From a virus (taxonomy: Duplodnaviria; Caudoviricetes), in the IMG/VR virus record IMGVR_UViG_3300025383_000009: a DNA stretch of 64,000 nucleotides; one strand, given 5' to 3'. The translations under genes were made by a program, and so were the position numbers. This document shows, piece after piece, positions 1-64,000 of the stretch (positions are counted from its first letter, which is position 1; every line of letters begins with the position of its first letter). Under the pieces are notes generated by a model. It searched no databases, was not told the DNA's origin, and was given only the letters and a program-made list of their open reading frames with translations.

Positions 1-253
1 TACCATCAGTTATCAATGTTAAATTGCCCGCACTGTTTACTCCAACACCTATATTAGCAAAAGCACCAGTACTGTACGCGGTAGTATCTACACCTGTGAC
101 AGGGAAAAAACCACCATAGTTACCCAAGTCATTAGTAAATTGACTAAGGTTTGTTTTTTTGTTTGTTATATTTGCATATGGTAAATTAGCGCTACTTAGT
201 GATGTGTTATCACCAAATGTTATATTACCATTACCTATCTTAGTTGTTGCCAT
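1..253 (-). CDS. N-terminal part of a small tail-fibre-associated protein, truncated by the window edge
   Basis: ATG at 253, 8 nt after the stop of the upstream fibre gene; reads MATTKIGNGNITFGDNTSLSSA... open to position 1. Confidence 0.6.
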   Translation of the reverse strand, partial: MATTKIGNGNITFGDNTSLSSANLPYANITNKKTNLSQFTNDLGNYGGFFPVTGVDTTAYSTGAFANIGVGVNSAGNLTLITDG

Positions 254-261
254 CTTTTATC

Positions 262-1173
262 CTAGTTACCTTTTAAAGAGTTAACTTCTGCTCTTAATTC
301 TTTGATAGCTTCGATCAACAGTGGTACTAATCTTTCATATCGTACGGTTAAGTACTGTGTATCTACTGGAGCGTCTGTAACGATCTCTGGTAGTACTGCT
401 TGAACTTCTTGTGCAGATACGCCAACTTCCCTCTTAACAGCAAAACCTAAAGCTTGAGCTGATTCATTAGCTTCATAGTAGAAGCCAGATAAAGCATCAA
501 CCTTATCAAGTGCATTTTCTATACCACCTAACTTTGTCTTTAATCTTTCGTCTGAGTAGTATGATGTGATTTGGTTTGTAGCACGGATCTCACCGACAGT
601 ACCAGATGCAGTTGTACCAACACCAAGGCTGCTATATTGTATATTTGATGAACTACCAGGAATATCAAACCCTGTAGCTCCAGTAACTCTACCTGCGGTA
701 TCAACTGTAATTCCTGGGATAACTGTAGCAGAACCGTATGTTGCAGCAGAAATACCAGTCGTAGTAAGCTTAGAACTTGGGATACTTCCAGCTAACATGG
801 TAGCTGTCACTGTACCAGTATCTGTAGTATACACACCGTTTGTAACTGTACCAGCATTACCTGATACACTACCTGTGACGTTACCTGTTAAGTTTGCTGT
901 GATGACGTTTGCAGCAAAGTTACCAGATCCATCCCTCTGTACGATCGTGTTTACTGTACTAGTAGTGGCGGGTAAGTAACCATGAAGCTTATCAGCGTCA
1001 AGCCCTGAACCAGAACCATCTACTGTTTCTAATTTAGTTAATATATCAGATGCTGTATAAGCTGATGCGAGCAACCTTGTACCAATATCTGTACTCAGAT
1101 TGGTAAAGTTAGTATCCATCTCAGTGTTTGTTAAAGGTGCACCTTTTACTGATCTAAGCGTTAGTGTTGTCAT
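262..1173 (-). CDS. Tail fibre protein with C-terminal intramolecular chaperone (peptidase S74) domain
   Basis: Fibre-type N-terminus (LTNTEMDTNFTNL); C-terminal SDERLKT...GVSAQEVQAVLPE...YERLVPLLIEAIKEL motif. Confidence 0.85.
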   Translation of the reverse strand: MTTLTLRSVKGAPLTNTEMDTNFTNLSTDIGTRLLASAYTASDILTKLETVDGSGSGLDADKLHGYLPATTSTVNTIVQRDGSGNFAANVITANLTGNVTGSVSGNAGTVTNGVYTTDTGTVTATMLAGSIPSSKLTTTGISAATYGSATVIPGITVDTAGRVTGATGFDIPGSSSNIQYSSLGVGTTASGTVGEIRATNQITSYYSDERLKTKLGGIENALDKVDALSGFYYEANESAQALGFAVKREVGVSAQEVQAVLPEIVTDAPVDTQYLTVRYERLVPLLIEAIKELRAEVNSLKGN

Positions 1174-1360
1174 TTGTCATCCGTTCTATGATTGTTTCTA
1201 GTTTATTTATTCTTTCTGCAAGATCGTCTATCTTGTTTTCTCTCTCAGCTATAGCGTTTTGTATAGCTCTATGCCTATTTAACTTTACAACATCAGTCTC
1301 TAGGATAGCTCCTGTATTAAGGTCCCTTACTAAAGTCTGGTTTTGTATCTTTGCTCTCAT
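1154..1360 (-). CDS. Small conserved coiled-coil protein
   Basis: 68 aa ORF coupled to both neighbours; heptad-rich C-terminus. Confidence 0.6.
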   Translation of the reverse strand: MRAKIQNQTLVRDLNTGAILETDVVKLNRHRAIQNAIAERENKIDDLAERINKLETIIERMTNDNTNA

Positions 1361-4300
1361 TATGTATCCAATGCAATGATTCTAAGGTTTTGTAGCAATG
1401 GTGTCACTGCTGTATTGCTTGATAATAATACTATCTTGATTTGGAAAGCATTAAACCTTGTTGCAATAGGTGAGTTTTGTGGCACACCATACTGATCAAA
1501 AGCACCAGTTGGGAAGAAACTATACTCTGAGAACTTATAGTTAGATGTTGATGGAGCTGCTGTGCTCTCAAGGTTCATTAGTACCCAATATTCATCAGTG
1601 ATAGGTGTCGTAGCAGAAGTTGGTAGTGTTCTATAGTAACACTTGATACTTGTACCAGCTGGAGCGTTGACATCAACCCTAACGTTTAAGTTTGTTGATT
1701 CAAACCCAGATGCAAGGTTGATAGGTTTACTTACGTATCTTGCAAAGGCTGTACCACCTGCAGATACTCCAGCTTCACCTGATGCATCATTGTTGATCTT
1801 ATTAAGAGCTGTCACTACAGCAACGCTTGATGTATCAATGAATGGAGATACTTGGTCGTTTGTAGTTGTTAGTGTAGCTTGTAACCTTAAGCTTGGAGTG
1901 CCACCGATACCAGCTGCAGCAGCTATCTGTTTCAATGATGGGTAGTCAATGTTTTGACTTAAGTTGATAGATGCCCATGCAGAGTCAAAGGCCGAACCGT
2001 TATATGCTTTTGCAGCCCATGTTAGTGTTGTACCTGTTGGGGTAACAGCCGCGATGTTAGTATATAATGTTTGATAGCTGAGTGCAGATGCAGGGTCTTC
2101 TATATCAAACTCAATGGTACCTGTAGAAGTAAAGCTTGCTCTGTTGATATTAAACATGAGGTCTGAGTTTTGATCAGCAGTCCATGTAGAAGCATTTTGT
2201 GATCTAAATAGAGAACCAATGTATGGTTGTTTATCTATCAACCTTGTACCATTTAATAGTGTTGAACCTACAGTTGCAGTAAACACTTCGTATTGGTTAG
2301 AGTTAGATGATACAACGATAGCATATTCACCAGGAACTAAATGGATAGGGCTTGGGAACATAAAGTTAGTAGCTACTGTTGCAGTATCAGAAACGTTTAC
2401 ATCTTCAGCGTTTAACGTTACAGAAGCAAATGGTATAGTACCAACTGAACTTGGATAACCATTAGCTGTAGTCCTGATCTCTACTGTTACAGGAACTGAA
2501 GTATCTGCAGACTTAAAGTATAAGTCGATAGATGTAACATGCATGCCTTGTGGGTATAATCCAGCATCTACAAGGAATGACTCTGCTGTAGGGTCATAAT
2601 AGTAACCAGTTGTAGTTGTTACTTGTTGGTTTTGTACAGCACGTGTAGTTAACAACGTTGTTTGTTCTTTTTGTAGTAGACCTACAGCTGTATACGTTGC
2701 TTGACCAACAGACTCTTCAAGAGCCATATCGTTTGTATTGTTATCAATTAGTCTGATGACTCTTTGACCTGTTGCAAAAGTATTAGCTGGAACATCAAAC
2801 TCAAATGCAACATTGCCATGTTCATCAGGGACTAATGCATCACCAAGAGCTGGTACAGCACTAACCGCTGTTATTTGTCCATATACACCACTAGATGAAC
2901 CTACAACGTATTGACCATTACTTGGAGTTACAGATGCACCAAATATGTATAGTAGTCTCTTTGTAGGATCAGATGCTAAAGGAGCAGAGAACAACGCTGC
3001 GCTAGCAGTACCTGTCTGTGTACCAGTATAACTTGTATTATGGAAAGTTAATGTCTCATAGTTAGCTGCATCAAACATACCTGTAGCACCATTTACTGTA
3101 AGCACTAGTAATGGTTTAACATACGATGAGATGCTTGTATTATCAAAGAATGGGTATAGACGAGCATTAGGTTTAAACTTGGTACCGACACCGATGATAG
3201 TACTTGGTCTGATATAAGGCACAGATTGAACTGATACAACGCTTGTTCCTAGTGTTGTAGTGCTTGTACTTACTAAGTTTGTATTTACTGTGCTTGATGT
3301 AGAAGTTGTAGCCCAACGCATACCAGGATGAACACCATAGTAACCAGTAACGACTGTATCACTAAGTGATGATGCATCAGGTAATTGGATAGTCACCACG
3401 TCATTTACTGATGGTAACACTGAGGTATCTACCCATTGATCAAATGGAGGGTCTAACTGGATATCACCTACATATCTGATAACATTGAATGGGTTGATGT
3501 TAGTGTATTCACTAGCAAGAGGTTGATTGATAGCTGATGTCTCAGTATATGATAGCGTTGCTATGTCACCTGTAACTTGTGTAGATACAGGATTAGCTGG
3601 AGTAAATTGATGATAGTTAACATCAAATGTTGCTCGTGCGTTTTGGTTATATGGATCAATAGCTACCTTAAAGTCAAGGTCTGCTGCGTTAGCGATTGAG
3701 TTGTTATTATAGTTTGTGGATGCAGAGTTCCATGTATTTGATCCATTGAACCATGCTGCCCACCAACCCCATGACTTCTTATCCCAATCTACTTGTGATG
3801 AAGCATATATGTCTGAGCTTGTAAAAGCATCTACTGCAAAGCCGTTCTTAAACTTCTCAAGGTTTGATGCATCAGTGATTGATGTACCTTGCGCTTGAGA
3901 TTCTAGTAATGATAGTTGTGTGTAGTATTCTAGATTTGCGATACGTTTTTCAAGACCGCCGATGTCATGCATGGTGTATCGTTCGTTGTTGATGTACTCA
4001 ACTTGAATGTCTGATACCTTTGCTGTATATGGAGGTATGACAAGGTTATAGATCGCCATGCTATTACCAATATTTGTGGGCACCGTGGGGTAGACTGCAG
4101 GAATGCCTGATAATACGGTAAGGTTTTTATCTGCCGTAGCAAGGATAGTGTCGATACGTGCAAGGTAATACTGGTATGCTGTAGTTAAACCAGTAGAGCT
4201 AGTTGGGTCTGGTACTTGACCGTTAGTTAATGATGTATCACCATCAGCCCTTCTAGGTCTGAAGTCAATACAATCTCTAAGGTTATACGTTACACCTGAT

Positions 4301-6522
4301 GAAGGGTCTATAAATGTTGGGATGTCTTCGTATGCTACAGGATATGAGTTTACTGCTAAGTATCCATTGCCACTATGACTAAAGTTTTTATATATCACTA
4401 ATAGGTAATTAGTATCTGTAGGTGCCGTACCTGTCAATACTAAGTTACCATGATCATAGATCTCTGAACGCTGACCGTTATCAACTATGTAGTTTGATGT
4501 AACTTCTGTATATGCTACTCCGTTCCAGTCAATAACCATTGTATTACTATCTACGTTAACAGCGGTAGGATTTGTTGAACCAGTGTTATATACAGCATAT
4601 ACTTGATATATGTCTGACACGCTTAGTGTATCTTTACCACCATAAGTTGTATTTAATCCAGATGCAGAACCAGTACCTAAGATAGCTGTAGAGTATCCGC
4701 TTAACCCTTTGGTCTTATATGATTGTGTAGTTAATGTAACTTCTGCGATGATTGTAGCAGTACATGAGAAGCCTGTATCATTAACATTAAATTGTGCCTG
4801 TGAAGCACTACCTGTAGATGATACTACGATCGATCTTGAGTTTGCATCTTCAAATGAGATGATAGACCCTACACTTAAACCTGTGGAACTCGCAGTTAAG
4901 TTTCCTGTGATGACAACATGGTAAGATTTATTCTTTATAGAATCTGTTAGTCCACCACCAAAACCTGTCGTTACGCCATCACCCTCAAAGTTTTCTGTAC
5001 TGTCTTCTGTGTCTATATGTGCAACTCCACCTGAGAAACTTACACCAGTAAATGTTCTTTGGATAGAATAACTGCCGTTTTGTATAGTCTTAACATATTG
5101 GTTAGGTATTGGGAATACTAAACCTGGACTGTCAGAGCCGTATAGGATAGTATTACCAGAACCACCTACTTTACTTGATGCATCGATGTCAGCTGATGAT
5201 GTAGATGTGATGATAGACTTAACGCTCTCAAACTTTTGACCACTATTCATCGTGATGTTGAATAGGTACATCGCATAGACCGCTGAAGTTCCTGGGATAC
5301 CTGAAACTTGCTGTAAGAACCTTACTTGTGCAGTACCGATCTTATATGTTGATCCAGACACTGAAGCAGTCACTACGCTATGTAGTTCTACAGACGTGTA
5401 TGGTACAGTTGAAAGTTCAGTTATCTTTTTATTTGTGACGAATGGACCAACTAAGTTTGTAACGTTTACATAGTTACCGTAGTTTGTATTAACATCTTTA
5501 CTGATTAAACTTGAAGGAGTCCTTGCTCTAGGTACAGACAAAGGCGTTGTACTGATAGTTTCAAATTCATATCCTTGAACATAACCTTTACCAGGACCTA
5601 ATGCGGCAGTGAAGAACCCTGTGGCTCCATCAACTGCATCTGTGATATGAAGAGGCCATACATTAACTGTATAGTTACCTGCTTCATCGAATGTCCTTTG
5701 TGCCATCTCATTGCCGATAGCAGAGTATACAGTGTTAGTTTTATTAACTACTAATGCTCCATCAACTATACGAGCGATCTCCGTGAAACCATCAACAGAG
5801 TCTGTTAAACCTTTTGCTGTTAAAGTTAAGCTTGCATGGTAGCGATCTGCACCAGGAGCTGCATAGTTTGGTGTACCAGTAGCATTATCAAGTAATGATG
5901 TATCTGTGTTTGATGATGCAAAGCTTTCATTGAGTACAAGACCTACTGATGCTGAAGATGTATTGGAGTACGCATCTACTGCAATGGTTTGTGGTTCAAC
6001 ATATACGAACATACCGTTAACAAAGAATACACCTGAATCAATAGAGAATGCCATTGACTTATTGAGTGATGAACCAGTTTGGATAGTTGCTACAGCTGTA
6101 CCTGAGATAGTTAAGTTCTCACCAACAGAAAATGCAGAACCAGAAGTGATTGATACTAATAAGGTTTTAGGTTGTGTAGAAGTAGCGTCTAAGCTTAGCT
6201 TGACTAAAGCTTTAGTACCAGAAGAAGCACCAACGATGGTAGCTCCATTAAATATAGCCATGTTGACAGCATTACCGCCAAATGATGGGTCAATCTTGAT
6301 TGACTGTAGAGTATTTTCAAATAAACGGCTGCAACCAGTAACCACTGTACCGTTAACAAATATATTCTTACCAAACTTGGCTATTTGGTCTTGGATCTGT
6401 GTCTGGAGTTGTGTTAACTCACGGGCTTGGACAGCATATCCAGGTTTAAATAGTATACGATGATAGTTCTTGGTATCATCAAAGTCATCAAAGTATGGAT
6501 TTGTGGTAAAATTAAGTGACAT
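1360..6522 (-). CDS. Large virion structural protein (DUF4815-like)
   Basis: 1720 aa; N-terminus PYFDDFDDTKNYHRILFKPGYAVQARELTQLQT is typical of this family in T4-like phages. Confidence 0.8.
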   Translation of the reverse strand: MSLNFTTNPYFDDFDDTKNYHRILFKPGYAVQARELTQLQTQIQDQIAKFGKNIFVNGTVVTGCSRLFENTLQSIKIDPSFGGNAVNMAIFNGATIVGASSGTKALVKLSLDATSTQPKTLLVSITSGSAFSVGENLTISGTAVATIQTGSSLNKSMAFSIDSGVFFVNGMFVYVEPQTIAVDAYSNTSSASVGLVLNESFASSNTDTSLLDNATGTPNYAAPGADRYHASLTLTAKGLTDSVDGFTEIARIVDGALVVNKTNTVYSAIGNEMAQRTFDEAGNYTVNVWPLHITDAVDGATGFFTAALGPGKGYVQGYEFETISTTPLSVPRARTPSSLISKDVNTNYGNYVNVTNLVGPFVTNKKITELSTVPYTSVELHSVVTASVSGSTYKIGTAQVRFLQQVSGIPGTSAVYAMYLFNITMNSGQKFESVKSIITSTSSADIDASSKVGGSGNTILYGSDSPGLVFPIPNQYVKTIQNGSYSIQRTFTGVSFSGGVAHIDTEDSTENFEGDGVTTGFGGGLTDSIKNKSYHVVITGNLTASSTGLSVGSIISFEDANSRSIVVSSTGSASQAQFNVNDTGFSCTATIIAEVTLTTQSYKTKGLSGYSTAILGTGSASGLNTTYGGKDTLSVSDIYQVYAVYNTGSTNPTAVNVDSNTMVIDWNGVAYTEVTSNYIVDNGQRSEIYDHGNLVLTGTAPTDTNYLLVIYKNFSHSGNGYLAVNSYPVAYEDIPTFIDPSSGVTYNLRDCIDFRPRRADGDTSLTNGQVPDPTSSTGLTTAYQYYLARIDTILATADKNLTVLSGIPAVYPTVPTNIGNSMAIYNLVIPPYTAKVSDIQVEYINNERYTMHDIGGLEKRIANLEYYTQLSLLESQAQGTSITDASNLEKFKNGFAVDAFTSSDIYASSQVDWDKKSWGWWAAWFNGSNTWNSASTNYNNNSIANAADLDFKVAIDPYNQNARATFDVNYHQFTPANPVSTQVTGDIATLSYTETSAINQPLASEYTNINPFNVIRYVGDIQLDPPFDQWVDTSVLPSVNDVVTIQLPDASSLSDTVVTGYYGVHPGMRWATTSTSSTVNTNLVSTSTTTLGTSVVSVQSVPYIRPSTIIGVGTKFKPNARLYPFFDNTSISSYVKPLLVLTVNGATGMFDAANYETLTFHNTSYTGTQTGTASAALFSAPLASDPTKRLLYIFGASVTPSNGQYVVGSSSGVYGQITAVSAVPALGDALVPDEHGNVAFEFDVPANTFATGQRVIRLIDNNTNDMALEESVGQATYTAVGLLQKEQTTLLTTRAVQNQQVTTTTGYYYDPTAESFLVDAGLYPQGMHVTSIDLYFKSADTSVPVTVEIRTTANGYPSSVGTIPFASVTLNAEDVNVSDTATVATNFMFPSPIHLVPGEYAIVVSSNSNQYEVFTATVGSTLLNGTRLIDKQPYIGSLFRSQNASTWTADQNSDLMFNINRASFTSTGTIEFDIEDPASALSYQTLYTNIAAVTPTGTTLTWAAKAYNGSAFDSAWASINLSQNIDYPSLKQIAAAAGIGGTPSLRLQATLTTTNDQVSPFIDTSSVAVVTALNKINNDASGEAGVSAGGTAFARYVSKPINLASGFESTNLNVRVDVNAPAGTSIKCYYRTLPTSATTPITDEYWVLMNLESTAAPSTSNYKFSEYSFFPTGAFDQYGVPQNSPIATRFNAFQIKIVLLSSNTAVTPLLQNLRIIALDT

Positions 6523-6547
6523 ATCTACTCTTTCAATTGATTATATC

Positions 6548-6555
6548 TATTTATA
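6548..6555 (-). promoter_or_regulatory. T4-type late promoter TATAAATA
   Basis: Exact consensus just upstream of the 1720 aa structural gene. Confidence 0.75.
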
Positions 6556-9379
6556 CGGTTAAAAGGGTTCTTACTGTAACAATTTGCTGTGCAGAAGGAG
6601 CAAACGGCTCCATGACTTCAACAAAGAGGAAGTCCCCAGAGAATGGGTTTATAGTCCTATTTGTAACAGCTGTAACATCTATTGTAGTAATCGGCACTGT
6701 AGGGTTTGGTATCAATGCAATACCAGTAACTGGATTAATATCAAAAGGATCTGAGATCAGTGTATCACCCACTTCTATAGAGAAGTCATTGAATACTGAT
6801 AACAAGATCTGGGTTGAATTAAAGTCAACCACCCTATACTTCTTATAGTTTGCTGAGCCGTTACTTTCTACTTTATACAACAGCATGTCATGCAATATCT
6901 TTGAGACATCAAAACTACCAGTGATTAGTACACAACCAGAACCTACAGATCCTGTGAACTTAGGTCCACTGTTTCCTGTATACCCTTGAACATTAGACTG
7001 CTGTGATTGTAAGTTTCTAATCAGACCACACTTACGGTAGTCATTATTGATGATGAATCCTTGGTTAACTTCTGAAGCAAATGAACTATAGAAAGCTAAT
7101 GTATTTGCATATAGCTCTTCAACAGCGTTTGAACCGTGACCACCTAATGGTGACATGATTGCTCTTGCTACAGCTCCTGTACCGTTACCTTCAATGATCA
7201 CGTCTGTCCAAGTATATCCAGAACCTACATTTGTCATCTCGATAGCTACTACTTTACCTCCAGAACATACAGCACGTGCTGTAGCACCTGTACCATCACC
7301 TTTGATAGTTATTGTGGCAGAACCATAACCTGTGCCTTGATCTACTACTTTGATGACTTCAATCGTTCCAGGTACAGCGAGTAACTCAACGTTTGCTTGA
7401 AGCGTGTTGATATTACCAATATTTAGATTAGGCGTTAATACTGCACCAGAACCGGATCCAGATGTGTCTATCACCGTGATGTTAGCTGATGTATACCCTA
7501 TACCACCATCTAAGATAGCATAACCAACGATATTTCCACCAGTACCTAAACTAGCAAAAGCGGTTGCCCTAGAAGCAGATGTTTGTATTACTAACTTATG
7601 ATCTGCACCAGTACCAGCTGTTATTGATATGTATGTACCGTTAGTTGCATCAAGAGCTGAAGTTGCTAGTTGGATTGTATTTGTATCAACGACTATGACA
7701 TAGTAGTTAAATGTAGAAGTTAAACCTCCAACACCAGTACCACCATTATCGATATACTCTACTTCATCACCAGTATTAAACAGATGACCATCATAAGTTA
7801 TGGTGTGATTAGTATTATTAACTGCAGTCGCTGCATTAAACGTATAAGTTGGGCGATCTATAGTAACGCTAGGAGCAGTGAGGTATCCATTACCAGCTAG
7901 AGTTACTCCCACATATGTCACTACACCGTTTGATACGTTAGCTATAGCATTAGCTGTAGTACCACTTGGTGGGTCTGAAATAGTTACGTTAGGAGTCTCA
8001 ACGTATTGTGCACCTTCATTAGTTAAAGATACAGTGTATAAGCTATCAACCCCTGCACTAATGATTAAGGATATCTCTGCTTCTGTCTTTGTGATATGAG
8101 GTGTTATGACTGCATCAGCACCTATATACTGTATGCTTGCAGTACCATCTGTAATGATGTTACCAGTAGTATCAATAGGAGCTACAGTGCCTGTTGTGCC
8201 AGCAGTAGTAACTTCATAATAGATACCATTTGAATTTAATATCTCGCCCAGAGTCACTGTAGTTAGTCGACTCCAGTTTGTACTTCCTGATATGGCTTGT
8301 GATACAGTGATGGTAGGAGCAGAGCTATATCCATATCCAGAATCTATTAAGTTAACTTGGCTAACAGATTCAGAAGTGATGACAGCATTGGCCACAGCTG
8401 TAGTACCAACATATTGAAGTTGTGCTGTACCATTATTGACTGTGCCACTTGTATGGATTGGTCCAGCATTACCTAACTGGGTACCAGAAATTACAAGGTA
8501 AAAGTTTGTACGGTTAGTAGCTGGGTTTGTGTATGCTACGTAGCTTCCAGTATTAAGGTTAAAGTATGCAGACCATTCAATATAGTTTGTGATAGGAGGA
8601 GATACCGTAAGCGTGATAGTAGAATAACCATAACCAGGGTTTTGTATGATTAACGAGTCGATAGTATATGGGTTTGCTTCTAAGTAACCATCACCGCTGA
8701 TGACAGCAGAAGTAGTGCCTTGATTATATCCATAACCACCATTGACGATGTTGATGTTATTGATAGTACCATTAGAATAGAACTGGTTAGTTAAAGCTGT
8801 AGATACTGGCATCCAAGTAGAGGATAAGAACCTATTCCTTAATGACACAGGGATGGTATACATGAACTTCCACTTATAACCATCAGCTGTAGTAAATATG
8901 TTTTGCGTTGTACCTATAGGCATATAGGTTGATTTTGCATTGTAGTTGTTATCAATACACTTGTATACGTTATAGTCAGTTGTTAATACATAGAAGTTAG
9001 CTGTATCTAAACCACCTGCACCAGAGTATGCTGGACCGTATCCATAACCTTCTGTTGGGTTGATAGCATCATCATACATATCATATACTGTATCACTAAC
9101 CCAATCAATACGACGGATAACTAATGATACATCACCAGATGTGATCTTCTTAGCAGTTAGTATATCTCGACGTACGTGTAGTTCATACCTAAAGTTGTCT
9201 TGTGGTGCACCTGGATAATCACCATCAGATGAAGGGATGAAAGGGCTTAAGAAGTCCTGCCATGTATTCTCTTTACCAATCCAATGATAATAACTTGATG
9301 TGTTAGATACCACCTCATTATAGACAGCTTGTGCTATAGTGGTCTTAAAGATTGGCTTGAATATTGAGTATGAGATCAT
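6551..9379 (-). CDS. gp8: Baseplate wedge protein gp8-like, enlarged by insertions
   Basis: RRIDWVSDTVYDMYDD, NFYVLTTDYNVYKCIDNN and DGYKWKFMYTIP motifs; baseplate context. Confidence 0.8.
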   Translation of the reverse strand: MISYSIFKPIFKTTIAQAVYNEVVSNTSSYYHWIGKENTWQDFLSPFIPSSDGDYPGAPQDNFRYELHVRRDILTAKKITSGDVSLVIRRIDWVSDTVYDMYDDAINPTEGYGYGPAYSGAGGLDTANFYVLTTDYNVYKCIDNNYNAKSTYMPIGTTQNIFTTADGYKWKFMYTIPVSLRNRFLSSTWMPVSTALTNQFYSNGTINNINIVNGGYGYNQGTTSAVISGDGYLEANPYTIDSLIIQNPGYGYSTITLTVSPPITNYIEWSAYFNLNTGSYVAYTNPATNRTNFYLVISGTQLGNAGPIHTSGTVNNGTAQLQYVGTTAVANAVITSESVSQVNLIDSGYGYSSAPTITVSQAISGSTNWSRLTTVTLGEILNSNGIYYEVTTAGTTGTVAPIDTTGNIITDGTASIQYIGADAVITPHITKTEAEISLIISAGVDSLYTVSLTNEGAQYVETPNVTISDPPSGTTANAIANVSNGVVTYVGVTLAGNGYLTAPSVTIDRPTYTFNAATAVNNTNHTITYDGHLFNTGDEVEYIDNGGTGVGGLTSTFNYYVIVVDTNTIQLATSALDATNGTYISITAGTGADHKLVIQTSASRATAFASLGTGGNIVGYAILDGGIGYTSANITVIDTSGSGSGAVLTPNLNIGNINTLQANVELLAVPGTIEVIKVVDQGTGYGSATITIKGDGTGATARAVCSGGKVVAIEMTNVGSGYTWTDVIIEGNGTGAVARAIMSPLGGHGSNAVEELYANTLAFYSSFASEVNQGFIINNDYRKCGLIRNLQSQQSNVQGYTGNSGPKFTGSVGSGCVLITGSFDVSKILHDMLLYKVESNGSANYKKYRVVDFNSTQILLSVFNDFSIEVGDTLISDPFDINPVTGIALIPNPTVPITTIDVTAVTNRTINPFSGDFLFVEVMEPFAPSAQQIVTVRTLLTV

Positions 9380-9382
9380 TTA

Positions 9383-10090
9383 TTATCCTACAGAAACTAC
9401 CCATTGAATCGCGATGGTTTCAGATGATGATTTAGAGATTACTGGGAATGTTGTCCTTGCAAGCATATAACCATGCCTAATAGTGTGGTTGATTCCAGAA
9501 CCAGGAGTTATAGTTAATGCTGTGTTTGATCCAGCATGGGCATAAGTGTCAGCTAACTTGATATTATCACCATCTACTTTGATTACATAGTAGATGCCGC
9601 CTTCTGATAGTCCACCTATAGCGGTACCACCGCCTGCAGAGTATGCGATCTGATCACCAGTATTTAAACCATGGCTCGATATGGTGATCTCATTGTTTGA
9701 ACCACCCACTGCTGTAGCAGCATTGAATGTTAATAACGTTGAAGAAGATTCATTGAATATACCAGCTTCTGTGATTGAACCTATACCTACACCATTACCA
9801 AAAGTAGCAGTAAACACTGCGCTTGTACCTGAAACTGTAGCAGTAGATAAGCTAACTCGTGCTAGCTCATTGAATAGTTGGATCTGTGTAGAGTCAGCTG
9901 TAGTGGAGCTTGAACCGATAGCCATATAGTTCATCACGTCAAGCGTGTTACTGGCTAACCTTGATGCTATGAAGTTTTTACCCAACGTCACTATAAGGTT
10001 ATTAAACTCTTCTGAATAGATTAGTTCTTTATTTTCATTGTATTTTTGTATCAACAACTTACCAGTTAATACAACGCTGTCTTTTAACAT
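9383..10090 (-). CDS. Baseplate/tail-collar structural protein carrying an 84 aa insertion
   Basis: MAIGSS...FNELARV...SITEAGIFN...MLARTTF core; lies between gp7 and gp8. Confidence 0.6.
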   Translation of the reverse strand: MLKDSVVLTGKLLIQKYNENKELIYSEEFNNLIVTLGKNFIASRLASNTLDVMNYMAIGSSSTTADSTQIQLFNELARVSLSTATVSGTSAVFTATFGNGVGIGSITEAGIFNESSSTLLTFNAATAVGGSNNEITISSHGLNTGDQIAYSAGGGTAIGGLSEGGIYYVIKVDGDNIKLADTYAHAGSNTALTITPGSGINHTIRHGYMLARTTFPVISKSSSETIAIQWVVSVG

Positions 10091-10106
10091 TTAGTGCTCC
10101 TTTATT

Positions 10107-11576
10107 CTATCCAGTAAACGTATGTGTCTCTGGAGGATTATAGTGTTCTGATGGGTCCATGTATACTTGTGAATCGTATGGATCAATACCGATTAGACCA
10201 CTACCAGTACCAGGTGTTAGATAGTCTGTTATCGTAGGTATATTTATAGTGGTAAATGTAGCTTGTGATATCCATTGACCTACTTCATTTGTAGCCCCAA
10301 CTATTGGTCCATAAGTATTTTGTATCTGGAACTCTCCAAACAAGGCAGTACCTGCTGGATGTAGGTAAGACTTAAGTATGTTTATGTAGTCACTTAGTCT
10401 TTCGTTTACTGTTACTATGTATGAGTACTTTTGATACTTATAGCTGTCTTGGATGACTATATCATCATCAAGGAACCCGTTATTGGAACTGTAGTAGCCT
10501 TGGTATTTTGCTACAGCTCCTATAGTAAAACCAATCAATAAGTAGTTAGGAGCTACTGTCTTACTAGTGTTAGCTTCTTGATAGAACTGCTGTAGTATTT
10601 CGCCCACATATGTAGGGTCTTGATAATCAGTCTCATCATAGTTAGGGTTAATGATATAACCATAGTCAGCAAATTGGTTTATGATACTATCATTGTTCAA
10701 GCTGTATTGGGTAGTTCCATCTTTGTCTATCTGTAACGTGGATGGTGTAGATATGGCTTGGTTTGACTGTAATAAGTAAAAGTCAGTGGTATACCCGCAA
10801 CCAAACTCAATGTTTGTTACAGCAGTTACCCCTCCCACATTATTGACGGCTGTCACCTTAAGCTTTTGTGTTATGATAGAACCATTTGATATCGTATTAC
10901 CAACTATCAAGTCACCTACCCTGAACCCGTTACCAGGATTTGCTATGTAGTATGATACGGTAGTTGGGATTATCTTACCGGTTACACCTGTGAAGGTAAC
11001 AGTATAGCCAGTCTTTATATCACCATAGTAGTTTCTATCAATAAAGATCTCATAGATGTTATCTCTCACATAGTTTACACGTACTACTATGACCTTTATG
11101 ATTTGGTTTGGGCCGTTGATATCGATCCTATTTCCAGGAAGTGTATTGATATCAGCAGTAGATCCTGTAGTATCAACGAAGATTGATATGTCTTGTTGCC
11201 ATTGACCGCTTGATGGGATCAATACTGATTTCCATGGGTATGATACATCAGCTGTCTTATTATATAAGATCTTAAATAAGAACTTGTATGCTTCTTCAAC
11301 ACCCTTCTTAGTGAATAACTCTTTAGCTTTCCTTAAGAATAGCCTTTGATCGATGTATGGGTATGTTGTGCCATAGATATCAAGTTCGTTCTTAAAGTAC
11401 TGTATGAAAGAATCTAACGTCTCGTCGATGTCTCTTAAGCTTTGGATATCTTTATACTCATACTCATCTTGATAAGCATAGTAAGCTTCTATAAACTCTA
11501 CGAATAAAGGGTACTGAGACCTGATAAATTCAGGTATCTGTTTAGTGACCGCAGTATGTAGAGGTATGTTTGACAT
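10107..11576 (-). CDS. gp7: Baseplate wedge initiator gp7-like
   Basis: QIPEFIRSQYPLFVEFIEAYY, KKGVEEAYKFLFKILY, QDSYKYQKYSY and LHPAG motifs; follows gp6. Confidence 0.7.
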   Translation of the reverse strand: MSNIPLHTAVTKQIPEFIRSQYPLFVEFIEAYYAYQDEYEYKDIQSLRDIDETLDSFIQYFKNELDIYGTTYPYIDQRLFLRKAKELFTKKGVEEAYKFLFKILYNKTADVSYPWKSVLIPSSGQWQQDISIFVDTTGSTADINTLPGNRIDINGPNQIIKVIVVRVNYVRDNIYEIFIDRNYYGDIKTGYTVTFTGVTGKIIPTTVSYYIANPGNGFRVGDLIVGNTISNGSIITQKLKVTAVNNVGGVTAVTNIEFGCGYTTDFYLLQSNQAISTPSTLQIDKDGTTQYSLNNDSIINQFADYGYIINPNYDETDYQDPTYVGEILQQFYQEANTSKTVAPNYLLIGFTIGAVAKYQGYYSSNNGFLDDDIVIQDSYKYQKYSYIVTVNERLSDYINILKSYLHPAGTALFGEFQIQNTYGPIVGATNEVGQWISQATFTTINIPTITDYLTPGTGSGLIGIDPYDSQVYMDPSEHYNPPETHTFTG

Positions 11577-13423
11577 TAGTTATAGCTTGATGTGAATACG
11601 AAGTTAGAACCACCTGATGAGTTACCAACTGATGGCTTATCAATCACCACGTTAACGTTGATGTTAGCCGTTGGTATAGTAACTAGTTGGTTACGGACAG
11701 ACACCACGTCATTTGATTGAGGTTTGATGTTTAATAAGAATAACCCACCAGCTTGACTTAGATCGATGCCTGTGATCTCAAGGTCCGACATGATGATGTC
11801 ACCATTACTATAGTTGACTGAACCAAAAGTACGTACGTACGTCTTCACGTCTCCATTATAGTAGAACATCCTTAGCTGCCCAGTCGTACCACTTCCTGGC
11901 AAGTCTTCTATGTACATCTTGTTAGTGTTATTAGGGATATAGAAAGCTGTTGATAGGATAGATTGTTCTGCAACACCTGCATTATAGATCGGGTTACCAA
12001 GGTTGATGGTATAAGTTGCAGTAGTGTTATACTGTACAGCAACTTCCCTTTGTAGCTTAATAGTAGTGATGTTAGATACGATCGATGGCTCTGTCGCGTC
12101 TATCTGTGATGATAAGTTTGAGAACCTAAAGATACCAGTAAATGATTCAAGGTTCTTAGTATTATAAGCTTGGATAGTTTGAGATACCAATGTCTTGATA
12201 TCACTGCTTTGTAGAGATGTTAAGTTAGGGTTATAGTATACTGTAGTGTTTACCTCAAGGTTGATGTACTCCGGATCAACGATGACCGGTGTTATGGATA
12301 CTACGTTTAATGGCGCTAGCAATTCATTGATGATGTATGTCTTATCAGTCTCAGTTAAGTATTGTGATGACTTTGGTTGGATAGATAAGAATACTTGACC
12401 ATACACTGGAGGGACATTACTCTCTCCTCCCCATACGTTGACTGACTGGGCGTTTGAGTAGTTATTGAGGATGATGGTTTGATAATCGTTTGCAGTTACA
12501 GCTCTATTCTGTGTATTGAATGCTCTTGGTGCATTGAACCTAATTGATTCGATCGGCTCAACGTCTGAACCACCTTCTGCAGGTGTGAGTGTAGTTACAG
12601 CTACTGATCCACCCAATAGTGTTGGACCAGTGTATAAGAATATGTTTGCACCGTTTGGAGCATCAAGGTGTGTTATCATGTAGTTGATGTTAACTACGTT
12701 GCCGTTTGATAGTGCTTTACCTATGACTCCGTTACCAAACTCTATCTCATACTGTTGTCCTTGTATCTCTTTTACAAAGTATACTGCTGATTCACCGTTT
12801 AAGTTTGTTATGTTCTCTTCGTTTATGAAGGAAGTAAACACTGATGAAGTAGAGTTATCTTGTACACGCACGTTTAATGTAGATAAGTCAACTGGATTAT
12901 TAGGTATGATGTATTGTACACCATCCGCTACAGTATAGCTATAGTTTAAATTTACACCTTCTGTTAACTTAACATTTGTAAAAGTATATGTAGACCCACT
13001 CAATGATGCTTGGATAGCTTCCATGTTATAGAAAGTATAAGTAGTGCCGTTTACGTTTGATGTAAATGAGCTCATCGCTGGGATGATAAGGGTTGCTGGT
13101 GTAGTAGTAGTTGCAGACACAGTGATGTTGACTGTTGCTGTCGCGCATCTTGCAGAGTAAGGTACGTAACCGATCTCCTTAGCTCGTGATACAACAGATG
13201 CCCTCTTACTTGCAGAGTCAAGGAACGATTCGTTTACAGCAAGATTAGTGTATAAGCCGTTGTAGTGTGTATTGTAGGCAAGGATGTCTAGTAGTACTGA
13301 TAAGCCAGAACCATTGAAGTTATAGTCAGAAAACGTGCTTTGACCTTGTAAGTATGTTTGGATGTTAGCCTTGATCTTGTCAAAGTCTAATTCAGATACT
13401 GATATGTTGTTATTTGCTGGCAT
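11576..13423 (-). CDS. gp6: Baseplate wedge protein gp6
   Basis: SELDFDKIKANI, LLDILAYNTHYN, ESFLDSA and QNRAVTANDY motifs. Confidence 0.92.
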   Translation of the reverse strand: MPANNNISVSELDFDKIKANIQTYLQGQSTFSDYNFNGSGLSVLLDILAYNTHYNGLYTNLAVNESFLDSASKRASVVSRAKEIGYVPYSARCATATVNITVSATTTTPATLIIPAMSSFTSNVNGTTYTFYNMEAIQASLSGSTYTFTNVKLTEGVNLNYSYTVADGVQYIIPNNPVDLSTLNVRVQDNSTSSVFTSFINEENITNLNGESAVYFVKEIQGQQYEIEFGNGVIGKALSNGNVVNINYMITHLDAPNGANIFLYTGPTLLGGSVAVTTLTPAEGGSDVEPIESIRFNAPRAFNTQNRAVTANDYQTIILNNYSNAQSVNVWGGESNVPPVYGQVFLSIQPKSSQYLTETDKTYIINELLAPLNVVSITPVIVDPEYINLEVNTTVYYNPNLTSLQSSDIKTLVSQTIQAYNTKNLESFTGIFRFSNLSSQIDATEPSIVSNITTIKLQREVAVQYNTTATYTINLGNPIYNAGVAEQSILSTAFYIPNNTNKMYIEDLPGSGTTGQLRMFYYNGDVKTYVRTFGSVNYSNGDIIMSDLEITGIDLSQAGGLFLLNIKPQSNDVVSVRNQLVTIPTANINVNVVIDKPSVGNSSGGSNFVFTSSYN

Positions 13424-13815
13424 TATCGGCTTCTCGTTAAAATGATATCTACAGCTATCGGTGTAGATGTGTTTACAATAGTAAATGTTACTGACACATA
13501 GACTTCATTATTATCTGGTGAGAGTGTGACTAGTACATCTATCAAGTTAACTCTTGGTTCAAAGTTGATGATGACGTCTTGTATAGCTCTCTTAAGTAAT
13601 ACGTTGAGCATCGGTGTTGCTGGCTCAAATAATAAACCTCTTACCTGTGATCCAATCTCTGAATGGAATGGCCTCTCATAGTTTTGTGTAAGCACTAGGT
13701 TCTTTACAGAAGCCTTGATGTCTTCTGCATCATACTTGATATTAACATCATGCGTGACAGGGTGCATCGCGAACGATAAGTCTATATCAGAGAATGTCCT
13801 TGTATTACGTGCCAT
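13423..13815 (-). CDS. gp25: Baseplate wedge protein gp25
   Basis: FSDIDLSF, IKASVKNLVLTQNYERPFHSEIGS and NFEPRV motifs. Confidence 0.92.
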   Translation of the reverse strand: MARNTRTFSDIDLSFAMHPVTHDVNIKYDAEDIKASVKNLVLTQNYERPFHSEIGSQVRGLLFEPATPMLNVLLKRAIQDVIINFEPRVNLIDVLVTLSPDNNEVYVSVTFTIVNTSTPIAVDIILTRSR

Positions 13816-13819
13816 TTAT

Positions 13820-13827
13820 TATTTATG
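13820..13827 (-). promoter_or_regulatory. Late promoter variant CATAAATA
   Basis: One mismatch to TATAAATA, immediately upstream of gp25. Confidence 0.6.
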
Positions 13828-13828
13828 C

Positions 13829-14113
13829 CTATCCAAAGAATACGTTTTGTGAGCCTTGTGCTACTACAGACCCACAATCTATCGGGTCACCTATACGCAT
13901 AGCAGCTCTTCCATTAATGAATACTTTACTTGATCCTTCTTGTCCTCTCCCATCATGACATATGATGGTACAACAATGTGTTTCCCATAGATCACCTACA
14001 CGTGCAATACCTACACCGTTTGCAAACACGTTGCTAGATCCTTCCATCACAGTACGTGGTGGGAAACAACCATGTCCTGAACAAACATCACCAATCCTAG
14101 TTCCAGCTGCCAT
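13829..14113 (-). CDS. gp5.4: PAAR-domain spike tip protein (T4 gp5.4-like)
   Basis: RIGDVCSGHGCFPP...GSSKVFINGRAAMRIGD; Cys/His metal ligands present. Confidence 0.9.
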   Translation of the reverse strand: MAAGTRIGDVCSGHGCFPPRTVMEGSSNVFANGVGIARVGDLWETHCCTIICHDGRGQEGSSKVFINGRAAMRIGDPIDCGSVVAQGSQNVFFG

Positions 14114-15447
14114 TATGCAATAGTACCATAAGAAGTAACACTTTGTACAGTAGTGAGGTTACCGTTTGAATCAAGCATAGCTACATGTACACCAGTAGTT
14201 CCAGTTAAGTACATGAATATTAGTTGTCCACTTGCACCTTGTAATACAGTCCAATTTGTTGTTCCGAATCCTGGTCCTGTTGGTCCTGATGCACCACCCG
14301 TTGGACCTTGAATACCTGTAGCTCCTGTTAAACCCGATGCACCTTGAGTTCCTGTAGCACCTGTAGCACCTGTTTTACCTGTGGATCCGCTTGCACCTGA
14401 TGCACCACCAGTTGGACCTTGAATACCTGTTGCACCAGGCAAACCTGTAGATCCACTCGAACCTTGAGTTCCTGTAGCACCGCTTGCACCTATTGGTCCT
14501 GTTGAACCAGTAGCTCCTCTACCAGTCGCACCTATTGGTCCTGTTGCACCTGGAATGTTTGATACACCCGCTGGACCTGTAGATCCTGTCGGACCAGTAG
14601 CACCTGATGCACCGCTTGCACCCTGTGGACCTGATGCACCACCTGTATCTCCTTGCGGGCCTGTTGCTCCTGTATAACCTGTCGCTCCTGTCGCACCAGT
14701 ATAACCTGTTGCACCTGTCGAACCAACAGGTCCTGATGCACCACCAGTTGGACCTTGAATACCTGTTGCGCCAGGCAAACCTGTCGCTCCACTTGCACCA
14801 GTAACACCTGTTGCACCTGTATATCCTGTAGCACCGCTTGCACCTTGATAACCTGTAGCACCTGTAGCACCAACACCGCTTGCACCTTGTGGACCTGTAG
14901 ATCCTGTTGAACCTGGTAACCCTGCACCTGTAGCGCCAACACCGCTTGCACCTTGTGGACCCGTAGATCCTGTAGCGCCCGTTAATCCTGCACCTGTCGC
15001 ACCTGTCGAACCTGTTAAGCCCGTCGATCCGCTCGAACCTTGGATACCTGTGGCACCTGTCGAACCTGTTAAACCTGTTGAACCACTCGCACCTTGATAA
15101 CCCGTCGCTCCTGTAGTTCCAGTATAACCTGTGGCACCTTGTGGACCAGTTGCACCTTGTGGACCTGTAACGTTACCTACGTCAACCCATGATGCACCTT
15201 GCCAAACCCATAAGTGACCAGTATTAGTCGTGATGTATCCATCACCTATTGTATTTCCAGTGAGTGGTAGTAATGATGAGTTAGCAACAGAACCTTTAAT
15301 CGTTACTGATTGACCGATAGGACCTTGTGCACCTGTTGCACCTGGAGTTCCTGTAGCTCCTGTGTATCCTGTGGCTCCAGTAGAACCTGTAGAACCTATC
15401 GGTCCTTGTATCGTTCCTGAAGCTAGTTGTTGTAGAGTTATCGTCAT
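14113..15447 (-). CDS. Collagen-like (Gly-X-Y) fibre protein
   Basis: About 300 aa of GAT/GAS/GPQ triplets. Confidence 0.85.
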
Positions 15448-15456
15448 TTATTTTCC

Positions 15457-17079
15457 CTATACATACTCATAGATGATTACTATACCTGAACCACCTTGTC
15501 CGCCCGTTTGATATCCTGGAGTTCCAGCTCCACCACCTCCACCACCGCCTGCAGAACCAGGCCCAGCGTTTCCACCACCGTGTCCACCACCAAACCCGCT
15601 TCCAGATCCGAGGTAACCAGCACCGCCTTCACCACCACCTGTAGTAGAGTATATACCACCGCCACCTGCAGAGCCACCTGATCCAATCAAGTTAACGTCA
15701 CCGCCTGTCGCAGTACCACCAGCACCACCCGCGTTTGTTCCTGCACCGCTGTTACCGTTTGATCCACCTGTACATGTTAGGAAACTACCAAACGTTGTCG
15801 TACCAGCTGGTCCACCCACAGTTATAGCAGTGATAGTAGATAGCACGTTTGACATGATCTTCTTGATCGCCATACCACCTCCACCTCCACCACCTCCACC
15901 ATAGTATGCGGATCCTGCTGTGGTACCGTTTCCACCATTACCGCCTCCACCTACAGTGTGTACTACGATATAACCTGGGTTATTAACCGTCTTATCATAT
16001 CCTGTTGCACCAGCAGTATTGAATGATGTTATACCTATTAAGATACCACTTAAACCTTGTGGGCCTGTCGCTCCACTTGCTCCTGTAATCCCTGTTGCAC
16101 CCGTATAACCAGTCGCTCCTGTAGCTCCTGTAAACCCTGTTGCACCTGATGCACCGTCAATACCTTGTGGACCTGTAGAACCTTGTGGTCCTGTTGCTCC
16201 TTGATAACCAGTAGCACCACTTGCACCTGTGTCTCCTTGAAGACCACTTGCACCTATAGGACCTGTTGCTCCTGTATAACCAGTAGCTCCGCTTGCTCCA
16301 TCTATACCAGTGGCACCGCTCGCGCCTTGGTATCCTGTAGCACCTGTATAACCTGTTGCACCTGTATATCCTGTCGCTCCAGTAGAACCATCATATCCAC
16401 TAGCACCTGTTAACCCGGTAGAACCGCTTGCTCCTTGATAACCAGTGGCACCTTGTGGACCTGTAGCTCCTGTGTAACCTGTCGCACCCGTTGCTCCACT
16501 ATATCCTGTAGCACCTGTTGAACCCGTATAACCTGTCGCACCTGTTGCACCAAACCCTGTAGCACCTGTCGCTCCTGGACCACCCGTTGCACCTGTTGCA
16601 CCAGAAGGACCAACTGTTGATACTACTAACCATTGTGAACCGTCAAAGGTAAAGTATACTAGCACTCTAGCTATGTTGATGAGTAAGTCGTCATCATACC
16701 CATCGATGTTATGTCCATTACGTAGTATGGTTAATGGGTTTTGTTGCCAATTACCACCATCTTGTAATAGTATTGACATACCAGTCGTTGGTGTTGCTGG
16801 TAGTGTTATGCTAAAAGAACCACCGCTTGTATCAGCTATGATCTGGTCATACGCATACAAGGATGGGTCTAATACGATTGAATTCGTAACCCTCTGCCAA
16901 TGTAGACCTGGTTGTACCCAACTCCTTGTACCATCAACGTTTGATGCTAGTACATAGCCGCTGTACGCTGGTAGTCCTAAGTTAGGTTCTGCTTCTGATA
17001 GTTGTAAAAACTCATACCTGTCTGGTGATACACCAGATGGCGGTATGACTTTAACTTTACCAGATAATATTCTAGCCAT
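15457..17079 (-). CDS. Collagen-like fibre protein with C-terminal glycine-rich domain
   Basis: Phage fibre repeat ([15 protein letters not shown]), Gly-X-Y tract, GGGGGGG-rich end. Confidence 0.8.
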
Positions 17080-17403
17080 TTACTGATTCCAAGATACTTA
17101 ATGTTATTTTAAATTTACTGTTATCACTCGCTGATACTGATATTGAGTGACCGGTTTCAAGTACTAGTTTACCCGTAATTGCAGAAGCTGAATCATTGCC
17201 AGGTATAAGAAAGTCTTTGATAAGCTCTGTAGTAGTTGAATTAAATTGATGTGTAAACGTTACTGTGCCAGAAGTACCAGAGACGTTAGCTATCTGCGCC
17301 ATCAATATGATAGATGATTTACCAGCTGGTGCAGTATAGATGACTGTATCAGCTGTGGTTATTTCTGCTGTCGTGGTTTTAAATACGTTTAATGCTATAG
17401 CCA

Positions 17404-17404
<1 letters not shown>
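17072..17404 (-). CDS. Small beta-rich fibre-associated protein
   Basis: 110 aa ORF coupled to the adjacent fibre genes. Confidence 0.6.
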
Positions 17405-20068
<2,664 letters not shown>

Positions 20069-20072
<4 letters not shown>

Positions 20073-20647
20073 AGTAGTAAGTTATTCTCCCAATCTACGG
20101 AGTCCAGTAGTTTGTTTATCCAGCCAACTTTATCTTTATTATTATTTATCCATTCTACCAGGATCTTTTGCTGATATCTGGTTAAATGAGTGAATTTAAT
20201 TAGTTGGTTCCGGCCAGTCTGCCAGTTGTTCTCTACAACTATAGTATACGTTTGCTGCTCATTATTTGCCTTAGCTATATAGCTATAAGTCTTGCTTACA
20301 GTAGGGTCTGCATGGTAGTAGTATACTTCTGATAGTGTACCATCAGCCACAGCCATGACTATATCACTCCAATGTGATACCGTCTTAAACTTATCATCAA
20401 CAGTCCTATAATGGATCTCGTTATTGAACGCATCCGTATAGTAACCAGTGATGGTATTACCCGATACATTAATAGTCGTGTTAGGTTCTACTGCAGTGAT
20501 AGTCACAGGGTATGCTTGTCCTCCTGTGGATACACCCACACCTGTAGCTCCATAAGTCGGTGTAGTACTAGCAACGTAAGTTACGTTTTGTTTTACGTTC
20601 TCAAGCTCATGGACTGTAGTTAGTCTTGTAGGTACTGGTGAAAACAT
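20069..20647 (-). CDS. Hypothetical structural protein
   Basis: 192 aa ORF coupled to the gp5 stop. Confidence 0.6.
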
Positions 20648-23007
20648 TATTGAATCAGTAAGTACTGTCCTATGTTACCTACACGCGCATGATCCCTCAT
20701 AGTAAACGACTGCTTCCTGTTATTTGTATATGAGAACGATACATGGATCCATACAGTCGATGCACCTGAATACTCAAGTAATAGTTGGTCATATGGTATG
20801 ATCTGCTGTATAGCTTGGATAGCTTCATAATGTTTTTGCCTATCAAATCCTGGTATGACTAAGTCCGCAGCTTGACCCAAATAATGCTGTGAAGTAGGCG
20901 AAGACTGAGCTACATCACCAGGTCTCCTGAATCCAGAAGTTATTTGGATATTAGGGTACAAACCAATGATTGCTTCAAGGCAGTTCTCTGCAAGCCCTTT
21001 AAGGTTGCATACGATCTGTTGTGGTGTTAACCCTTGTTGGGCAACGGGCATACGGGTACCGTTCTGTGTAAACGTTGCAAGCTTAAAGTGTGTTGATAAC
21101 TGTAGGTCTGGACTAAAGTCACTCATACCGTTTATGATGTTACAGCTTTGTGGTAATGGTGCCACATCATTTGGTTTGACATCAGTCGTACCGTTAGTAG
21201 TACCAGAGTTAACTTCATTAGCGTCAAGCGTACCATCGCTGATTTGTTTTGCTATGTAGTCTGCAGGGTCACCTTCGTCAGGCGTCTCAAACACTGATGC
21301 AGCTTCAAGACCTCGTGTCACAACGACAAGGTTTGGAAACTCTGGTTCACCTTCTACAGTTGGTATAGATAATCCAGTCTTGTTAGCAGAACCTGCACGA
21401 CCATCGCCCAAGTCTAGACGCACACCGTCCATGTTAAGTGTTGCACCAGCTAGTACGTTCGTAGAAGCAGATGACTCAAGGTTTAAACTGTTACCAGAGT
21501 ATATGTTTGTGGCTCCAGTAGATTCGATGTTGACTGATCCAGCCATGAGGTTGAATGCACCAGCCACAGCAACGTTCATGTTGTTATTGACTTGTAAGTT
21601 AACATCACCTTCTACAGTAACGTTGAGTGCGCCCTTGATATGTACAAAGCCGTTACGCTCCATTATCTCATACCCATCACCAACTATACGGTTAACTTGT
21701 GTACCGTTTGCGTCTATCTCTGTAAATGTACCTGACTTATGGTAAGTATGGATACGTTCGGATCCTTTTGTATCATCAAACTCCATAACATGGCCAGACT
21801 CGGTCATCATTACATGGTTAAACGGGTACTTGGCATTGTACGGTATCTGTGATTGGTCCCATGTAACACCAACAGACTTGACTCCCTTATCTCGCGTTTG
21901 CTCTTTAGTGTATACGATGGTCTTACGGATGTCTTCAGCTCTCGCTAACTTATTGGTGTCTGCTTCATTGATGTATAGAGGGTACTTACCGTTTGGGTCT
22001 TTAAATCCTATAACTGAAGCTGAAGCAGTATTACTTAACCCTGATGCATTTGGAGTAGAGTCTACTGGTGGGTTTACAGGTGTATTGACAGGGGATAGAT
22101 CACCTGATACAGTTGGCACGCCATCCTTCAAGAATAGTTGTGACTCTGCAGATCTGCGCTTTGTTAATCCTGCTAACACTTGTCCACCAGCTTTATTATA
22201 GTTTGAGAACTGGTTTGCACACCCCATATAATCGGGTATGTTTAGTGTTGATAGAAGCGTTGACTTAGAGTATGTACCAGAACCAAGGTTATACACGAAT
22301 GAACACATAGAATCAAACATCGATTGGGTTATTGGTGCTTTCGTTGCAGAGTATAGTATTGGGTATACAGACTTAGTGAAGTGTGCTAGTAAGTATTCGT
22401 TTGCTTGGCTTTCAGTTATAGTCATACCTGCTGTTACAGGTGATCCATTGATTGTGGTAGTACCATAACCAATCGTCCATACACCCACAGAGTCTTGATA
22501 AGAAGTTAGTCTCAACCCTTCAAACTGCTTGATGAGTGATATAGCATCTGATGAAGCTGTATACGTATTTGCTGGGTTTAATCCTGGTGTATCTGTAGGA
22601 GGGTTTGAGTCAGTATTAGCAACTATATTACCGTTTACGTCTGTAGTGGTTTGCTGTGATGTAGGAGCAAGAAAACCATCTGACTTTAATATCATTTGGT
22701 TATTGTCTTGATCTATAGATCCTTGTGCTTGAGGGATACCACCGATGACACCAAGCATGATAGGCTGTTGTTCTGCCTCGTCCCTGAACATGATGATCAC
22801 CCATGTGCCTTCGACTGGACCTAACGGTGTGGTACCAATACCAGATATACCAGCAGAGGTGACTGGTTGCATTGGGAATGCCCATGGTAGTTCATAAGTT
22901 GGTAGTACACTAGCATCGTAGTTATGTAGACCTACGACACGAACTTGACACCTACCAAGTTTTAATGGGTCTTGTCTATTCTCAACGCATCCTGTATACA
23001 ACTTCAT
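20647..23007 (-). CDS. gp5: Baseplate central spike gp5: OB fold, GH24 lysozyme, beta-helix, C-terminal peptidase M15
   Basis: VENRQDPLKLGRCQVRVVGLH; LIKQFEGLRLTSYQDSVGVWTIGYG; TESGHVMEFDDTKGSERI; SGFR...SQHYLGQAAD...WIHVS. Confidence 0.92.
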   Translation of the reverse strand: MKLYTGCVENRQDPLKLGRCQVRVVGLHNYDASVLPTYELPWAFPMQPVTSAGISGIGTTPLGPVEGTWVIIMFRDEAEQQPIMLGVIGGIPQAQGSIDQDNNQMILKSDGFLAPTSQQTTTDVNGNIVANTDSNPPTDTPGLNPANTYTASSDAISLIKQFEGLRLTSYQDSVGVWTIGYGTTTINGSPVTAGMTITESQANEYLLAHFTKSVYPILYSATKAPITQSMFDSMCSFVYNLGSGTYSKSTLLSTLNIPDYMGCANQFSNYNKAGGQVLAGLTKRRSAESQLFLKDGVPTVSGDLSPVNTPVNPPVDSTPNASGLSNTASASVIGFKDPNGKYPLYINEADTNKLARAEDIRKTIVYTKEQTRDKGVKSVGVTWDQSQIPYNAKYPFNHVMMTESGHVMEFDDTKGSERIHTYHKSGTFTEIDANGTQVNRIVGDGYEIMERNGFVHIKGALNVTVEGDVNLQVNNNMNVAVAGAFNLMAGSVNIESTGATNIYSGNSLNLESSASTNVLAGATLNMDGVRLDLGDGRAGSANKTGLSIPTVEGEPEFPNLVVVTRGLEAASVFETPDEGDPADYIAKQISDGTLDANEVNSGTTNGTTDVKPNDVAPLPQSCNIINGMSDFSPDLQLSTHFKLATFTQNGTRMPVAQQGLTPQQIVCNLKGLAENCLEAIIGLYPNIQITSGFRRPGDVAQSSPTSQHYLGQAADLVIPGFDRQKHYEAIQAIQQIIPYDQLLLEYSGASTVWIHVSFSYTNNRKQSFTMRDHARVGNIGQYLLIQ

Positions 23008-24302
23008 TATTGTCCACCTTTATTCAAATCAACTATAAACGAATCTTTAATTAGTTCCATCTTACATTGATGTGCATCCCTATCTATCGAATGGTTGATA
23101 GCTGATATCACATAGTTACCTGAGAACATCTTATCTTGTATATCTTTTGATGAGTCAGATGATTGTATTGGATTAAACTTATTTAAGTTAAGGAATACCT
23201 TTTGTCCTACTGTATAATCTGTCCTACCAGGAACCAAGATCTCAACCCTTGTAGCCATAGCTTGCTGCATCAATGACATCCTTTGTTGTATGCCAGCAGT
23301 GTTGGTCGTATCAGTATAGCTGTTAAAGCTGCCGTAGTATTTACTGTAGTCAAACACTGTGGATGCAGACCTACGAACAGAGGCGTTAGAAGCAACAGGA
23401 TAATCGTTTAAGTGTTTGTTGTTCTTAAAGTCTGTAAGCATATCATAGTTCTTTACGACGAACTTCTTAGTAGTCACATCAAAGGTAATCATCTTAGAAG
23501 CATACATACCAGACCTTGCTCTGTCAAGGTAATCAAAAGCTTTTGGTATACTTATCTCAATGATACGTTGGTACTCTGCAGGTATATCACGATAGCTTCG
23601 ACCATCTGGTGTAAACGTACGCATGAAGTTATCTGATATAAATGTTTGTACTACATTAGAAGTATATAGGTTTTCAAGAGATACGAAGTTTAAACCTTTC
23701 CTGCTCTCAAAGAATAGGTACGATAAGGAATTGTTTTGGTTTAAAGAATACTCTGCCACATGGTTGATACTCTTTACAGGAGACCAATAGTTTGCGATGA
23801 ACTTTGTACTATTCGCTGTGTCTTCTATGTTAATGTTTTTCTTTGACTCTAAGCCATTGACAGTATCTTTAATGATAGTCTTTATTATGTCAGAACACTT
23901 GCCTTTATACGGTACACTGACTTTCTTATTAACATCGACTAAAGCTTCCCTTGATATGAAGTGTAGTTCATAGATAGCATTCCTATTACCCTGTGTCTCT
24001 CTGTTTGTCATCTTATAGATGTAGAACTGGTCATTGATGACGTTAGCTGGTCCTGTCATAGAAGGGGTATGGATAGCTATATTAACATACTCTTCACCAA
24101 CAAATGGGAATAAGTTAGCAAGGTCTAATGAGTCTTTAAACGCCATTACACCAGATATGAACGGAGAGAATAAGTCTTCATAGATCTCAAGAGCTATGAC
24201 TTGGTTGGTGACTTCCTGACCATACCCGTTTGCAGATATGATCTGTATCTTGTCTATGCTGACGTCGCCAGCAAACCGTATGACTTCAGCGGTCGCGCTC
24301 AT
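23007..24302 (-). CDS. gp27: Baseplate hub protein, gp27-like
   Basis: LEIYEDLFSPFISG, YLFFESRKGLNFVSL and VPGRTDYTVGQKV motifs; lies between gp53 and gp5. Confidence 0.65.
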   Translation of the reverse strand: MSATAEVIRFAGDVSIDKIQIISANGYGQEVTNQVIALEIYEDLFSPFISGVMAFKDSLDLANLFPFVGEEYVNIAIHTPSMTGPANVINDQFYIYKMTNRETQGNRNAIYELHFISREALVDVNKKVSVPYKGKCSDIIKTIIKDTVNGLESKKNINIEDTANSTKFIANYWSPVKSINHVAEYSLNQNNSLSYLFFESRKGLNFVSLENLYTSNVVQTFISDNFMRTFTPDGRSYRDIPAEYQRIIEISIPKAFDYLDRARSGMYASKMITFDVTTKKFVVKNYDMLTDFKNNKHLNDYPVASNASVRRSASTVFDYSKYYGSFNSYTDTTNTAGIQQRMSLMQQAMATRVEILVPGRTDYTVGQKVFLNLNKFNPIQSSDSSKDIQDKMFSGNYVISAINHSIDRDAHQCKMELIKDSFIVDLNKGGQ

Positions 24303-24796
24303 TATATAATGTCTTGGAAGTTTTGTAAGATTGTATTAAGTAGCGAAGGAGAGATTAGTTTGATTCGTCGTTTACTTTCATTGACAGATATTTCATAATC
24401 AAAGTTACTTACCGATGCTGCACCCTCTGCGTTTGAGTTAACTACATATCCATTACGATCTACATAATGATGGGTGTTATACTCATTACCTGCACCATAC
24501 TTGTTTGTTACGTATTGACTTAGTTCTTGCTGTGGTAGTGGAAAGTCGTTTATATAGTCAAAGTTTTCATTGCATAGCATGACTACCCAATGATAGTATG
24601 GGCTACCATATACTTTCTCAGCTATGATCTCAGGAGTCTCACCATCCACAACGTCATATTGATCATATAGTGTAACGTTTGAAAGGATAGCAGTCCTTAC
24701 CCTAACGTTTGTAGTTACGTCAGTGACTAATTTATAGACAGTCTTACCATTGATCTGGTAGGGATATAAGAACGTTGGAAATTGATCGAAGTACAT
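24302..24796 (-). CDS. gp53: Baseplate wedge protein gp53
   Basis: MYFDQFP, DGETPEIIAEKVYGSPYYHWVVMLCN and NESKRRIKL motifs. Confidence 0.92.
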   Translation of the reverse strand: MYFDQFPTFLYPYQINGKTVYKLVTDVTTNVRVRTAILSNVTLYDQYDVVDGETPEIIAEKVYGSPYYHWVVMLCNENFDYINDFPLPQQELSQYVTNKYGAGNEYNTHHYVDRNGYVVNSNAEGAASVSNFDYEISVNESKRRIKLISPSLLNTILQNFQDII

Positions 24797-24799
24797 ATA

Positions 24800-25816
24800 T
24801 TATAGACCGTCCTGAATCTTCTCTTTTGTAAGGGTTGCAAGTTCTTTAAACACAAGAGTTATGTTGATTTGTGTAGGGTTACCATTATCAAACGAAGTAA
24901 ACTGACCGTTTGGTGAATAGTCAACTGTCATGTCTGTAAGTACACATGATGTATGTCTATTGATGTATAAGTTTTCCTGTGTACCATTATAGTAGAATAT
25001 ATCAAACTCAGAAGGATAGACGTATAAGAAGTTCTGTGCATCTTTAAACTCAGGATGCATATGAAGCTTAAACTGGTAGATGATGTTCTGTACATTTGCT
25101 GCTTCTTGAGCGTTTCTTGGATAGAATTGGTACTCAAACGTAAAGTCTCGGAACTCTACGCCTTTAAATATCTGTTCTTTCCTTGGATTTGGTGCTAGTC
25201 CAGTAAGCTTAGAGAACCCACCTGTACCAGGTATACTTAATCCAGCAGCAATAGCTGCAGCAGTTCCTTGGTTTGCTGCATCTTTTGAGATGTTAGATCC
25301 GCCTTTCTTCTCAGAGGCTTTCTTGAGTGCAGCTGTACCAGCTATGATACCTCCAATGATCTCATTATTTTCTGGTTCATAGTTAATAGTATACTTTGTA
25401 GACATCGTATTAGGATTGTGTAAAGCTATGGCTGTAGCTAATCGTCTTGTTTGTGCTGAGAACGAAGCTCCAAGTTTTTGTTCAGCTTCAGCTATTGGAC
25501 CTGATGCACCTTGTGTAGCAGTAGCTTGTCTTACTTGAGCAGCAAGGTCACTGTTATCTCGTGGAGTTAAGTCTTGTACTGTCTGTACTTGACCGTCTTT
25601 GATTAGCTTTGAGTCTGCTTGAGCGTTGATATAGAATATAACGTAGTTATTACCATACTCACCCAATGAACCCATTAAGTCTAAAGGATAAGAGAATGAA
25701 TCTACTTTATACTTGTTACTATCAAATGTAGCTGGTCCACCTCTAGCTGCATAAGTACTACTTCCAGAGTAATCACCTAACTTAACAGGGGTACCAGTAG
25801 TTTGGGTCGTTGCCAT
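24800..25816 (-). CDS. gp48: Baseplate tail-tube cap gp48
   Basis: NPRKEQIFKGVEFRDFTFEYQFYPRNAQEA...YPSEFDI motif. Confidence 0.88.
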   Translation of the reverse strand: MATTQTTGTPVKLGDYSGSSTYAARGGPATFDSNKYKVDSFSYPLDLMGSLGEYGNNYVIFYINAQADSKLIKDGQVQTVQDLTPRDNSDLAAQVRQATATQGASGPIAEAEQKLGASFSAQTRRLATAIALHNPNTMSTKYTINYEPENNEIIGGIIAGTAALKKASEKKGGSNISKDAANQGTAAAIAAGLSIPGTGGFSKLTGLAPNPRKEQIFKGVEFRDFTFEYQFYPRNAQEAANVQNIIYQFKLHMHPEFKDAQNFLYVYPSEFDIFYYNGTQENLYINRHTSCVLTDMTVDYSPNGQFTSFDNGNPTQINITLVFKELATLTKEKIQDGL

Positions 25817-25840
25817 TTATAATCCTAAACGTTTATTGTT

Positions 25841-25855
25841 TATTTATAATAAATA
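25841..25855. promoter_or_regulatory. Back-to-back late promoters (TATAAATA on minus, AATAAATA on plus)
   Basis: Overlapping motifs in the divergent gap between gp48 and gp4. Confidence 0.7.
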
Positions 25856-25861
25856 CCATAG

Positions 25862-26299
25862 ATGTTCCATAAACGAATGTACAAGCCAATGTTTCCTGAG
25901 AAGTACGAGGGAGACCCCACTAATATAGTGATGAGATCAAGCTGGGAGACCCGCTTTGCATCATGGTGTGATAAGAACCCATCAGTAGTCAAGTGGCTGT
26001 CAGAGGAGACAATCATACCTTATAGGTGTCCCACTGATAACAGGATCCACAGGTACTTTGTAGACTTTAAGATAAAGGTTCGTACGAAAGATAACCAGAT
26101 CAAGACATACCTCGTTGAGGTTAAACCTGCCAAACAAACCCAACCACCAGAGTTTCCAGGTCGTCAGACCAAAAGATACCTCACAGAGTCACTCACGTTC
26201 ATGAAGAACCAAGCAAAGTGGAGAGCTGCAAACGAATGGTGTAAAGACCGGAATTGGGAATTCATCATCATAACCGAGAACGAACTAGGTCTAAATTAG
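25862..26299 (+). CDS. gp4: Head completion nuclease gp4 (TnsA-like endonuclease)
   Basis: KYEGDPTNIVMRSSWE, HRYFVDF and VEVKPAKQT motifs. Confidence 0.92.
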   Translation: MFHKRMYKPMFPEKYEGDPTNIVMRSSWETRFASWCDKNPSVVKWLSEETIIPYRCPTDNRIHRYFVDFKIKVRTKDNQIKTYLVEVKPAKQTQPPEFPGRQTKRYLTESLTFMKNQAKWRAANEWCKDRNWEFIIITENELGLN

Positions 26300-26301
26300 C
26301 A

Positions 26302-26309
26302 TATAAATA
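26302..26309 (+). promoter_or_regulatory. Late promoter TATAAATA
   Basis: Exact consensus 4 nt before the gp2 start codon. Confidence 0.7.
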
Positions 26310-26313
26310 ACAA

Positions 26314-26907
26314 ATGGCTACAAAACAACAACTAAGAGATGTATTTGCTAAAAACCAATACGAGTTAAAAGACGCAGCAAAGAGATCTCGTACATGGTTC
26401 CAGCAGCAAGCTAGGTTATTACAGACACAAGCTATAACTCCAAATAAAGTATTAAAGGGAGATGCAAGCGCTAACGTGACTTCTATACAACCTGGAAGCT
26501 TGTACATGTTCTTATATGATCCAAAGACAAAAGACGACCTACCATACTATGACGTGTTTCCTCTTGTATTCCCATATAAGAAGATAGGTAACAAAGGGTT
26601 TATTGGGTTAAACATGCATTATCTACCATACTACCATCGTGTACAGCTATTACAAAGACTGATGGAGTATGCAAGTAATACAAAGATGAATGATACAACA
26701 AAGCTTAAGTATTCATGGAACTTAATAAATGGGGTGTCTAGGTTTAAATGGGCAGAACCATGTATCCACCAGTATCTAAATAGTCATATTAAATCAAATA
26801 TGAGGAAGATATCACCACAAGACTGGACGACAGCTATGCTATTACCTGTAGAGCAGTTTGTAGGTGCAAATAAAGCAACAGTCTGGAAGGACTCAGTAGG
26901 AGCATAA
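26314..26907 (+). CDS. gp2: DNA end protector gp2
   Basis: LYMFLYDPKTKDDLPYYDVFPLV and GLNMHYLP motifs. Confidence 0.92.
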   Translation: MATKQQLRDVFAKNQYELKDAAKRSRTWFQQQARLLQTQAITPNKVLKGDASANVTSIQPGSLYMFLYDPKTKDDLPYYDVFPLVFPYKKIGNKGFIGLNMHYLPYYHRVQLLQRLMEYASNTKMNDTTKLKYSWNLINGVSRFKWAEPCIHQYLNSHIKSNMRKISPQDWTTAMLLPVEQFVGANKATVWKDSVGA

Positions 26908-27584
26908 TGGCTACTTTAAACCAATTCATATCATCTATAGCTAATGAAGGCCTAATGAAGATGTCACGTTTCAACGTGACCTTTACTCCGCCTAATGCTA
27001 TAGCTGATGGTCCTTACTTAAGGGATCTCAGGAAAATATTACTGTACTGTGATACTATCAGCTTACCAGGTTTATCATTAGCTACCACAGAAGCAAAGAC
27101 GTTTGGTGAAATAAGAGAGATGCCATATCAAAAGCTCTTTGAAACTACCAACATGACTTTCTATGTAGATAACGCTATGATAGTTAAACTTCTGTTTGAT
27201 AATTGGATTGGAGCAGTACAAGATCCTGTAACAAGGTCTTTTAATTACTATGATGACTACATAACAGATATGTCAGTAGAAGTATTTGATGTCAATGAAA
27301 ACAGTAGATACACACTAAACATGTATCAGTGTTATCCTAAGGCCATAGGCGCTATACAAATGGACTATCAAAGTAAAGACCTAATGAAAGTAAGCGTTAC
27401 GATGAACTATAAATACTGGACTGCTGTAGGTTCTAAGAGCTCTATAAATGGAGATATATCTCCTGTACCTAATGCATACTTTACTAATTTTAATCAGTTC
27501 CAAACTGGAGTAAATCAAGGCATGCCACCTCCGCCTCCTCCAATACAGAACGTAACTAATACAATACCAACGCCACAATTTTAA
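26907..27584 (+). CDS. gp54: Tail tube initiator, gp54/gp19 family
   Basis: LYCDTISLPG, REMPY, TFYVD and LNMYQCYPKAIGAI motifs. Confidence 0.7.
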   Translation: MATLNQFISSIANEGLMKMSRFNVTFTPPNAIADGPYLRDLRKILLYCDTISLPGLSLATTEAKTFGEIREMPYQKLFETTNMTFYVDNAMIVKLLFDNWIGAVQDPVTRSFNYYDDYITDMSVEVFDVNENSRYTLNMYQCYPKAIGAIQMDYQSKDLMKVSVTMNYKYWTAVGSKSSINGDISPVPNAYFTNFNQFQTGVNQGMPPPPPPIQNVTNTIPTPQF

Positions 27585-27594
27585 GGAGAGAGAA

Positions 27595-28071
27595 ATGGCT
27601 GCAGCAAAAGAAGATTTTATGACCACAAAATGGAGACCGATGATGGCTATGACATACATGGCTACTATCATATTTGACTTCATTGTAGGACCGATCATAT
27701 TCAACGTATTACAATACTGGAATCCAGGTCAGGCAGTTACAAGTTGGACACCACTAACACTACAAGGCGGTGGTCTATATCACCTTGCAATGGGTGCTAT
27801 CCTTGGTATCTCAGCTCTTACACGCGGACAAGAGAAGATCGCTCAAATTAATGCAGGTGCAAATGATCCAGCACCACAAGCTCCTGTGATGAACTTACCA
27901 GTTGGTAATACACCACAACAAACATGGGCACAAGATCCAGTACAACAACAATCAGTACAACAAGCTCCTGTGACAGTTGATGTCTCAGTTGGTGCTCCAC
28001 CTCCAGCATTTGGTGCACCACCAGTTGCAGATCCAACAGTAAGAGCAACACCTACACGTAAGATTACGTAA
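27595..28071 (+). CDS. Putative holin (GTA 3-TM holin family) with Pro/Gln-rich tail
   Basis: KWRPMMAMTYMATIIFDF...LTLQGGGLYHLAMGAILGISA. Confidence 0.7.
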   Translation: MAAAKEDFMTTKWRPMMAMTYMATIIFDFIVGPIIFNVLQYWNPGQAVTSWTPLTLQGGGLYHLAMGAILGISALTRGQEKIAQINAGANDPAPQAPVMNLPVGNTPQQTWAQDPVQQQSVQQAPVTVDVSVGAPPPAFGAPPVADPTVRATPTRKIT

Positions 28072-28086
28072 TATAAAGGTATTATT

Positions 28087-28521
28087 ATGAAAGCTGATGA
28101 AAATTTATCAAAGATTTTTGATGTAGAACCTCTTAAACAGGGTGAAGTTGCAAGCACGGGACAAGAGATTGTCCCAGCTTCAAACAAGATGGAAGAGAAC
28201 GTGGATTATGACTATGACTCAGCTCGTAATAATCTACATAAATTATTGAATCAAGGACAAGATGCATTATATCATGCTTTGGAAATAGCCAAGCAATCTG
28301 AGCATCCAAGAGCCTTTGAGGTTGTAGGTAACTTAATGAAACAGTTAGCTGACACTAATGAACAACTGTTAACACTAAGTGAACGTAAGCAAAAACTAGA
28401 TGCTCCTAAGCAGCAAGATGGAAATGCATCTGGTAAGCAAGTGACGAATAACAACGCGATATTCGTGGGATCTACTTCAGAACTATCTAAAATGATTAAA
28501 AACCTGAATAAAAATGATTAA
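28087..28521 (+). CDS. gp16: Terminase small subunit gp16
   Basis: DYDSARNNL, EHPRAFEV and NNAIFVGSTSEL motifs. Confidence 0.88.
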   Translation: MKADENLSKIFDVEPLKQGEVASTGQEIVPASNKMEENVDYDYDSARNNLHKLLNQGQDALYHALEIAKQSEHPRAFEVVGNLMKQLADTNEQLLTLSERKQKLDAPKQQDGNASGKQVTNNNAIFVGSTSELSKMIKNLNKND

Positions 28522-29086
28522 ACCTACATATCTTTATATTAAACATCATACTATAACTGGAATGAATTATTTCGGTAAAACTACACGAAATGATATTGAT
28601 AAGTATTTAGGATCTGGTAAATATTGGATTAATCATATAAACAAGCATGGTAAAGAGCATGTTATAACTATGTGGGTTTCTGAGCCATTTATTGATAAAA
28701 GCAAATTAATTAAATATGCTAAGCTTATATCAGAAGAATTTAATATAGTTAACTCTGATAAATGGGCAAATTTAAGAGAAGAAAATGGAATTGATGGTGC
28801 ACCTATAGGATACAGTCATTCAGACGAATCTAGAAAAATAATGTCTGAATCACACAAAGGTATTAGTAATAAAATCAGTGATGAAGCAAAAAAGAGAATG
28901 TCAGAAGCACAAAAGAAAAGAATTATTACTAAGGAACACAGAGCTAAAATTGGACTTAGTATATCGCAAAACACAAAGGGCAAATTGAAACCTAAAACAA
29001 TATGTCCAGTATGTGGTGTGACAGGAGGAAACAACGTTATGAAACGTTGGCATTTTAATAATTGTAAAAATAATGTAGGAGAATAG
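28514..29086 (+). mobile_element. Free-standing GIY-YIG homing endonuclease (Seg-like) with NUMOD3 repeats
   Basis: TYLYIKHHTITGMNYFGKT, YLGSG and HSDESRKIMSESHKG; AT-rich relative to neighbours. Confidence 0.85.
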
Positions 29087-29087
29087 T

Positions 29088-29801
29088 ATGGCATTACCAA
29101 TTAATACCACGCCGGTATATACGTTAACGTTACCTTCAACAGGTAAAGATATTAAGTATAGGCCATTTTTAGTAAAAGAAGAGAAAGCATTACTGATCGC
29201 TAATCAATCAGAAGACATTAAGGTCATGGTTGAGTCTCTTAAACAAGTCATCAAGGCTTGTATTAAGGATACAGTAGATGTCAATACATTCTCTACGTTT
29301 GACCTTGAATACGTGTTTACACAGATTCGAGCAAAGTCTGTAGGTGAGATGGTTGACTTGTATCTTAAATGCGATACATGTGAAGATGAAAAAGCAGTAG
29401 CAAAGGTTACTATTGATCTTACTACTCTAACTGTTGAAAAAGATCCAAGTCATACAAATAAGATAGGATTATTTAGTGATGTAGGTGTCATCATGAAATA
29501 TCCTACAGTTGATGTAGTTAATAGATTACAAAACATCGATCAAACCGACATGGATGAAGTATTTTCATTAGTGATTGATTGTATAGATTCAATTTATACA
29601 TCTGACGAGATGTTTTCAACTAAAGATCAGACAAAAGCAGAATTAATGGAGTTCTTAAACAACCTTACTTCTGATCAGTTTGCAAAGATCCAGGCATTCT
29701 TTGAGACTATGCCTAAGTTGCAACACACTATTGATTATACATGCCCGGTATGTAACAAAGAGCATCATAAAGTATTAGAGGGACTCAACAGTTTTTTTTA
29801 A
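29088..29801 (+). CDS. gp26: Baseplate hub assembly protein gp26
   Basis: MALPINTTPVYTLTLPSTGKDIKYRPFLVKEEKALL...CPVCN...LEGLNSFF. Confidence 0.92.
   Translation: MALPINTTPVYTLTLPSTGKDIKYRPFLVKEEKALLIANQSEDIKVMVESLKQVIKACIKDTVDVNTFSTFDLEYVFTQIRAKSVGEMVDLYLKCDTCEDEKAVAKVTIDLTTLTVEKDPSHTNKIGLFSDVGVIMKYPTVDVVNRLQNIDQTDMDEVFSLVIDCIDSIYTSDEMFSTKDQTKAELMEFLNNLTSDQFAKIQAFFETMPKLQHTIDYTCPVCNKEHHKVLEGLNSFF
29792..29798 (+). other. Candidate -1 programmed ribosomal frameshift heptamer T TTT TTT
   Basis: Last two codons of gp26; the -1 frame enters gp51; SD-like GAGG 10 nt upstream. Confidence 0.7.
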
Positions 29802-29980
29802 TTAATCTCTCTCATGAGTCATTGCATAATTACTATAAGATGAATTTTGCACTGATGCAGTATCACCATTATGCACTAAGTGATATAGAAAACATGATAC
29901 CATTTGAGAGAGAAATCTATGTGGCTATGTTGATTAAGTACTTAGAAGAAGAAAAGAAAAGGATAGAGAGTAGAAGGTAA
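29798..29980 (+). CDS. gp51: Baseplate hub assembly catalyst gp51, missed by the ORF track and probably made as a gp26 fusion
   Basis: -1 frame reads LINLSHESLHNYYKMNFALMQYHHYALSDIENMIPFEREIYVAMLIKYLEEEKKRIESRR*; first ATG only at 29840. Confidence 0.85.
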   Translation, partial: LINLSHESLHNYYKMNFALMQYHHYALSDIENMIPFEREIYVAMLIKYLEEEKKRIESRR

Positions 29981-31611
29981 TGGCAAAGAAACAAGATCCT
30001 AGTATGAACTTATCTTATATACTTAAGAAGCAGGAAGAAGAAAAACTTTCTGGCTTAAGTGCTAATGTTGCGTCTCAGTTGACAGAAGCTGGAGTAAATC
30101 CTACAGCTACACCGAAAGAAGCTACTCGACAATCAACTAAAGAAAAGCCAACACCTCAACTTAATATAACTCCAGTATTAACTGAACTAAAATCACTTAA
30201 CAATAATATGTTAAAAGTAGTAAAATCCATGGCAGAAAACAATGGATTACTTAAGACTCTTGTTAAGAATTCTAAGGAAGCTAAGTCATCTAAAAATAAT
30301 CTTACTGAAGATAAACTTGAAGATCAAAACTTTAAAGACAAGTTAATGGATTTAATAATTGGTATCAAAGCTGGTACTGATAAGATTGAGAAGCCTAAGA
30401 AAGGTTTCTTTGATGATTTAGGTAAATGGGCTGCAGGACTTGCTTTAGCTCTTGGTGCACTTATTGGTTGGATTCAAGCTAAAGTTAAGTTCTTGTCTAG
30501 ATTTATCCCAGATAACTTATTAGAATCAGTTAAAAAAAGGTTTGCAAATATTGGTAAGTTCTTTGAAGAACTAATAGCTCCACTTAAAGAAAGATTTGGT
30601 AAAGCATTTGGAAAAATAGCAGCATTCTTTGAACAAACTTTTAGTAAAATTAAGAAGTTACTTAGCTTTGATAAAGAGGCTAGTATTTTTGCAGAACTAG
30701 GTAAAGCTTTTAAAGCGTTCATATCACCATTTAAAAATGCATTTAGGATCTTAAGAGTCTTAGTATCTGGCCCTATAAAAGAAGTTGAAGGCATATTTAG
30801 TGGTATAGCAAAGTTTGTTAAGACATTTAGCGGAGTTATAGGTAAAGTAGCATCAATAATAAAAATTATTGGAGAACCAATCCTAATCATCATGGCTATC
30901 TATGATACGGTAAAAGGTGCAATTGAAGGGTTCAAAAAAGAAGGTATAGTTGGTGCAGTTAAAGGTGCATTAAAAGGATTATTCGATGCAACTATTGGAG
31001 GGTTCTTAGACTTAATTAAAGATATAGGATCTTGGGTACTAGAAAAGATTGGGTTTAAATCAGCTGCTAAGTTTTTAGATTCATTCTCGTTTAAAGATTT
31101 ATACAGTAAATTCTTGGACTTAATGTTTGCCCCAGCAAAATGGTTCCAAGATATGCTATTATCTTTATGGAATACTGTTAAGAGTATACAGATAGGACCA
31201 TTTAGTATATTCGGTAAGAAACTTGGTCCATGGAAACCTTTTGCATCTTTAGGTGGAAGTGATACATCGACACCGTCTGATAATACAAGTGCATCACCAA
31301 CTTCTTCAGAATCATCTGATAATACAAGTGCAACACCTACGCCGACACCTGCGACATCAGTAAGTCCAGCATCAAATAGTGTACAATCATCTGATCTAGC
31401 TCCATCAAGCAGACAAACAGCTGATACTGTTTATACAAGATCTGGAGAAAATGCTGGTATAGCACAAGCTTCTCCAGCTTCAGCACCAGTTTCAGTGGTT
31501 AATGCACCAACGACAATAACAAAACAAACATCTAATAACTTGATTAAGCTCCCGGTACGGGATGAAGATACTACTATCCAGCAGTATTATAGATCAAGGT
31601 TCGCATATTAA
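29980..31611 (+). CDS. Tape-measure-like protein (gp29 position)
   Basis: 543 aa, alpha-helical with F/K/G repeats; follows gp26/gp51; TAATG coupling. Confidence 0.7.
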   Translation: MAKKQDPSMNLSYILKKQEEEKLSGLSANVASQLTEAGVNPTATPKEATRQSTKEKPTPQLNITPVLTELKSLNNNMLKVVKSMAENNGLLKTLVKNSKEAKSSKNNLTEDKLEDQNFKDKLMDLIIGIKAGTDKIEKPKKGFFDDLGKWAAGLALALGALIGWIQAKVKFLSRFIPDNLLESVKKRFANIGKFFEELIAPLKERFGKAFGKIAAFFEQTFSKIKKLLSFDKEASIFAELGKAFKAFISPFKNAFRILRVLVSGPIKEVEGIFSGIAKFVKTFSGVIGKVASIIKIIGEPILIIMAIYDTVKGAIEGFKKEGIVGAVKGALKGLFDATIGGFLDLIKDIGSWVLEKIGFKSAAKFLDSFSFKDLYSKFLDLMFAPAKWFQDMLLSLWNTVKSIQIGPFSIFGKKLGPWKPFASLGGSDTSTPSDNTSASPTSSESSDNTSATPTPTPATSVSPASNSVQSSDLAPSSRQTADTVYTRSGENAGIAQASPASAPVSVVNAPTTITKQTSNNLIKLPVRDEDTTIQQYYRSRFAY

Positions 31612-31634
31612 AAAAGGGAGCTTTCGCTCCCTTT
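31610..31634. terminator. Bidirectional intrinsic terminator
   Basis: AAAGGGAGC-TTTC-GCTCCCTTT stem with A/T tails between convergent genes. Confidence 0.85.
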
Positions 31635-31637
31635 CTC

Positions 31638-32552
31638 TTATCCTTCGTCAGCTATCTTCTGAAAGAAACTCATATCGAATTCATCATCCGCATTGATCTC
31701 AGGCGCCTTTGATGCTATCGTAGGGGCTGGAGCCGATGGGTATGATGGAGGTGGAGCTACTGGCAACGGATCAGCTGATAGTTGTTCTGCTGTCGGTGTT
31801 GCTGTACCACCACTCAATACTGCATCTAACTTAGCTTTTAACTCGTCATATGACTTAAAGTTAGAAGCAGCAAGAAACTCTGACAGTTTGTGTTGAGCGT
31901 TTACTACTTCAAGGATACCTTCATCTGTAGATGCCACTGAAGTAGGTTCTGCAAACACTGATTGGTCATAGTTAGGATAACCTTCAACAGTACGCATACG
32001 GATCTTGAAGTTTGCACCTTCCCATAAGTCAAACACGTTGACTGGTTTTTCATCTTCAAACGTTGGTCTTGCTTTGTTCATGATCATATCAAATATCTTT
32101 TTACCATACTTGAATAGCATGACTTTGCCATTGTTTTCTGGGTGTACAGGGTCTGATACAACTAAGATGTTTGAGATGAAGTTTAATCTACGTTTTTGTG
32201 TACGTGCGATCTCTTTGTTTGCATCTGAACCAGAGTTCCATAGCTTGGTGTTAAGTTCACCAACTGGATCGTTCTGACCTAGTGTCGTGAGTGAGTTCTC
32301 AATGTACCATTTACCTGTTGGTCCTTGGAATCCATGTGAGAAGATCTTTACCCATGGTAACTCATCACCTTCCACTCTTGGTAAGAAACGGATAACTGCA
32401 GCTGCATTACCTGCTTTATCTCTTTCTAATTTCCAAAAGCGATCGTCTGTGTAAGACTTAGTATCTGAGGAGGGGTTTACTGTCTTTTCGAATGCTGATG
32501 CTATAGCACCGAAGTCTTGATTGCGCGAAGCGCGGAGTGTGTTAATGTCCAT
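31638..32552 (-). CDS. gp32: Single-stranded DNA-binding protein gp32
   Basis: DDRFWKLERDKAGN, IRFLP, HGFQGPTGKWYIENSLTT motifs; acidic tail. Confidence 0.95.
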   Translation of the reverse strand: MDINTLRASRNQDFGAIASAFEKTVNPSSDTKSYTDDRFWKLERDKAGNAAAVIRFLPRVEGDELPWVKIFSHGFQGPTGKWYIENSLTTLGQNDPVGELNTKLWNSGSDANKEIARTQKRRLNFISNILVVSDPVHPENNGKVMLFKYGKKIFDMIMNKARPTFEDEKPVNVFDLWEGANFKIRMRTVEGYPNYDQSVFAEPTSVASTDEGILEVVNAQHKLSEFLAASNFKSYDELKAKLDAVLSGGTATPTAEQLSADPLPVAPPPSYPSAPAPTIASKAPEINADDEFDMSFFQKIADEG

Positions 32553-32609
32553 CGTATTTTCCTTTTAACGTTGTATTAATGTGTATAGAGCATGACTTCT
32601 GCTCAGCTT

Positions 32610-32617
32610 TATTTATA
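32610..32617 (-). promoter_or_regulatory. Late promoter TATAAATA upstream of gp32
   Basis: Exact consensus. Confidence 0.65.
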
Positions 32618-32644
32618 CATCCACACATCACGAATGCAATAAAT

Positions 32645-32872
32645 TTATATATCAAGAGTACCTTTTTTGGGGAGGTAGTTATTCTCTATCATGTTCAATT
32701 CAATCTTTTGTTTGAGGTTCTTATTGATTAACTTACTGATATCTTCAGGATCAATGAAGTTCTTTTCACAGTATAGTAAGACTGCATCCATATGAGAGAT
32801 TCGTTTATCTACCACTAGCTCTTCAATAAACAAAGCAAACTCATTTGTGGTCTTAAATATACGGCCTTCCAT
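32645..32872 (-). CDS. gp33: Late transcription co-activator gp33
   Basis: FALFIEELV...HMDAVLLYCEKNFIDPEDISKLINKNLKQKIE. Confidence 0.85.
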   Translation of the reverse strand: MEGRIFKTTNEFALFIEELVVDKRISHMDAVLLYCEKNFIDPEDISKLINKNLKQKIELNMIENNYLPKKGTLDI

Positions 32873-33132
32873 TACAGCATACCTAGATAATAATCTGTCA
32901 TCTTGATATTGTGCTTGATGTTCTCAAAAGCCTTATACTTATCGTTATATGCTTTCCAGACTGGCGATGTCTTATCTGTAGTAGCATTCATCTGATCATC
33001 GAATAATTCAAGGTACTCCTCGAAGAAAACGTTTAGTTCATTAAGATTCTTATTAAGTTCACCTTTTACCCTGATTAGTTCTGCTTTGTTACCTGTTTGG
33101 TAACTATGATTTATATGTTGAGCCACGTTCAT
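32872..33132 (-). CDS. Hypothetical protein
   Basis: 86 aa; RBS present; downstream of a TGTACA-type promoter. Confidence 0.6.
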   Translation of the reverse strand: MNVAQHINHSYQTGNKAELIRVKGELNKNLNELNVFFEEYLELFDDQMNATTDKTSPVWKAYNDKYKAFENIKHNIKMTDYYLGML

Positions 33133-33156
33133 GTCCTATTCCTGATTTAAAATAAC

Positions 33157-33185
33157 ATTATACCATGATAAAGAATTAATGTACA
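33157..33185 (-). promoter_or_regulatory. Promoter TGTACA-N17-TATAAT
   Basis: Member of an eight-copy motif family. Confidence 0.75.
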
Positions 33186-33187
33186 TG

Positions 33188-33865
33188 CTAATCTATTGAA
33201 CCGTCTTCAACTTTAAGTTTTATCTTTTTAGCTGGTTTTGGTTGGTCAACGATCTCATTTTGTTTTTCTGCTAACTTTTTAGATTGTTGGTCCACAGCCT
33301 CGAACCTCTTCTTAAGTCTTGGCTTGATGTCTTCTGAATTGAACCATAACTCGATGCCGTTTAGGACCTTCTGGATCTCATCAGCTGATAAGAAACCTTT
33401 ATATGCATCCTTTAACAGCTTCTCACATTGGGCGATAGTGAAGTCTGTGTGTGCTTTAACTGTAGGAGTGTTACCGGCCGATCCGAATGATGCTGTGTGG
33501 ATCATGATGTATGCTGTATCATAGACATGGACAGCATGGCAATACATGGCGATAAGAGAGGCAGCAGAGTGACATGCACCCATAAGGAATGCAGTCACTT
33601 CTGCCTGAGATGAAAGGATGCCTGATATGATTGCTCCAGCAGAATCAAGGTTACCACCATTTGAGTTTATGTATAGGTGGATCTTGTCGTTCTCTGATGC
33701 ATTTACAAGTAAAGAGATAAGCTCTCTATACTTTCCAGGTTCCTCTATCTCTTGATCTAGGAATACTTCATGTGTTCTATATACAGATTCAATCGTATTG
33801 ATATGTACATTATTAAGTAATCCACTAAATATACTAGGGACGTTTTCACCTGCAAGTTTGTTCAT
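33188..33865 (-). CDS. clpP: ClpP-like serine protease
   Basis: LYINSNGG, GACHSAASLI (Ser) and IMIH (His) motifs. Confidence 0.8.
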   Translation of the reverse strand: MNKLAGENVPSIFSGLLNNVHINTIESVYRTHEVFLDQEIEEPGKYRELISLLVNASENDKIHLYINSNGGNLDSAGAIISGILSSQAEVTAFLMGACHSAASLIAMYCHAVHVYDTAYIMIHTASFGSAGNTPTVKAHTDFTIAQCEKLLKDAYKGFLSADEIQKVLNGIELWFNSEDIKPRLKKRFEAVDQQSKKLAEKQNEIVDQPKPAKKIKLKVEDGSID

Positions 33866-33867
33866 GA

Positions 33868-34395
33868 TTAACTCTTTCTATAAAATATATGATTCCCGAT
33901 TACTGTTGTTATATGTACATTTTGCCATTGAGGATGTACTTCCTTTGTATGAAAGAACATGGCACCTTTTGTAACGTCTTCCATGTTCTTATAGTTCATG
34001 TATGCATATAAAGCTACGCTTCTTGCATGCTCAAATACTTCTTTCTCATGTCGTGTATACCTATAAGATATTGCTTTGATCCTCTTATAGTCATCACACC
34101 ACCAAGAAAACTGACACGTCTCTTCTATCTTCTGTGTCATTGTACCACATATAGATGTTGGGTACTTTCCTGAGTGCACCCTGTTAAGGGTAACCATCGC
34201 GACAGCTATCTGTCCTTTTGTTGGTTCATATCCAGCTTCGTAGTATACGTTTTGTGCTAGACACTCGACTTGTTGTTTTTCAACCTTTGTTAGTCGTTTA
34301 GGTTGTTCGTACTTTGTAAATAATGTTTGTGTTTGTGCTATGTTAAAGCAACACAGATAACACAGAGCCAATATTGCGGCGAAAGTCTTTCTCAT
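33868..34395 (-). CDS. Cell-wall hydrolase, SleB/Hydrolase_2 family, with signal sequence
   Basis: CLAQNVYYEAGYE...GQIAVAMVTLNRV...CQFSW...GNHIFY. Confidence 0.88.
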   Translation of the reverse strand: MRKTFAAILALCYLCCFNIAQTQTLFTKYEQPKRLTKVEKQQVECLAQNVYYEAGYEPTKGQIAVAMVTLNRVHSGKYPTSICGTMTQKIEETCQFSWWCDDYKRIKAISYRYTRHEKEVFEHARSVALYAYMNYKNMEDVTKGAMFFHTKEVHPQWQNVHITTVIGNHIFYRKS

Positions 34396-34444
34396 GGGGA
34401 TATTCTCCTTTTGATAGTACTTAGCTTTTTATGCGCTTAGTAGT

Positions 34445-34473
34445 ATTATACTTTAGTTATGAATTAAAGTAAA
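34445..34473 (-). promoter_or_regulatory. Promoter TTTACT-TTAATT-N11-TATAAT
   Basis: 17 nt spacer; family variant. Confidence 0.6.
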
Positions 34474-35114
34474 TTTAATTTTTTGTATTGTTGACGGATA
34501 TCAACTAATTGATTAATGAAGCCCTTACGCTTCTGTTGGAAGATTTGTGGTTTTGCATCGTCTACTCCTATGATTATCGTTAAGTCTGGAACTTTAATTC
34601 CTGTAAGTTCTTCGAACATAACTGAATAAGCAGTTGCCTGTAAAAAGTAATGATCTATATTGTTAATATCTTTGGGGTTTTTGGATGTCTTAAAGTCTAT
34701 TATACTTAATAACCCATCAAACTCTCCGATACAGTCAACGGTTCCTGCCAATTGTAGTTTATCGGAATATAACTTGCTCTCTAGAGCATGTATATTGTCT
34801 ATCTTATCCACCACTGGTTTTAAACTATTCCATAATTCAACGTCGAACATGTCGGGTTGAAGTGGCTTCCCTAACAGGAAATCCTCACATAGTGTATGGA
34901 TACGAGTACCTCGGCTAGAAGCCTTTGCTGATACTCTATTTGCCTCTTCTTCACCTACTCGCTTACGCCATTCAGCGATGAATTGTCTATTCAAGAGGCC
35001 TGTTACTTGTGTTACGCTTGGATATTTATCTCCAGATGGGGTTTGATATACTCGCCCCTCTGGAGAATCAATCCTTTGTAACACCGGAAACTCATGATAT
35101 ATAAAGTTCTTCAA
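34464..35114 (-). CDS. PD-(D/E)xK exonuclease (TTG start)
   Basis: YPSVTQV, RGTRIH, LAGTVDCIGEFDGLLSIIDFKTS motifs. Confidence 0.85.
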   Translation of the reverse strand: MKNFIYHEFPVLQRIDSPEGRVYQTPSGDKYPSVTQVTGLLNRQFIAEWRKRVGEEEANRVSAKASSRGTRIHTLCEDFLLGKPLQPDMFDVELWNSLKPVVDKIDNIHALESKLYSDKLQLAGTVDCIGEFDGLLSIIDFKTSKNPKDINNIDHYFLQATAYSVMFEELTGIKVPDLTIIIGVDDAKPQIFQQKRKGFINQLVDIRQQYKKLNLL

Positions 35115-35330
35115 TTATTTTTTATCTGCGAACTTTGCCTTAAGAGTCGGTTTCTTTTTATGTTCTTTTTTAACTTCAGGCTTTGCTGCTTGTTTCTTTG
35201 CCGGTTCTGCCTTCTTAACCACAGCAGGTTTTGCCTTAACTGGCTCTGCTGCACAAACATAAACAGTGTAACTAATTAAACCAAATGTAACTGCGATTGC
35301 TGTTAATTCTTTTGCATAATTTTTTAACAT
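35115..35330 (-). CDS. Small secreted Lys/Ala/Pro-rich protein
   Basis: Hydrophobic N-terminus followed by a KPA-rich basic tail. Confidence 0.6.
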   Translation of the reverse strand: MLKNYAKELTAIAVTFGLISYTVYVCAAEPVKAKPAVVKKAEPAKKQAAKPEVKKEHKKKPTLKAKFADKK

Positions 35331-35339
35331 GATAGTCCT

Positions 35340-35368
35340 ATTATATAATAAAAGTTAATAAAAGTACA
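35340..35368 (-). promoter_or_regulatory. Promoter TGTACT-N17-TATAAT
   Basis: 17 nt spacer; family variant. Confidence 0.55.
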
Positions 35369-35369
35369 A

Positions 35370-36002
35370 TTAAGCTGTGAGTATAGCCAAAGCCTTATCA
35401 TAGTGGGCTTGTCTCTCTTCGAGACCAAGATATCCACCATTAATAACCTTCGTCATACCTTTGATATCACCTGCATCAGCAAACCTGTTTAGGTTGTTCT
35501 TATTCCAAAACCATAGTGCTGAGTATAATGAAGTAGGTATATCATCTGTCACGAGGTCTGGATCATCCATCACTGTTTCTGGATCTTCGAAGAAGTCAGT
35601 AGCAAACTGTTTATAGTTTGCCTTACCAGTTAATTGGATTGGTCCTCTACCTCTATACTTCCAACCTTCACCTGATGATTCAGGACCATTACCCATCCTA
35701 TTTTCATAGATACGGTTAGCGATCTTTTCAGGTTGACGATGGTAGTTTGCTGCATCGCCATGAAAGTGTGTAGGGAAGAGTTTAACCAGTGCGTCTGAAG
35801 AGTAGTTTAGGTTCTCAGTCAACTTTGTAAAATCTAATGACTCATGTGCACATTGAGCAATGAATGCTGTTACCCTTTGTGCAGTAGTTACTTCAAATTG
35901 AGGCAACTGTGTAACCATAGCGTTAAACCAATCATGCACGTTATGGTTACGTGTGATGATCTGACCTAACTTCTCTTCAGTGAAATCGAAATTAAAACTC
36001 AT
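35370..36002 (-). CDS. GH19 (chitinase-like) endolysin
   Basis: AFIAQCAHES, ENLNYS, YRGRGPIQLTGKANY and INGG motifs. Confidence 0.92.
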   Translation of the reverse strand: MSFNFDFTEEKLGQIITRNHNVHDWFNAMVTQLPQFEVTTAQRVTAFIAQCAHESLDFTKLTENLNYSSDALVKLFPTHFHGDAANYHRQPEKIANRIYENRMGNGPESSGEGWKYRGRGPIQLTGKANYKQFATDFFEDPETVMDDPDLVTDDIPTSLYSALWFWNKNNLNRFADAGDIKGMTKVINGGYLGLEERQAHYDKALAILTA

Positions 36003-36244
36003 TATTGAGCTGTAGGTGTATCAGTAGGTTGAGCTGCTGGAGCTGCAACTGGTGCTGCGTCAACTGCTGGAGCTGGAGCTGCTTTGTGTGTAAAGATGCC
36101 TTTTAAAGCATTCCATGCACCAACTACTGCACCGATAACTGTGTGTACAAGACCAACAACTTTTGCAATTACTAATTCGATTAAAGTTGCAAACTTGCTT
36201 TCTACGTATGCGCCTGCTAAAAATGCTAATGCTAATGTTAACAT
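36002..36244 (-). CDS. Small membrane protein, possible holin or lysis accessory
   Basis: Hydrophobic segments; coupled directly upstream of the endolysin. Confidence 0.5.
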   Translation of the reverse strand: MLTLALAFLAGAYVESKFATLIELVIAKVVGLVHTVIGAVVGAWNALKGIFTHKAAPAPAVDAAPVAAPAAQPTDTPTAQ

Positions 36245-36304
36245 GTGTTTCTCCTTTATTAACTTGTCGATCTTATATTGCTATGGGGTCGACAGACCCA
36301 TATT

Positions 36305-36550
36305 TTAAAAATAACTGCTTGTTTCTTTAAGACGGCTACCTGCTGTCTTTTCATCGATACGTTGTAACACTTCTTTGAATCCTTGATCTGGTCTATGTAG
36401 ACCTAATCTAACCGGATCTATAAGAGCATTCATACCTAACATTGACTCGATGTTAGGGTTTTCTTTTAAGTATTCCTCTTTTGCGGCGATACTCATCATC
36501 TTTTCAAACACCTCACCGGTATCTTTATTACGAAAATCATACAATGGCAT
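36305..36550 (-). CDS. FmdB-like small regulatory protein without the Cys ligands
   Basis: MPLYDFRNKDTGEVFE...YLKENP pattern common in T4-like phages. Confidence 0.6.
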   Translation of the reverse strand: MPLYDFRNKDTGEVFEKMMSIAAKEEYLKENPNIESMLGMNALIDPVRLGLHRPDQGFKEVLQRIDEKTAGSRLKETSSYF

Positions 36551-37112
36551 AGTTTTCTCCTGTAGTTTTATTTATAAACTCCGGGACTGACCTTTTCTTC
36601 CAAGAGAACATCCTTTGCTTCTCACCATTGTAGTAGTTACGATATGACTGTACTCCATCACCCGGTACTTTATATTGATCAGGCATGGCTGGAGTAGGAT
36701 CCGTAAATTCTCCGTGTGGTAGATTATTAGGAAACCATTTTAATTTATCTACCAAACCAATCTCTTGACACTTATGAACCTTACCGTATCGATATGTATA
36801 CTCGGTACATAATGCTTTAAGTAAACACCATAACCAATAATAGTTGTCTCTATTTTGTCTGCACCATACAGCTGATGGATGGTTAACATGTGTTGCACTA
36901 TACAATACTTCGTTGCGATCATCAGATAATATCCAACGTTTTACGTTACGACCAGTTGCTGTCTTACCCATAGTTTGGTCGCCGTCGAGTATACGATGCG
37001 CCGTAGACAATAGTTGACAAGATTCAAGTATCATCTTGACACAGTGTTTATCTACATGGTATTCTGCGGCTTTGGTAGGGTTACGAGATAGGTAAAATAT
37101 ATTCATCTTCAA
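36537..37112 (-). CDS. denV: Pyrimidine-dimer DNA glycosylase (DenV-like family)
   Basis: MNIFYL...DKHCVKMILESCQLLSTAH, HVNHPSAVW and YRNYY motifs. Confidence 0.85.
   Translation of the reverse strand: MKMNIFYLSRNPTKAAEYHVDKHCVKMILESCQLLSTAHRILDGDQTMGKTATGRNVKRWILSDDRNEVLYSATHVNHPSAVWCRQNRDNYYWLWCLLKALCTEYTYRYGKVHKCQEIGLVDKLKWFPNNLPHGEFTDPTPAMPDQYKVPGDGVQSYRNYYNGEKQRMFSWKKRSVPEFINKTTGENYAIV
36569..36576 (-). promoter_or_regulatory. Late promoter TATAAATA upstream of the lysis genes
   Basis: Exact consensus inside the 3' end of denV. Confidence 0.65.
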
Positions 37113-37617
37113 TTTTTGGTAAGAAGCGCGGGTGATTTATTAACCACTTCTTAATCTTCAATGCACCTTTTTGTTCAAGTTTATAAGCTTCAATTTCCCA
37201 TGGCTGACGGCGGTATATGTATCTATGCTTATCGTCCTCATAAGTTAAGTATTTAATCCTAACGTCATACTTTAGTTGACCAGATATAAATTGCCTGGCA
37301 TGAACTAACTCATGTGCTATAGTCTTGCATAAGTTAGTAGTATTCTTTGCGTTTAACTCGATAATGATATCATCATCATATTCTTGATCTGTAGTACCAA
37401 GTAACTCTTCAGACTTAAAGTTTTTAAACAGGAAAGTGTACTTTATGTCTTTAGATTTTTTAGGATATTTTTTGGATATGTCTTTGATCAGGGTCTTTTC
37501 AGCTGCAAGGCATTGCTTAACAAACGTAGTAAGCCTGCGCGCAGAAAGCTTCCGTACAGCAGGTGTACAGTAGACCGAAATCTTATCTGTTTTATGAAGT
37601 AATATTTGTCTTATCAT
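37081..37617 (-). CDS. Zincin-like metallopeptidase (HExxH)
   Basis: TIAHELVHARQ and QPWEIEAY; start reassigned to ATG 37617 because the promoter lies within the longer call. Confidence 0.65.
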   Translation of the reverse strand: MIRQILLHKTDKISVYCTPAVRKLSARRLTTFVKQCLAAEKTLIKDISKKYPKKSKDIKYTFLFKNFKSEELLGTTDQEYDDDIIIELNAKNTTNLCKTIAHELVHARQFISGQLKYDVRIKYLTYEDDKHRYIYRRQPWEIEAYKLEQKGALKIKKWLINHPRFLPKIEDEYILPIS

Positions 37618-37624
37618 ACTATAT

Positions 37625-37653
37625 AGTATACCACAACTCCTAATTAATGTACA
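37625..37653 (-). promoter_or_regulatory. Promoter TGTACA-TTAATT-N11-TATACT
   Basis: Family member; ATG 7 nt downstream of the -10 hexamer. Confidence 0.75.
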
Positions 37654-37746
37654 TGCTAACATAAGTTGTTGATTATAAAGACAATTTAAAACTCACCTGG
37701 ACTCACGAGTATCCAGACCTATAGCTTACTATCTATTTATGTAAAA

Positions 37747-38181
37747 CTATGCTCCAGGAGCTTCAGGTGCGATGAATCCTGCTGCCTCTACAGCCTTACG
37801 AGTGATCTTTTTGTATAGCTTAGGAAGCTTTTGATCCTTGATAGCTATGATAAGCTTAGCCTCAGATGGATGTACTGACTCCAACAGAGATATGAATAAC
37901 GCTTCACGCTTGATAGGTTTTAAGTCTTTCCTAAGGAACACATAGAAACGTCTAAGTTCCTGTGTAAGGATAGCTGGACTCATTCCAATGGGTGCAGCAT
38001 CTGGTCTATACGGAGGTTCATCCTCAGGAAGTAGGAACTTCTTCTCAGGTAGGAAAGCATACTCAAATATGATCTTGAGTGCTGAGTTACCTTTATATTT
38101 TGTTCCTAATAGCTTGGGATCTGCATTGATCTCATCTAATATTTCGGGTAAAAATCTAATTGCCATTTTAAAAGTCCTCAA
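37747..38181 (-). CDS. Conserved T4-like hypothetical protein (DUF6433-like)
   Basis: KREALFISLLESVHPSEAKLIIAIKDQKL motif. Confidence 0.65.
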   Translation of the reverse strand: MRTFKMAIRFLPEILDEINADPKLLGTKYKGNSALKIIFEYAFLPEKKFLLPEDEPPYRPDAAPIGMSPAILTQELRRFYVFLRKDLKPIKREALFISLLESVHPSEAKLIIAIKDQKLPKLYKKITRKAVEAAGFIAPEAPGA

Positions 38182-39061
38182 TTGAGTCGAGTAATAATCG
38201 ACATTTGTTTTTTATAAGGTAATTCATCACAGAATTCTTGTCACCTAGTGGGACAGTCTTCTCATATATATCTATAATACTTTTAGCTAGATCCTCGGGG
38301 ATATAGTCAAAATTAACGAGAGTCTGGTTACGTTGATAGTTACGTCTCTCTTCGTCATTCTTACAAGCATCGATACCCTTCTCAAAGAATTCAGGTAAAC
38401 GCTTTGCTGAGAATGGTTTTTGTCGATCACCCGATACGAACACATCGTCGTTACTTAGGATGTTTGGTATACCATCACCTGAGTCACCCTTAACTATGTG
38501 TGTTATCGTATATTCTTGTATGTCCTTCTGAGATCCTTCTACGAACTTACGTTGCATAGGTGACCACTGACGGACGTTCTTGTTACGTTGTAGCTGTATG
38601 AAATCCTTATCAGATGATACTATTAACACCTTTTGTGGTTCAGAGAATAGTCCTTGCTCCACTAATAAGTTTTCTTGTGTATACTCTGTTAGTACTGCAA
38701 TGATATCATCTGCCTCCGCAGTGTCAATCAATAATAATTTATATGGAAAATAGTTTAATAAGTCTGTACGTAGCTCTGCAAGCGTATCAAATATGAAACC
38801 CCAATCAAGGTCGGACTTATCTCTGTTTGCCTTACGGTGTGCTTTATAATGAGGGAATATAGACTTACGCCAATAGTTACGACCATCACATGCGATGACC
38901 ACCTCCCCATAGTCTTTGTACTTCTTCTTATAAGACTGGATAGTAGATAGTGTCGTATGTCTGATTAGGTTCTTGATCTCTTCAGGAGTTTGATTCTTTA
39001 TATCCTTCTGAAAGGGTAAGATGTTACTTAATGCGATTTGACTGTAGTCTAAGATTATAAT
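38168..39061 (-). CDS. rnh: RNase H / 5'-3' exonuclease with predicted ATT start
   Basis: Frame extends 53 codons above the ORF-track start: (M)IILDYSQIALSN...; ACDGRNYWR, EADDII, SSDKDFIQL and GDSGDGIPNILS motifs. Confidence 0.9.
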   Translation of the reverse strand: MIILDYSQIALSNILPFQKDIKNQTPEEIKNLIRHTTLSTIQSYKKKYKDYGEVVIACDGRNYWRKSIFPHYKAHRKANRDKSDLDWGFIFDTLAELRTDLLNYFPYKLLLIDTAEADDIIAVLTEYTQENLLVEQGLFSEPQKVLIVSSDKDFIQLQRNKNVRQWSPMQRKFVEGSQKDIQEYTITHIVKGDSGDGIPNILSNDDVFVSGDRQKPFSAKRLPEFFEKGIDACKNDEERRNYQRNQTLVNFDYIPEDLAKSIIDIYEKTVPLGDKNSVMNYLIKNKCRLLLDSIEDF

Positions 39062-39136
39062 TTTGTTTTCTCCTTAATAAGAGTCCATTCTATAGTGTTG
39101 GCTCTTTTTTCACGTATTTTTATATTTCCATAATCT

Positions 39137-39325
39137 CTAAATTTTGAAGATATACTGCCTACTGGATATCCAACGCATCTTCTTAGGTGAGTTCTTCTTC
39201 TTGTTTGATACGATCTCAGGGATATCCACATCACTCTCATATACTGAGGTGACTTGATCTGAGTTGATAGCGATTTGTTTTGTTGCATTGCCATCGAATG
39301 CATTTTCAAATAATACGATTGGCAT
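39137..39325 (-). CDS. Hypothetical protein
   Basis: 62 aa; TAATG-type coupling to the upstream gene. Confidence 0.5.
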   Translation of the reverse strand: MPIVLFENAFDGNATKQIAINSDQVTSVYESDVDIPEIVSNKKKNSPKKMRWISSRQYIFKI

Positions 39326-40419
39326 TAGAACGCTCCCAATAAAATAGTTTCTTCGTTGATCCGACCATTTGGAACTGTTGGCTTGGTCGTTAAAGCCTTT
39401 GCTGCTGTATTCAAATTCTTTTTACTTATAGATAAGTCTTTGAAGAACTTCTCAGGATTCCTAAGTGTCCATGACCATGACTTAGCTACACTGTAATTAA
39501 TTATAGTTGTACCCTTAACTGATAATAAGTCTGAGTCATCAGCTATATAAGCCACAAGTTTTCTATACTTGATATTATATGCCCATAACTCCTTAGCACC
39601 AACGATGTCTGTAGGATTACATGACTTAAGATTCAATAGATCGTGCTTAAACATATACTTAAGTTTCTTAACTAATACTGCAGGAGGCTTAACCTTAACT
39701 ACCCTTGGCTTCTTAACAGTAACTTGATGTTGAGCACAGTCATCTACAATAGATTGGATCGCAGCTCTAAACTTTTTAAGTTCTGTCTTAGTAAGGAATG
39801 AATAGCCTTCTGTAAGTTGTTCATCTGTACCAGTCAATGCTTCATCTATCTCATCAACGTTAAGCTTATAGTAGTCACCGATACGTTTAGCGACCATGCC
39901 TGACACGTTGTTAGATAACAAGTGTGCTTTAGTATTGAAGTCCCACGTTTTAGAATGGATAAACTTATCAATAGCATAGTCGATGTCCTCAGAGGCAGCA
40001 CGAGCTGCATCAGTCACACGTTGATCTATAGAGATGACTGGTGCCTTAGGACGATCGTCTACTATAGGTTGATTATAAGAATAGCACTCGTATAATGAGT
40101 CAAGCTTATCTTGTATACCCTTTTGATCCTTATCAGATAGATGCTCACCTTTATTGAGTATAGTAATAAGAGATCCTAATGATAGGAACTCATAATCTGG
40201 CGCCTTTGATAAGACATCATAATATTTCTTATTAGTCTTCTTAAGATAATTATGTACGGCCTTAGCACGTTCACTGTTATCCATATTAAGGTTATAGTAT
40301 CCTAAAGCTTTCATCAAAGACGTACGATAGTCGTCTTGTGTTACCACAGGAGCGCCAGCACCTATGCCTTTAGCGATAGCCTTTTCTTGCCATTCTTTGG
40401 TTGGTTTTTTAGTTTTCAT
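39325..40419 (-). CDS. Conserved T4-like hypothetical protein
   Basis: GAKELWAYNIKYRKL...LSVKGTTI...NGRINEETILL C-terminus. Confidence 0.7.
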   Translation of the reverse strand: MKTKKPTKEWQEKAIAKGIGAGAPVVTQDDYRTSLMKALGYYNLNMDNSERAKAVHNYLKKTNKKYYDVLSKAPDYEFLSLGSLITILNKGEHLSDKDQKGIQDKLDSLYECYSYNQPIVDDRPKAPVISIDQRVTDAARAASEDIDYAIDKFIHSKTWDFNTKAHLLSNNVSGMVAKRIGDYYKLNVDEIDEALTGTDEQLTEGYSFLTKTELKKFRAAIQSIVDDCAQHQVTVKKPRVVKVKPPAVLVKKLKYMFKHDLLNLKSCNPTDIVGAKELWAYNIKYRKLVAYIADDSDLLSVKGTTIINYSVAKSWSWTLRNPEKFFKDLSISKKNLNTAAKALTTKPTVPNGRINEETILLGAF

Positions 40420-40425
40420 ATTGGC

Positions 40426-40454
40426 AGTATACCATAATTAATTATTAATGTACA
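40426..40454 (-). promoter_or_regulatory. Promoter TGTACA-TTAATA-N11-TATACT
   Basis: Family member; ATG 6 nt downstream of the -10 hexamer. Confidence 0.75.
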
Positions 40455-40455
40455 A

Positions 40456-40713
40456 TTATTCAGCTTCTTGGTTTGTAACTGTTTGATAGATCGTCTCAAA
40501 CTCATCGTTCAAAGCTACCTCTTCATTAAAGTTTTGCTTATGATACGTATTAGCAAGCTTAGCAAGCGTTTTCTTAGGGATCTTAAATTCGTCATAAAGG
40601 TTCTTAAGTACTTCTTTTACAAAGTCCTTCTCAGCCTCAACGCGTGTCATAGAATCAGAGATCTCGTTAAGAGCACCTTTGATTTTCTTTTTGTCTTCGT
40701 CTAATAATTGCAT
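40456..40713 (-). CDS. dsbA: Double-stranded DNA-binding protein DsbA
   Basis: ALNEISDSMTRVEAEKDFVKE...KLANTYHKQNFNEE. Confidence 0.85.
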   Translation of the reverse strand: MQLLDEDKKKIKGALNEISDSMTRVEAEKDFVKEVLKNLYDEFKIPKKTLAKLANTYHKQNFNEEVALNDEFETIYQTVTNQEAE

Positions 40714-40736
40714 AATATACCTTTCAAGTTAAAAAT

Positions 40737-40799
40737 AAAAACACACTAGACGAGGCGACCTCGTGGCCACAAGTTCCTGCTTATCTCTAATGTGTTTTT
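40737..40799 (-). ncRNA. Candidate 63 nt three-way-junction RNA or structured dsbA leader
   Basis: 14 bp closing stem and two inner hairpins; G-U pairs only on the minus strand; follows ACTAAATA. Confidence 0.5.
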
Positions 40800-40800
40800 A

Positions 40801-40808
40801 TATTTAGT
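40801..40808 (-). promoter_or_regulatory. Late promoter variant ACTAAATA
   Basis: TAAATA core directly before the 63 nt element. Confidence 0.4.
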
Positions 40809-40934
40809 AAGACTCTCGAAACTACGAAGTGCACTCGTAGCTGACCCATCGGAAGCAGTGGCCCGCTGAGCATGCATACCCATTAAAGCACAGCCAGTGT
40901 CCGCATATATTTTATTGATTGGCTGAGAGTCTTA
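40808..40934 (-). ncRNA. Candidate 127 nt multibranch structured RNA
   Basis: Perfect 10 bp closing stem TAAGACTCTC/GAGAGTCTTA plus four inner stems. Confidence 0.55.
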
Positions 40935-41066
40935 TTCGTCATAGCCAGGTCCCCAGAAGTGAGGGTCGATACCACCTAGATAGTTTAGGTCTTCGTTATC
41001 ATCCTCTTCAATAGGATCTGGCACTGGTGTAATGTAACCGTCTTTTTTGTCTTTGACATTTAACAT
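40932..41066 (-). CDS. 44 aa acidic hypothetical protein (not in ORF track)
   Basis: MLNVKDKKDGYITPVPDPIEEDDNEDLNYLGGIDPHFWGPGYDE*; ATG 6 nt after a -10 hexamer. Confidence 0.55.
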   Translation of the reverse strand: MLNVKDKKDGYITPVPDPIEEDDNEDLNYLGGIDPHFWGPGYDE

Positions 41067-41072
41067 GATATC

Positions 41073-41101
41073 ATTATACCCTTTTTTTGGTTTATTGTAC
41101 A
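41073..41101 (-). promoter_or_regulatory. Promoter TGTACA-N17-TATAAT
   Basis: Family member. Confidence 0.7.
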
Positions 41102-41108
41102 TATATTT

Positions 41109-41297
41109 TTAAGCCTTAACACTGTCAACTGTTGCAAAGCCAGTCACCGCTGCTTTACTGTAACCCTTAGACCAAATGCTGCCAGTCCTATTTACAGGTA
41201 CTTCACTGCCTCGTGGACCATGATATGGCAACTGTTGAACCTTACCACCATTATCTAAAAATTCTTGAACTGCTTGTTGAAATTCTTGTTCTGTCAT
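41109..41297 (-). CDS. SutA-like RNA polymerase-binding protein
   Basis: AVQEFLDNGGKVQQLP resembles the P. aeruginosa SutA core; AAGGAG RBS before ATG 41297. Confidence 0.55.
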   Translation of the reverse strand: MTEQEFQQAVQEFLDNGGKVQQLPYHGPRGSEVPVNRTGSIWSKGYSKAAVTGFATVDSVKA

Positions 41298-41307
41298 AGC
41301 TTTCTCC

Positions 41308-41718
41308 TTACCAACTTGAATTATAAAATACTTCTTCGCCTCTCGCAATTGCTTCGCGAGCTTTCTTGATGAACTCTAAGTCTGATGCTTTATCATCAGC
41401 ATCGAACCTTGAGTCATAACCAAAGAAGAAACCTTCGGTCATAGGTAACTGGTTAGTCTTAACGCGGGCCTCGATATAATCAAGGTCTGCCTCTGTAAGT
41501 TGAAGCTCAACTCCGTTGAAGTCGATCTTTGAGTCTTCGCTGTACTCGTCAGGATACTCGTCGATCAACCATTGTGGAACCTTAGCTCCCTTATCATGCC
41601 ATAACTCTTCCATAAGACCATGAAGAGCGTTGTGTTTTCTCCAGTATTGAAGCTCCGTTGATGGTGCTTCAGCTGCAGATTCTTTAGCGCGGCTATACGC
41701 ATACATATCTAAACCCAT
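41308..41718 (-). CDS. Conserved phage hypothetical protein
   Basis: MGLDMYAY...YWRKHNALHG...GFFFG...YNSSW pattern. Confidence 0.7.
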   Translation of the reverse strand: MGLDMYAYSRAKESAAEAPSTELQYWRKHNALHGLMEELWHDKGAKVPQWLIDEYPDEYSEDSKIDFNGVELQLTEADLDYIEARVKTNQLPMTEGFFFGYDSRFDADDKASDLEFIKKAREAIARGEEVFYNSSW

Positions 41719-41879
41719 TATCTAATCTCCTTGATAAATTTTGCTTTGAGTAAACTTTCAACTATACCATTATCATTATCTTGAGCGGTTAACATCCAAC
41801 CTTCTAAAGTAGTACCTGAAAAGGCATATTGTGGGTTAACAAGGCATTTATAATAATGTCCATTGATTTTAAAAATCAT
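41718..41879 (-). CDS. 53 aa hypothetical protein (not in ORF track)
   Basis: MIFKINGHYYKCLVNPQY...KEIR*; TAATG overlap at both ends. Confidence 0.55.
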   Translation of the reverse strand: MIFKINGHYYKCLVNPQYAFSGTTLEGWMLTAQDNDNGIVESLLKAKFIKEIR

Positions 41880-42166
41880 TATGCAGCCTCCCTTTCATCC
41901 TTCATTAAGCTAAACATGATGTGCTTAGCACGGTTGATGAATTGACGAGCTTCGTTAGCTTGTTGAGGTGATACCCAACCTTCGTTAGCACCGTTGAAGT
42001 CAGCACCGATAACTTCTTGTGCATCACTTAACATGCCTGCTGCGAACATCATTTCCTGACCTGGAAAAGCTTGCATTTTTACCATTTGGTCTAACTGAGC
42101 TTTAGTCATACCGTAAGCTTGTTTTTCCCATTCTAAATCTGATCCTATTGTCATTGCTGGTTTCAT
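41879..42166 (-). CDS. Hypothetical early protein
   Basis: GGAG RBS before ATG 42166; the longer call overlaps the promoter. Confidence 0.6.
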   Translation of the reverse strand: MKPAMTIGSDLEWEKQAYGMTKAQLDQMVKMQAFPGQEMMFAAGMLSDAQEVIGADFNGANEGWVSPQQANEARQFINRAKHIMFSLMKDEREAA

Positions 42167-42197
42167 ATATCTCTCCGTTTGTTGATTTAATATAACC

Positions 42198-42226
42198 ATT
42201 ATACCGGAAAGTCTAATTAATGTACA
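42198..42226 (-). promoter_or_regulatory. Promoter TGTACA-TTAATT-N11-TATAAT
   Basis: Family member heading the early-gene cluster. Confidence 0.8.
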
Positions 42227-42257
42227 TAGGCCCCCTTAAAATAAATAAGGTATACAG

Positions 42258-42290
42258 ATCAATAACTTACGTATTATGCAAGTTATTGAT
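42258..42290. repeat. Perfect 11 bp inverted repeat ATCAATAACTT-N11-AAGTTATTGAT
   Basis: Read directly; right arm recurs at 37663-37677 with one mismatch. Confidence 0.8.
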
Positions 42291-42355
42291 TATATTGGAC
42301 TTTAGTTTGGGTGTGCCCTGGAGCGCCTGGGACAGCGCGGGCTGGAGGATATATG

Positions 42356-44365
42356 CTACTTAGATTGTGCCCTAAAAGTGCCATCCCATTCAGCCGGGAG
42401 GCCCTCTTCCATACGTTCAATCATGTTCATGTAGTACTGCTTGATGGTTACGCTGTCATCTTCGACCAAACCTTTGGCCCATTTGATAGCTTTATCCCAG
42501 TTTCCACGATAGTATTCTTTTATGTATTCATTATGCGCGTGTTTAACTGTCTCACCGATCGTGTAGATCTTAATGCCTTCAGTCTTACCTTTCACTGCGA
42601 TGTTATCTAGTTCAATAACGTTGTAATGGTCTTTAACTAGTTCTGCTGTGCGTGCACCTAAAACAAGCTTAACACCGTACGGCTTAGATTGTCCTTCAAG
42701 CCTTGACGCCAAATTGACTCCGTCACCGAGACAAGTATAGTCAAAACGCTGGCTAGAACCCATATTACCCACAACGACATCAGCAGTGTTAATACCAAGT
42801 CCCATCCCGAAAGCCGGTACGCCTTCTTTAGCAATCTCTTGATTGAACGCATCTAAGTCTCCTAACATTGATAGTGCAGTCTTAACTGCGTTGAGAGCAT
42901 GATCTTTATCATCAAGTGGAGCATTCCAAAAAGCCATCTGTGCATCACCAATATACTTATCAAGTGTTCCGTTGTTCTCTATGATCTTAGCAGTCATAGC
43001 TGTCATGTAACGATTCATGATCTTAGTTAAGCCTTGTACATCCTTACCATAGTGTTCTGATATGGTTGTGAAGCCTCTTACGTCTGTAAACATGATACTT
43101 AATTCTCTTGTTTCACCACCAAGCTTTAATAGTTCTGGGTTCTTTTGTAGTTTATCAACCATTGCTGGTGATAGGTATGTACCAAACTGTTTCTTGATCT
43201 GTAGTTTTTGGTTTAACTCGCTTACAAACTTAACAGTATATGTATGAGCATATACGATAGCCAAAGCAACGATAGGAAAAATCCCATCCAAAAGAACGCC
43301 GTAATGAGAGAAAACATAACTAGAAGCGTAATACAAAAAGCCAAGAAGAAGCAAAATAGGGATAATAGCATATTTCCACCTTGATAGGATAATGATAAAG
43401 ATTGATAATAATATGACTGCTAATACTTCAGCGCCATCTGCCCAGCCAGGTCGTGATATGCTAGTACCTGATGTGAGCGTGTCTAGAACTGACGCTTGAA
43501 GGTAATGAGGAAAGAGTCCACCTCGAGCTGTTGCAACTGGGTTGTTAAGTCCCTTTGCGGTAAGCCCAACAATGACGATACCTCCGTTAAATGATTCTGG
43601 GAGGTCCATAAGACTGTGTTCAATTGGAGTCGAGCTCCAGTCGACCCAGATACGACCGATTGGGTCGGTTGTAATTTTGGAGAAGCTTGGGATTCGAACA
43701 GCTTCGATTCCTGAAACGGAAGATTTGACTTGGAAACTTGGGTCTCCGACTGCGACACGCAAAGTTTCGAGAGTAATACTTGGGTAGAGCAAGCCTCCGC
43801 TTGATACGACCATAGGGATACGACGAACAACACCATCAATTTCAGGTAAGACATTTACAACTCCTATTCCAGCAGCTTTGTTATTAAATAGTTCAATGTT
43901 AGGTTGGATCCCAGGGTAATCAATAGTGAAGTCATGAGCTGGTGATCCAATCTCAGAGACTCCCGGTCTAAATGCTTGTCTAACTTGTTTATCTGTCGAT
44001 GCTACCTGAGGTAAGACGACAGGGTGTCCAGCAAGACTATCAACCAAGTTGGCATCGCGTCCAAAGCGATCAGAGTCAGGCATAAAGATATTAAAAACAA
44101 CAAGACCAGCATGACGGTGATAAAGATCCTCGATAATATTTGCATATTGACTCCTTGGAAATGGGAATTGACCAAGTCTTTCAATCGACTTATCATCGAT
44201 GTTAACCACGTGGACTTGCTTGGAAACGGTCTGTGGTTTACTAGTAATTAGTGTATCAAAGTACCTTAGTCGAACTGACTGCACAAAAGATGGGTCAGAT
44301 GCTCTAATACCTACTAGCAGAGCTAACGTTAACAGTGCAAACCAGGGTGATAATAATCTTTTCAT
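42356..44365 (-). CDS. CHASE2-domain class III adenylate/guanylate cyclase
   Basis: N-terminal TM, CHASE2 region (GQFPFPRS, DGVVRRIP), three TMs, catalytic FTDVRGFT, DKYIGDA, FDYTCLGDGVNLASRLEG. Confidence 0.93.
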   Translation of the reverse strand: MKRLLSPWFALLTLALLVGIRASDPSFVQSVRLRYFDTLITSKPQTVSKQVHVVNIDDKSIERLGQFPFPRSQYANIIEDLYHRHAGLVVFNIFMPDSDRFGRDANLVDSLAGHPVVLPQVASTDKQVRQAFRPGVSEIGSPAHDFTIDYPGIQPNIELFNNKAAGIGVVNVLPEIDGVVRRIPMVVSSGGLLYPSITLETLRVAVGDPSFQVKSSVSGIEAVRIPSFSKITTDPIGRIWVDWSSTPIEHSLMDLPESFNGGIVIVGLTAKGLNNPVATARGGLFPHYLQASVLDTLTSGTSISRPGWADGAEVLAVILLSIFIIILSRWKYAIIPILLLLGFLYYASSYVFSHYGVLLDGIFPIVALAIVYAHTYTVKFVSELNQKLQIKKQFGTYLSPAMVDKLQKNPELLKLGGETRELSIMFTDVRGFTTISEHYGKDVQGLTKIMNRYMTAMTAKIIENNGTLDKYIGDAQMAFWNAPLDDKDHALNAVKTALSMLGDLDAFNQEIAKEGVPAFGMGLGINTADVVVGNMGSSQRFDYTCLGDGVNLASRLEGQSKPYGVKLVLGARTAELVKDHYNVIELDNIAVKGKTEGIKIYTIGETVKHAHNEYIKEYYRGNWDKAIKWAKGLVEDDSVTIKQYYMNMIERMEEGLPAEWDGTFRAQSK

Positions 44366-44493
44366 TTGATAGCGTGTGTCTTGTTATGTTTTAAACTCTT
44401 CTTGATTGCTTTCTTCCAAAGCTTCTCTTCTTTTTTAGGCTTATGCTTAACGCATGCCTTATACATCTTCATTATTAGTTCTTTAACTTTCAT
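44362..44493 (-). CDS. 43 aa very basic protein (not in ORF track)
   Basis: MKVKELIMKMYKACVKHKPKKEEKLWKKAIKKSLKHNKTHAIK*; ATGA overlap with the cyclase start. Confidence 0.55.
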   Translation of the reverse strand: MKVKELIMKMYKACVKHKPKKEEKLWKKAIKKSLKHNKTHAIK

Positions 44494-44494
44494 G

Positions 44495-45385
44495 CTATGC
44501 TCCTTGTATTTTAAACTTAATATACTCTGTTATCAAGTCAGCGACGTCAGTCTCACAATACTGTTCAAACCCTTTAAATCCTGGGTTTGAGTTAGCTTCG
44601 CATACTCTAAAGCCTCTTTTGTCGAATAGTAAATCCACACCTGCAATATCTAGCTTAAGTACTTTTGCAGTCTCTCTAGCTATATATTCAATCTCGTCTG
44701 TTATCTCGTAGTTATGACCAGTGCCACCATTAGTGATGTTAGCTCTGAAGTCACCCTCTGGTGCTGTACGTCTCATAGCTCCTACTACTTTACCACCTAT
44801 GACAAGAACCCTTAAGTCCTCACCTGGACGGTCACCAAGATATTCCTGTACTATCATCGTCTTCTTAGCGTTTAAGATATCGATGAACTCCATCATCTTT
44901 TTGTACTCTCTTATGGTCTCACAGAGGTGTACACCTTCCCCATAAGAACCTGATACCAGCTTAACGACACACGGAAAGCCTATGTTATCAGTCACTAAGT
45001 CATCGTCTATAGGCAACCTTACTAACATCGTGTTTGGTATAGGTAACCCGTTCTTACTTAATATCTGTGATGTCCTTAGCTTATCTTTTACTATCTCGAC
45101 AGCAGAGCTTGAGTTAACACACATCACGCCTGCTTGTTCAAAGTGTCTTATCACTGCTAGCTGGAAAGGTAGTATGCCTGCACCCAACCTAACCAATAAT
45201 AACTTTGGTAACTCTATCGTCTCACCGTCGTACTTGATACCTTCACGTAGGTCTTTATCTACGATGATGTCAAAGTTATCAGGATGGCAGACACGAGCAG
45301 TTATACCTTTTGATGTAAAGCTTTCTACGAGCTTATTAGTCTCGTACTCGTTTCTTTCCTGCTTTGATAATATAATTACAGTCAT
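44495..45385 (-). CDS. rimK: RimK-family ATP-grasp glutamate ligase
   Basis: DKLRTSQIL, FPCVVKLVSGSYGEGV, DLRVLVIGG, FRANITNGG and CEANSNPGF motifs. Confidence 0.9.
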   Translation of the reverse strand: MTVIILSKQERNEYETNKLVESFTSKGITARVCHPDNFDIIVDKDLREGIKYDGETIELPKLLLVRLGAGILPFQLAVIRHFEQAGVMCVNSSSAVEIVKDKLRTSQILSKNGLPIPNTMLVRLPIDDDLVTDNIGFPCVVKLVSGSYGEGVHLCETIREYKKMMEFIDILNAKKTMIVQEYLGDRPGEDLRVLVIGGKVVGAMRRTAPEGDFRANITNGGTGHNYEITDEIEYIARETAKVLKLDIAGVDLLFDKRGFRVCEANSNPGFKGFEQYCETDVADLITEYIKFKIQGA

Positions 45386-45390
45386 GACAC

Positions 45391-45419
45391 ATTATAACTT
45401 ATTATTTAATTAATGTAAA
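45391..45419 (-). promoter_or_regulatory. Promoter TTTACA-TTAATT-N11-TATAAT
   Basis: Family member; ATG 5 nt downstream of the -10 hexamer. Confidence 0.7.
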
Positions 45420-45420
45420 A

Positions 45421-45774
45421 TTATTCGAAGCCTTCGTTGCGTTTTACACGCCATACATAAGACATCTGTGTTCCATCTGGCCTATCATCATTGATAAGTA
45501 TACGCTCACCGTTTGGTAAGTTAAAGATGATGTCGTCAAACCTAATATCATGTTTCTCTAAGAACTTTATAGTATGCTTCTTAAGATACTTTGGTCTAGC
45601 AGTAATTAAGATTATATGGTCCTTTTCAGGTATAGTATCCCAAAACTCTTTAACACCAGGCAATAACTTATCTTTACATACCGCAGACTTTAATAGGTTA
45701 TACCTTAATATAGTCCCATCAAGATCGATAAACCAAGTCTTGCGATGTTTAGACTTTAAGTTAGTTAACTTCAT
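45421..45774 (-). CDS. Small HAD-superfamily phosphatase
   Basis: WFIDLDGT motif I, LITARP and LINDD. Confidence 0.75.
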   Translation of the reverse strand: MKLTNLKSKHRKTWFIDLDGTILRYNLLKSAVCKDKLLPGVKEFWDTIPEKDHIILITARPKYLKKHTIKFLEKHDIRFDDIIFNLPNGERILINDDRPDGTQMSYVWRVKRNEGFE

Positions 45775-46338
45775 TTATAGTGGTAACCAGAGCCATAAAC
45801 CTTGTGACATCAATACTACACCAACCAAACATAATAGGAATGATGAGTAGAATAATGGCATTGATACAGCAAGGATAGACGCTGATAACAACACGATAGA
45901 TAGCTGATAAGCTGTACCTGCATAACCGATCCATGGAGATCTCTTCTTAGCATAGTCACGGTCAGCTTCTAACTTCTTAGCTGTATCATATAATGCAGGT
46001 TTTCCTTCTGGTCCTTCATCATAGCTTTTAGCTTTTACTGCAAATTTCTTAGCTAGATCTGGGTTTGTAGCAGTCTGAGCTGAGATCTCATACTGTGTTT
46101 GCTTTACTGATTTAGCTTGGTAGAAGTTCCATAAGTCGTTTGCTTTGATCGTGTTGTTCATGATGAGTGAACCTAATGAACCTCCGAACCATACGTTAAA
46201 TGCCAATAAAGCAGCAAATATATTAATGATTAAACCCGCATGTGATTTAATCTTAACCTCTTTTTCTGATCTTGAAGGTCCAATGTTCTTAGTCTCTTCC
46301 TTTGTTAATGTCTTAATGACCATATCTTCTAAAGCCAT
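45775..46338 (-). CDS. DUF4337-like membrane protein
   Basis: Two TM segments flanking ANDLWNFYQAKSVKQ. Confidence 0.7.
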   Translation of the reverse strand: MALEDMVIKTLTKEETKNIGPSRSEKEVKIKSHAGLIINIFAALLAFNVWFGGSLGSLIMNNTIKANDLWNFYQAKSVKQTQYEISAQTATNPDLAKKFAVKAKSYDEGPEGKPALYDTAKKLEADRDYAKKRSPWIGYAGTAYQLSIVLLSASILAVSMPLFYSSFLLCLVGVVLMSQGLWLWLPL

Positions 46339-46339
46339 G

Positions 46340-47404
46340 TTAGTTTCCTTTTTGATTGATGGTTATACTATTGGTCGTTTGGTCTTGATTTTTTAAATTT
46401 ACCGTTACGCCATTTTGTATAATATTTATATTGTATCCTTTATCTTTATCTATTAATACTGTAGCACTATCTTTAACTGTTCTTTGTATCATCCAATATG
46501 TTTGTTTGTCAAAAATATAAACTTGATTTAGAGCATTATATCCTACAACAAAAGTAGCTAACAATGTATTATCAAGAGCATTTGTTAAATAGTTTGTATC
46601 AAGAGGATTAACATCTAGTTCATTGAAACCCGCATATGGGTCTTTAAATACTTTTGAATCTAATGCATTTTGTTCCAATCCTGTAAACTCTAAAGCAGAA
46701 CCAGATTTATTGGCTATTTCAGCTTGTATTCTTTCAACAACTTCTTTTGGAGGTTTAACGATAAGCATATTATCAATAGCTGATTCTGATAAAGCTAATA
46801 GAACAGGTTTAAGAGGTTTAATTTCTGATGATTTTGTTACTGTAGCTTGAAATGCTTGGTTTAAAACAACTTTTCCCATAGCTGTGCTAACTTCAATTGA
46901 ACCAACTGAACCATCTGGATTAGGTAATAAAATAATGAGAGATTGACCTATTTCATCTACTGTCATTGTGAATGCTGTACCACGAACAGCAACAGTTGCC
47001 GTTGGTGTATTAATAGCCACATTTTTATTATTTTCATGGGCAATATTACCAGATGCATAACGAACAGTTCCCATTGTTACATTGAGAGCTAATTTACCTG
47101 CACCTTTTTTATTGGGGTCATAGACAAAATCGTCTATAAGAAGTTTTGAATGTTCGGTAACACGAACTTGTGTGTTATCTTCAAATGTAATGCCTACTAT
47201 TCCATTGCCTGTTTGAACAATATCATTACTATCTATATTTGATTTAGGTTTAGCCTCTATTACATCTTTATTTCTAGTAATAGAGGCTGGACCTTTTTGT
47301 TCAGTTATAGAACCAATTACCGCCCAACTAGTGTTGGATGACAGACACAGAAGCACCGCTACCAGTAAGGTTAACGATTGCACTATTTGGGTTGGTCGTA
47401 CCAT
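46340..47404 (-). CDS. FecR-domain periplasmic protein
   Basis: Signal peptide; VQTGNGIVGITFEDNTQVRVTEHSKLLIDDFVYDP...GTVRY...TPTATVAVRGTAF. Confidence 0.85.
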   Translation of the reverse strand: MVRPTQIVQSLTLLVAVLLCLSSNTSWAVIGSITEQKGPASITRNKDVIEAKPKSNIDSNDIVQTGNGIVGITFEDNTQVRVTEHSKLLIDDFVYDPNKKGAGKLALNVTMGTVRYASGNIAHENNKNVAINTPTATVAVRGTAFTMTVDEIGQSLIILLPNPDGSVGSIEVSTAMGKVVLNQAFQATVTKSSEIKPLKPVLLALSESAIDNMLIVKPPKEVVERIQAEIANKSGSALEFTGLEQNALDSKVFKDPYAGFNELDVNPLDTNYLTNALDNTLLATFVVGYNALNQVYIFDKQTYWMIQRTVKDSATVLIDKDKGYNINIIQNGVTVNLKNQDQTTNSITINQKGN

Positions 47405-48035
47405 CTTGAGTCACACTTATATTATTTGAATTACCAATGTTGTTAATACTAATACTATGGCCTGCACCAGCACCAGTACCATTTGCACCTGTTTGGCTTG
47501 TGGTGATACTGTTATTGTTACCTGCAATTGCTATAGTATCTGTAACATTTTTACTGTTTATGGTACTTGTTATCGAATTACTATTTCCTACAGTAGTGAT
47601 GCTATAGTTATAATTACTCGAATCTCTCATTGTTCCTATATTCAATACAGAATTATTGTTACTACCTGAAAACGATAAATTTAAATTACCGTTATCAGTA
47701 CCAAAGTTTCCGTAATTCAATACGATACCGTTACTATTACCATCTTGAGATATTACTCCTGTAGAACCACCACCAACAAAATTACCTGTGATAGAGTTGT
47801 TCATACCGTTTTGTGTGATACCTAAATTAATACTGTTACCATCAATCACAAATGATGGACTACCAACATTAGTAGGATCTCCTACCGTGTTGTTAGAACC
47901 TGTTTGTGTTATGGTGACTGTAGAATTATCAGCGTTAGTTTGGTCAATATAAACACTATTACCTCCACTATCGACTGCCAAAGCACTAAATGCTAATAAC
48001 AAACCCATCACAAAAGTGATAAGCTTACTTTTCAT
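47328..48035 (-). CDS. Curlin-repeat (CsgA/CsgB-like) secreted beta-solenoid protein
   Basis: Signal peptide MKSKLITFVMGLLLAFSALA; repeated Q/S-x-G-x-x-N units; N/S/G/T-rich; AAGGAG RBS before ATG 48035. Confidence 0.7.
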   Translation of the reverse strand: MKSKLITFVMGLLLAFSALAVDSGGNSVYIDQTNADNSTVTITQTGSNNTVGDPTNVGSPSFVIDGNSINLGITQNGMNNSITGNFVGGGSTGVISQDGNSNGIVLNYGNFGTDNGNLNLSFSGSNNNSVLNIGTMRDSSNYNYSITTVGNSNSITSTINSKNVTDTIAIAGNNNSITTSQTGANGTGAGAGHSISINNIGNSNNISVTQDGTTNPNSAIVNLTGSGASVSVIQH

Positions 48036-48807
48036 TCTTTTTCTCCTTAAATTGCCACATACCTTTTTTTTCACCTTGAATAATCAATTGCTCTACCGCC
48101 AGGTCTGTAGCTGCTTTTATGGCGTGTATAGAAGCCTCTGTTTGAGATATTCCTATCTCTTGTTCAAAATTTTGTGTTCCATTATCAAAAAACTTAAATA
48201 TAGCTACACCTGCTGTATAACTCAATATGGTTTTTTGAGCGTTTACTGTTAATAGCACTTCACCTGTTTGTGTGCTAATTGCTCTAATACTTACAGTCAC
48301 CACATCTTCTTGATATTGTGTGTCTGGTCCAATTCCTAACCAACGAACACCAATACCACCTGTTCTTATATTTGTATCATAACTTATAATTCCGCCTTCA
48401 ATAATCATACCTGCATACAACATAGGTCTGATTCCAGAAGGATCTCTTGCTTCATCTCTTGCTGAACGAATTAGTTGTCTTTCTTTTAATAAGTTGTCTA
48501 TACCAACTCGTTCTACTATTCTAAACCATTTTCCATCACCAGCATCTTCTAATGATTTTAATAATACTGTTTCACCGCCTTGTGTTACAGCTGATGATAA
48601 TTTAGCAATTGTAGCAGAATCTTTTCTTTGACCAGTTTTATCAGCAAAACTATAAACAGCTACAACTACTTTACCTTTAGCAGGTTCAGGTAATGGAGCT
48701 CTAGCCCATTTCATTGGCATAATTTCTGGTTCTTTTTTAATAACATTCATTGGCGGTGTGCAGCCAATTATTGTTATACACATAAGTGCTATTAATATTT
48801 TTTTCAT
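48025..48807 (-). CDS. csgG: Curli secretion channel CsgG
   Basis: Lipobox IIGC; VAVYSFADKTGQRK, LSSAVTQGG, WFRIVER and IIEGGIISYDTN motifs. Confidence 0.92.
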   Translation of the reverse strand: MKKILIALMCITIIGCTPPMNVIKKEPEIMPMKWARAPLPEPAKGKVVVAVYSFADKTGQRKDSATIAKLSSAVTQGGETVLLKSLEDAGDGKWFRIVERVGIDNLLKERQLIRSARDEARDPSGIRPMLYAGMIIEGGIISYDTNIRTGGIGVRWLGIGPDTQYQEDVVTVSIRAISTQTGEVLLTVNAQKTILSYTAGVAIFKFFDNGTQNFEQEIGISQTEASIHAIKAATDLAVEQLIIQGEKKGMWQFKEKKNEK

Positions 48808-48808
48808 A

Positions 48809-49249
48809 TTAGAAACTTAAAGTTCCAATAGGAATACTAACTTGTGTTACATTACCATTTTGATCCTTAACAGTCATGTTAATCATGTCAGCTGTTTTAG
48901 TGTATGTAATAGTATTGCCTTCAATGGTAACAGTTCCACTATTTTGTGGATTTTCACCAAACAGATTATTAATTAATTGTGTAGATAGTTGAGCATAGAC
49001 TCTGCTCTCAAAGTTAGTCAAGAACTTGGCTAATATAGTATTACCTGCAGCTGTAGCAGCATCAATTGCAGCTTGTTTTTTGGCCGCATAAATTGCTTGT
49101 TTACGAGTGTATTCAGTATTCTCTATTGTTTGAACGTGAGAAGAGTATCCTATACCTGAAAAAGAAGGAGATTTAAATTGAAACGTCTGTTCTGCATATG
49201 CGCTACTTGACAGTATCGTCAGTATGAGAATTCTTATTGTTTTCTTCAT
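48809..49249 (-). CDS. csgF: Curli assembly protein CsgF
   Basis: Signal peptide followed by TFQFKSPSFSG; FLTNFESRVYAQLSTQL; adjacent to csgG. Confidence 0.8.
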   Translation of the reverse strand: MKKTIRILILTILSSSAYAEQTFQFKSPSFSGIGYSSHVQTIENTEYTRKQAIYAAKKQAAIDAATAAGNTILAKFLTNFESRVYAQLSTQLINNLFGENPQNSGTVTIEGNTITYTKTADMINMTVKDQNGNVTQVSIPIGTLSF

Positions 49250-49484
49250 CTTTAATTTCTCGCATCATTAATACTACATTAAGTTTTTGATTTAATCTAA
49301 TCAAATCATTATCTAGCATTCTAATACGGTCAATCAAAGCAATCACTATCTTTTCAGTTTCATTTAATACTGGTTCTGTTTCTTCTGTTGCCCACTTCCA
49401 AACATAAAAAATAAGATAACCCATACCGCAAGCAGCGATAATAGGAAATCCATATTTACTAATTAAATCTGCTAATTCTTCCAT
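49203..49484 (-). CDS. Small single-TM coiled-coil protein (paralog B)
   Basis: LISKYGFPIIAACGMGYLIFYVWKW...RMLDNDLIRL. Confidence 0.7.
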   Translation of the reverse strand: MEELADLISKYGFPIIAACGMGYLIFYVWKWATEETEPVLNETEKIVIALIDRIRMLDNDLIRLNQKLNVVLMMREIKDEENNKNSHTDDTVK

Positions 49485-50269
49485 TAAATTTTATCCTGTG
49501 GATGCTCAACACCTTGAGACCAATCATATAGATTTAAAACATAATGACCTATAGCATGGTTATCAAGTAAACTGAATTTTTTATTTTTAACACCTCTGAT
49601 AAAGCCACGCCATACATCTTTAGTCAATTGCCATCCACTAAAACTTCTCAAATTGCCCCAATGGTTCATGTAATACATTCCACCAAAATGTTTATAAGGC
49701 CAAACAGGAACACGAGGAACCATATCTGTATTGTTTACAAATCTAAAATGTAATACACCTGTGTTTGTAATGCCTTCAATATACTCATGTGTTCCAACTC
49801 TTGGACTTCCATAAGTAAATAATGCTTGAGCACTTGGTAAATTTTCATCTCTTTGTAGTTTATAAGCTACAATAGTTGCCATCGCTGCACCTAAACTATG
49901 ACCGGTACACCAGATGGTTCTTTTCTTACCTAATTCTTTTAACATTGGTTCTAATGTTGGCCAAATATTATCTACACTATGTTTAAAACCATAATGAACT
50001 AAACCTTTGCCTGTTGAACTTGGAACAGGATTAGCTTCTAAATCTGCCGCTAAATCTCTCCAATCAGTTGGTTGTGTGCCTCGGCAAACAACGATTGCAT
50101 CTTCATCATTAGTCAATAAATAAGCTTGACTTCCATTGCAATCAAAGAACTCACTTCTAAAACCTAACTCATCAAATTTGGGTTTTGAATCGAATGGATC
50201 CGAATATGCTAAATTGCTTAATACAGCAAATAAATGAGCTTGTTTTGGAAAAGGCATTACTTTAATCAT
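49484..50269 (-). CDS. Class 3 lipase (alpha/beta hydrolase)
   Basis: VVCRGT, VHYGF, GHSLGAA, TYGSPRVG and NNTDMVPRVP; AAGGA RBS before ATG 50269. Confidence 0.9.
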   Translation of the reverse strand: MIKVMPFPKQAHLFAVLSNLAYSDPFDSKPKFDELGFRSEFFDCNGSQAYLLTNDEDAIVVCRGTQPTDWRDLAADLEANPVPSSTGKGLVHYGFKHSVDNIWPTLEPMLKELGKKRTIWCTGHSLGAAMATIVAYKLQRDENLPSAQALFTYGSPRVGTHEYIEGITNTGVLHFRFVNNTDMVPRVPVWPYKHFGGMYYMNHWGNLRSFSGWQLTKDVWRGFIRGVKNKKFSLLDNHAIGHYVLNLYDWSQGVEHPQDKI

Positions 50270-50270
50270 T

Positions 50271-50549
50271 TTAATCCTTTCTAGCGTCGTTTTTGCCATC
50301 TGCTCTAGCAATACGATCCAAATCAGGACGAACTTTTAAAGCGTTAGACATTAAAGTATCAATTCTAATAATATCATGATTCATGGTTTTAACTCTATTG
50401 TCCAAAGCTATAATTATACCATTTAAGCCCTTGACTCTTGAGAGAACTCCTGCGAGGATAAACTTTACAGTTAAAAAGATGAAATAACCACCAGCACAAG
50501 CAGCGGCTATTGGAAAACCCAAATCGGCAATTAACTTAAATATATCCAT
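50271..50549 (-). CDS. Small single-TM coiled-coil protein (paralog A)
   Basis: LIADLGFPIAAACAGGYFIFLTVKF...KTMNHDIIRI. Confidence 0.7.
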   Translation of the reverse strand: MDIFKLIADLGFPIAAACAGGYFIFLTVKFILAGVLSRVKGLNGIIIALDNRVKTMNHDIIRIDTLMSNALKVRPDLDRIARADGKNDARKD

Positions 50550-50594
50550 ATTAACTTGACATTCATGAATGATTATTGTATAATCCTTGATAAG

Positions 50595-50602
50595 TATTTA
50601 TA
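50595..50602 (-). promoter_or_regulatory. Late promoter TATAAATA heading the curli/FecR operon
   Basis: Exact consensus in the divergent intergenic gap. Confidence 0.7.
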
Positions 50603-50618
50603 TAACTAGGAGAGTCAA

Positions 50619-50930
50619 ATGGAAGTAATTGCATTCAAATTAATCACAGGTGAAGACGTTTTAGGCGAAGTAGAAAGTCAGTCTGAAACAGAATTCGTTG
50701 TTTTAAATCCAGTAGGTATTTCAATTGTTCGAGGACAAGATGGTAAACCAAACGTAGGTTTTTCGCCTTTTCCACTCCATGCAGAACAAAAGAAAGATGC
50801 CACAGTCATTTTAAGTAAAAGAAACGTAGTATATAACTATGTTCCAGCAGAAGACTTTATCACAAACTATAAACAAATATTTGGGGCAGGTTTAGTTGTT
50901 CCACCACAAAAGAAAATCATCACAGGATAA
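50619..50930 (+). CDS. Conserved small T4-like protein (Sm-like pattern)
   Basis: FKLITGEDVLGEV...VLNPV...FSPF; GGAG RBS. Confidence 0.7.
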   Translation: MEVIAFKLITGEDVLGEVESQSETEFVVLNPVGISIVRGQDGKPNVGFSPFPLHAEQKKDATVILSKRNVVYNYVPAEDFITNYKQIFGAGLVVPPQKKIITG

Positions 50931-53461
50931 TGAGTAACTTTTACACTAATGTTCAAAGTTTTGGCAATAACATTCTCTATCGAGGTGTTATGGATGGCAA
51001 AAGAGTAAAACAGAGAATTGAATATTCTCCATCTCTTTTTGTTCCATCCAAACGTATAACAAACTTCACAACACTTGAAGGTGATTACCTCGACCAAAAA
51101 GTATTTGGTACCATGAAAGACGCTAGAGATTATATCAAACAATTCGATGGTGTGTCAAATGGTCCTAAAATATATGGTAATACAAAATATGAGTATGCGT
51201 TTATTGCCGACCAACACAAAGGTATGGTTGAATGGGACCAAGATAAGATATCAATTGCAGTAATCGATATTGAAGTTGGTTCTGAAAATGGTTTCCCAGA
51301 CCCATACGAAGCAAATGAACCTATTATTGCTATTGCTGTTAAGTATCTCAATGGCGAAATGTATGTCTTTGGTCTTGGTGCATATGAAACTCAAGGTAAA
51401 GAAATCTATGTTAAATGCCGTGATGAATATACATTGTGTAAAAGATTTATGGAACTATGGACAAGAAAATGTCCAGATATCGTAACTGGATGGAATACAA
51501 AATTCTTTGATATACCATACATCATCAATCGATTTAGAAGAATACTTGGTGAAGATGAGGCAAAGAAACTTTCTCCATGGAATTATATTGGTGAAAGAAA
51601 AACTGTTGTGAACAATCGTCAGATGATTGCCTATGATATTCTTGGTGTTTCTTCTTTAGACTACATTGAACTATACAGATGGTATGCTCCTGGTGGCAAG
51701 TCACAAGAATCCTATAAACTTAATTCTATTGCATCAGTTGAACTTGGTGAAGAAAAGATATCATATGATGAATATGATTCTCTACATGATTTATACAAAA
51801 TGAACCATCAAAAGTTTATTGAATATAATATCAAAGACGTAGAACTTATTGTTTCATTGGAAGACAAATTAAAACTCATTGAACTTGGTTTAACTTTGGC
51901 ATATGATACAAAATCAAACTATGATGATATCTTTGCACAAACTAGAATGTGGGATTCATTAACATATTCTTATTTGCTTGAAAAGAACATCATTGTTCCA
52001 CCTAAAGTTGTTAAAGATAAAGATTCAGCATTTGAAGGCGCATATGTAAAAGACCCACAAGTAGGCAAGCATGATTATATCGCCAGCTTTGACCTAAATT
52101 CACTCTACCCCCACCTCATGATGCAATTCAATATCTCACCTGAAACACTTATTGATCCAGAAGATTATACAGATGAGATGAGAGAAGTGTTATCTCAAGG
52201 TGTTAATGTTGATAAGTTATTATATAAAAAGATTGATACATCAAAACTCCAAAACGCAACACTTACTCCAAATGGTCAATTCTTTAGAACTGATATGATG
52301 GGTTTCTTACCAAAGATGATGGAAGAAATGTATGAAGATAGAAAGAAATTTAAAAAATTAATGTTAAAGGCGAAACAAGATTATGAAGACGAAACAGATG
52401 ACACGAAAAAGTATGAAATTGAAAAACGAATTGCAAGATACGATAATCTTCAACTTGCTAAGAAAGTTTCTCTTAATAGTGCTTACGGTGCTCTTGGTAG
52501 TCAGTATTTTAGATTCTACGATTTACGCATGGCTTTGGGAGTAACAACATCTGGTCAATTAGCAATTCGTTGGATTGAAAACAAACTCAATGACTATATG
52601 AACAAGTTATTACAAACTGAAACAGATTATGTTATTGCTTCAGATACAGATTCAATTTATCTTAAACTTGGTCCTATCGTTGATAAATTCTGTAAAGATA
52701 AGTCGATTGAACAAACTATTCAATTCATGGATAAAATCTGTGAAGATAAGATTCAGCCATACATTGATAAGTCTTATGGCGAACTAGCAGATTATCTCAA
52801 GGCATATTCCCAAAAGATGCAAATGAAACGAGAAGCGTTGGCTAACAAAGGTATTTGGACTGCTAAGAAACGATACATTCTCAATGTGTTTAATAACGAA
52901 GGTGTTGCTTATAAAGAACCAAAGATGAAAGTCATGGGTCTTGAGATGATTAAGTCATCAACACCATCTGCCATTAGAACAAAGATGGCAGAAGCAATTA
53001 AACTTATGATGATTGGCTCTGAAAACGATATACATGAGTTTATTAAAAAGTTTAAAGAAGATTTCAAAAAGTTACCACCAGAAGAGATTTCTTTTCCTCG
53101 TGGCATCAATGGTTTAAATAAATACTCTGATGCTGTGACTTTATATAAATCAGGAACACCGATTCATGTAAAGGGAGCAATCTTATATAATAACTTTATT
53201 AAACAAAATAAACTAACAAAAAAATACAATCTCATACAAGAAGGCGAAAAGATAAAGTTTGCTTATTTGAAAATGCCTAATCACTTTAAGGATACTGTTA
53301 TATCCTATCCTAGCAGATTACCTAAAGAATTAAATTTACATGATTATATTGATTATGATATGCAATTTGAAAAAGCATTCATAGAGCCAATTAAAATCAT
53401 TCTTGATTGTATGGGTTGGACAACAGAAAAGATTAACACTTTGGAGGATTTCTTCTCATGA
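50930..53461 (+). CDS. gp43: Family B DNA polymerase gp43
   Basis: DIEVGSE, SFDLNSLYPHL, KVSLNSAYG and ASDTDS motifs; no intron or intein evident. Confidence 0.97.
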   Translation: MSNFYTNVQSFGNNILYRGVMDGKRVKQRIEYSPSLFVPSKRITNFTTLEGDYLDQKVFGTMKDARDYIKQFDGVSNGPKIYGNTKYEYAFIADQHKGMVEWDQDKISIAVIDIEVGSENGFPDPYEANEPIIAIAVKYLNGEMYVFGLGAYETQGKEIYVKCRDEYTLCKRFMELWTRKCPDIVTGWNTKFFDIPYIINRFRRILGEDEAKKLSPWNYIGERKTVVNNRQMIAYDILGVSSLDYIELYRWYAPGGKSQESYKLNSIASVELGEEKISYDEYDSLHDLYKMNHQKFIEYNIKDVELIVSLEDKLKLIELGLTLAYDTKSNYDDIFAQTRMWDSLTYSYLLEKNIIVPPKVVKDKDSAFEGAYVKDPQVGKHDYIASFDLNSLYPHLMMQFNISPETLIDPEDYTDEMREVLSQGVNVDKLLYKKIDTSKLQNATLTPNGQFFRTDMMGFLPKMMEEMYEDRKKFKKLMLKAKQDYEDETDDTKKYEIEKRIARYDNLQLAKKVSLNSAYGALGSQYFRFYDLRMALGVTTSGQLAIRWIENKLNDYMNKLLQTETDYVIASDTDSIYLKLGPIVDKFCKDKSIEQTIQFMDKICEDKIQPYIDKSYGELADYLKAYSQKMQMKREALANKGIWTAKKRYILNVFNNEGVAYKEPKMKVMGLEMIKSSTPSAIRTKMAEAIKLMMIGSENDIHEFIKKFKEDFKKLPPEEISFPRGINGLNKYSDAVTLYKSGTPIHVKGAILYNNFIKQNKLTKKYNLIQEGEKIKFAYLKMPNHFKDTVISYPSRLPKELNLHDYIDYDMQFEKAFIEPIKIILDCMGWTTEKINTLEDFFS

Positions 53462-54444
53462 TATTTTTCACATTTTTAGCTGCATTCTTATTATCAAGTA
53501 TAGCAGCTTATTATTCAGTCATAGGTTTAGCAAAGATATTCGTTGGTGCTTTTTGGCCAATCGTATTCATGGGTTCAGTTTTAGAATTTGCTAAATTAGT
53601 AACCGCTTCATGGTTATATCGTAATTGGAAAACAGCACCAGTATTATTAAGAACATATTTAACTATTGCTGTTTTAATTCTAATGCTAATCACATCAATG
53701 GGTATTTTTGGTTTCTTAGCAAAAGCACATATTGATTCTACAATTTCAACTGGTGAAAATACTGTTGAATTAAGAACATTAAACCAACAAGAAAAGATTA
53801 CACATGATAGATTAGACTATCTTCTTGCTCGTGCTAAAGACCCATCAACAGCAAGTAATAAACTTGATAGACAAATTCAAGAAACACAAAAAGAATTATC
53901 ATCAATCAATAAACAAAGATTGCCATTATTAAGTCAAGAGAATAAACAACTTGCCGATATTGGTCCAATCAAATATGTTTCCGAATTAATTTACGGTACA
54001 GATGATATAAATGGTGTAGATAAGGCTGTCCGCTTGGTAATCATGATAATAATGGTTGTATTTGACCCCTTAGCTGTGTTATTATTGGTAGCTGCTAATA
54101 TGGGAATAGCGGCAAAGAAAGAAGAAGAAAAGCCAGAAGGTTGGAAACAAGTTTGGCAACCGGTAAGTGAAGACCCATGGCATGATGAACCTAAAGAACA
54201 AGTAAAAGAACCGGAAGTAGAGAAACAAAACGATACAATTGAAGTTGAAAAAAAGAATGTAGCAAAAATAGATACACCTGAGCCGTCTATTGTAATAGAT
54301 GGTGCTTCAGGTGAAACTATTCCGCCATTATACGAAACAAGAATGGTTCATAATGGCCACGGAAGATTTGAAGAGCAATCAGTTCCAATTCAAACATATG
54401 ATGAGAAAGTTGAATTGGCTTTTAAGGAAAAAAAGGAGAAGTAA
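53458..54444 (+). CDS. Membrane protein with coiled coil
   Basis: Three N-terminal TMs, ITSMGIFGFLAKAH and IMVVFDPLAVLLLVA. Confidence 0.7.
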   Translation: MIFFTFLAAFLLSSIAAYYSVIGLAKIFVGAFWPIVFMGSVLEFAKLVTASWLYRNWKTAPVLLRTYLTIAVLILMLITSMGIFGFLAKAHIDSTISTGENTVELRTLNQQEKITHDRLDYLLARAKDPSTASNKLDRQIQETQKELSSINKQRLPLLSQENKQLADIGPIKYVSELIYGTDDINGVDKAVRLVIMIIMVVFDPLAVLLLVAANMGIAAKKEEEKPEGWKQVWQPVSEDPWHDEPKEQVKEPEVEKQNDTIEVEKKNVAKIDTPEPSIVIDGASGETIPPLYETRMVHNGHGRFEEQSVPIQTYDEKVELAFKEKKEK

Positions 54445-54445
54445 A

Positions 54446-54778
54446 ATGAAGAAGTTGTTGATTGGTTTATTATTAGTGTCAAGCACAGCAATGGCACATG
54501 AACACGGTGGTTTCCGTGGTGGTTATGGCGGATATCATGGTGGTTATCATGGAGGTTATCATAATGGCGGTATGGGTTGGGTTGGACCAGCATTAATTGG
54601 TGGAGTAATTGGTTATGAATTAGCACAACCAAGATATTATGCACCTCCGGTAGTTATAGCACCATCTACACCATCTGTAGCGTGTCCATATCCATACCAA
54701 GCGATATATAATACAGTAATACAATATGATGCTTACGGAAGAAGTTATACAACACAACAATTCGTAGGATGTAGATAA
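54446..54778 (+). CDS. Secreted Gly/His/Tyr- and Pro-rich small protein
   Basis: MKKLLIGLLLVSSTAMA signal peptide; GGYHG repeats; start reassigned to ATG 54446. Confidence 0.65.
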   Translation: MKKLLIGLLLVSSTAMAHEHGGFRGGYGGYHGGYHGGYHNGGMGWVGPALIGGVIGYELAQPRYYAPPVVIAPSTPSVACPYPYQAIYNTVIQYDAYGRSYTTQQFVGCR

Positions 54779-54801
54779 TAATTAAATTTGAAAGGTAGAT
54801 T

Positions 54802-55884
54802 ATGAGTATTCTTGACAAGATTAAGAAAAATAGTAGTATCAAAGAAGCCGCCATTTTATCAAAGTCTAAATTTTTTACAGACAAAGATATGATACCAACT
54901 TCGGTGCCGATTATCAATGTGGCACTATCTGGTAAATTAGATGGCGGTTTAACACCAGGTCTTACAATGTGGGCAGGCCCATCAAAACACTTTAAGACCG
55001 CATTTTCACTTTTGATGGCTAAATCTTACTTGGACAAATATCCTGATGCTGCCTTATTATTCTATGATTCAGAGTTCGGTTCCCCACAATCTTATTTCGA
55101 GTCCTTCGGCATTGATCCAAATCGTGTGCTTCATACTCCTCTTACAGATATTGAGGAATTAAAATTTGACATTATGCAACAATTATCTAATCTTGAAAGA
55201 GATGATAGATTAATTATTGTTATTGATTCTATTGGTAATCTTGCTTCAAAGAAAGAAGTTGAAGATGCACTAGAACAAAAATCTGTTGCTGATATGTCAA
55301 GAGCAAAACAAGTTAAATCATTATTCAGAATGGTTACACCACATTTAAATCTTAAAAATATTCCAATGATTGTTGTCAATCACACATATAAAGAAATTGG
55401 TATGTTCCCTAAAGATATCGTTGGTGGTGGAACAGGTTCATATTATTCTGCTGATAATATCTTTATTCTAGGTCGTCAGCAAGAAAAAGAAGGCACGGAA
55501 GTGATTGGTTATAACTTTATTATTAATGTGGAGAAATCAAGATATGTTAAAGAAAAAAGTAAGATACCTGTTACCGTTTCGTTTGAAGGTGGCGTTAGCC
55601 GTTGGTCAGGTTTACTTGACCTTGCGCTTGAAGGCAACTTCGTTGTTAAACCTTCAAATGGTTGGTATTCGCAGGTTGATACGGAAACCGGTGTTGTGGA
55701 AGAGAAGAAATACCGTATAAAAGAAACTGACACTAAAGAATTTTGGATGCCAATTTTAACAAATAAGAAGTTCCGTGAATTTGTTGAAAACAAATATAGA
55801 GTGGCATCAGCAGAAATTATGCAAGGTGGTCATGAAAATCTTTTTGCTGAAATTAAAACAACTAACGGAGCAGATGATGATTGA
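54802..55884 (+). CDS. uvsX: RecA-like recombinase UvsX
   Basis: AGPSKHFKT, FYDSEFG, IDSIGNLASKKE and GGTGSYYSAD motifs. Confidence 0.96.
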   Translation: MSILDKIKKNSSIKEAAILSKSKFFTDKDMIPTSVPIINVALSGKLDGGLTPGLTMWAGPSKHFKTAFSLLMAKSYLDKYPDAALLFYDSEFGSPQSYFESFGIDPNRVLHTPLTDIEELKFDIMQQLSNLERDDRLIIVIDSIGNLASKKEVEDALEQKSVADMSRAKQVKSLFRMVTPHLNLKNIPMIVVNHTYKEIGMFPKDIVGGGTGSYYSADNIFILGRQQEKEGTEVIGYNFIINVEKSRYVKEKSKIPVTVSFEGGVSRWSGLLDLALEGNFVVKPSNGWYSQVDTETGVVEEKKYRIKETDTKEFWMPILTNKKFREFVENKYRVASAEIMQGGHENLFAEIKTTNGADDD

Positions 55885-56200
55885 AGGCGTTGATTACTGC
55901 TTCATCTACCCAAAAGAAGATGAAAAGTCGGTACATATAAAGTTTCTAGACGGTCCTTATAAAGATACCTTATTCAAATATGGTAAGGTTAAATTTGAGG
56001 AAAAGAATGAGCAAATGTATTTACTTTTTGGCTACGATGTGTTAGAATCCAAGGTAGATAAACCTAGGAAGTTAGAAAAAGATGAAACATTTAAAAACTA
56101 TATTGGTGATTTGCTTGTTGAAATCATGTCATCAAACATTGAGCAGGATATAACTGATGAAACTGGAACAAACGATATTAAAGAATCTGATTTACAATGA
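55874..56200 (+). CDS. Conserved hypothetical protein
   Basis: GPYKDTLFKYGKVKF...FKNYIGDLLVEI; lies between uvsX and gp41. Confidence 0.7.
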   Translation: MMIEGVDYCFIYPKEDEKSVHIKFLDGPYKDTLFKYGKVKFEEKNEQMYLLFGYDVLESKVDKPRKLEKDETFKNYIGDLLVEIMSSNIEQDITDETGTNDIKESDLQ

Positions 56201-57524
56201 AGACTACTTACGAAAAGTATTACCATTTCTAAAGGCGGAATATTTTGCTGACAAATCAGAAAAGATTCTTTTTGAAGAAACGGAAAAATTTACTACCTCG
56301 TATAATGCCGCACCGACTATCGAGGCGCTTTCAATCGCTGTTAAGGAGAAATCAGCACTCACAGCTGAAGAAGTTGAGAAATCTGAAAATCTTCTCAGCG
56401 AGATTCGCAAAGATAGCCAAGATAAAACGGAGATACAATGGCTAATTGATAAGACTGAAAAGTTTTGTCAAGAGAAAGCCGTCTATAATGCCGTTCTAAA
56501 TTCAATTACTATTCTTGACGGCAAAGATAAAACTCACGATAAAGGCGCAATACCTCAAATTCTTGCTGATGCACTATCAGTATCTTTCGACAGAAATGTT
56601 GGTCATGATTATTTGGAGAACTCCGATGAACGATTTGAATTCTATCATAGAAAAGAAGAAAGAATTCCATTTGATTTGGAATACTTTAACAAAATTACGA
56701 ATGGCGGTCTACCGTCAAAGACACTCAATATTGCTTTGGCTGGAACAGGAGTCGGTAAGAGCTTGTTTATGTGCCATGTTGCTGCTTCTTGCATGGTTCA
56801 AGGTAAGAATGTTCTTTATATCACTTTAGAAATGGCGGAAGAAAAGATTGCTGAACGAATTGATGCTAATCTTCTCAACGTAACACTAGATGATTTGAAA
56901 GAATTACCTAAAGACATCTATGATAAGAAAGTATCCAAAGTCAGAGATATGACTACAGGCAAACTTATCATTAAAGAATATCCGACCGCTTCAGCATCTG
57001 CTATTCATTTCAGGACATTATTAAATGAACTCAATCTTAAAAGGAATTTTATTCCTGATATTATCTTTATTGATTATCTTAATATTTGTTGTTCCGCTAG
57101 AATCAAACCTGGCGCCTCAATCAACTCTTACACATATGTTAAAGCCATTGCTGAAGAATTACGTGGTCTTGCCGTAGAAACTAATGTGCCGATTGTTTCA
57201 GCAACTCAAACGACAAGAAGTGGTTATACAAGTTCCGATCCAGGCCTTGAAGATACTTCCGAATCATTTGGTTTACCAGCAACTGCCGATTTGATGTTTG
57301 CTTTGATTGCTTCAGAAGAACTTGATGAACTTGGCCAAATTATGGTTAAACAATTAAAAAATCGATATGCTGATCCAACACATTATAAGAGATTTACAGT
57401 TGGTATTGACCGTGCTAAAATGAAACTCTATGATATTGAACAATCTGCTCAAACAGGTCTTGCTGATGCTGGTCATGGTCATCAAAAACCACAAACGAAG
57501 AAATTTGAAGGCTTTAAAGTATGA
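56157..57524 (+). CDS. gp41: Replicative helicase gp41
   Basis: ALAGTGVGKSL, YITLEMAEE, IDYLNIC and SESFGLPATAD motifs. Confidence 0.96.
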   Translation: MKLEQTILKNLIYNEDYLRKVLPFLKAEYFADKSEKILFEETEKFTTSYNAAPTIEALSIAVKEKSALTAEEVEKSENLLSEIRKDSQDKTEIQWLIDKTEKFCQEKAVYNAVLNSITILDGKDKTHDKGAIPQILADALSVSFDRNVGHDYLENSDERFEFYHRKEERIPFDLEYFNKITNGGLPSKTLNIALAGTGVGKSLFMCHVAASCMVQGKNVLYITLEMAEEKIAERIDANLLNVTLDDLKELPKDIYDKKVSKVRDMTTGKLIIKEYPTASASAIHFRTLLNELNLKRNFIPDIIFIDYLNICCSARIKPGASINSYTYVKAIAEELRGLAVETNVPIVSATQTTRSGYTSSDPGLEDTSESFGLPATADLMFALIASEELDELGQIMVKQLKNRYADPTHYKRFTVGIDRAKMKLYDIEQSAQTGLADAGHGHQKPQTKKFEGFKV

Positions 57525-58633
57525 TAAGTTTACATAGAGAAGATGCTTTACATTGTTCTAAAGTGTTCCAAGATTACTTCGATAATTTTGAGAATATAGA
57601 ACAATACATGAGAGATGAAAAACTAAAGCATGTAGAAAGTATTCCATCATCTTTATTTCCGCCAGAAGATGATTTGTTTTCAGACTTTTCTATGCATCCA
57701 AATGATATGGATATCGAAGTTTGTGAATTACCAAATGAAACATGGGAAACACTTTTGGCAATAACATCATCTCATGTTAATAAAGCACCAGTTGGCAGAA
57801 ATATACAATTGGCAGTTAGAGAGAAAAACACAGGAAAGATACTAGGATTCATTCGTTTAGGTTCTCCAGTCATTTATATGAGACCAAGAAATGAAATGCT
57901 AGGACAAGTGTTCTCGCAAACAACGGAGGGTGCTAAACTCTTTAATGACAGCAGTATTATGGGTTTTGTGATTGTTCCATCTCAACCATTTGGTTTCAAT
58001 TATCTAGGTGGTAAATTACTAGCTGCCATTTGCACATCACATACCGTTAGAGAGATATGTAATAAAAAATATGGTATGAATCTGTGTCTATTTGAAACTA
58101 CCAGTCTTTATGGTAGTAGTAAAGCGGTATCTCAATATGACGGTATGAAACCATTCATTCGATTTAAAGGTTTAACTGATTCGGATGTTGTACCAATGAT
58201 GCACGGTGAAAGATATAATGACTTAAAGACTTTTGTTGAAAGCAAAGTTGGTGACATATTAGAAGGTGAAGAATCATCTACTAGTAGAAAGTTAAGAACA
58301 TTTACCAAGATTATTGCTATGACTAAAGCTGCATTAAAAGGAACACCAGAAGGTGATACATTCTTGAAGACGATTGAGAATGCTAAAAGTCTAACAGAAA
58401 AGAAAAGATATTTTGTTTCAGACTATGGTTTTAAGAATATGGTTGATTTTGTCAATGGCAAAGCAGATACATTAATACCTGGTGAAAACTACGAAAAGCA
58501 TGAATTAAACAATATTATTGCTTGGTGGAAGAATAAGGCATCTAATCGTTATGATACATTGAAAGCGGAAGGTCGATTAAGAACAGAACTCGAAGTTTGG
58601 ACATCTGGTAAAGACATACAAATTATTAGATAA
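57521..58633 (+). CDS. DUF4338/DruA-like protein
   Basis: GFIRLGSP, VPSQPFGFNYLGGKLLA and ETTSLYG...SQYD motifs. Confidence 0.55.
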   Translation: MISLHREDALHCSKVFQDYFDNFENIEQYMRDEKLKHVESIPSSLFPPEDDLFSDFSMHPNDMDIEVCELPNETWETLLAITSSHVNKAPVGRNIQLAVREKNTGKILGFIRLGSPVIYMRPRNEMLGQVFSQTTEGAKLFNDSSIMGFVIVPSQPFGFNYLGGKLLAAICTSHTVREICNKKYGMNLCLFETTSLYGSSKAVSQYDGMKPFIRFKGLTDSDVVPMMHGERYNDLKTFVESKVGDILEGEESSTSRKLRTFTKIIAMTKAALKGTPEGDTFLKTIENAKSLTEKKRYFVSDYGFKNMVDFVNGKADTLIPGENYEKHELNNIIAWWKNKASNRYDTLKAEGRLRTELEVWTSGKDIQIIR

Positions 58634-58636
58634 ATA
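58629..58636 (+). promoter_or_regulatory. Late promoter variant GATAAATA
   Basis: 6 nt before the next ATG. Confidence 0.55.
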
Positions 58637-58642
58637 AGGCTT

Positions 58643-59893
58643 ATGGCAGATAAAACCACACTATCGGAATCATCTCAAGCACTCTTTTGTGCTTTGGCAG
58701 ATTATGTCTTATTGACTAGCGGTAAAAAAGGTGTATCTGATTTATTTAATATTGATTTATATAAGTCATATGAGGTGTTTGCTAAATATTGGGACAGTTT
58801 ATACAAAACTAAATCAATAGAATCTATTTTTCACTCGCATGTAGAATCACCTGCTATATCATATAAAGATATAGTTAAGTTTTTAAAAGAAAATCCTGAT
58901 TGGTTTATTTCTTCTGTTCTCATAGCAAAAAAACTTATAGAAGATATTGATAAAGTTATTACAAATTTTAAAGGTATAAAAAAACCTAAAGCAGCAGAAA
59001 TATGGTTTGTTCGTGGTGATAAACCAGTAATGAAAAATATTGAAGAGCTTTTTAAGAAAGCTAATGAAACACAAAAAGAATTTAATAAAACAAAAGGTGC
59101 TAAAAAAGGCGCTGTCTTTGCAAACCTTAACAAATGGTCACCTGCTGATATTTACTTTGCTTCAGATTTAGCAAGAGATAATATTGAAGAGGCTGTAAAA
59201 AATAATTCTGGTAAAGATAAAAAAGGATATAGTTTTGCTGATTTAAATGTATTGATTAGTGATTTGATTGATGGTGGGCAATTACTTCCATTATCACTAA
59301 AAAAACAAACTAAACAAGTTGTATTACAAAAAGTTAATTTTGATAGAAAACAAGAGTTAGATGAAATTAAAAAATTCTCATTTAATGGAACAAATAACTT
59401 TAAAAAGTATACACCAAAATCACCTCAACCTAGATATTTGAGTATCTATCTAGATAAAACTGATAAGAAAAAAACTATTATTATGAGGCATGATCCATCA
59501 TCAAATGCTTTCAAAGCTGAATTTGTGGTATCTGGTGGAGAAGCGAGAGGAGGCTCAGTAAGTTCATCCGATGTATTTTATTCACTATTTGCTTTAATAG
59601 ATGAGCAATTTGCTAGTAAATTTTATTCAACGCTTGAAAAAGTTAAAAAAGAATTTAACAAAAAAGTTAAAGATATGGGAGAAAATCCTGGCAAATCAAA
59701 CAAAAAGTTAAAAGAAGCATACGATAATATTAGAGAAGAATATAGTGCTTTAATTGTAACCAATGTTCTTATACCAGAGATAGTTAGTTTTTTAGATAAA
59801 GATAAAAATAGAAGTGACAAATTTGTTCGATTGATGTACCAATATGTCACATCTAGAACAGAAGAATCCAGTAAATTTGTAATAGCAAAATAA
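58643..59893 (+). CDS. Hypothetical protein with restriction-endonuclease-like motif
   Basis: NKWSPADIYF...LLPLSLKK resembles PD-(D/E)xK. Confidence 0.5.
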   Translation: MADKTTLSESSQALFCALADYVLLTSGKKGVSDLFNIDLYKSYEVFAKYWDSLYKTKSIESIFHSHVESPAISYKDIVKFLKENPDWFISSVLIAKKLIEDIDKVITNFKGIKKPKAAEIWFVRGDKPVMKNIEELFKKANETQKEFNKTKGAKKGAVFANLNKWSPADIYFASDLARDNIEEAVKNNSGKDKKGYSFADLNVLISDLIDGGQLLPLSLKKQTKQVVLQKVNFDRKQELDEIKKFSFNGTNNFKKYTPKSPQPRYLSIYLDKTDKKKTIIMRHDPSSNAFKAEFVVSGGEARGGSVSSSDVFYSLFALIDEQFASKFYSTLEKVKKEFNKKVKDMGENPGKSNKKLKEAYDNIREEYSALIVTNVLIPEIVSFLDKDKNRSDKFVRLMYQYVTSRTEESSKFVIAK

Positions 59894-59894
59894 T

Positions 59895-60347
59895 ATGACA
59901 CTAGACGATATACAACATTCAGTTTACCATGGCCAAAAAGGCGTAGAACAGGCATTTAAAATTGTCGAGGCTTATATCGAAAAGAAAAAAGAAGATTTGC
60001 CTGATGTTAGTCGAGCATTAAGAATTGCTAAAAAGAAATTAGAAGACATTCCGCCTGGCGTTATCAATCAAATTTCTGTTACAGAAAGATATAGAGATTA
60101 CTTTAAAAAGATTTTACCTGAAGGTAAGATAAATGACACTAAGGCTGAAGGCGTAAAGTTGTTAGATAGAATTAGAGAAGATTTAAATCATAGAATACTT
60201 GATGCTAAAGAACCATCAACAAAAAGAAATCGTGAATATGAAAAGAATGAGATTACTAAATTCTTCCGTAATAACTTTAGTTCCATCGTGGATTTATTAG
60301 ACCTATATAATTTACTACATGATATTAAAATAGAGATAAACAAATAA
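59895..60347 (+). CDS. Hypothetical protein
   Basis: 150 aa ORF, tightly packed with neighbours. Confidence 0.6.
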   Translation: MTLDDIQHSVYHGQKGVEQAFKIVEAYIEKKKEDLPDVSRALRIAKKKLEDIPPGVINQISVTERYRDYFKKILPEGKINDTKAEGVKLLDRIREDLNHRILDAKEPSTKRNREYEKNEITKFFRNNFSSIVDLLDLYNLLHDIKIEINK

Positions 60348-60625
60348 TGGCATTAATTGATTTTGATAAGTTAGCAAAACAATATGAATCTGATAATGAT
60401 TATGGATTTTCAGCAGTATCAGAAGAAGAATATAATTCTGTCATAAAGAATACAGCACAAACAGCAGATGATTATAAAGCAAGATTGAATGAAGTTGAAA
60501 AAATTATTATTCCTTTCCTTACAAAACTCCATTCTACAGGCGATAAAGAATACATATATTGGCCTAACAGAACACCTATCATAGAGAAACAAATAGAACG
60601 AATTTTAAAACTAACTAGAGATTAA
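60347..60625 (+). CDS. Conserved small T4-like hypothetical protein
   Basis: DYGFSAVSEEE...KEYIYWPNR pattern. Confidence 0.65.
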   Translation: MALIDFDKLAKQYESDNDYGFSAVSEEEYNSVIKNTAQTADDYKARLNEVEKIIIPFLTKLHSTGDKEYIYWPNRTPIIEKQIERILKLTRD

Positions 60626-60627
60626 TT

Positions 60628-61344
60628 ATGAGTGCTACCGTGATTATACCTATAACAGGTAATCCTGTTTGTAGGAATGCTATTGAATCTGCTTTAAATC
60701 AAACTTACCCAACAACAGTTTATGTTGTAATTGATGGTCAAGAATTTAAAGGTCCATCTAGTGTTATTGTAAGTGATTATCTTGGTAACAAAAATCTAAA
60801 AGTTTGTTATTTACCAATCAATGTTGGTGCCAATGGTTTCTATGGCCATCGAGTCTATGCTGCATTCAGTCATCTAATAGATACAGAATATGTATTATAT
60901 CTTGACCAAGATGTATCATTAAAACCTAATCACGTTAAATCTTGTATCGATACTATTAAAGAAAAAGACCTAGACTGGTCATACTCATTACGAGAAATCT
61001 ATGACAAAGATGGAAATTATTCATGTCGAGATGATTGTGAATCACTAGGTAAATGGCCTGTTTTTAGTGGAGATTATAATCACATAGATACTAATTGTTA
61101 TTGTATCAAAACAAGTGTAGCAACAAAAATAGCATCAGCATGGCATGGCGGTTGGGGTCAAGATAGAATATTCTTTCAAGCTATGGCACAACACTTTCCT
61201 AAATTTGATTGCACAGGTGAGTATACAGTAAAATATCAAGTTGATGGTAATGCAGGTTCAGTAAAGAAAGAATTCTTTGAATACGGTAATAATATTATGA
61301 CAAACAAATATAATGGAGATTTCCCATGGCGCAAAAAGATTTAA
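60628..61344 (+). CDS. GT2 family glycosyltransferase
   Basis: TVIIP, VVIDG and YVLYLDQD motifs. Confidence 0.85.
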   Translation: MSATVIIPITGNPVCRNAIESALNQTYPTTVYVVIDGQEFKGPSSVIVSDYLGNKNLKVCYLPINVGANGFYGHRVYAAFSHLIDTEYVLYLDQDVSLKPNHVKSCIDTIKEKDLDWSYSLREIYDKDGNYSCRDDCESLGKWPVFSGDYNHIDTNCYCIKTSVATKIASAWHGGWGQDRIFFQAMAQHFPKFDCTGEYTVKYQVDGNAGSVKKEFFEYGNNIMTNKYNGDFPWRKKI

Positions 61345-62168
61345 TCATTGGTGCATTTACAAACTATAACTACAATCAATTAAAACCTTGGTGTGAATCA
61401 ATTGATAAGTGTGGTTTTACAGGCGATAAAATTTTAGTTGTTGGTAAAACTGATAATAATACAATAATAGAATTAGAAAAAAGAAACTTTATATTAATCC
61501 CTATGCCGGATTTAGATAATGTTCCTATTCATGTAGCAAGATTTTTAGCCATCTATGATTATCTACAAGCAACATGGACGAATTATAGATATGTCGTAAC
61601 AACAGATGTCAAAGATGTTTACTTTCAAACAAACCCAATTGATTTTATTGAAAGTGGAAACCATAAACTTGTTATTGCTTCAGAAGGATTAAAATATGAA
61701 GATGAATCTTGGGGTGATGAAAATCTCAAACAAGCATACGGTCCATATGTTTATGAATTATTCAAAGATAAAGAAATCTTTAATGTTGGAACATTTGGTG
61801 GTCAAGCAGAATATGTAAAAGATATGGTGTTTCATATTTTCACCAACGGAGTTAATAGACCTATTCCAATTGTCGACCAAGCAGTATTCAATGTGTTAAT
61901 CAATACACAACCATTTAAAGATATAGTTTTTAAGACAGTCGATTGGGCTTGTGAAGCCGGCACAGTTGCTGACCCTTCAAAGATTAACAGATTTAGACCA
62001 AATTTATTATGTGATGAACCAACAGTAAAAGATGGTATCGTGTATTACAAAGATAAACCATTTGCTATTGTTCATCAATATGATAGAGTTCCACAATGGA
62101 AAGAGTTTGTTCGTGTAACATATGGACAAGATGATGAATCACAGATGTTTGTTTACAGGACTGCATAA
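61326..62168 (+). CDS. GT-A fold glycosyltransferase-like protein
   Basis: VVTTDVKDVYFQTNP, FNVGTFGG, DQAVFN and IVHQYDR motifs. Confidence 0.7.
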   Translation: MAQKDLIIGAFTNYNYNQLKPWCESIDKCGFTGDKILVVGKTDNNTIIELEKRNFILIPMPDLDNVPIHVARFLAIYDYLQATWTNYRYVVTTDVKDVYFQTNPIDFIESGNHKLVIASEGLKYEDESWGDENLKQAYGPYVYELFKDKEIFNVGTFGGQAEYVKDMVFHIFTNGVNRPIPIVDQAVFNVLINTQPFKDIVFKTVDWACEAGTVADPSKINRFRPNLLCDEPTVKDGIVYYKDKPFAIVHQYDRVPQWKEFVRVTYGQDDESQMFVYRTA

Positions 62169-62983
62169 TGAGTAAAATTTCAATAGTAACGGCTTTCTTT
62201 GATATTGGTCGTGGTGAATGGACACCAGATAAAGGACTACCGCATTATTTGCATAGAACAACTGATACTTATCTAGAAAGATTTAGTAATCTATGCAAAT
62301 TGGAAAATGACATTACTGTTTTCACGTCAGATGATTTAAAACATAAGGTAATTGATATATGTAAAGACCGTTTAGACACAACAAAAATTATTCCAATTGA
62401 TGTGAATAGTCATTTTTCTAATATGAGAGATTTAATCATTAATGTTCAAAAAGATCCTGAATTCCAAAAGAAAGTTAATCCTCAACAAGTAAGAAATCCA
62501 GAATATTGGAATCCTGATTATGTTCTTGTGACTAATCTGAAAGCATACTTTGCAAATATGGCTGTCAAATATAATTATACACAAAATGATATGGTTGCAT
62601 GGATTGATTTTGGTTATTGCCGTAGTGAAAATAATATTCCTGCTAGTAAAATATGGGAATATGATTTTGATGAAACAAAAATTCACCTATTCAATTACAA
62701 ACCATATGATGATAAACCAATAGACCACGCTGTTCTTAATAATGATGTTTATATCTTGGGTGCAAAAGTGGTGGCTCATAAAGATATGTGGCAAAAAATG
62801 TCCGACCTAATGACACAATCTTTTGTTGATTTACAAGAAAAAGGTTTAGTTGATGATGACCAAGGTCTATGGCTACAGTCATATATAAATGAACCTAAGG
62901 TATTTGAATTGCATCAGATTCCTGACCATCAGCTTGGTCACGATCCATTTGTATTGTTTAATAAATTTAATAATAAAGTTTAA
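62168..62983 (+). CDS. HtrL/YibB (WlaTC) family glycosyltransferase
   Basis: ISIVTAFFDIGRG, AWIDFG and DDDQG motifs. Confidence 0.8.
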   Translation: MSKISIVTAFFDIGRGEWTPDKGLPHYLHRTTDTYLERFSNLCKLENDITVFTSDDLKHKVIDICKDRLDTTKIIPIDVNSHFSNMRDLIINVQKDPEFQKKVNPQQVRNPEYWNPDYVLVTNLKAYFANMAVKYNYTQNDMVAWIDFGYCRSENNIPASKIWEYDFDETKIHLFNYKPYDDKPIDHAVLNNDVYILGAKVVAHKDMWQKMSDLMTQSFVDLQEKGLVDDDQGLWLQSYINEPKVFELHQIPDHQLGHDPFVLFNKFNNKV

Positions 62984-62984
62984 T

Positions 62985-63608
62985 ATGATTGATAATTATG
63001 AATTGATAGAACCTGGACATTGGTTTCAAAGTAAACCTACCGGTGAAATTATGAAGTATGATACTAACTATATGCAGTATTATACTAAAATGGACTTTAG
63101 TATGTCCAAATTACGTTTTGATTTACTTTCAAAATATGTTAAGTTTGATTCTATATGTGACTTTGGTTATGGTGATGGAGCATTTCTGAAGTATGCTCAC
63201 ATGAATGGTAAGAAATGTTTTGGACATGATATATCAAACTATCCTCTCCCAAATGATGTGGAGTTTGTGGCTAATGTCAAAGATGTTGAAGTTGATGTCA
63301 TTACATTCTTTGATTCTATTGAACATATTCCTTCTCCAAATATCCATGAGTTTCTCGGTTCAATTAACACAAAATATGTTATGATATCATTACCATGGAT
63401 GCACGAAAGAATGGGTGCTGAATGGTTTAGAACATGGAAACACCGTAAAGAAAATGAACACTTCCATCATTTTGATTCTCATGGATTAATTACATTGATA
63501 GACAAAGCAGGATTCATACCAATGTATATCTGTAATCATGAGGATGAAATTCGTAAACCGGTTTCATACCTTCCAAACATTTTAACTATTATTGCAAAAA
63601 AGAGATAA
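62985..63608 (+). CDS. Class I SAM-dependent methyltransferase
   Basis: ICDFGYGDGAF, GHDIS and ITFFDSIEHI motifs. Confidence 0.8.
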   Translation: MIDNYELIEPGHWFQSKPTGEIMKYDTNYMQYYTKMDFSMSKLRFDLLSKYVKFDSICDFGYGDGAFLKYAHMNGKKCFGHDISNYPLPNDVEFVANVKDVEVDVITFFDSIEHIPSPNIHEFLGSINTKYVMISLPWMHERMGAEWFRTWKHRKENEHFHHFDSHGLITLIDKAGFIPMYICNHEDEIRKPVSYLPNILTIIAKKR

Positions 63609-63610
63609 TC

Positions 63611-64000
63611 ATGCAAGTATATCTTAGCTCAACTGCCAACTTAGGTGATTTTTTAAATGGCTTTCCTGTTTTGTCTGGTCTTTATAAACAATATGGAAAA
63701 TTTGACCTCATTGTTAAAAGAGATTTGAATAAATTTAAAGGTATCAAAGAGTTTTTGAATTATCAAGATATCTTTTCTTCAGTTGAGTTTGATAGTGATG
63801 TTTTTGTGTATGGCAGTATCATTAACCTCAGTTCTTGGACTAGAGAAGAACAAAGTAATCCAAATCGACCAATTGAAACTTGTCGTTATGAAAACTGGTT
63901 GAGAGATAACTATCCTAATTTAGAATTTGAAGTTGATGATGATGTAGAAATTAAAGTACCTGAATTAGATATTGAAATTGAAGATGCTTATTACTGTGGT
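63611..64000 (+). CDS. Partial glycosyltransferase (GT9-like N-terminus), runs off the window
   Basis: MQVYLSSTANLGDFLNGFPVLSGL... open to the end of the window. Confidence 0.5.
   Translation, partial: MQVYLSSTANLGDFLNGFPVLSGLYKQYGKFDLIVKRDLNKFKGIKEFLNYQDIFSSVEFDSDVFVYGSIINLSSWTREEQSNPNRPIETCRYENWLRDNYPNLEFEVDDDVEIKVPELDIEIEDAYYCG

What the first reader, a model, noticed from the sequence alone, without database searches (positions are those of the whole stretch)
29771..29980. Predicted -1 frameshift fuses gp26 to gp51 right before the tape measure, as in lambda G/GT-H
gp26 ends AGT TTT TTT TAA, giving the heptamer T TTT TTT at 29792-29798. The -1 frame is open only from 29771 and continues LINLSHESLHNYYKMNFALMQYHH...ESRR*. 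The gp51-like SHESLxNYY segment lies upstream of the first ATG (29840), which has no obvious RBS. An SD-like GAGG (29778-29781) sits 10 nt before the heptamer, the spacing known to stimulate -1 shifting in dnaX. Predicted products are 237 aa and about 297 aa. The order short chaperone, frameshift extension, tape measure matches the conserved tail-chaperone frameshift of lambda, P2 and Mu. In T4 itself genes 26 and 51 are divergent, and I am not aware of this recoding being described for T4-like myoviruses. It would imply that gp26/gp51 are tail assembly chaperone equivalents.
Basis: partly seen in the sequence, partly recalled or inferred. Interest (0 to 1): 0.85.

Follow-up and report, generated by a model that had tools for sequence, protein, structure and literature searches.

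The report
Frameshift joins gp26 to gp51
This freshwater T4-like phage most likely makes a short and a long form of a tail-assembly chaperone from one gene by letting ribosomes slip back one base on a run of U's; the signal is real and strongly conserved, but the idea appears to have been published in 2022.

Summary
The gp26-like gene (29088-29801, Pfam PF12322) ends AGT TTT TTT TAA. The gp51-like domain lies in the -1 frame, open from 29771, and its conserved start lies upstream of any in-frame ATG.

In 121 of 121 related loci the gp51 domain is in the -1 frame. Of 36 clusters at 60% identity, 35 keep a T_TTT_TTY/A heptamer. The codon before it always ends in T, and the spacing to the gp51 domain never varies. 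Fifteen clusters have no start codon at all.

An upstream GAG codon, giving GAGG, is strongly over-used, as in dnaX. T4 and Aeromonas gp51 (249 aa, one ORF) align without a break across the predicted junction. Phages with a separate gp51 have no T-run at the end of gene 26.

Independent metagenome assemblies confirm the T8 run. The N-terminal domain's only structural matches with Z of 5 or more are tail assembly chaperones (HK97 TAC, YqbN).

Vladimirov, Gautam and Davidson (Virology 2022) identified the T4-like chaperone genes. I could not read that paper and know it only through two citing papers. This scan has also reported the same slip in at least 20 other genomes.

Verdict: a real, unannotated new member of a known kind. 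No protein or RNA data exist to confirm the slip.

The parts
29088..29801 (+). gp26-like gene, the short chaperone form (TAC-N), 237 aa. It has a CxxC...CxxC zinc-ribbon-like motif.
   Evidence: PF12322 E 1.4e-65 and phrog_150 E 9.5e-69. It is the only copy in the window.
29778..29783 (+). Shine-Dalgarno-like GAGGGA, 10 nt upstream of the heptamer (Glu-Gly codons of the LEGL motif).
   Evidence: Sequence. At this Glu codon GAG is used 18 of 25 times, against 22% elsewhere in the same genes (binomial P 1.4e-7).
29792..29798 (+). Slippery heptamer T_TTT_TTT (U8 run 29792-29799 when the stop's T is counted).
   Evidence: A heptamer T_TTT_TT[T/C/A] is present in 35 of 36 clusters at 60% identity. 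The preceding codon always ends in T (log10 P -8.6). The first Phe codon is always TTT (P 3e-7).
29799..29801 (+). Zero-frame stop TAA, directly after the heptamer.
   Evidence: The stop lies 0-2 codons after the heptamer in 34 of 35 clusters.
29798..29980 (+). The -1 frame extension (60 codons plus stop), the gp51-like C-terminal domain of the long form (297 aa in all).
   Evidence: phrog_634 E 5.6e-26. It is colinear with the C-termini of T4 and Aes012 gp51 and of 32 single-ORF long forms. It is modelled as a helical unit with pLDDT of 90 or more.
29980..31611 (+). Probable tape measure protein (543 aa). Its ATG overlaps the stop of the extension (TAATG).
   Evidence: Weak hits to six PHROG tape-measure families (E 2e-8 to 1.6e-3). 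Its position matches annotated tape-measure genes in Cr30. BLASTP finds no similarity to T4 gp29, so the identity is inferred.
26907..27584 (+). Tail-tube-family gene upstream (context: tube, chaperone, tape measure order).
   Evidence: phrog_45 'tail tube' E 2.4e-38 and Pfam Phage_TTP_2. It directly precedes gp26 in C48C1, phiN3 and Vibrio D527. Here it is separated from gp26 by three inserted genes.

Best explanation
One gene yields two proteins.
- Most ribosomes translate the gp26-like ORF, stop at TAA (29799-29801) and make the 237-aa short form.
- A minority slip back one base on U_UUU_UUU (29792-29798).
- The slip happens with the two Phe-tRNAs in the P and A sites, or with the P-site tRNA alone while the stop codon waits in the A site.
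- These ribosomes read on in the -1 frame to 29980 and make a 297-aa long form whose last 60 residues are the gp51 domain.
- The GAGG 10 nt upstream probably pairs with the anti-Shine-Dalgarno of the translating ribosome and promotes the slip, as in E. coli dnaX. The adjacent stop codon probably adds a pause.

The two forms would act as the tail assembly chaperone pair (TAC-N and TAC-NC) for the tape measure encoded immediately downstream. This is the role lambda G and GT play. T4 itself encodes the same two forms as separate paralogous genes, 26 and 51.

Shown here:
- the sequence signal and its conservation;
- the synonymous-site constraint;
- colinearity with single-ORF gp51;
- the absence of the signal where gp51 is a separate gene.

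Inferred:
- that the slip is ribosomal;
- its efficiency;
- the chaperone function.
For: Frame conservation:
- The gp51 domain is in the -1 frame in 121 of 121 loci, with gp26 identity down to 34%.
- The same holds in Vibrio D527, Caulobacter Cr30, Sinorhizobium phiN3 and S-CRM01.

Heptamer and start codons:
- The heptamer is present in 35 of 36 clusters.
- The linker length never varies.
- Fifteen of 35 clusters have no ATG, GTG or TTG before the conserved YY, and 10 have only GTG or TTG.

Synonymous constraint:
- The preceding codon varies (AGT, TCT, AAT, GAT, GCT, ACT) but always ends in T (log10 P -8.6).
- The first Phe codon is always TTT (P 3e-7).
- GAG is enriched at the SD-like site (P 1.4e-7).

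Colinearity with single-ORF long forms:
- BLASTP of the fusion against Aes012 gp51 gives E 1e-12 and against T4 gp51 E 2e-7. Both run straight across the junction.
- Aes012 gp51 contains PF12322 (E 2e-45) plus the phrog_634 C-terminal part.
- Thirty-two single-ORF long forms align without a break across the junction.

Natural control:
- Five T4-type lineages with a separate gp51 have no T-run longer than 3 at the end of gene 26. T4 reads GAG TTC TTT there.

Other support:
- The T8 run is confirmed in four independent assemblies.
- The fusion model has pLDDT 90.6 and pTM 0.82.
- The only PDB chains with Z of 5 or more are chaperone-type: 3fgx, HK97 TAC 2ob9 and YqbN 3klu.
- Leiman et al. 2010 list gp26 and gp51 as hub assembly chaperones.
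- Sullivan et al. 2010 noted the unexplained truncation of cyanophage gp51.
Against: - There is no protein, ribosome-profiling or RNA evidence, and only DNA runs hold this phage.
- The window clade has no convincing downstream hairpin (z about -1 and +1). Hairpins are not conserved across the family (mean z -0.9).
- U8 is long enough for some transcriptional slippage.
- In 10 of 35 clusters, mostly cyanophages, an ATG sits just after the stop, so a separate small gp51 could also be made there.
- The title of Vladimirov et al. [quoted passage not shown]
- The fold matches to chaperones are modest (Z 6-7), a range the tool warns can be unspecific.
Confidence: 0.74

Rival explanations
1. Transcriptional slippage. 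RNA polymerase stutters on the T8 template run and adds one U to a fraction of mRNAs. Ordinary translation of those mRNAs then gives the same 297-aa fusion.
For: - The window clade has 8 consecutive T's.
- Homopolymer runs are the known substrate of this mechanism (established knowledge: Thermus dnaX, IS elements, Shigella mxiE).
- The title of Vladimirov et al. [quoted passage not shown]
Against: - Seventy-seven of 121 loci have only 6 T's followed by C, and the run is not lengthened although TTT would be synonymous.
- Two lineages keep the heptamer as U_UUU_UUA with Phe changed to Leu. This is a classical ribosomal slip site.
- The upstream GAGG shows codon-level selection, which has no role in polymerase slippage.
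- Known efficient sites usually have 9 or more identical bases.
Confidence: 0.13
2. Two separate proteins. gp51 is a free peptide of about 45-60 aa, started on its own or by termination-reinitiation after gp26 (here at TTG 29822 or ATG 29840). No fusion is made.
For: - This is how databases annotate it.
- Cyanophages have ATG 2 nt after the stop, and L032 has TAATG with no canonical heptamer.
- Ten of 35 clusters have an ATG in the right place.
Against: - In the window the conserved LSHESLHNYY segment lies upstream of both candidate starts.
- Fifteen of 35 clusters have no start codon at all, for example L023 and L033, which have no Met in the whole extension.
- Independent starts would not fix the frame, the linker length, the heptamer or the T-ending wobble base in every lineage.
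- T4-type gp51 shows that the domain functions fused to a gp26-like body.
- Several GenBank records could not call the gene at all.
Confidence: 0.08
3. Artefact or decay. The T-run length is a sequencing or assembly error, or a recent frameshift mutation, in what is really one in-frame gene of about 297 aa.
For: Homopolymers are error-prone, and single-ORF long forms exist in other phages.
Against: - Four independent assemblies at depth up to 215 have no indel.
- The best 120 homologues are 232-243 aa long, consistent with the same stop.
- All 121 loci share the same frame break.
- A word search with the C-terminal region found no in-frame fusion.
Confidence: 0.01

Closest known systems
T4 gp26 and gp51 (hub assembly chaperones), identified as the tail assembly chaperones of T4-like phages by Vladimirov, Gautam and Davidson 2022 (Virology 566:9-15)
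   Same: - Same protein family (PF12322).
- The window's short form corresponds to gp26, and the predicted long form is colinear with gp51 over its whole length.
   Different: - T4 and its close relatives encode the two forms as separate, divergently transcribed paralogous genes with no T-run.
- Here one gene plus a -1 shift gives both forms.
- I know the 2022 paper only from its title and two citing papers.
Lambda gpG/gpGT and the conserved -1 frameshift in tail assembly chaperone genes of long-tailed phages (Levin, Hendrix and Casjens 1993; Xu, Hendrix and Duda 2004)
   Same: - A short and a long form are made from overlapping ORFs by a -1 slip at an X_XXY_YYZ heptamer near the end of the first ORF.
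- The gene lies directly upstream of the tape measure gene and downstream of a tube-family gene.
- The arrangement is conserved while the sequence diverges.
- The N-terminal domain resembles HK97 TAC in fold (Z 6.0).
   Different: - HMMER finds no sequence similarity.
- The protein is about twice the size of gpG and has a zinc-ribbon-like insert.
- The heptamer is U-only rather than G_GGA_AAG.
- The zero-frame stop is adjacent to the heptamer.
- T4 genetics places the proteins in hub assembly.
E. coli dnaX -1 frameshift (A_AAA_AAG with an upstream Shine-Dalgarno-like stimulator and a downstream hairpin)
   Same: An internal SD-like GAGG lies about 10 nt 5' of the heptamer and is supported by synonymous codon bias.
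   Different: No conserved downstream hairpin in the window clade. Here the shift lengthens the product, whereas in dnaX it shortens it.
HIV-1 gag-pol slippery site U_UUU_UUA
   Same: Same class of U-rich heptamer. Two related lineages (L025, L026) have exactly U_UUU_UUA.
   Different: The HIV-1 site is eukaryotic and has a downstream stem-loop. The protein systems are unrelated.

Membership tests
Tail assembly chaperone -1 frameshift system (lambda G/GT type) | Second ORF in the -1 frame, overlapping the end of the first and lacking its own start signal. | tested here: met
   The -1 frame is open from 29771, and the conserved domain starts before any in-frame ATG. The domain is in the -1 frame in 121 of 121 loci, and 15 of 35 clusters have no start codon.
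Tail assembly chaperone -1 frameshift system (lambda G/GT type) | [quoted passage not shown] | tested here: met
   T_TTT_TTT at 29792-29798. Present in 35 of 36 clusters, with synonymous-site constraint. Absent where gp51 is a separate gene.
Tail assembly chaperone -1 frameshift system (lambda G/GT type) | Position between the tail tube gene and the tape measure gene. | tested here: inconclusive
   - A tape-measure-like ORF starts at the extension's stop, but its identity rests on weak PHROG hits, with no similarity to T4 gp29.
- The tube-family gene is upstream but separated from gp26 by holin-like, small terminase and homing endonuclease genes.
- In C48C1, phiN3 and D527 the tube gene is adjacent to gp26.
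Tail assembly chaperone -1 frameshift system (lambda G/GT type) | Chaperone fold of the N-terminal domain. | tested here: inconclusive
   In an all-against-48,161-chain search, the only chains with Z of 5 or more are 3fgx (6.9), HK97 TAC 2ob9 (6.0) and YqbN 3klu (5.8), over residues of about 1-94. Z below 8 can be unspecific. Foldseek against the PDB found nothing, and HMMER found no link.
Tail assembly chaperone -1 frameshift system (lambda G/GT type) | Both protein forms are made in infected cells, and the long form is essential. | not testable with these tools
   No RNA or protein data exist; only DNA metagenome runs hold this phage.
PF12322 T4_baseplate (gp26/gp51 family) | HMM match above the curated cut-off. 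| tested here: met
   221.5 bits against a cut-off of 24.5.
PF12322 T4_baseplate (gp26/gp51 family) | The long form is colinear with T4-type gp51, including its C-terminal domain. | tested here: met
   BLASTP E 1e-12 (Aes012) and 2e-7 (T4), both across the junction. Alignment A3 of 33 sequences agrees.
dnaX-type stimulated -1 frameshift | Upstream SD-like element about 10-14 nt from the heptamer. | tested here: met
   GAGG at 29778-29781. GAG is used 18 of 25 times against 22% background, P 1.4e-7.
dnaX-type stimulated -1 frameshift | Stable downstream hairpin 5-8 nt after the heptamer. | tested here: not met
   The window z-scores are -1.1 and +0.97. There is no covariation in the clade. Strong hairpins occur only in some other lineages, such as L001, L026 and L106.
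Transcriptional slippage site | Long homopolymer (typically 9 or more), with indel-bearing transcripts. | tested here: inconclusive
   The run is 8 here but only 6 in 77 of 121 relatives. Transcripts could not be examined.

The most novel reading that the evidence does not exclude
The 2022 paper may have established only that T4 has two separate chaperone genes. In that case the following would be new:
- A ribosomal -1 frameshift is the ancestral and near-universal way the whole PF12322 family makes its long form.
- That family covers cyanophages, freshwater and marine T4-like phages, vibriophages, rhizobiophages and jumbo phages.
- The shift is stimulated by an internal Shine-Dalgarno-like GAGG.
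- The heptamer is lost exactly where gene duplication replaced it.
It would also correct hundreds of database annotations of 'gp51'.
Probability: 0.25. Interest if true: 0.6.

Novelty: new member of a known kind. Interest (0 to 1): 0.35.

Why it matters
- It explains an old oddity: cyanophage and marine-phage gp51 is only about 20% of the length of T4 gp51 (Sullivan et al. 2010). The missing 200 residues are supplied by gp26 through the shift.
- It ties the T4 hub-assembly proteins gp26 and gp51 to the universal chaperone-plus-tape-measure logic of long-tailed phages.
- It gives a natural before-and-after pair for how a recoding signal is replaced by gene duplication.
- It shows a systematic annotation error. 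In public genomes the extension is called as a tiny separate gene, called from an internal TTG, or not called at all.
- For this window it is a routine but unannotated instance.

Tried and rejected
- Word-based search for in-frame fusions using the C-terminal region found none. Single-ORF long forms were found only by a full HMMER search started from an Aeromonas-phage gp51.
- A first alignment mixing the full fusion with gp26 and extension fragments was misaligned. I dropped it (A2).
- Foldseek against the PDB gave no match with E of 0.001 or less. The BFVD, AlphaFold DB cluster and ESM Atlas searches returned only the same family.
- Sequence profiles did not link the family to known chaperone families or to solved structures.
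- A stem pairing AGAGGGA with UCUCUCU around the slip site is the minimum-energy fold. It is no better than shuffles (z +0.97) and does not covary in relatives, so I rejected it.
- Downstream hairpins occur in some lineages but are not a family-wide feature.
- Complex prediction of gp26 with the tape-measure-like protein gave no answer (score 0.00). This is neither support nor evidence against binding.
- BLASTP of the downstream ORF against T4 gp29 found no significant similarity.
- The window's own assembly is not held, so I could not search the whole genome for a second copy. Within the 64-kb window there is one copy only.
- No RNA runs hold this phage.
- The primary 2022 paper could not be opened by DOI or PubMed id.

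Full report
**The observation**

- An ORF at 29088-29801 encodes 237 aa and ends AGT TTT TTT TAA.
- With the T of the stop codon, the run is eight T's (29792-29799). The in-phase heptamer T_TTT_TTT is at 29792-29798.
- The -1 frame has a stop at 29768-29770. It is then open to the stop at 29978-29980.
- After a -1 slip the reading is ...SFF-LINLSHESLHNYYKMNF..., 60 further codons, giving 297 aa.
- GAGG lies at 29778-29781. The first in-frame ATG of the -1 frame is at 29840, after the conserved SHESLHNYY segment.
- The next ORF (29980-31611) starts on the last base of the extension's stop (TAATG).

**Identities**

- The upstream ORF matches Pfam PF12322 T4_baseplate (E 1.4e-65) and phrog_150 'baseplate hub'.
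- The -1 peptide matches phrog_634 'baseplate hub assembly catalyst' (E 5.6e-26). It also matches the C-terminal 54 positions of the phrog_150 profile. That second match was the first hint that some family members carry both parts in one chain.
- The downstream 543-aa ORF gives only weak hits to several tape-measure PHROGs. BLASTP finds no similarity to T4 gp29. Its role is therefore inferred from position.
- The surrounding genes form a T4-like baseplate and tail cluster: gp5, gp6, gp48, gp2, a tube-family protein and gp32.
- The phage is an uncultured freshwater myovirus, found in many freshwater metagenomes. Its nearest cultured relatives are cyanophages, at about 67% DNA identity over short stretches.

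**Not an error**

- Contigs from four independent runs span the T-run without any indel. They differ from the window at one or two SNPs elsewhere, so they are separate strains or assemblies.
- Of more than 7,800 homologues, the best 120 are 232-243 aa long.

**Conservation**

I collected 121 loci that hold both parts, from GenBank phages and IMG/VR.
- In all 121 the gp51 domain is in the -1 frame of gp26.
- After clustering gp26 at 60% identity (36 clusters), 35 have T_TTT_TTT, T_TTT_TTC or T_TTT_TTA within 0-2 codons of the stop. One of these has the stop 8 codons on.
- The distance from the heptamer to the conserved gp51 motif never changes.
- Fifteen clusters have no ATG, GTG or TTG anywhere in the -1 frame before the conserved YY. 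Ten have only GTG or TTG, and ten have an ATG.
- The one exception (L032) reads GAT CTT TTT ACG TAATG and may use coupled reinitiation.

**Synonymous-site evidence**

- The codon before the two Phe codons varies (AGT, TCT, AAT, GAT, GCT, ACT) but always ends in T. About 55-60% would be expected from usage in the same genes (log10 P = -8.6 for 35 clusters).
- The first Phe codon is always TTT, against 65% expected (P 3e-7).
- These probabilities ignore shared ancestry. However, the codons themselves differ between lineages, so the T was kept through repeated substitutions.
- Twelve bases upstream, the Glu codon of the LEGL motif is GAG in 18 of 25 clusters, against 22% GAG elsewhere in these genes (P 1.4e-7). 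This creates GAGG(G) at the spacing that stimulates -1 shifting in dnaX.
- That bias makes sense for a ribosomal mechanism and not for polymerase slippage.

**The link to T4**

- In Aeromonas phage Aes012 and in T4, genes 26 and 51 are divergent.
- Their gp51 (249 aa, one ORF) carries PF12322 over residues 2-198 plus the phrog_634 C-terminal part.
- It aligns with the window's predicted fusion from end to end, straight across the junction and with the same linker length (E 1e-12 and 2e-7).
- The N-terminal part of T4 gp51 is also similar to T4 gp26 (E 2e-6).
- A full HMMER search found further single-ORF long forms of 236-319 aa. All are colinear with the fusion.
- So the fused architecture exists as a normal protein, and T4 has a short and a long paralogue.
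- As a natural control, five distinct T4-type lineages have no T-run longer than three at the end of gene 26. T4 keeps the Phe-Phe but spells it GAG TTC TTT.
- The slip signal is thus present where the long form is not separately encoded, and absent where it is.

**Structure**

- With alignment A3 the fusion folds confidently (pLDDT 90.6, pTM 0.82). The extension forms three helices with pLDDT of 90 or more.
- Foldseek finds nothing in the PDB.
- An exhaustive alignment to 48,161 chains gives only three with Z of 5 or more. All cover the first 90 or so residues: 3fgx (Z 6.9), HK97 tail assembly chaperone 2ob9 (Z 6.0) and B. subtilis YqbN 3klu (Z 5.8).
- From my own knowledge, not tested here, YqbN sits in the chaperone position of a PBSX-like prophage.
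- These Z values are modest. The agreement of the top hits is suggestive, not proof.

**Mechanism and rivals**

- I put about 0.74 on ribosomal -1 frameshifting.
- I put about 0.13 on transcriptional slippage as the main route. It is plausible for U8, but most relatives have U6 followed by C, and two have U_UUU_UUA.
- I put about 0.08 on a free, separately started gp51.
- I put about 0.01 on an artefact.
- That a fusion is made by some recoding route I hold at about 0.9.
- No conserved RNA structure accompanies the site in the window clade.

**What is known**

- Leiman et al. 2010 list gp26 and gp51 as hub assembly chaperones (PMC3004832).
- Sullivan et al. 2010 noted, without explanation, that cyanophage and marine vibriophage gp51 lack the first 200 or so residues (PMC3037559).
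- My first literature searches found nothing on a frameshift.
- PRFect summarises that paper as saying some T4-like phages carry a short gene and a fused long gene.
- A 2025 paper (PMC12846349) cites it for poly-T slippery sequences in TAC-N genes of T4-like phages.
- I could not open the paper itself. The concept nevertheless appears to be published.
- This scan has also reported the same slip in at least 20 other genomes. Those notes agree with my tests, but at least one said no publication had been found.

**Verdict**

The finding is real, well supported by comparative evidence, and unannotated in databases. It is a further member of a described kind, not a new kind.

Noticed in passing
window 28514-29086 (+): A homing-endonuclease-like ORF (NUMOD3 motif, phrog_314 E 4.6e-18) is wedged between the small terminase gene (28087-28521) and gp26. 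Its ends abut or overlap both neighbours. It looks like a mobile insertion into the late operon.
   Followed up: no
window 27595-28521 (+): A holin-like 3-TM ORF (weak PF11351 and phrog_3427 hits) and a gp16-like small terminase gene sit between the tube-family gene and gp26. In C48C1, phiN3 and Vibrio D527 the tube gene directly precedes gp26.
   Followed up: partly
L034, L035, L036, L037 (S-SSM4, P-RSM1, S-CAM1, ACG-2014d); L003 (C48C1) 2585-2689: In four GenBank cyanophage records the gp51 region is an unannotated gap of about 190 nt between gp26 and the next gene. In C48C1 it is called from an internal TTG as a 34-aa protein. This is a systematic annotation gap caused by the missing start codon.
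   Followed up: yes
L032 about 3160-3180: This is the one locus without a canonical heptamer (GAT CTT TTT ACG TAATG). An ATG overlaps the stop, so this lineage may use coupled reinitiation or a single-tRNA slip on U_UUU.
   Followed up: partly
L001 2600-2640 and L026 about 1213-1240: Strong hairpins start 5 nt after the heptamer in P-SSM2 (11 bp, burying the annotated gp51 ATG in the stem; z -2.9) and in L026 (8 bp, z -5.2). Such hairpins are absent in the window clade.
   Followed up: partly
window 14113-19875 (-): Three consecutive ORFs (444, 540 and 823 aa) share collagen-like or tail-fibre repeat families (phrog_5073, 6320, 8745). They look like a paralogous fibre gene set.
   Followed up: no
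window 1360-6522 (-): A very large ORF (1,720 aa) matches only PHROGs of unknown function (phrog_358, phrog_877). It sits next to baseplate wedge genes.
   Followed up: no
window 29517 and 29866: Strain SNPs (G>A and C>T) occur in independent freshwater metagenome assemblies. The phage is widespread in freshwater samples from 2016-2017, at depth up to 215.
   Followed up: partly

Follow-up and report, generated by a model that had tools for sequence, protein, structure and literature searches.

The DNA analysed here, called the window in what follows, is a stretch of 64,000 nt (64 kb) from a T4-like phage that encodes a gp5-type hub lysozyme, a family B DNA polymerase and a gp41-type helicase. 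Judged by the helicase, its nearest cultured relatives, at about 63–65% identity, are Kyanoviridae cyanophages and the methylophage Melnitz. At 42356–47404 (minus strand), genes for a 669-aa CHASE2 adenylate/guanylate cyclase, a RimK-type ATP-grasp ligase and a FecR-domain protein adjoin one another; these are unusual auxiliary genes for a T4-like phage. Three collagen-repeat proteins, probably tail fibres, are encoded at 14113–19875 (minus strand), one of them with an Mtd_N (major tropism determinant) N-terminal domain, and the G+C content of this patch is 0.50, against 0.38 for the window.

The subject of this study is a 127-nt RNA element on the minus strand, where the order reads 56-aa ORF, element, long hairpin, dsbA, 364-aa ORF and RNase H gene. 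As read from the homologues, its fold is a three-way junction that consists of P1, junction strands, P2 with its arm P3, and P4. The features of the locus, in the direction of reading, are the following.

40932–41102, minus strand: upstream 56-aa ORF with the end ..DPHFWGPGYDE; the same ORF end adjoins the element in many relatives
40808–40934, minus strand, read from 40934 to 40808: whole RNA element, 127 nt, the sole covariance-model match in the 64-kb window
40925–40934, minus strand: P1 5' strand; the UAA at 40934–40932 is the stop codon of the upstream 56-aa ORF
40905–40924, minus strand: an A, the near-invariant GCC and the conserved single strand J1/2 (invariant alignment columns)
40900–40904, minus strand: P2 5' strand, the invariant GCGGA, identical in 81 of 81 and 66 of 66 sequences and always paired
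40856–40899, minus strand: P2b (CA/UG) and the extended P3 arm; P2b covaries (columns 37–96 and 38–56)
40848–40855, minus strand: P2 3' strand, with a CU bulge, UCCG, a bulged A and a U that pairs with the G of GCGGA
40843–40847, minus strand: junction strand, the invariant GGGU plus a C, invariant in three alignments
40820–40842, minus strand: P4 hairpin AGCUACGAG-UGCAC-UUCGUAGUU; modelled pairs with double changes
40808–40817, minus strand: P1 3' strand, which pairs with 40934–40925 (perfect, 10 bp)
40729–40805, minus strand: long hairpin between the element and dsbA, with a 13–14-bp stem, a structured interior and a U-rich tail
40456–40713, minus strand: dsbA, T4-type double-stranded-DNA-binding late transcription protein (PF11126, E = 1.4e-9)

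The window copy stands free of RNA genes, between the 56-aa ORF and dsbA. ARAGORN found 0 tRNA or tmRNA genes in the 64-kb window, and a promoter and terminator scan of 40400–41800 showed neither a promoter-like site immediately ahead of the element nor a canonical terminator. The element has a G+C content of 48%, against 38% in its flanks, as expected from the earlier description of a GC-rich segment in AT-rich surroundings. This sequence-only reading had also placed the start of the RNA at the stop codon of a 44-aa ORF. The overlap with the UAA holds, but the ORF is 56 aa long if translated from its first ATG, and the 44 aa correspond to a start at its second Met. The 56-aa product had neither a Pfam nor a PHROG match. 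Its acidic C-terminus is conserved, as ..DPHFWGPGYDE or ..DPHFNGPGFDE, in the window and in the relatives L002, L013, L020, L022, L026 and L030, and in all of these the stop codon lies on, or just ahead of, the first bases of P1, so that ribosomes terminating there would unwind P1.

Within the element, P1 of the window is UAAGACUCUC/GAGAGUCUUA, the perfect 10-bp closing stem that had been proposed, and this 10-mer is not repeated exactly anywhere else in the window. J1/2 reads AAUCAAUAAAAUAUAU, for which the family consensus is CAMUYAAU..AUAnAU. The P3 arm comprises UGGC/GCCA, internal loops and the tip hairpin UGGGUA-UGCA-UGCUCA, with the palindrome AUGCAU at 40877–40872, and the tip of P4 contains the palindrome AGUGCACU. 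The hairpin at 40729–40805 is a separate conserved structure, outside the family core. Its stem covaries in relatives (AAAGUGCAUUAG/CUAGUGCACUUU, ..GUACA.., ..GCAUA..), and the relatives' interior of this dsbA-side hairpin (AGAGGGGUCAAAC..CCUCUAUUUGACC) could form an H-type pseudoknot, GGUCAAA/UUUGACC, with some compensatory change. The interior in the window differs from this pseudoknot-capable one.

An RNA family of uncultured phages

Relatives of DsbA were collected from IMG/VR at 66 loci, in many of which blastn then located the element; the relatives carry versions of differing length, and the region from the small ORF to dsbA is very plastic by the same comparison. When the conserved 5' strand was turned into a search pattern, it matched 113 stretches of IMG/VR and at least 119 contigs from metagenomes. 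We built the covariance model R1 from a hand-annotated seed and the model R2 from 58 matches, and these models confirmed 58 of 58, 26 of 26 and 76 of 80 of the loci tested. The window element itself reached 39 bits with R1 (E = 8e-7) and 52.4 bits with R2 (E = 1.2e-8). Members are mostly 84–127 nt long. Their sources are uncultured phages, mostly from lake water, and the family was seen almost solely in uncultured phage DNA.

As a positive control, R2 found one copy per genome in five of five large phage contigs. Two of these encode a T4-type major capsid protein (gp23) and three do not, and two of the latter three are nearly complete; because copies lie on both gp23-positive and gp23-negative contigs, the RNA crosses phage lineages. 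In 185,579 GTDB species genomes there were four pattern matches, two of them confirmed by covariance model, on MAG contigs (1,963 and 514 bp) of probable phage origin. A further pattern match, from a human-gut metagenome, was rejected as a chance match.

Comparison of the whole window with Rfam 15, one of the checks suggested along with the sequence-only reading, gave no family at gathering thresholds. At E values up to 10 no model matched over the element core, among them those for hammerhead, twister, hatchet, pistol and HDV-like ribozymes, riboswitches, ROOL, GOLLD, pRNA and YrlA; the earlier statement that the element is neither a tRNA nor a hammerhead is in keeping with this and with the ARAGORN result. 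The Rfam tRNA and tmRNA models match the neighbours of relatives and not the element, except where the element is an insertion in a permuted tmRNA gene. Among 50,697 GenBank phage records, blastn with either the window region or a typical relative as query yielded no true match, R2 had no match in the complete genomes of T4, Melnitz and the Synechococcus phages DSL-LC03 and S-SRM01, and no published description of this RNA family was found in the literature searched. A 'glutamine riboswitch' has been reported in the ssrA of Melnitz (PMC9004378). We considered whether it is the same element and rejected this, since R2 has no match in the whole Melnitz genome and the two therefore differ. Taken together, these sequence comparisons point to a large, phage-specific structured RNA family that neither Rfam 15 nor the literature searched contains.

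All versions of the element share one plan, which runs P1, GCC, the single strand CAMUYAAU..AUAnAU, P2, P3, GGGU, P4, a linker of 0–4 nt and the P1 return strand. P2 joins GCGGA with UCCG and one more base, and two covarying pairs extend it. The sequence of P1 is unrelated between clades, P3 and P4 are variable, and P2 and GGGU are invariant. In 81 distinct sequences from viral contigs, standard pairs fill 96.2% of the pair cells, against 66.5% with shuffled partners and 30–44% when the register is slid by 1–3 columns, and 16 of 22 pairs show double changes; a replication with 66 distinct metagenome sequences gave 96.5% against 64.5%, slid registers gave 29–44% overall, and all these counts were made on alignments fitted to the covariance model and thus lean towards it. 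Across the family, 10–11 of the 11 modelled pairs of P1 covary, and all five modelled pairs of P4 show double changes, with 97% of its cells paired. RNAalifold recovered P1, P2 and P4 from the alignment unaided, and a script that uses no model found P1 helices of 8–18 bp and unrelated sequence in 28 of 29 first instances.

The pair cells of the family contain 171 G-U but 22 A-C combinations, and the folded RNA is thus the minus strand of the window; the G-U bias towards this strand, noted earlier in the single sequence, is a property of the whole family. Single-sequence folding of the window element was not better than its shuffles beyond chance (z = −1.9 for the minus strand and −2.1 for the plus strand), and the case for structure therefore rests on the homologues. 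The minimum-energy fold of the window element (−39.4 kcal/mol) and the homology-derived fold (−32.0 kcal/mol) differ in their centres.

With about 100 or more distinct homologues and their heavy covariation, the proposal of a structured RNA on the minus strand was borne out, and the suggested collection of homologues did bring compensatory changes to light. The inner stems fared unequally. P4 (AGCUACGAG/UUCGUAGUU) and UGGGUA/UGCUCA are retained, with compensatory changes in L030, but AGCCA/UGGCU and AGCGG/CUGCU are not conserved in homologues and clash with conserved pairings. The supposed pseudoknot between CGGA and UCCG is in fact the nested, invariant helix P2, present in 81 of 81 sequences and the most conserved pairing of the family.

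In order to find further tertiary or pseudoknot pairs we scanned the alignment for mutual information, and nothing emerged beyond P1, P2b, P4 and the palindrome described below; a covarying partner of J1/2 was sought in the same scan, with none found. Because the junction strands are invariant, covariation cannot reveal how they fold. The conserved strand GCC-A-M-U-Y-AAU..AUAnAU is probably unpaired. T4-like (gp23-positive) and non-T4-like phages have about 30 invariant positions in common.

The closest relative of the window element discussed here, L030 (1722–1847), is 92.5% identical to it, although their DsbA proteins are only 64% identical, which points to recent cassette exchange or very strong constraint. 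By eye, the differences between the two elements lie mostly in the P4 hairpin and are compensatory: L030 preserves P3 by changes from G-C to G-U and from U-G to U-A, and its P4 differs yet still pairs. The extended P3 with the UGGGUA/UGCUCA tip occurs only in these two. A further copy, L155 (9569–9643), has no P4, and GGGUUA is followed at once by the return strand of P1. Perhaps the family can do without P4, or this copy is in decay.

An unrecognised coding sequence, the alternative named in the sequence-only reading, was checked and rejected. Overlapping ORFs of 45 and 30 aa cover the element but are not preserved across the family, P3 lengths range over 14–44 nt with differences that are not multiples of three, and substitutions are compensatory in pairs. 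We also disfavoured the P4 loop GUUCGAAA as a tRNA T-loop, since its length is 8 nt and its closing pair is one position out of register, the variant GUUGCAAA retains the palindrome and not the T-loop consensus, and the loops of other clades are UGCA, AGCA or GAUA. Collectively, these results leave little doubt that the element belongs to a real structured RNA family.

The self-complementary P3 loop

In most members P3 is a loop of 10–12 nt closed by P2, not a hairpin, and of 97 distinct arms 84 were found to contain a perfect palindrome of at least 6 nt, whose central hexamer takes 19 different forms. The first set contained such a palindrome at a fixed offset in 54 of 62 distinct arms, against 13.8 expected from shuffles, and an independent set of 26 new arms contained it in 23, against 5.5 expected. 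Examples are CCUAGG, UCUAGA, CUCGAG, UCCGGA, GCCGGC, CCAUGG, ACCGGU, CUGCAG and GUCGAC, and the P3 tip of L030 is a perfect 10-nt palindrome. Self-duplexes of these palindromes come to about −5 to −12 kcal/mol. In most arms the palindrome has only 6–8 nt and lies in a short loop, too short for a stable internal hairpin, and it should therefore be available for a second molecule. The feature is thus an apical self-complementary hexamer that stays palindromic despite sequence change, as in kissing-loop dimerisation elements, and judged from this pattern it would be the signature of a kissing-loop homodimer. We consider a homodimer through P3 rather probable. The palindromes could instead be a feature at the DNA level. 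One subclade (L039, L152, L158 and L254) has an ordinary P3 hairpin with no palindrome.

Many P4 loops are self-complementary as well (UGCA, GCGC, UUCGAA, UUGCAA, GGCC or GUAC), and several clades have AGCA, GAUA or GACG there; a second dimer contact through P4 is therefore possible but not general.

The dimerisation initiation site of HIV-1 is a 6-nt self-complementary apical loop whose hexamer differs by lineage and is palindromic throughout. P3 shows the same pattern over its 19 hexamers; the molecule and its biology are unrelated, and the likeness concerns mechanism only. The pRNA of the phi29 family is likewise phage-encoded, about 120 nt long, built around a three-way junction and multimerised by loop-loop pairing. 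It uses two different, mutually complementary loops; its gene lies at the end of the genome in small Bacillus phages, and its role is in packaging DNA. The element has a palindrome rather than two complementary loops, and the Rfam pRNA model does not match it. ROOL and GOLLD are about 5–9 times the size of the element and form cages of 8 to 14 subunits. Encoded by phages and prophages, 'often near tRNA islands', these RNAs of unknown function form homo-oligomers partly through intermolecular kissing loops, and GOLLD often exceeds 800 nt (PMC12286853). For the element, oligomerisation is predicted from sequence patterns, and the Rfam ROOL and GOLLD models do not match it. By its presumed mechanism, the closest analogues are kissing-loop dimers and the oligomeric ROOL and GOLLD RNAs.

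Neighbouring tRNA and tmRNA genes

Within 600 nt of 81 copies ARAGORN found 99 tRNA or tmRNA genes, and 99 of 99 lie on the strand of the element. By a rule-based count, at least 15 of the 81 copies sit exactly between the ..CCACCA of the tmRNA acceptor piece and the GGGG.. of the coding piece. Adding L115 (Rfam) and L101 (by eye) brings the copies in the tmRNA intervening segment to about 17 of 81, and this placement was confirmed with Rfam for L068, L090, L115 and the contig behind L121. Eight copies show the arrangement tRNA-Thr, element, tmRNA acceptor piece, and further ones lie 6–15 nt from tRNA ends or just downstream of a tmRNA; L125, for example, has tRNA-Asp 6 nt upstream and tRNA-Cys 7 nt downstream. 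In these RNA-gene settings the flanks lengthen P1, often from the ACCA of the preceding RNA, into a clamp with a median of 23 bp. In the window copy the closing stem has only 10 bp and starts on the stop codon rather than on CCA.

About one quarter of the copies, including that of the window, have no adjacent RNA gene, yet they keep the entire core. About one quarter, again including the window's, follow a small ORF ending in ..GPGYDE or ..GPGFDE, and there the element is succeeded by a long hairpin and then by tRNA-Met, other ORFs or dsbA. Over the family, downstream neighbours comprise tRNA-Met, Glu, Arg, Ser, Cys or His, the coding or acceptor piece of tmRNA, unrelated ORFs and dsbA. A permuted tmRNA is not encoded by every element-bearing genome, and the window copy is not in an intervening segment, for ARAGORN and Rfam found no tmRNA in the window. 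Since only about 17 of 81 relatives are placed there, this position does not define the family. A complete 236-kb T4-like phage contig (G003, behind L141) has two separate permuted tmRNA genes, with the element 14–15 kb from either.

Other stem-closed units were seen in the tRNA arrays of L109 (784–9603) and L136 (5385–11633), where several further inverted repeats of 17–24 bp frame 31–147 nt between RNA genes. Several of them begin on the ACCA of the preceding tRNA, and one framed unit is the tmRNA intervening segment. The covariance models match only one stem-clamped unit in each array and none of the other interiors, so that the family represents one specific, unusually conserved interior among the stem-closed RNA cassettes of phage tRNA arrays.

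For fifty years T4 RNA C and D have been without a known function. These species 1 and 2 RNAs (rnaC and rnaD) are small (139 and 119 nt) and stable, and their genes lie in the tRNA cluster, co-oriented with the tRNAs and abutting them. The sequence-only reading had likened the element to them. The likeness is one of genomic situation, shared by most relatives though not by the window copy with no tRNA in 64 kb, and it does not extend to sequence and structure: with E values up to 1 allowed, neither R1 nor R2 matched the tRNA region of T4 or any other part of its genome, and rnaC ends in a tRNA-like T-arm and acceptor, which the element family lacks. The intervening segment of permuted two-piece tmRNA genes (Rfam RF01849, RF01850 and RF04321), for which tRNA-type excision is expected, is the other point of comparison. 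Unlike such a segment, the element is also found upstream or downstream of tmRNA genes, between tRNAs, or with no RNA gene nearby. The reference for tmRNA genes of this permuted kind is Keiler et al. (2000), as cited in PMC11915505. The tmRNA database paper itself treats the intervening segment merely as sequence missing from mature tmRNA, and mentions one segment with a tRNA gene and one with a repeat (PMC11915505). By context, T4 RNA C and D and the tmRNA intervening segment are thus the closest of the systems compared.

Four observations speak for a function beyond that of a spacer, namely the roughly 30 invariant positions, the free-standing copies with a full core, the single copy per genome in five contigs, and the identity between the window element and L030.

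How the RNA may work

From the fold, strand, conservation, palindrome and genomic context we infer a course of release, dimer formation and partner binding. In most phages the RNA would be co-transcribed with tRNA and tmRNA genes and released by the enzymes that mature its neighbours, with RNase P cutting at the 5' end of the next RNA, followed by trimming of the 3' end or by RNase III acting on the long P1 clamp. The product would be a small RNA that is resistant to nucleases and protected by its clamp. In the window the transcript of the 56-aa ORF would instead end in the element as its structured 3' tail. Discrete release of this copy is the least certain step, because P1 has 10 bp, no RNA gene adjoins it and no promoter-like site lies directly upstream. 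Two molecules would then join through the self-complementary hexamer of the P3 loop into a kissing-loop homodimer, and the invariant junction strands would form the working site, which may bind a conserved host or phage partner, perhaps in translation or tRNA metabolism. Judged from conservation and context, we lean towards a free, stable RNA acting in trans. For the whole of this reading, a family RNA freed by tRNA-type processing that forms a P3 homodimer and works through its junction, we estimate a probability of roughly 55%.

The best surviving alternative is that the element acts only in cis, its clamp and top guiding the maturation of adjacent tRNA or tmRNA ends as a hairpin for RNase III or for RNase P/E, after which the piece is discarded. 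The position of copies right on processing junctions, in the tmRNA intervening segment or 6–15 nt from tRNA ends, would suit such a module. The stem of an RNase III substrate needs about 23 bp, and the median clamp is of this size; the other units in the same arrays, clamped by stems of 17–24 bp around different interiors, also fit. However, the quarter of copies that have no adjacent RNA gene retain the invariant core, the element also occurs in phage genomes with no permuted tmRNA, and a mere spacer would need neither 30 invariant junction bases nor a maintained palindrome. We therefore regard a pure processing module as unlikely.

The second alternative is a mobile or recombining cassette, attC-like or MITE-like, that is selected as DNA and whose fold acts in single-stranded DNA. 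Inverted repeats do frame the element, which occupies different slots in unrelated phage lineages, the similarity between the window and L030 elements is far above that of the flanking DsbA, and the palindromes resemble 6-bp restriction sites. Yet it is the inverted repeats that vary freely and the interior that is conserved, the reverse of transposon ends, the excess of G-U is strand-specific (171 against 22), and co-orientation with RNA genes holds in 99 of 99 cases. Selection as DNA is thus improbable as the explanation, while mobility of the cassette may exist in addition to an RNA function.

A further alternative is that the element is a self-cleaving ribozyme of a new class, which would excise itself from tRNA and tmRNA precursors. 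This is suggested by a small three-way junction in which a strongly conserved core is combined with variable stems, and by its location directly at the ends of other RNAs. Against it, the models of known ribozymes gave no match even with E values up to 10. Self-cleavage leaves a 2',3'-cyclic phosphate, and an upstream CCA end that carries it is unfit for charging. The downstream cut is already explained by RNase P, the palindromic loop would be left unexplained, and the window copy has nothing adjacent to release. We hold this to be very unlikely. A riboswitch or leader controlling the downstream gene, which would be dsbA in the window, is scarcely credible: the conserved junction is aptamer-like, and in the window the element precedes a U-tailed long hairpin and then dsbA, but downstream neighbours are heterogeneous and often RNA genes, with no consistent regulated gene set, many copies lie inside a tmRNA gene, and no alternative pairing connects P1 with the long hairpin. 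None of these rivals accounts jointly for the invariant junction, the maintained palindrome and the copies away from RNA genes.

Starting from the preferred reading of a processed, dimerising RNA, a more far-reaching version can be put forward tentatively, and we think it rather less likely than not to hold. The element would be an obligate RNA-only homodimer, or a larger closed assembly where the P4 loop is also self-complementary, and thus a miniature counterpart of ROOL and GOLLD. It would be mass-produced from tRNA and tmRNA precursors, including the 'discarded' tmRNA intervening segment, and would capture or mimic a component of host translation or tRNA surveillance.

In summary, a small, abundant and well-defined family joins the RNAs of unknown function in phage tRNA islands, next to T4 RNA C and D, ROOL and GOLLD. 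Its short self-complementary loop predicts a dimer that is tractable by six-base swaps. The placement of copies in the intervening segment of phage two-piece tmRNA suggests that the excised segment is in some cases more than waste. Confirmation of the dimer and of a partner would place the element among the smallest natural RNA-only quaternary structures. It would also establish a phage effector RNA of a new class and give access to the wider group of stem-closed cassettes that phage tRNA arrays contain.

Follow-up and report, generated by a model that had tools for sequence, protein, structure and literature searches.

A freshwater T4-like phage carries a copy of the pelagiphage curli region with a FecR-domain protein and a CHASE2 adenylate cyclase

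A run of twelve co-oriented genes in a freshwater phage is a copy, with extra genes, of the curli (type VIII secretion, T8SS) region published for pelagiphages. The run lies on the minus strand at positions 42356–50602 of IMG/VR virus record IMGVR_UViG_3300025383_000009, which we analyzed as a stretch of 64,000 nucleotides (the window) and whose phage has a T4-like backbone. On balance, we favor the view that it is a viral T8SS region in which the FecR-domain protein serves as an export partner and the cyclase reads a state linked to the apparatus. All twelve genes of a preliminary description of this DNA exist, and the tight packing noted there was borne out by boundaries that overlap or abut. 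The features of the run are as follows.

50595..50602, minus: late-promoter-like motif of T4 type, TATAAATA, read in the sequence ∼45 nt upstream of gene A
50271..50549, minus: small membrane protein A, 92 aa; a TM helix at the N terminus, then a coiled-coil region and a charged C terminus (hydropathy)
49484..50311, minus: class 3 lipase/esterase; Pfam Lipase_3 7.6e-27, PHROG esterase/lipase 3e-22, GHSLG motif
49203..49484, minus: small membrane protein B, 93 aa; weakly holin-like and paralogous to A
48809..49249, minus: CsgF-like protein; Pfam CsgF 1.4e-16, 61 bits (cut-off 25.8), Sec signal peptide
48025..48807, minus: CsgG outer-membrane pore lipoprotein; Pfam CsgG 4.1e-49, lipobox IIGC
47328..48035, minus: curlin-repeat protein; Pfam Curlin_rpt 2.5e-6, 27.8 bits (cut-off 20.7), Sec signal peptide
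46340..47404, minus: secreted FecR-domain protein; Pfam FecR 7.4e-9, Sec signal peptide
45775..46338, minus: DUF4337 membrane protein, accessory insert; Pfam DUF4337 2.9e-24
45421..45774, minus: small HAD-like protein, 117 aa, accessory insert; DLDGT motif, phrog_1238 1.9e-9
45391..45419, minus: sigma-70-like motif of early type (TTTACA-N17-TATAAT); the RimK ATG follows after 5 nt
44495..45385, minus: RimK-family alpha-L-glutamate ligase, accessory insert; Pfam RimK 2.9e-49 and Rimk_N, TIGR00768 9e-68
44362..44493, minus: lysine-rich peptide, 43 aa; its stop and the start codon of the cyclase overlap (ATGA)
42356..44365, minus: receptor adenylate cyclase; Pfam CHASE2 3.7e-38 and Guanylate_cyc 1.5e-18

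Pfam thus backs the earlier calls of Lipase_3, CsgF, CsgG, Curlin_rpt, FecR, DUF4337, RimK and the CHASE2 class III cyclase, but the HAD call fell below its cut-off (Acid_phosphat_B 1.3e-4, 22 bits against 27); the protein does have a DLDGT motif. The CsgF-like protein is 34–43% identical to CsgF of Methylophilales phage Melnitz and Pelagibacter phage HTVC008M, and the phage CsgG matches the E. coli CsgG structures over its full length (2.6e-44). In the curlin-repeat protein, the signal peptide is followed by an N/S/T/G-rich stretch with x-I-x-Q-x-G-type repeats; the protein has a weak NCBIfam CsgA match, is homologous to the curlin-repeat proteins of the same two phages and is presumed to be the substrate of the pore. 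Its start is more likely the ATG at 48035 (MKSKLITF..., which opens the signal peptide) than the GTG at 48074. Such a secreted protein was found in nearly every locus, often in two copies, and in some phages the second is fused to an autotransporter barrel, which argues for surface display.

The preliminary description had assumed that only csgF and csgG were known in phages, which is wrong: a 2022 paper on marine SAR11 phages had already described the complete cluster with FecR and cyclase, in the order 'HK'-CsgF-CsgG-CsgA/B-FecR-(CsgA/B)-adenylate cyclase (Wittmers et al. 2022, PMC9599517). In HTVC008M (gp011–019) and Melnitz (gp97–104), the families A, B, CsgF, CsgG, curlin, FecR and cyclase follow one another in an order identical to that in the window; the window proteins are 29–59% identical to these orthologues, and the T4-like myovirus backbone is common to all. 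The window differs in coming from fresh water rather than the sea and in a lipase that sits between A and B. Further, DUF4337, the HAD-like gene, RimK and the 43-aa basic peptide occupy the slot of the relatives' second curlin-repeat gene, and an early-type promoter motif precedes the segment from RimK to the cyclase. The lipase, which lacks a signal peptide, is an accessory insert, and the A-lipase-B arrangement recurs elsewhere (loci L023, L029/L126, L085 and L117 of our census). DUF4337 likewise recurs, either downstream of FecR or flanked by A and B (L007, L013, L076, L077, L087, L138). The 43-aa peptide matched no family in Pfam or PHROG; the same small ORF directly precedes the cyclase in many related loci without RimK (e.g. 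L009, L010, L017, L019).

Two promoters had been proposed for the run. The octamer TATAAATA is indeed present ahead of gene A, where its position suggests a late promoter, but as such it occurs in the window no more often than chance predicts (9 copies, 8.9 expected). The motif at 45391–45419 was confirmed: it matches 11 of 12 consensus positions, the window contains more members of its family than expected (13 against 3.7; none of 100 shuffles reached 13), and it may act as a promoter. Because this early-type motif and four unrelated genes separate it from the rest of the run, the cyclase may have an expression of its own, distinct from that of the late genes.

The linkage of the parts was upheld by a gene-neighborhood survey of the kind that the preliminary description had proposed. 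CsgF, CsgG, curlin and FecR accompany the cyclase in 45 of 50 informative IMG/VR loci seeded with the cyclase, and FecR and cyclase accompany CsgG in 58 of 60 seeded with CsgG. In these 58, the cyclase is never more than a few kb away, gene order is conserved and cyclase identities span 37–100%; overall, the linkage is conserved over more than 100 viral contigs. With F for CsgF, G for CsgG, C for curlin, R for FecR and Y for the cyclase, the arrangements commonly seen are A-B-F-G-C-R-(C)-Y, and F-G-C-R-(C)-Y followed downstream by inverted B and A. The module can split: A-B-F-G-C-R occurs without the cyclase in four (L102, L116, L118, L130) and the cyclase without F-G-C-R in four (L015, L051, L076, L077). 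Where the parts come apart, it is the cyclase that leaves and FecR that stays beside the curli genes; therefore, the cyclase is an add-on to the module and not its core. The suspicion of an assembly chimera at 46340 was dispelled, because independent contigs span the junction and 20 freshwater runs retain it; it is a natural mosaic boundary. No CsgE, CsgC or cNMP-binding domain was identified in the module's ORFs (Pfam).

The curli operons of alphaproteobacteria resemble the phage region in their F-G-C order and families, and CsgE and CsgD are absent from both. FecR, A/B and CHASE2 cyclase were absent within 9 kb of the seven true csgF-csgG-curlin loci obtained from 401 sampled genomes. Among the alphaproteobacterial curli loci searched, the fusion of curli genes with FecR and cyclase is a phage feature.

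The FecR-domain protein begins with a signal peptide and a FecR beta-sandwich (residues ∼30–200). A low-confidence linker of ∼70 aa, in which LD motifs are conserved, leads to a small C-terminal beta domain that is specific to the family and ends in I-x-I-x-Q; I349 and Q351 of this ending recur in at least 90% of homologues. The AlphaFold2 model of the protein (pLDDT 85) matches the C-terminal signaling domain of PupR with a Z of 15.3, and the protein's own C-terminal domain matched none of the solved structures. We rejected the published reading as an iron-responsive anti-sigma factor, because the protein combines its FecR fold (Z 15) with a signal peptide and lacks a cytoplasmic domain. The model also matches RIN, the N-terminal retention (plug) domain of the RTX adhesin MpIBP (5ix9; Z 10.1) and of LapA-type adhesins: phage residues 27–122 cover the whole 76-residue domain at 26% identity. 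RIN is the periplasmic domain that holds a pore-threaded adhesin on the cell. By analogy, the phage protein might be threaded through CsgG, although it is small and adjoins CsgG instead of a TolC-type T1SS.

The cyclase comprises a TM helix, a periplasmic CHASE2 domain, three TM helices and a class III catalytic domain whose closest solved structures are class III adenylate cyclases. D428, K470, D474 and R555 are invariant across 58 phage homologues, and the window enzyme additionally has D542 and N551; judged by these residues, its active site is intact. In about one-third of the phage cyclases, Ser replaces the transition-state Asn and the adenine-specifying Asp gives way to Ser, Gly or Ala, so that the output of those copies may differ or be weak. 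The closest cellular cyclases are alphaproteobacterial (≤36% identity). Consistent with the link between CHASE2 cyclases and FecR in bacteria claimed earlier, 30 of the 80 closest bacterial CHASE2 cyclases have FecR-domain genes as neighbors, and at least 10 of these genes encode giant proteins directly upstream of the cyclase; curli genes lay beside none of the 80. All three giant proteins scanned have an N-terminal FecR domain with cadherin-like or Ig-like repeats, and two have RTX repeats. Such pairs include Sinorhizobium cyaD1 with SMc02177, the Burkholderia 'BiofilmReg' LysM-FecR protein with a CHASE2 kinase, and the giant FecR-cadherin-RTX proteins of Bradyrhizobium or Methylobacterium with a CHASE2 cyclase. 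Bacterial receptors and phage cyclase share the arrangement of TM, CHASE2, three TM and output domain, with an exported FecR-domain protein encoded nearby. However, the bacterial receptors are paired with LysM proteins or giant adhesins of RTX type, whereas the phage FecR-domain protein has ∼350 aa and a phage-specific C-terminal domain.

With these parts predicted in the outer membrane, periplasm and inner membrane and strongly linked, the run could be a complete trans-envelope sensor in which a surface amyloid fiber, FecR and CHASE2 act together and cAMP tunes lysis timing or superinfection exclusion, much as in T4 lysis inhibition. Bacteria do associate FecR with CHASE2, and A and B are weakly holin-like. 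We nevertheless regard this as unlikely. In loci that lack the cyclase, FecR is still found beside the curli genes, and the relay is thus not obligatory; the two complete relatives and three large contigs searched encode no cNMP-binding receptor; and the run contains neither endolysin nor spanin. Similarly improbable is that two units merely share a region described as hypervariable, a curli-FecR surface module and, independent of it, a host-takeover cyclase that increases cAMP in the host, with no physical or signaling link. The reciprocal splits of the module would fit such a division, as would the promoter and inserts between its halves in the window. It is at odds, however, with the retention of the cyclase, in conserved order and across divergent sequences, in nearly all CsgG-seeded loci, and with a cyclase that bears an extracytoplasmic sensor domain and whose bacterial relatives pair with FecR-domain proteins.

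Proteins A and B bear on a further proposal. A (orthologues HTVC008M gp011 and Melnitz gp97) was found in most related loci, matches phrog_18771 (8e-34) and has no Pfam match even at E ≤ 10. B matches the same family (5e-32) and is 31% identical to A (9e-13), making them paralogues; both are small, with one TM helix and a charged C terminus. We rejected the histidine kinase ('HK') label of Wittmers et al. for these holin-like paralogues of ∼92 aa, which lack a kinase domain. The region has been proposed to serve lysis or egress, with CsgG/CsgF as an outer-membrane hole, A, B and the lipase breaching membranes, and curlin and FecR as accessories (Buchholz et al. 2022). In line with this, B matches the PHROG holin family phrog_4898, the lipase recurs between A and B, and a late-promoter motif lies upstream. 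The holin match, however, is weak (1.1e-5, residues 1–48) and confined to one of the two paralogues. The CsgG channel is ∼1 nm wide and on its own does not disrupt an outer membrane, and the near-universal curlin-repeat protein indicates that the pore has a substrate. Since FecR and the cyclase would also be left unexplained, we find a lysis device quite doubtful. Finally, it is highly improbable that an ungated CsgG admits larger nutrients to the infected cell (Zaragoza-Solas et al. 2020), a suggestion that suits the lack of an encoded CsgE gate but does not account for CsgF, secreted curlin-repeat proteins, FecR, A, B and cyclase, all conserved with the pore.

Overall, the results are most consistent with a viral curli secretion region to which a cyclase has been added. 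Late in infection, the CsgG/CsgF pore would be inserted into the host outer membrane and the curlin-repeat protein exported to the cell surface, where it may form fibers. The FecR-domain protein would act as a periplasmic partner of the export apparatus, possibly as an adaptor, a gate or a pore-retained anchor, with no part in iron regulation. Where present, the CHASE2 cyclase would sense a periplasmic state tied to the apparatus and signal through cAMP to host targets, from which the phage may benefit, conceivably at lysis.

We used open reading frame (ORF) calls and Pfam searches to define the gene content of the cluster. These confirmed the gene run that the preliminary description had placed at 42356-50602: twelve minus-strand ORFs follow one another from 50549 down to 42356, and their boundaries overlap or abut.

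50271-50549 (-), small membrane protein A
49484-50311 (-), class 3 lipase
49203-49484 (-), small membrane protein B
48809-49249 (-), CsgF
48025-48807 (-), CsgG
47328-48035 (-), curlin-repeat protein
46340-47404 (-), FecR-domain protein
45775-46338 (-), DUF4337 protein
45421-45774 (-), small HAD-like protein
44495-45385 (-), RimK
44362-44493 (-), 43-aa lysine-rich peptide
42356-44365 (-), CHASE2 cyclase

The domain labels first proposed from the sequence stood for Lipase_3, CsgF, CsgG, Curlin_rpt, FecR, DUF4337, RimK (including its N-domain) and CHASE2 with a class III cyclase domain, but not for HAD, for which the Pfam match is sub-threshold. The Curlin_rpt match exceeds the Pfam gathering score. 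The assignment of CsgF rests on Pfam and PHROG profiles, and a sequence search against solved CsgF structures returned no meaningful match. The csgF and csgG genes are adjacent and co-oriented, and the curlin-repeat gene, the most likely start of which is 48035, directly follows csgG and is itself followed by the FecR-domain gene. In the translations, a lipobox is present on CsgG and Sec signal peptides are present on the CsgF, curlin-repeat and FecR proteins; the class 3 lipase encoded between A and B has no signal peptide. The surrounding window encodes a T4-like myovirus backbone (baseplate wedge and hub proteins, tail lysozyme and tail fibre proteins), and a family B DNA polymerase gene, the product of which is ∼50% identical to cyanophage gp43, adjoins the cluster.

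The cluster is not new. Zaragoza-Solas et al. 2020 described csgF, csgG and neighbouring genes in pelagimyophages, and Buchholz et al. 2022 discussed the curli pore as a lysis device. Wittmers et al. 2022 (PMC9599517) reported the entire cluster in podo- and myo-pelagiphages, listing histidine kinase(s), CsgF, CsgG, CsgA/B, FecR, a second CsgA/B and adenylate cyclase, showed that it occurs ocean-wide and argued that it is alphaproteobacterial in origin. The window shares with that region the CsgF-CsgG pair, curlin followed by FecR, the small 'histidine kinase' genes upstream and the cyclase downstream, but not the second curlin-repeat gene between FecR and cyclase, which is frequent but not universal there. 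The families and gene order of the window cluster are shared by Pelagibacter phage HTVC008M (gp011-019) and Methylophilales phage Melnitz (gp97-104), and the window proteins are 29-59% identical to their counterparts in these phages. Compared with the csgBAC/csgDEFG curli system of Escherichia coli, the window shares the CsgG lipoprotein pore, CsgF and a predicted secreted curlin-repeat subunit, whereas the CsgE gate, the CsgC or CsgH chaperone and the CsgD regulator were not found by Pfam among the ORFs of the module, in agreement with the earlier remark that csgE and csgC are absent.

Next, we conducted two surveys of IMG/VR, seeded with the cyclase and with CsgG, each of which is present in >500 viral contigs; the best 80 were kept for each seed. 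Among these best 80, 45 of the 50 informative cyclase-seeded loci have CsgF, CsgG, a curlin-repeat gene and FecR, and 58 of the 60 informative CsgG-seeded loci have FecR and the cyclase. Two gene orders prevail, namely A-B-F-G-C-R-(C)-Y and, with B and A downstream and inverted, F-G-C-R-(C)-Y (F, CsgF; G, CsgG; C, curlin-repeat protein; R, FecR; Y, cyclase; parentheses, optional). Thus, the linkage of curli, FecR and cyclase genes is real, and the proposed association of the cyclase and FecR with csgFG came through its main refutation test. The curli part and the cyclase part are nevertheless separable: four loci (L102, L116, L118 and L130) have F-G-C-R in the absence of the cyclase, with A and B also present except in L130, which has neither nearby, and four others (L015, L051, L076 and L077) have the cyclase in the absence of F-G-C-R. 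Because FecR keeps to the curli genes when the cluster splits, the core consists of pore, substrate and FecR, and the cyclase is a frequent add-on. At one of the loci without curli genes, the CHASE2 cyclase is immediately followed by another ORF that encodes a cyclase catalytic domain (L051:12177-13406, 409 aa).

The four loci with the core but no cyclase carry an autotransporter instead, the gene for which lies after FecR or after a second curlin-repeat gene.

L116:9565-11550, autotransporter (PF03797 beta-domain)
L118:9841-11814, autotransporter (PF03797 beta-domain)
L102:12562-14541, autotransporter (PF03797 beta-domain)
L130:15267-17450, autotransporter (PF03797 beta-domain)

The passenger, comprising the N-terminal ∼240 aa, shares homology with the second curlin-repeat protein found in other phages. 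The arrangement resembles the display of a curlin-type passenger by type V secretion, and such a fusion to an autotransporter speaks for a cell-surface destination of the curlin-repeat proteins.

The preliminary description had raised the concern that the join near 46340 is an assembly chimera. This is ruled out, because contigs L003 and L004, from two other metagenomes, align to window positions 41877-49474 at 95.5% and span 46340 (7.6 kb), and because the alignment of a third contig, L085, begins exactly at 46340 and runs to 53510 (91.8%), L085 being different on the left side. The spanning contigs, taken together with the edge of the L085 alignment, indicate that 46340 is a natural recombination (mosaic) boundary between variants. 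The window resembles L003/L004 (95-99%) over 38000-49474 and L085/L117 (92-94%) from 46340 or 48323 to about 53500, and mosaic breakpoints are seen in the window at 46340 and at about 49474-49484. At the position of the window's lipase, L003/L004 have a second copy of A. The cyclase gene is somewhat higher in G+C content, as is general among related loci.

The window phage is a freshwater phage: the region 42356-47404 was complete in four freshwater runs and at least 81% complete in sixteen others. The freshwater SAR11 myophages in the set of Zaragoza-Solas et al. 2020 were reported without the curli operon, and the window copy shows that the cluster occurs in freshwater T4-like phages too. 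In most relatives, the slot between FecR and cyclase holds a second curlin-repeat gene; in the window, it holds four inserted genes, encoding DUF4337, the small HAD-like protein, RimK and the 43-aa lysine-rich peptide, which separate the cyclase from FecR upstream. DUF4337 recurs in relatives, either in the slot after FecR or between A and B, and the A-lipase-B arrangement was found again in L023, L029/L126, L085 and L117. Both the A/B slot and the FecR/cyclase slot thus accept cargo, and the window cluster is a freshwater member of the published kind with extra cargo. Additional variants were seen in L076/L077, where B-DUF4337-A lies on the opposite strand after the cyclase, in the same A/B slot that holds the lipase in the window, and at L077:13145-13915, where the cyclase and B are separated by a Peptidase_S11 (D-Ala-D-Ala carboxypeptidase) gene. 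The stop of the 43-aa ORF, at 44362-44493 (-), overlaps the cyclase start (ATGA). No family match was found for this ORF, which travels with the cyclase: in many relatives without RimK, it again lies immediately upstream of the cyclase gene.

Promoters throughout the run were assigned by motif matches. An TATAAATA box lies 45 nt upstream of the first gene, although this octamer is not enriched in the window. TATAAATA occurs a second time at 46423-46430 (-), within the 3' end of the FecR gene and ∼85 nt upstream of the DUF4337 start, where it may serve the inserted genes as an internal late promoter. A T(G/T)TACA-N17-TATAAT promoter-like family is enriched in the window (13 observed compared with 3.7 expected), and its sites are mostly intergenic and on the minus strand, including one immediately downstream of the cyclase and one immediately upstream of RimK.

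33157-45419 (-), eight T(G/T)TACA-N17-TATAAT sites (motif match)
42198-42226, also a site of this family (motif match)

The near-consensus TTTACA-N17-TATAAT upstream of RimK ends 5 nt from its start, and the position of the ATG only 5 nt past the -10 box suggests that the RimK mRNA is leaderless. No convincing terminator candidate was found inside the run.

Small membrane proteins A and B are paralogues of 92-93 aa, each with one transmembrane helix and a charged C terminus; together they form phrog_18771, and their orthologues, HTVC008M gp011/gp012 and Melnitz gp97/gp98, are likewise encoded upstream of csgF. The published label 'histidine kinase' is unsupported for proteins of this size, since Pfam returned no HisKA, HATPase_c or other kinase domain in either, even at E<=10. 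B, but not A, matches the PHROG holin family phrog_4898, weakly (1.1e-5). A Pfam match to YvrJ had an E value of 0.21, and the nearest named Atlas cluster is also YvrJ, at 0.88. We treat 'holin-like' as a lead for A and B rather than as a finding.

The cyclase has the topology transmembrane helix, CHASE2, three transmembrane helices and catalytic domain, and its best relatives of solved structure are class III adenylate cyclases. The catalytic residues are all present in the window protein: the metal-binding aspartates D428 and D474, the substrate pair K470/D542 and the transition-state pair N551/R555. In 58 phage homologues, the two metal-binding aspartates, the substrate lysine and the transition-state arginine are invariant. 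As read at the alignment columns of window residues 542 and 551, 20 of the 58, including that of Melnitz (L002:9974-12025), have Ser, Gly or Ala for the adenine-specifying aspartate and Ser for the transition-state asparagine, and these substitutions suggest that this subclade may have altered or weak activity. No cNMP-binding domain (PF00027) was found in HTVC008M, Melnitz or three large related IMG/VR contigs; therefore, any cAMP would have to work through host proteins or through some other type of receptor.

To place the module among cellular genes, we inspected the loci of its bacterial relatives. Identity to the cyclase does not exceed 36% among its 80 closest cellular relatives, most of which are from Alphaproteobacteria; none of the 80 has csgG, csgF or curlin genes within 10 kb, and a FecR-domain ORF lies nearby in 30 of them. 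Pairings of CHASE2 receptors and exported FecR-domain proteins are documented in Burkholderia and at the Sinorhizobium cyaD1/SMc02177 locus, so that the association of FecR with CHASE2 in bacteria, which the preliminary description had stated, is borne out by both the documented cases and these 30 loci. Conversely, FecR, A/B and the cyclase were absent within 9 kb of seven genuine csgF-csgG-curlin loci taken from 401 sampled alphaproteobacterial genomes. Within the loci searched, the joining of a curli operon to a FecR-CHASE2 pair is thus a phage feature, as Wittmers et al. also state. Overall, the earlier interpretation of the module finds partial support, in that the gene linkage and the bacterial FecR-CHASE2 precedent are upheld; the relay, its cAMP output and an effect on lysis are hypothetical.

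The FecR-domain protein is not a FecR-type anti-sigma factor: its translation has a signal peptide at its start and no other hydrophobic segment, and both the cytoplasmic anti-sigma domain and the central transmembrane helix are absent. The protein shares with the FecR regulator of FecIRA the periplasmic FecR beta-sandwich but not the anti-sigma domain or the transmembrane helix, and no partner ECF sigma factor or TonB-dependent transducer was found by Pfam among the ORFs of the module. An AlphaFold2 model (pLDDT 85) has a beta-sandwich at residues ∼30-200, a low-confidence linker of ∼70 residues with conserved Leu/Asp motifs and a small beta domain at 280-351. The beta-sandwich is matched by Pfam, and the modelled N-domain resembles the C-terminal signalling domain of PupR (Z 15.3). 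Further, residues 27-122 of the model match RIN, a domain of the RTX adhesin MpIBP, over its entire length (Z 10.1, 26% identity); RIN has been described as a periplasmic plug by which an adhesin threaded through a pore is kept on the cell. The domain at the C terminus is peculiar to the viral family and has the conserved motif I-x-I-x-Q-x-G ... I-x-I-x-Q, ending in I-x-I-x-Q; in isolation, it is predicted to fold as a compact beta domain (pLDDT 88), with no match to solved structures or to CsgA (best Foldseek E 0.12, best Z 3.9). A curlin-like repeat at this C terminus was considered but is not claimed, as profile comparison with the phage curlins gave E 1e-3 and a probability of 20%, with 0.31 for the reversed control.

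In the 401 alphaproteobacterial genomes, the FecR protein finds matches through its N-domain only, mostly in giant open frames of 1,000-6,900 aa, with the FecR domain near the N terminus where its position was read. In Bradyrhizobium and Methylobacterium, such giant proteins are encoded directly upstream of, and co-oriented with, the CHASE2 cyclases nearest to the phage enzyme.

L164:5383-9933, giant protein upstream of a CHASE2 cyclase
L186:6024-9698, giant protein upstream of a CHASE2 cyclase
L180:3503-9796, giant protein upstream of a CHASE2 cyclase

In each of the three, scanning showed cadherin-like or Ig-like repeats and a FecR domain at the N terminus; RTX repeats were present in two as well, a combination that amounts to the architecture of an RTX adhesin. 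As judged from these domain arrangements, giant FecR protein and CHASE2 cyclase may form an adhesin-receptor pair; we found no description of giant FecR-cadherin-RTX adhesin/CHASE2 cyclase pairs as a signalling unit.

These likenesses provide a lead, namely that the FecR domain would be the periplasmic end of a surface protein held in an outer-membrane pore and would be read by CHASE2, which for the phage protein we infer. The phage FecR protein would then be a miniature pore-retained surface protein: its RIN-like N-domain would remain in the periplasm as a plug, its linker would thread the CsgG channel, its small C-terminal domain would lie outside with the curlin layer, and the CHASE2 cyclase would sense the state of the plug. 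We consider this full scheme unlikely as it stands. A prediction of the complex between FecR 29-354 and CHASE2 22-306, folded without alignments, scored 0.00 and speaks neither for nor against binding.

What remains of interest in this published cluster is its function and the reading of the FecR domain as an adhesin plug. Some of the most abundant bacteria in aquatic habitats are infected by phages that devote several kilobases to an outer-membrane secretion pore, an amyloid-type substrate and a receptor cyclase, which, according to published reports, the cultured hosts do not have. If the plug reading is true, the module would perform outside-in signalling, from a surface structure to cAMP, and the bacterial pairs of giant FecR-cadherin-RTX adhesin and CHASE2 cyclase would follow the same logic. 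The likeness of the FecR domain to an adhesin plug, together with the bacterial adhesin-CHASE2 pairs, yields a concrete, testable hypothesis on what CHASE2 receptors sense.
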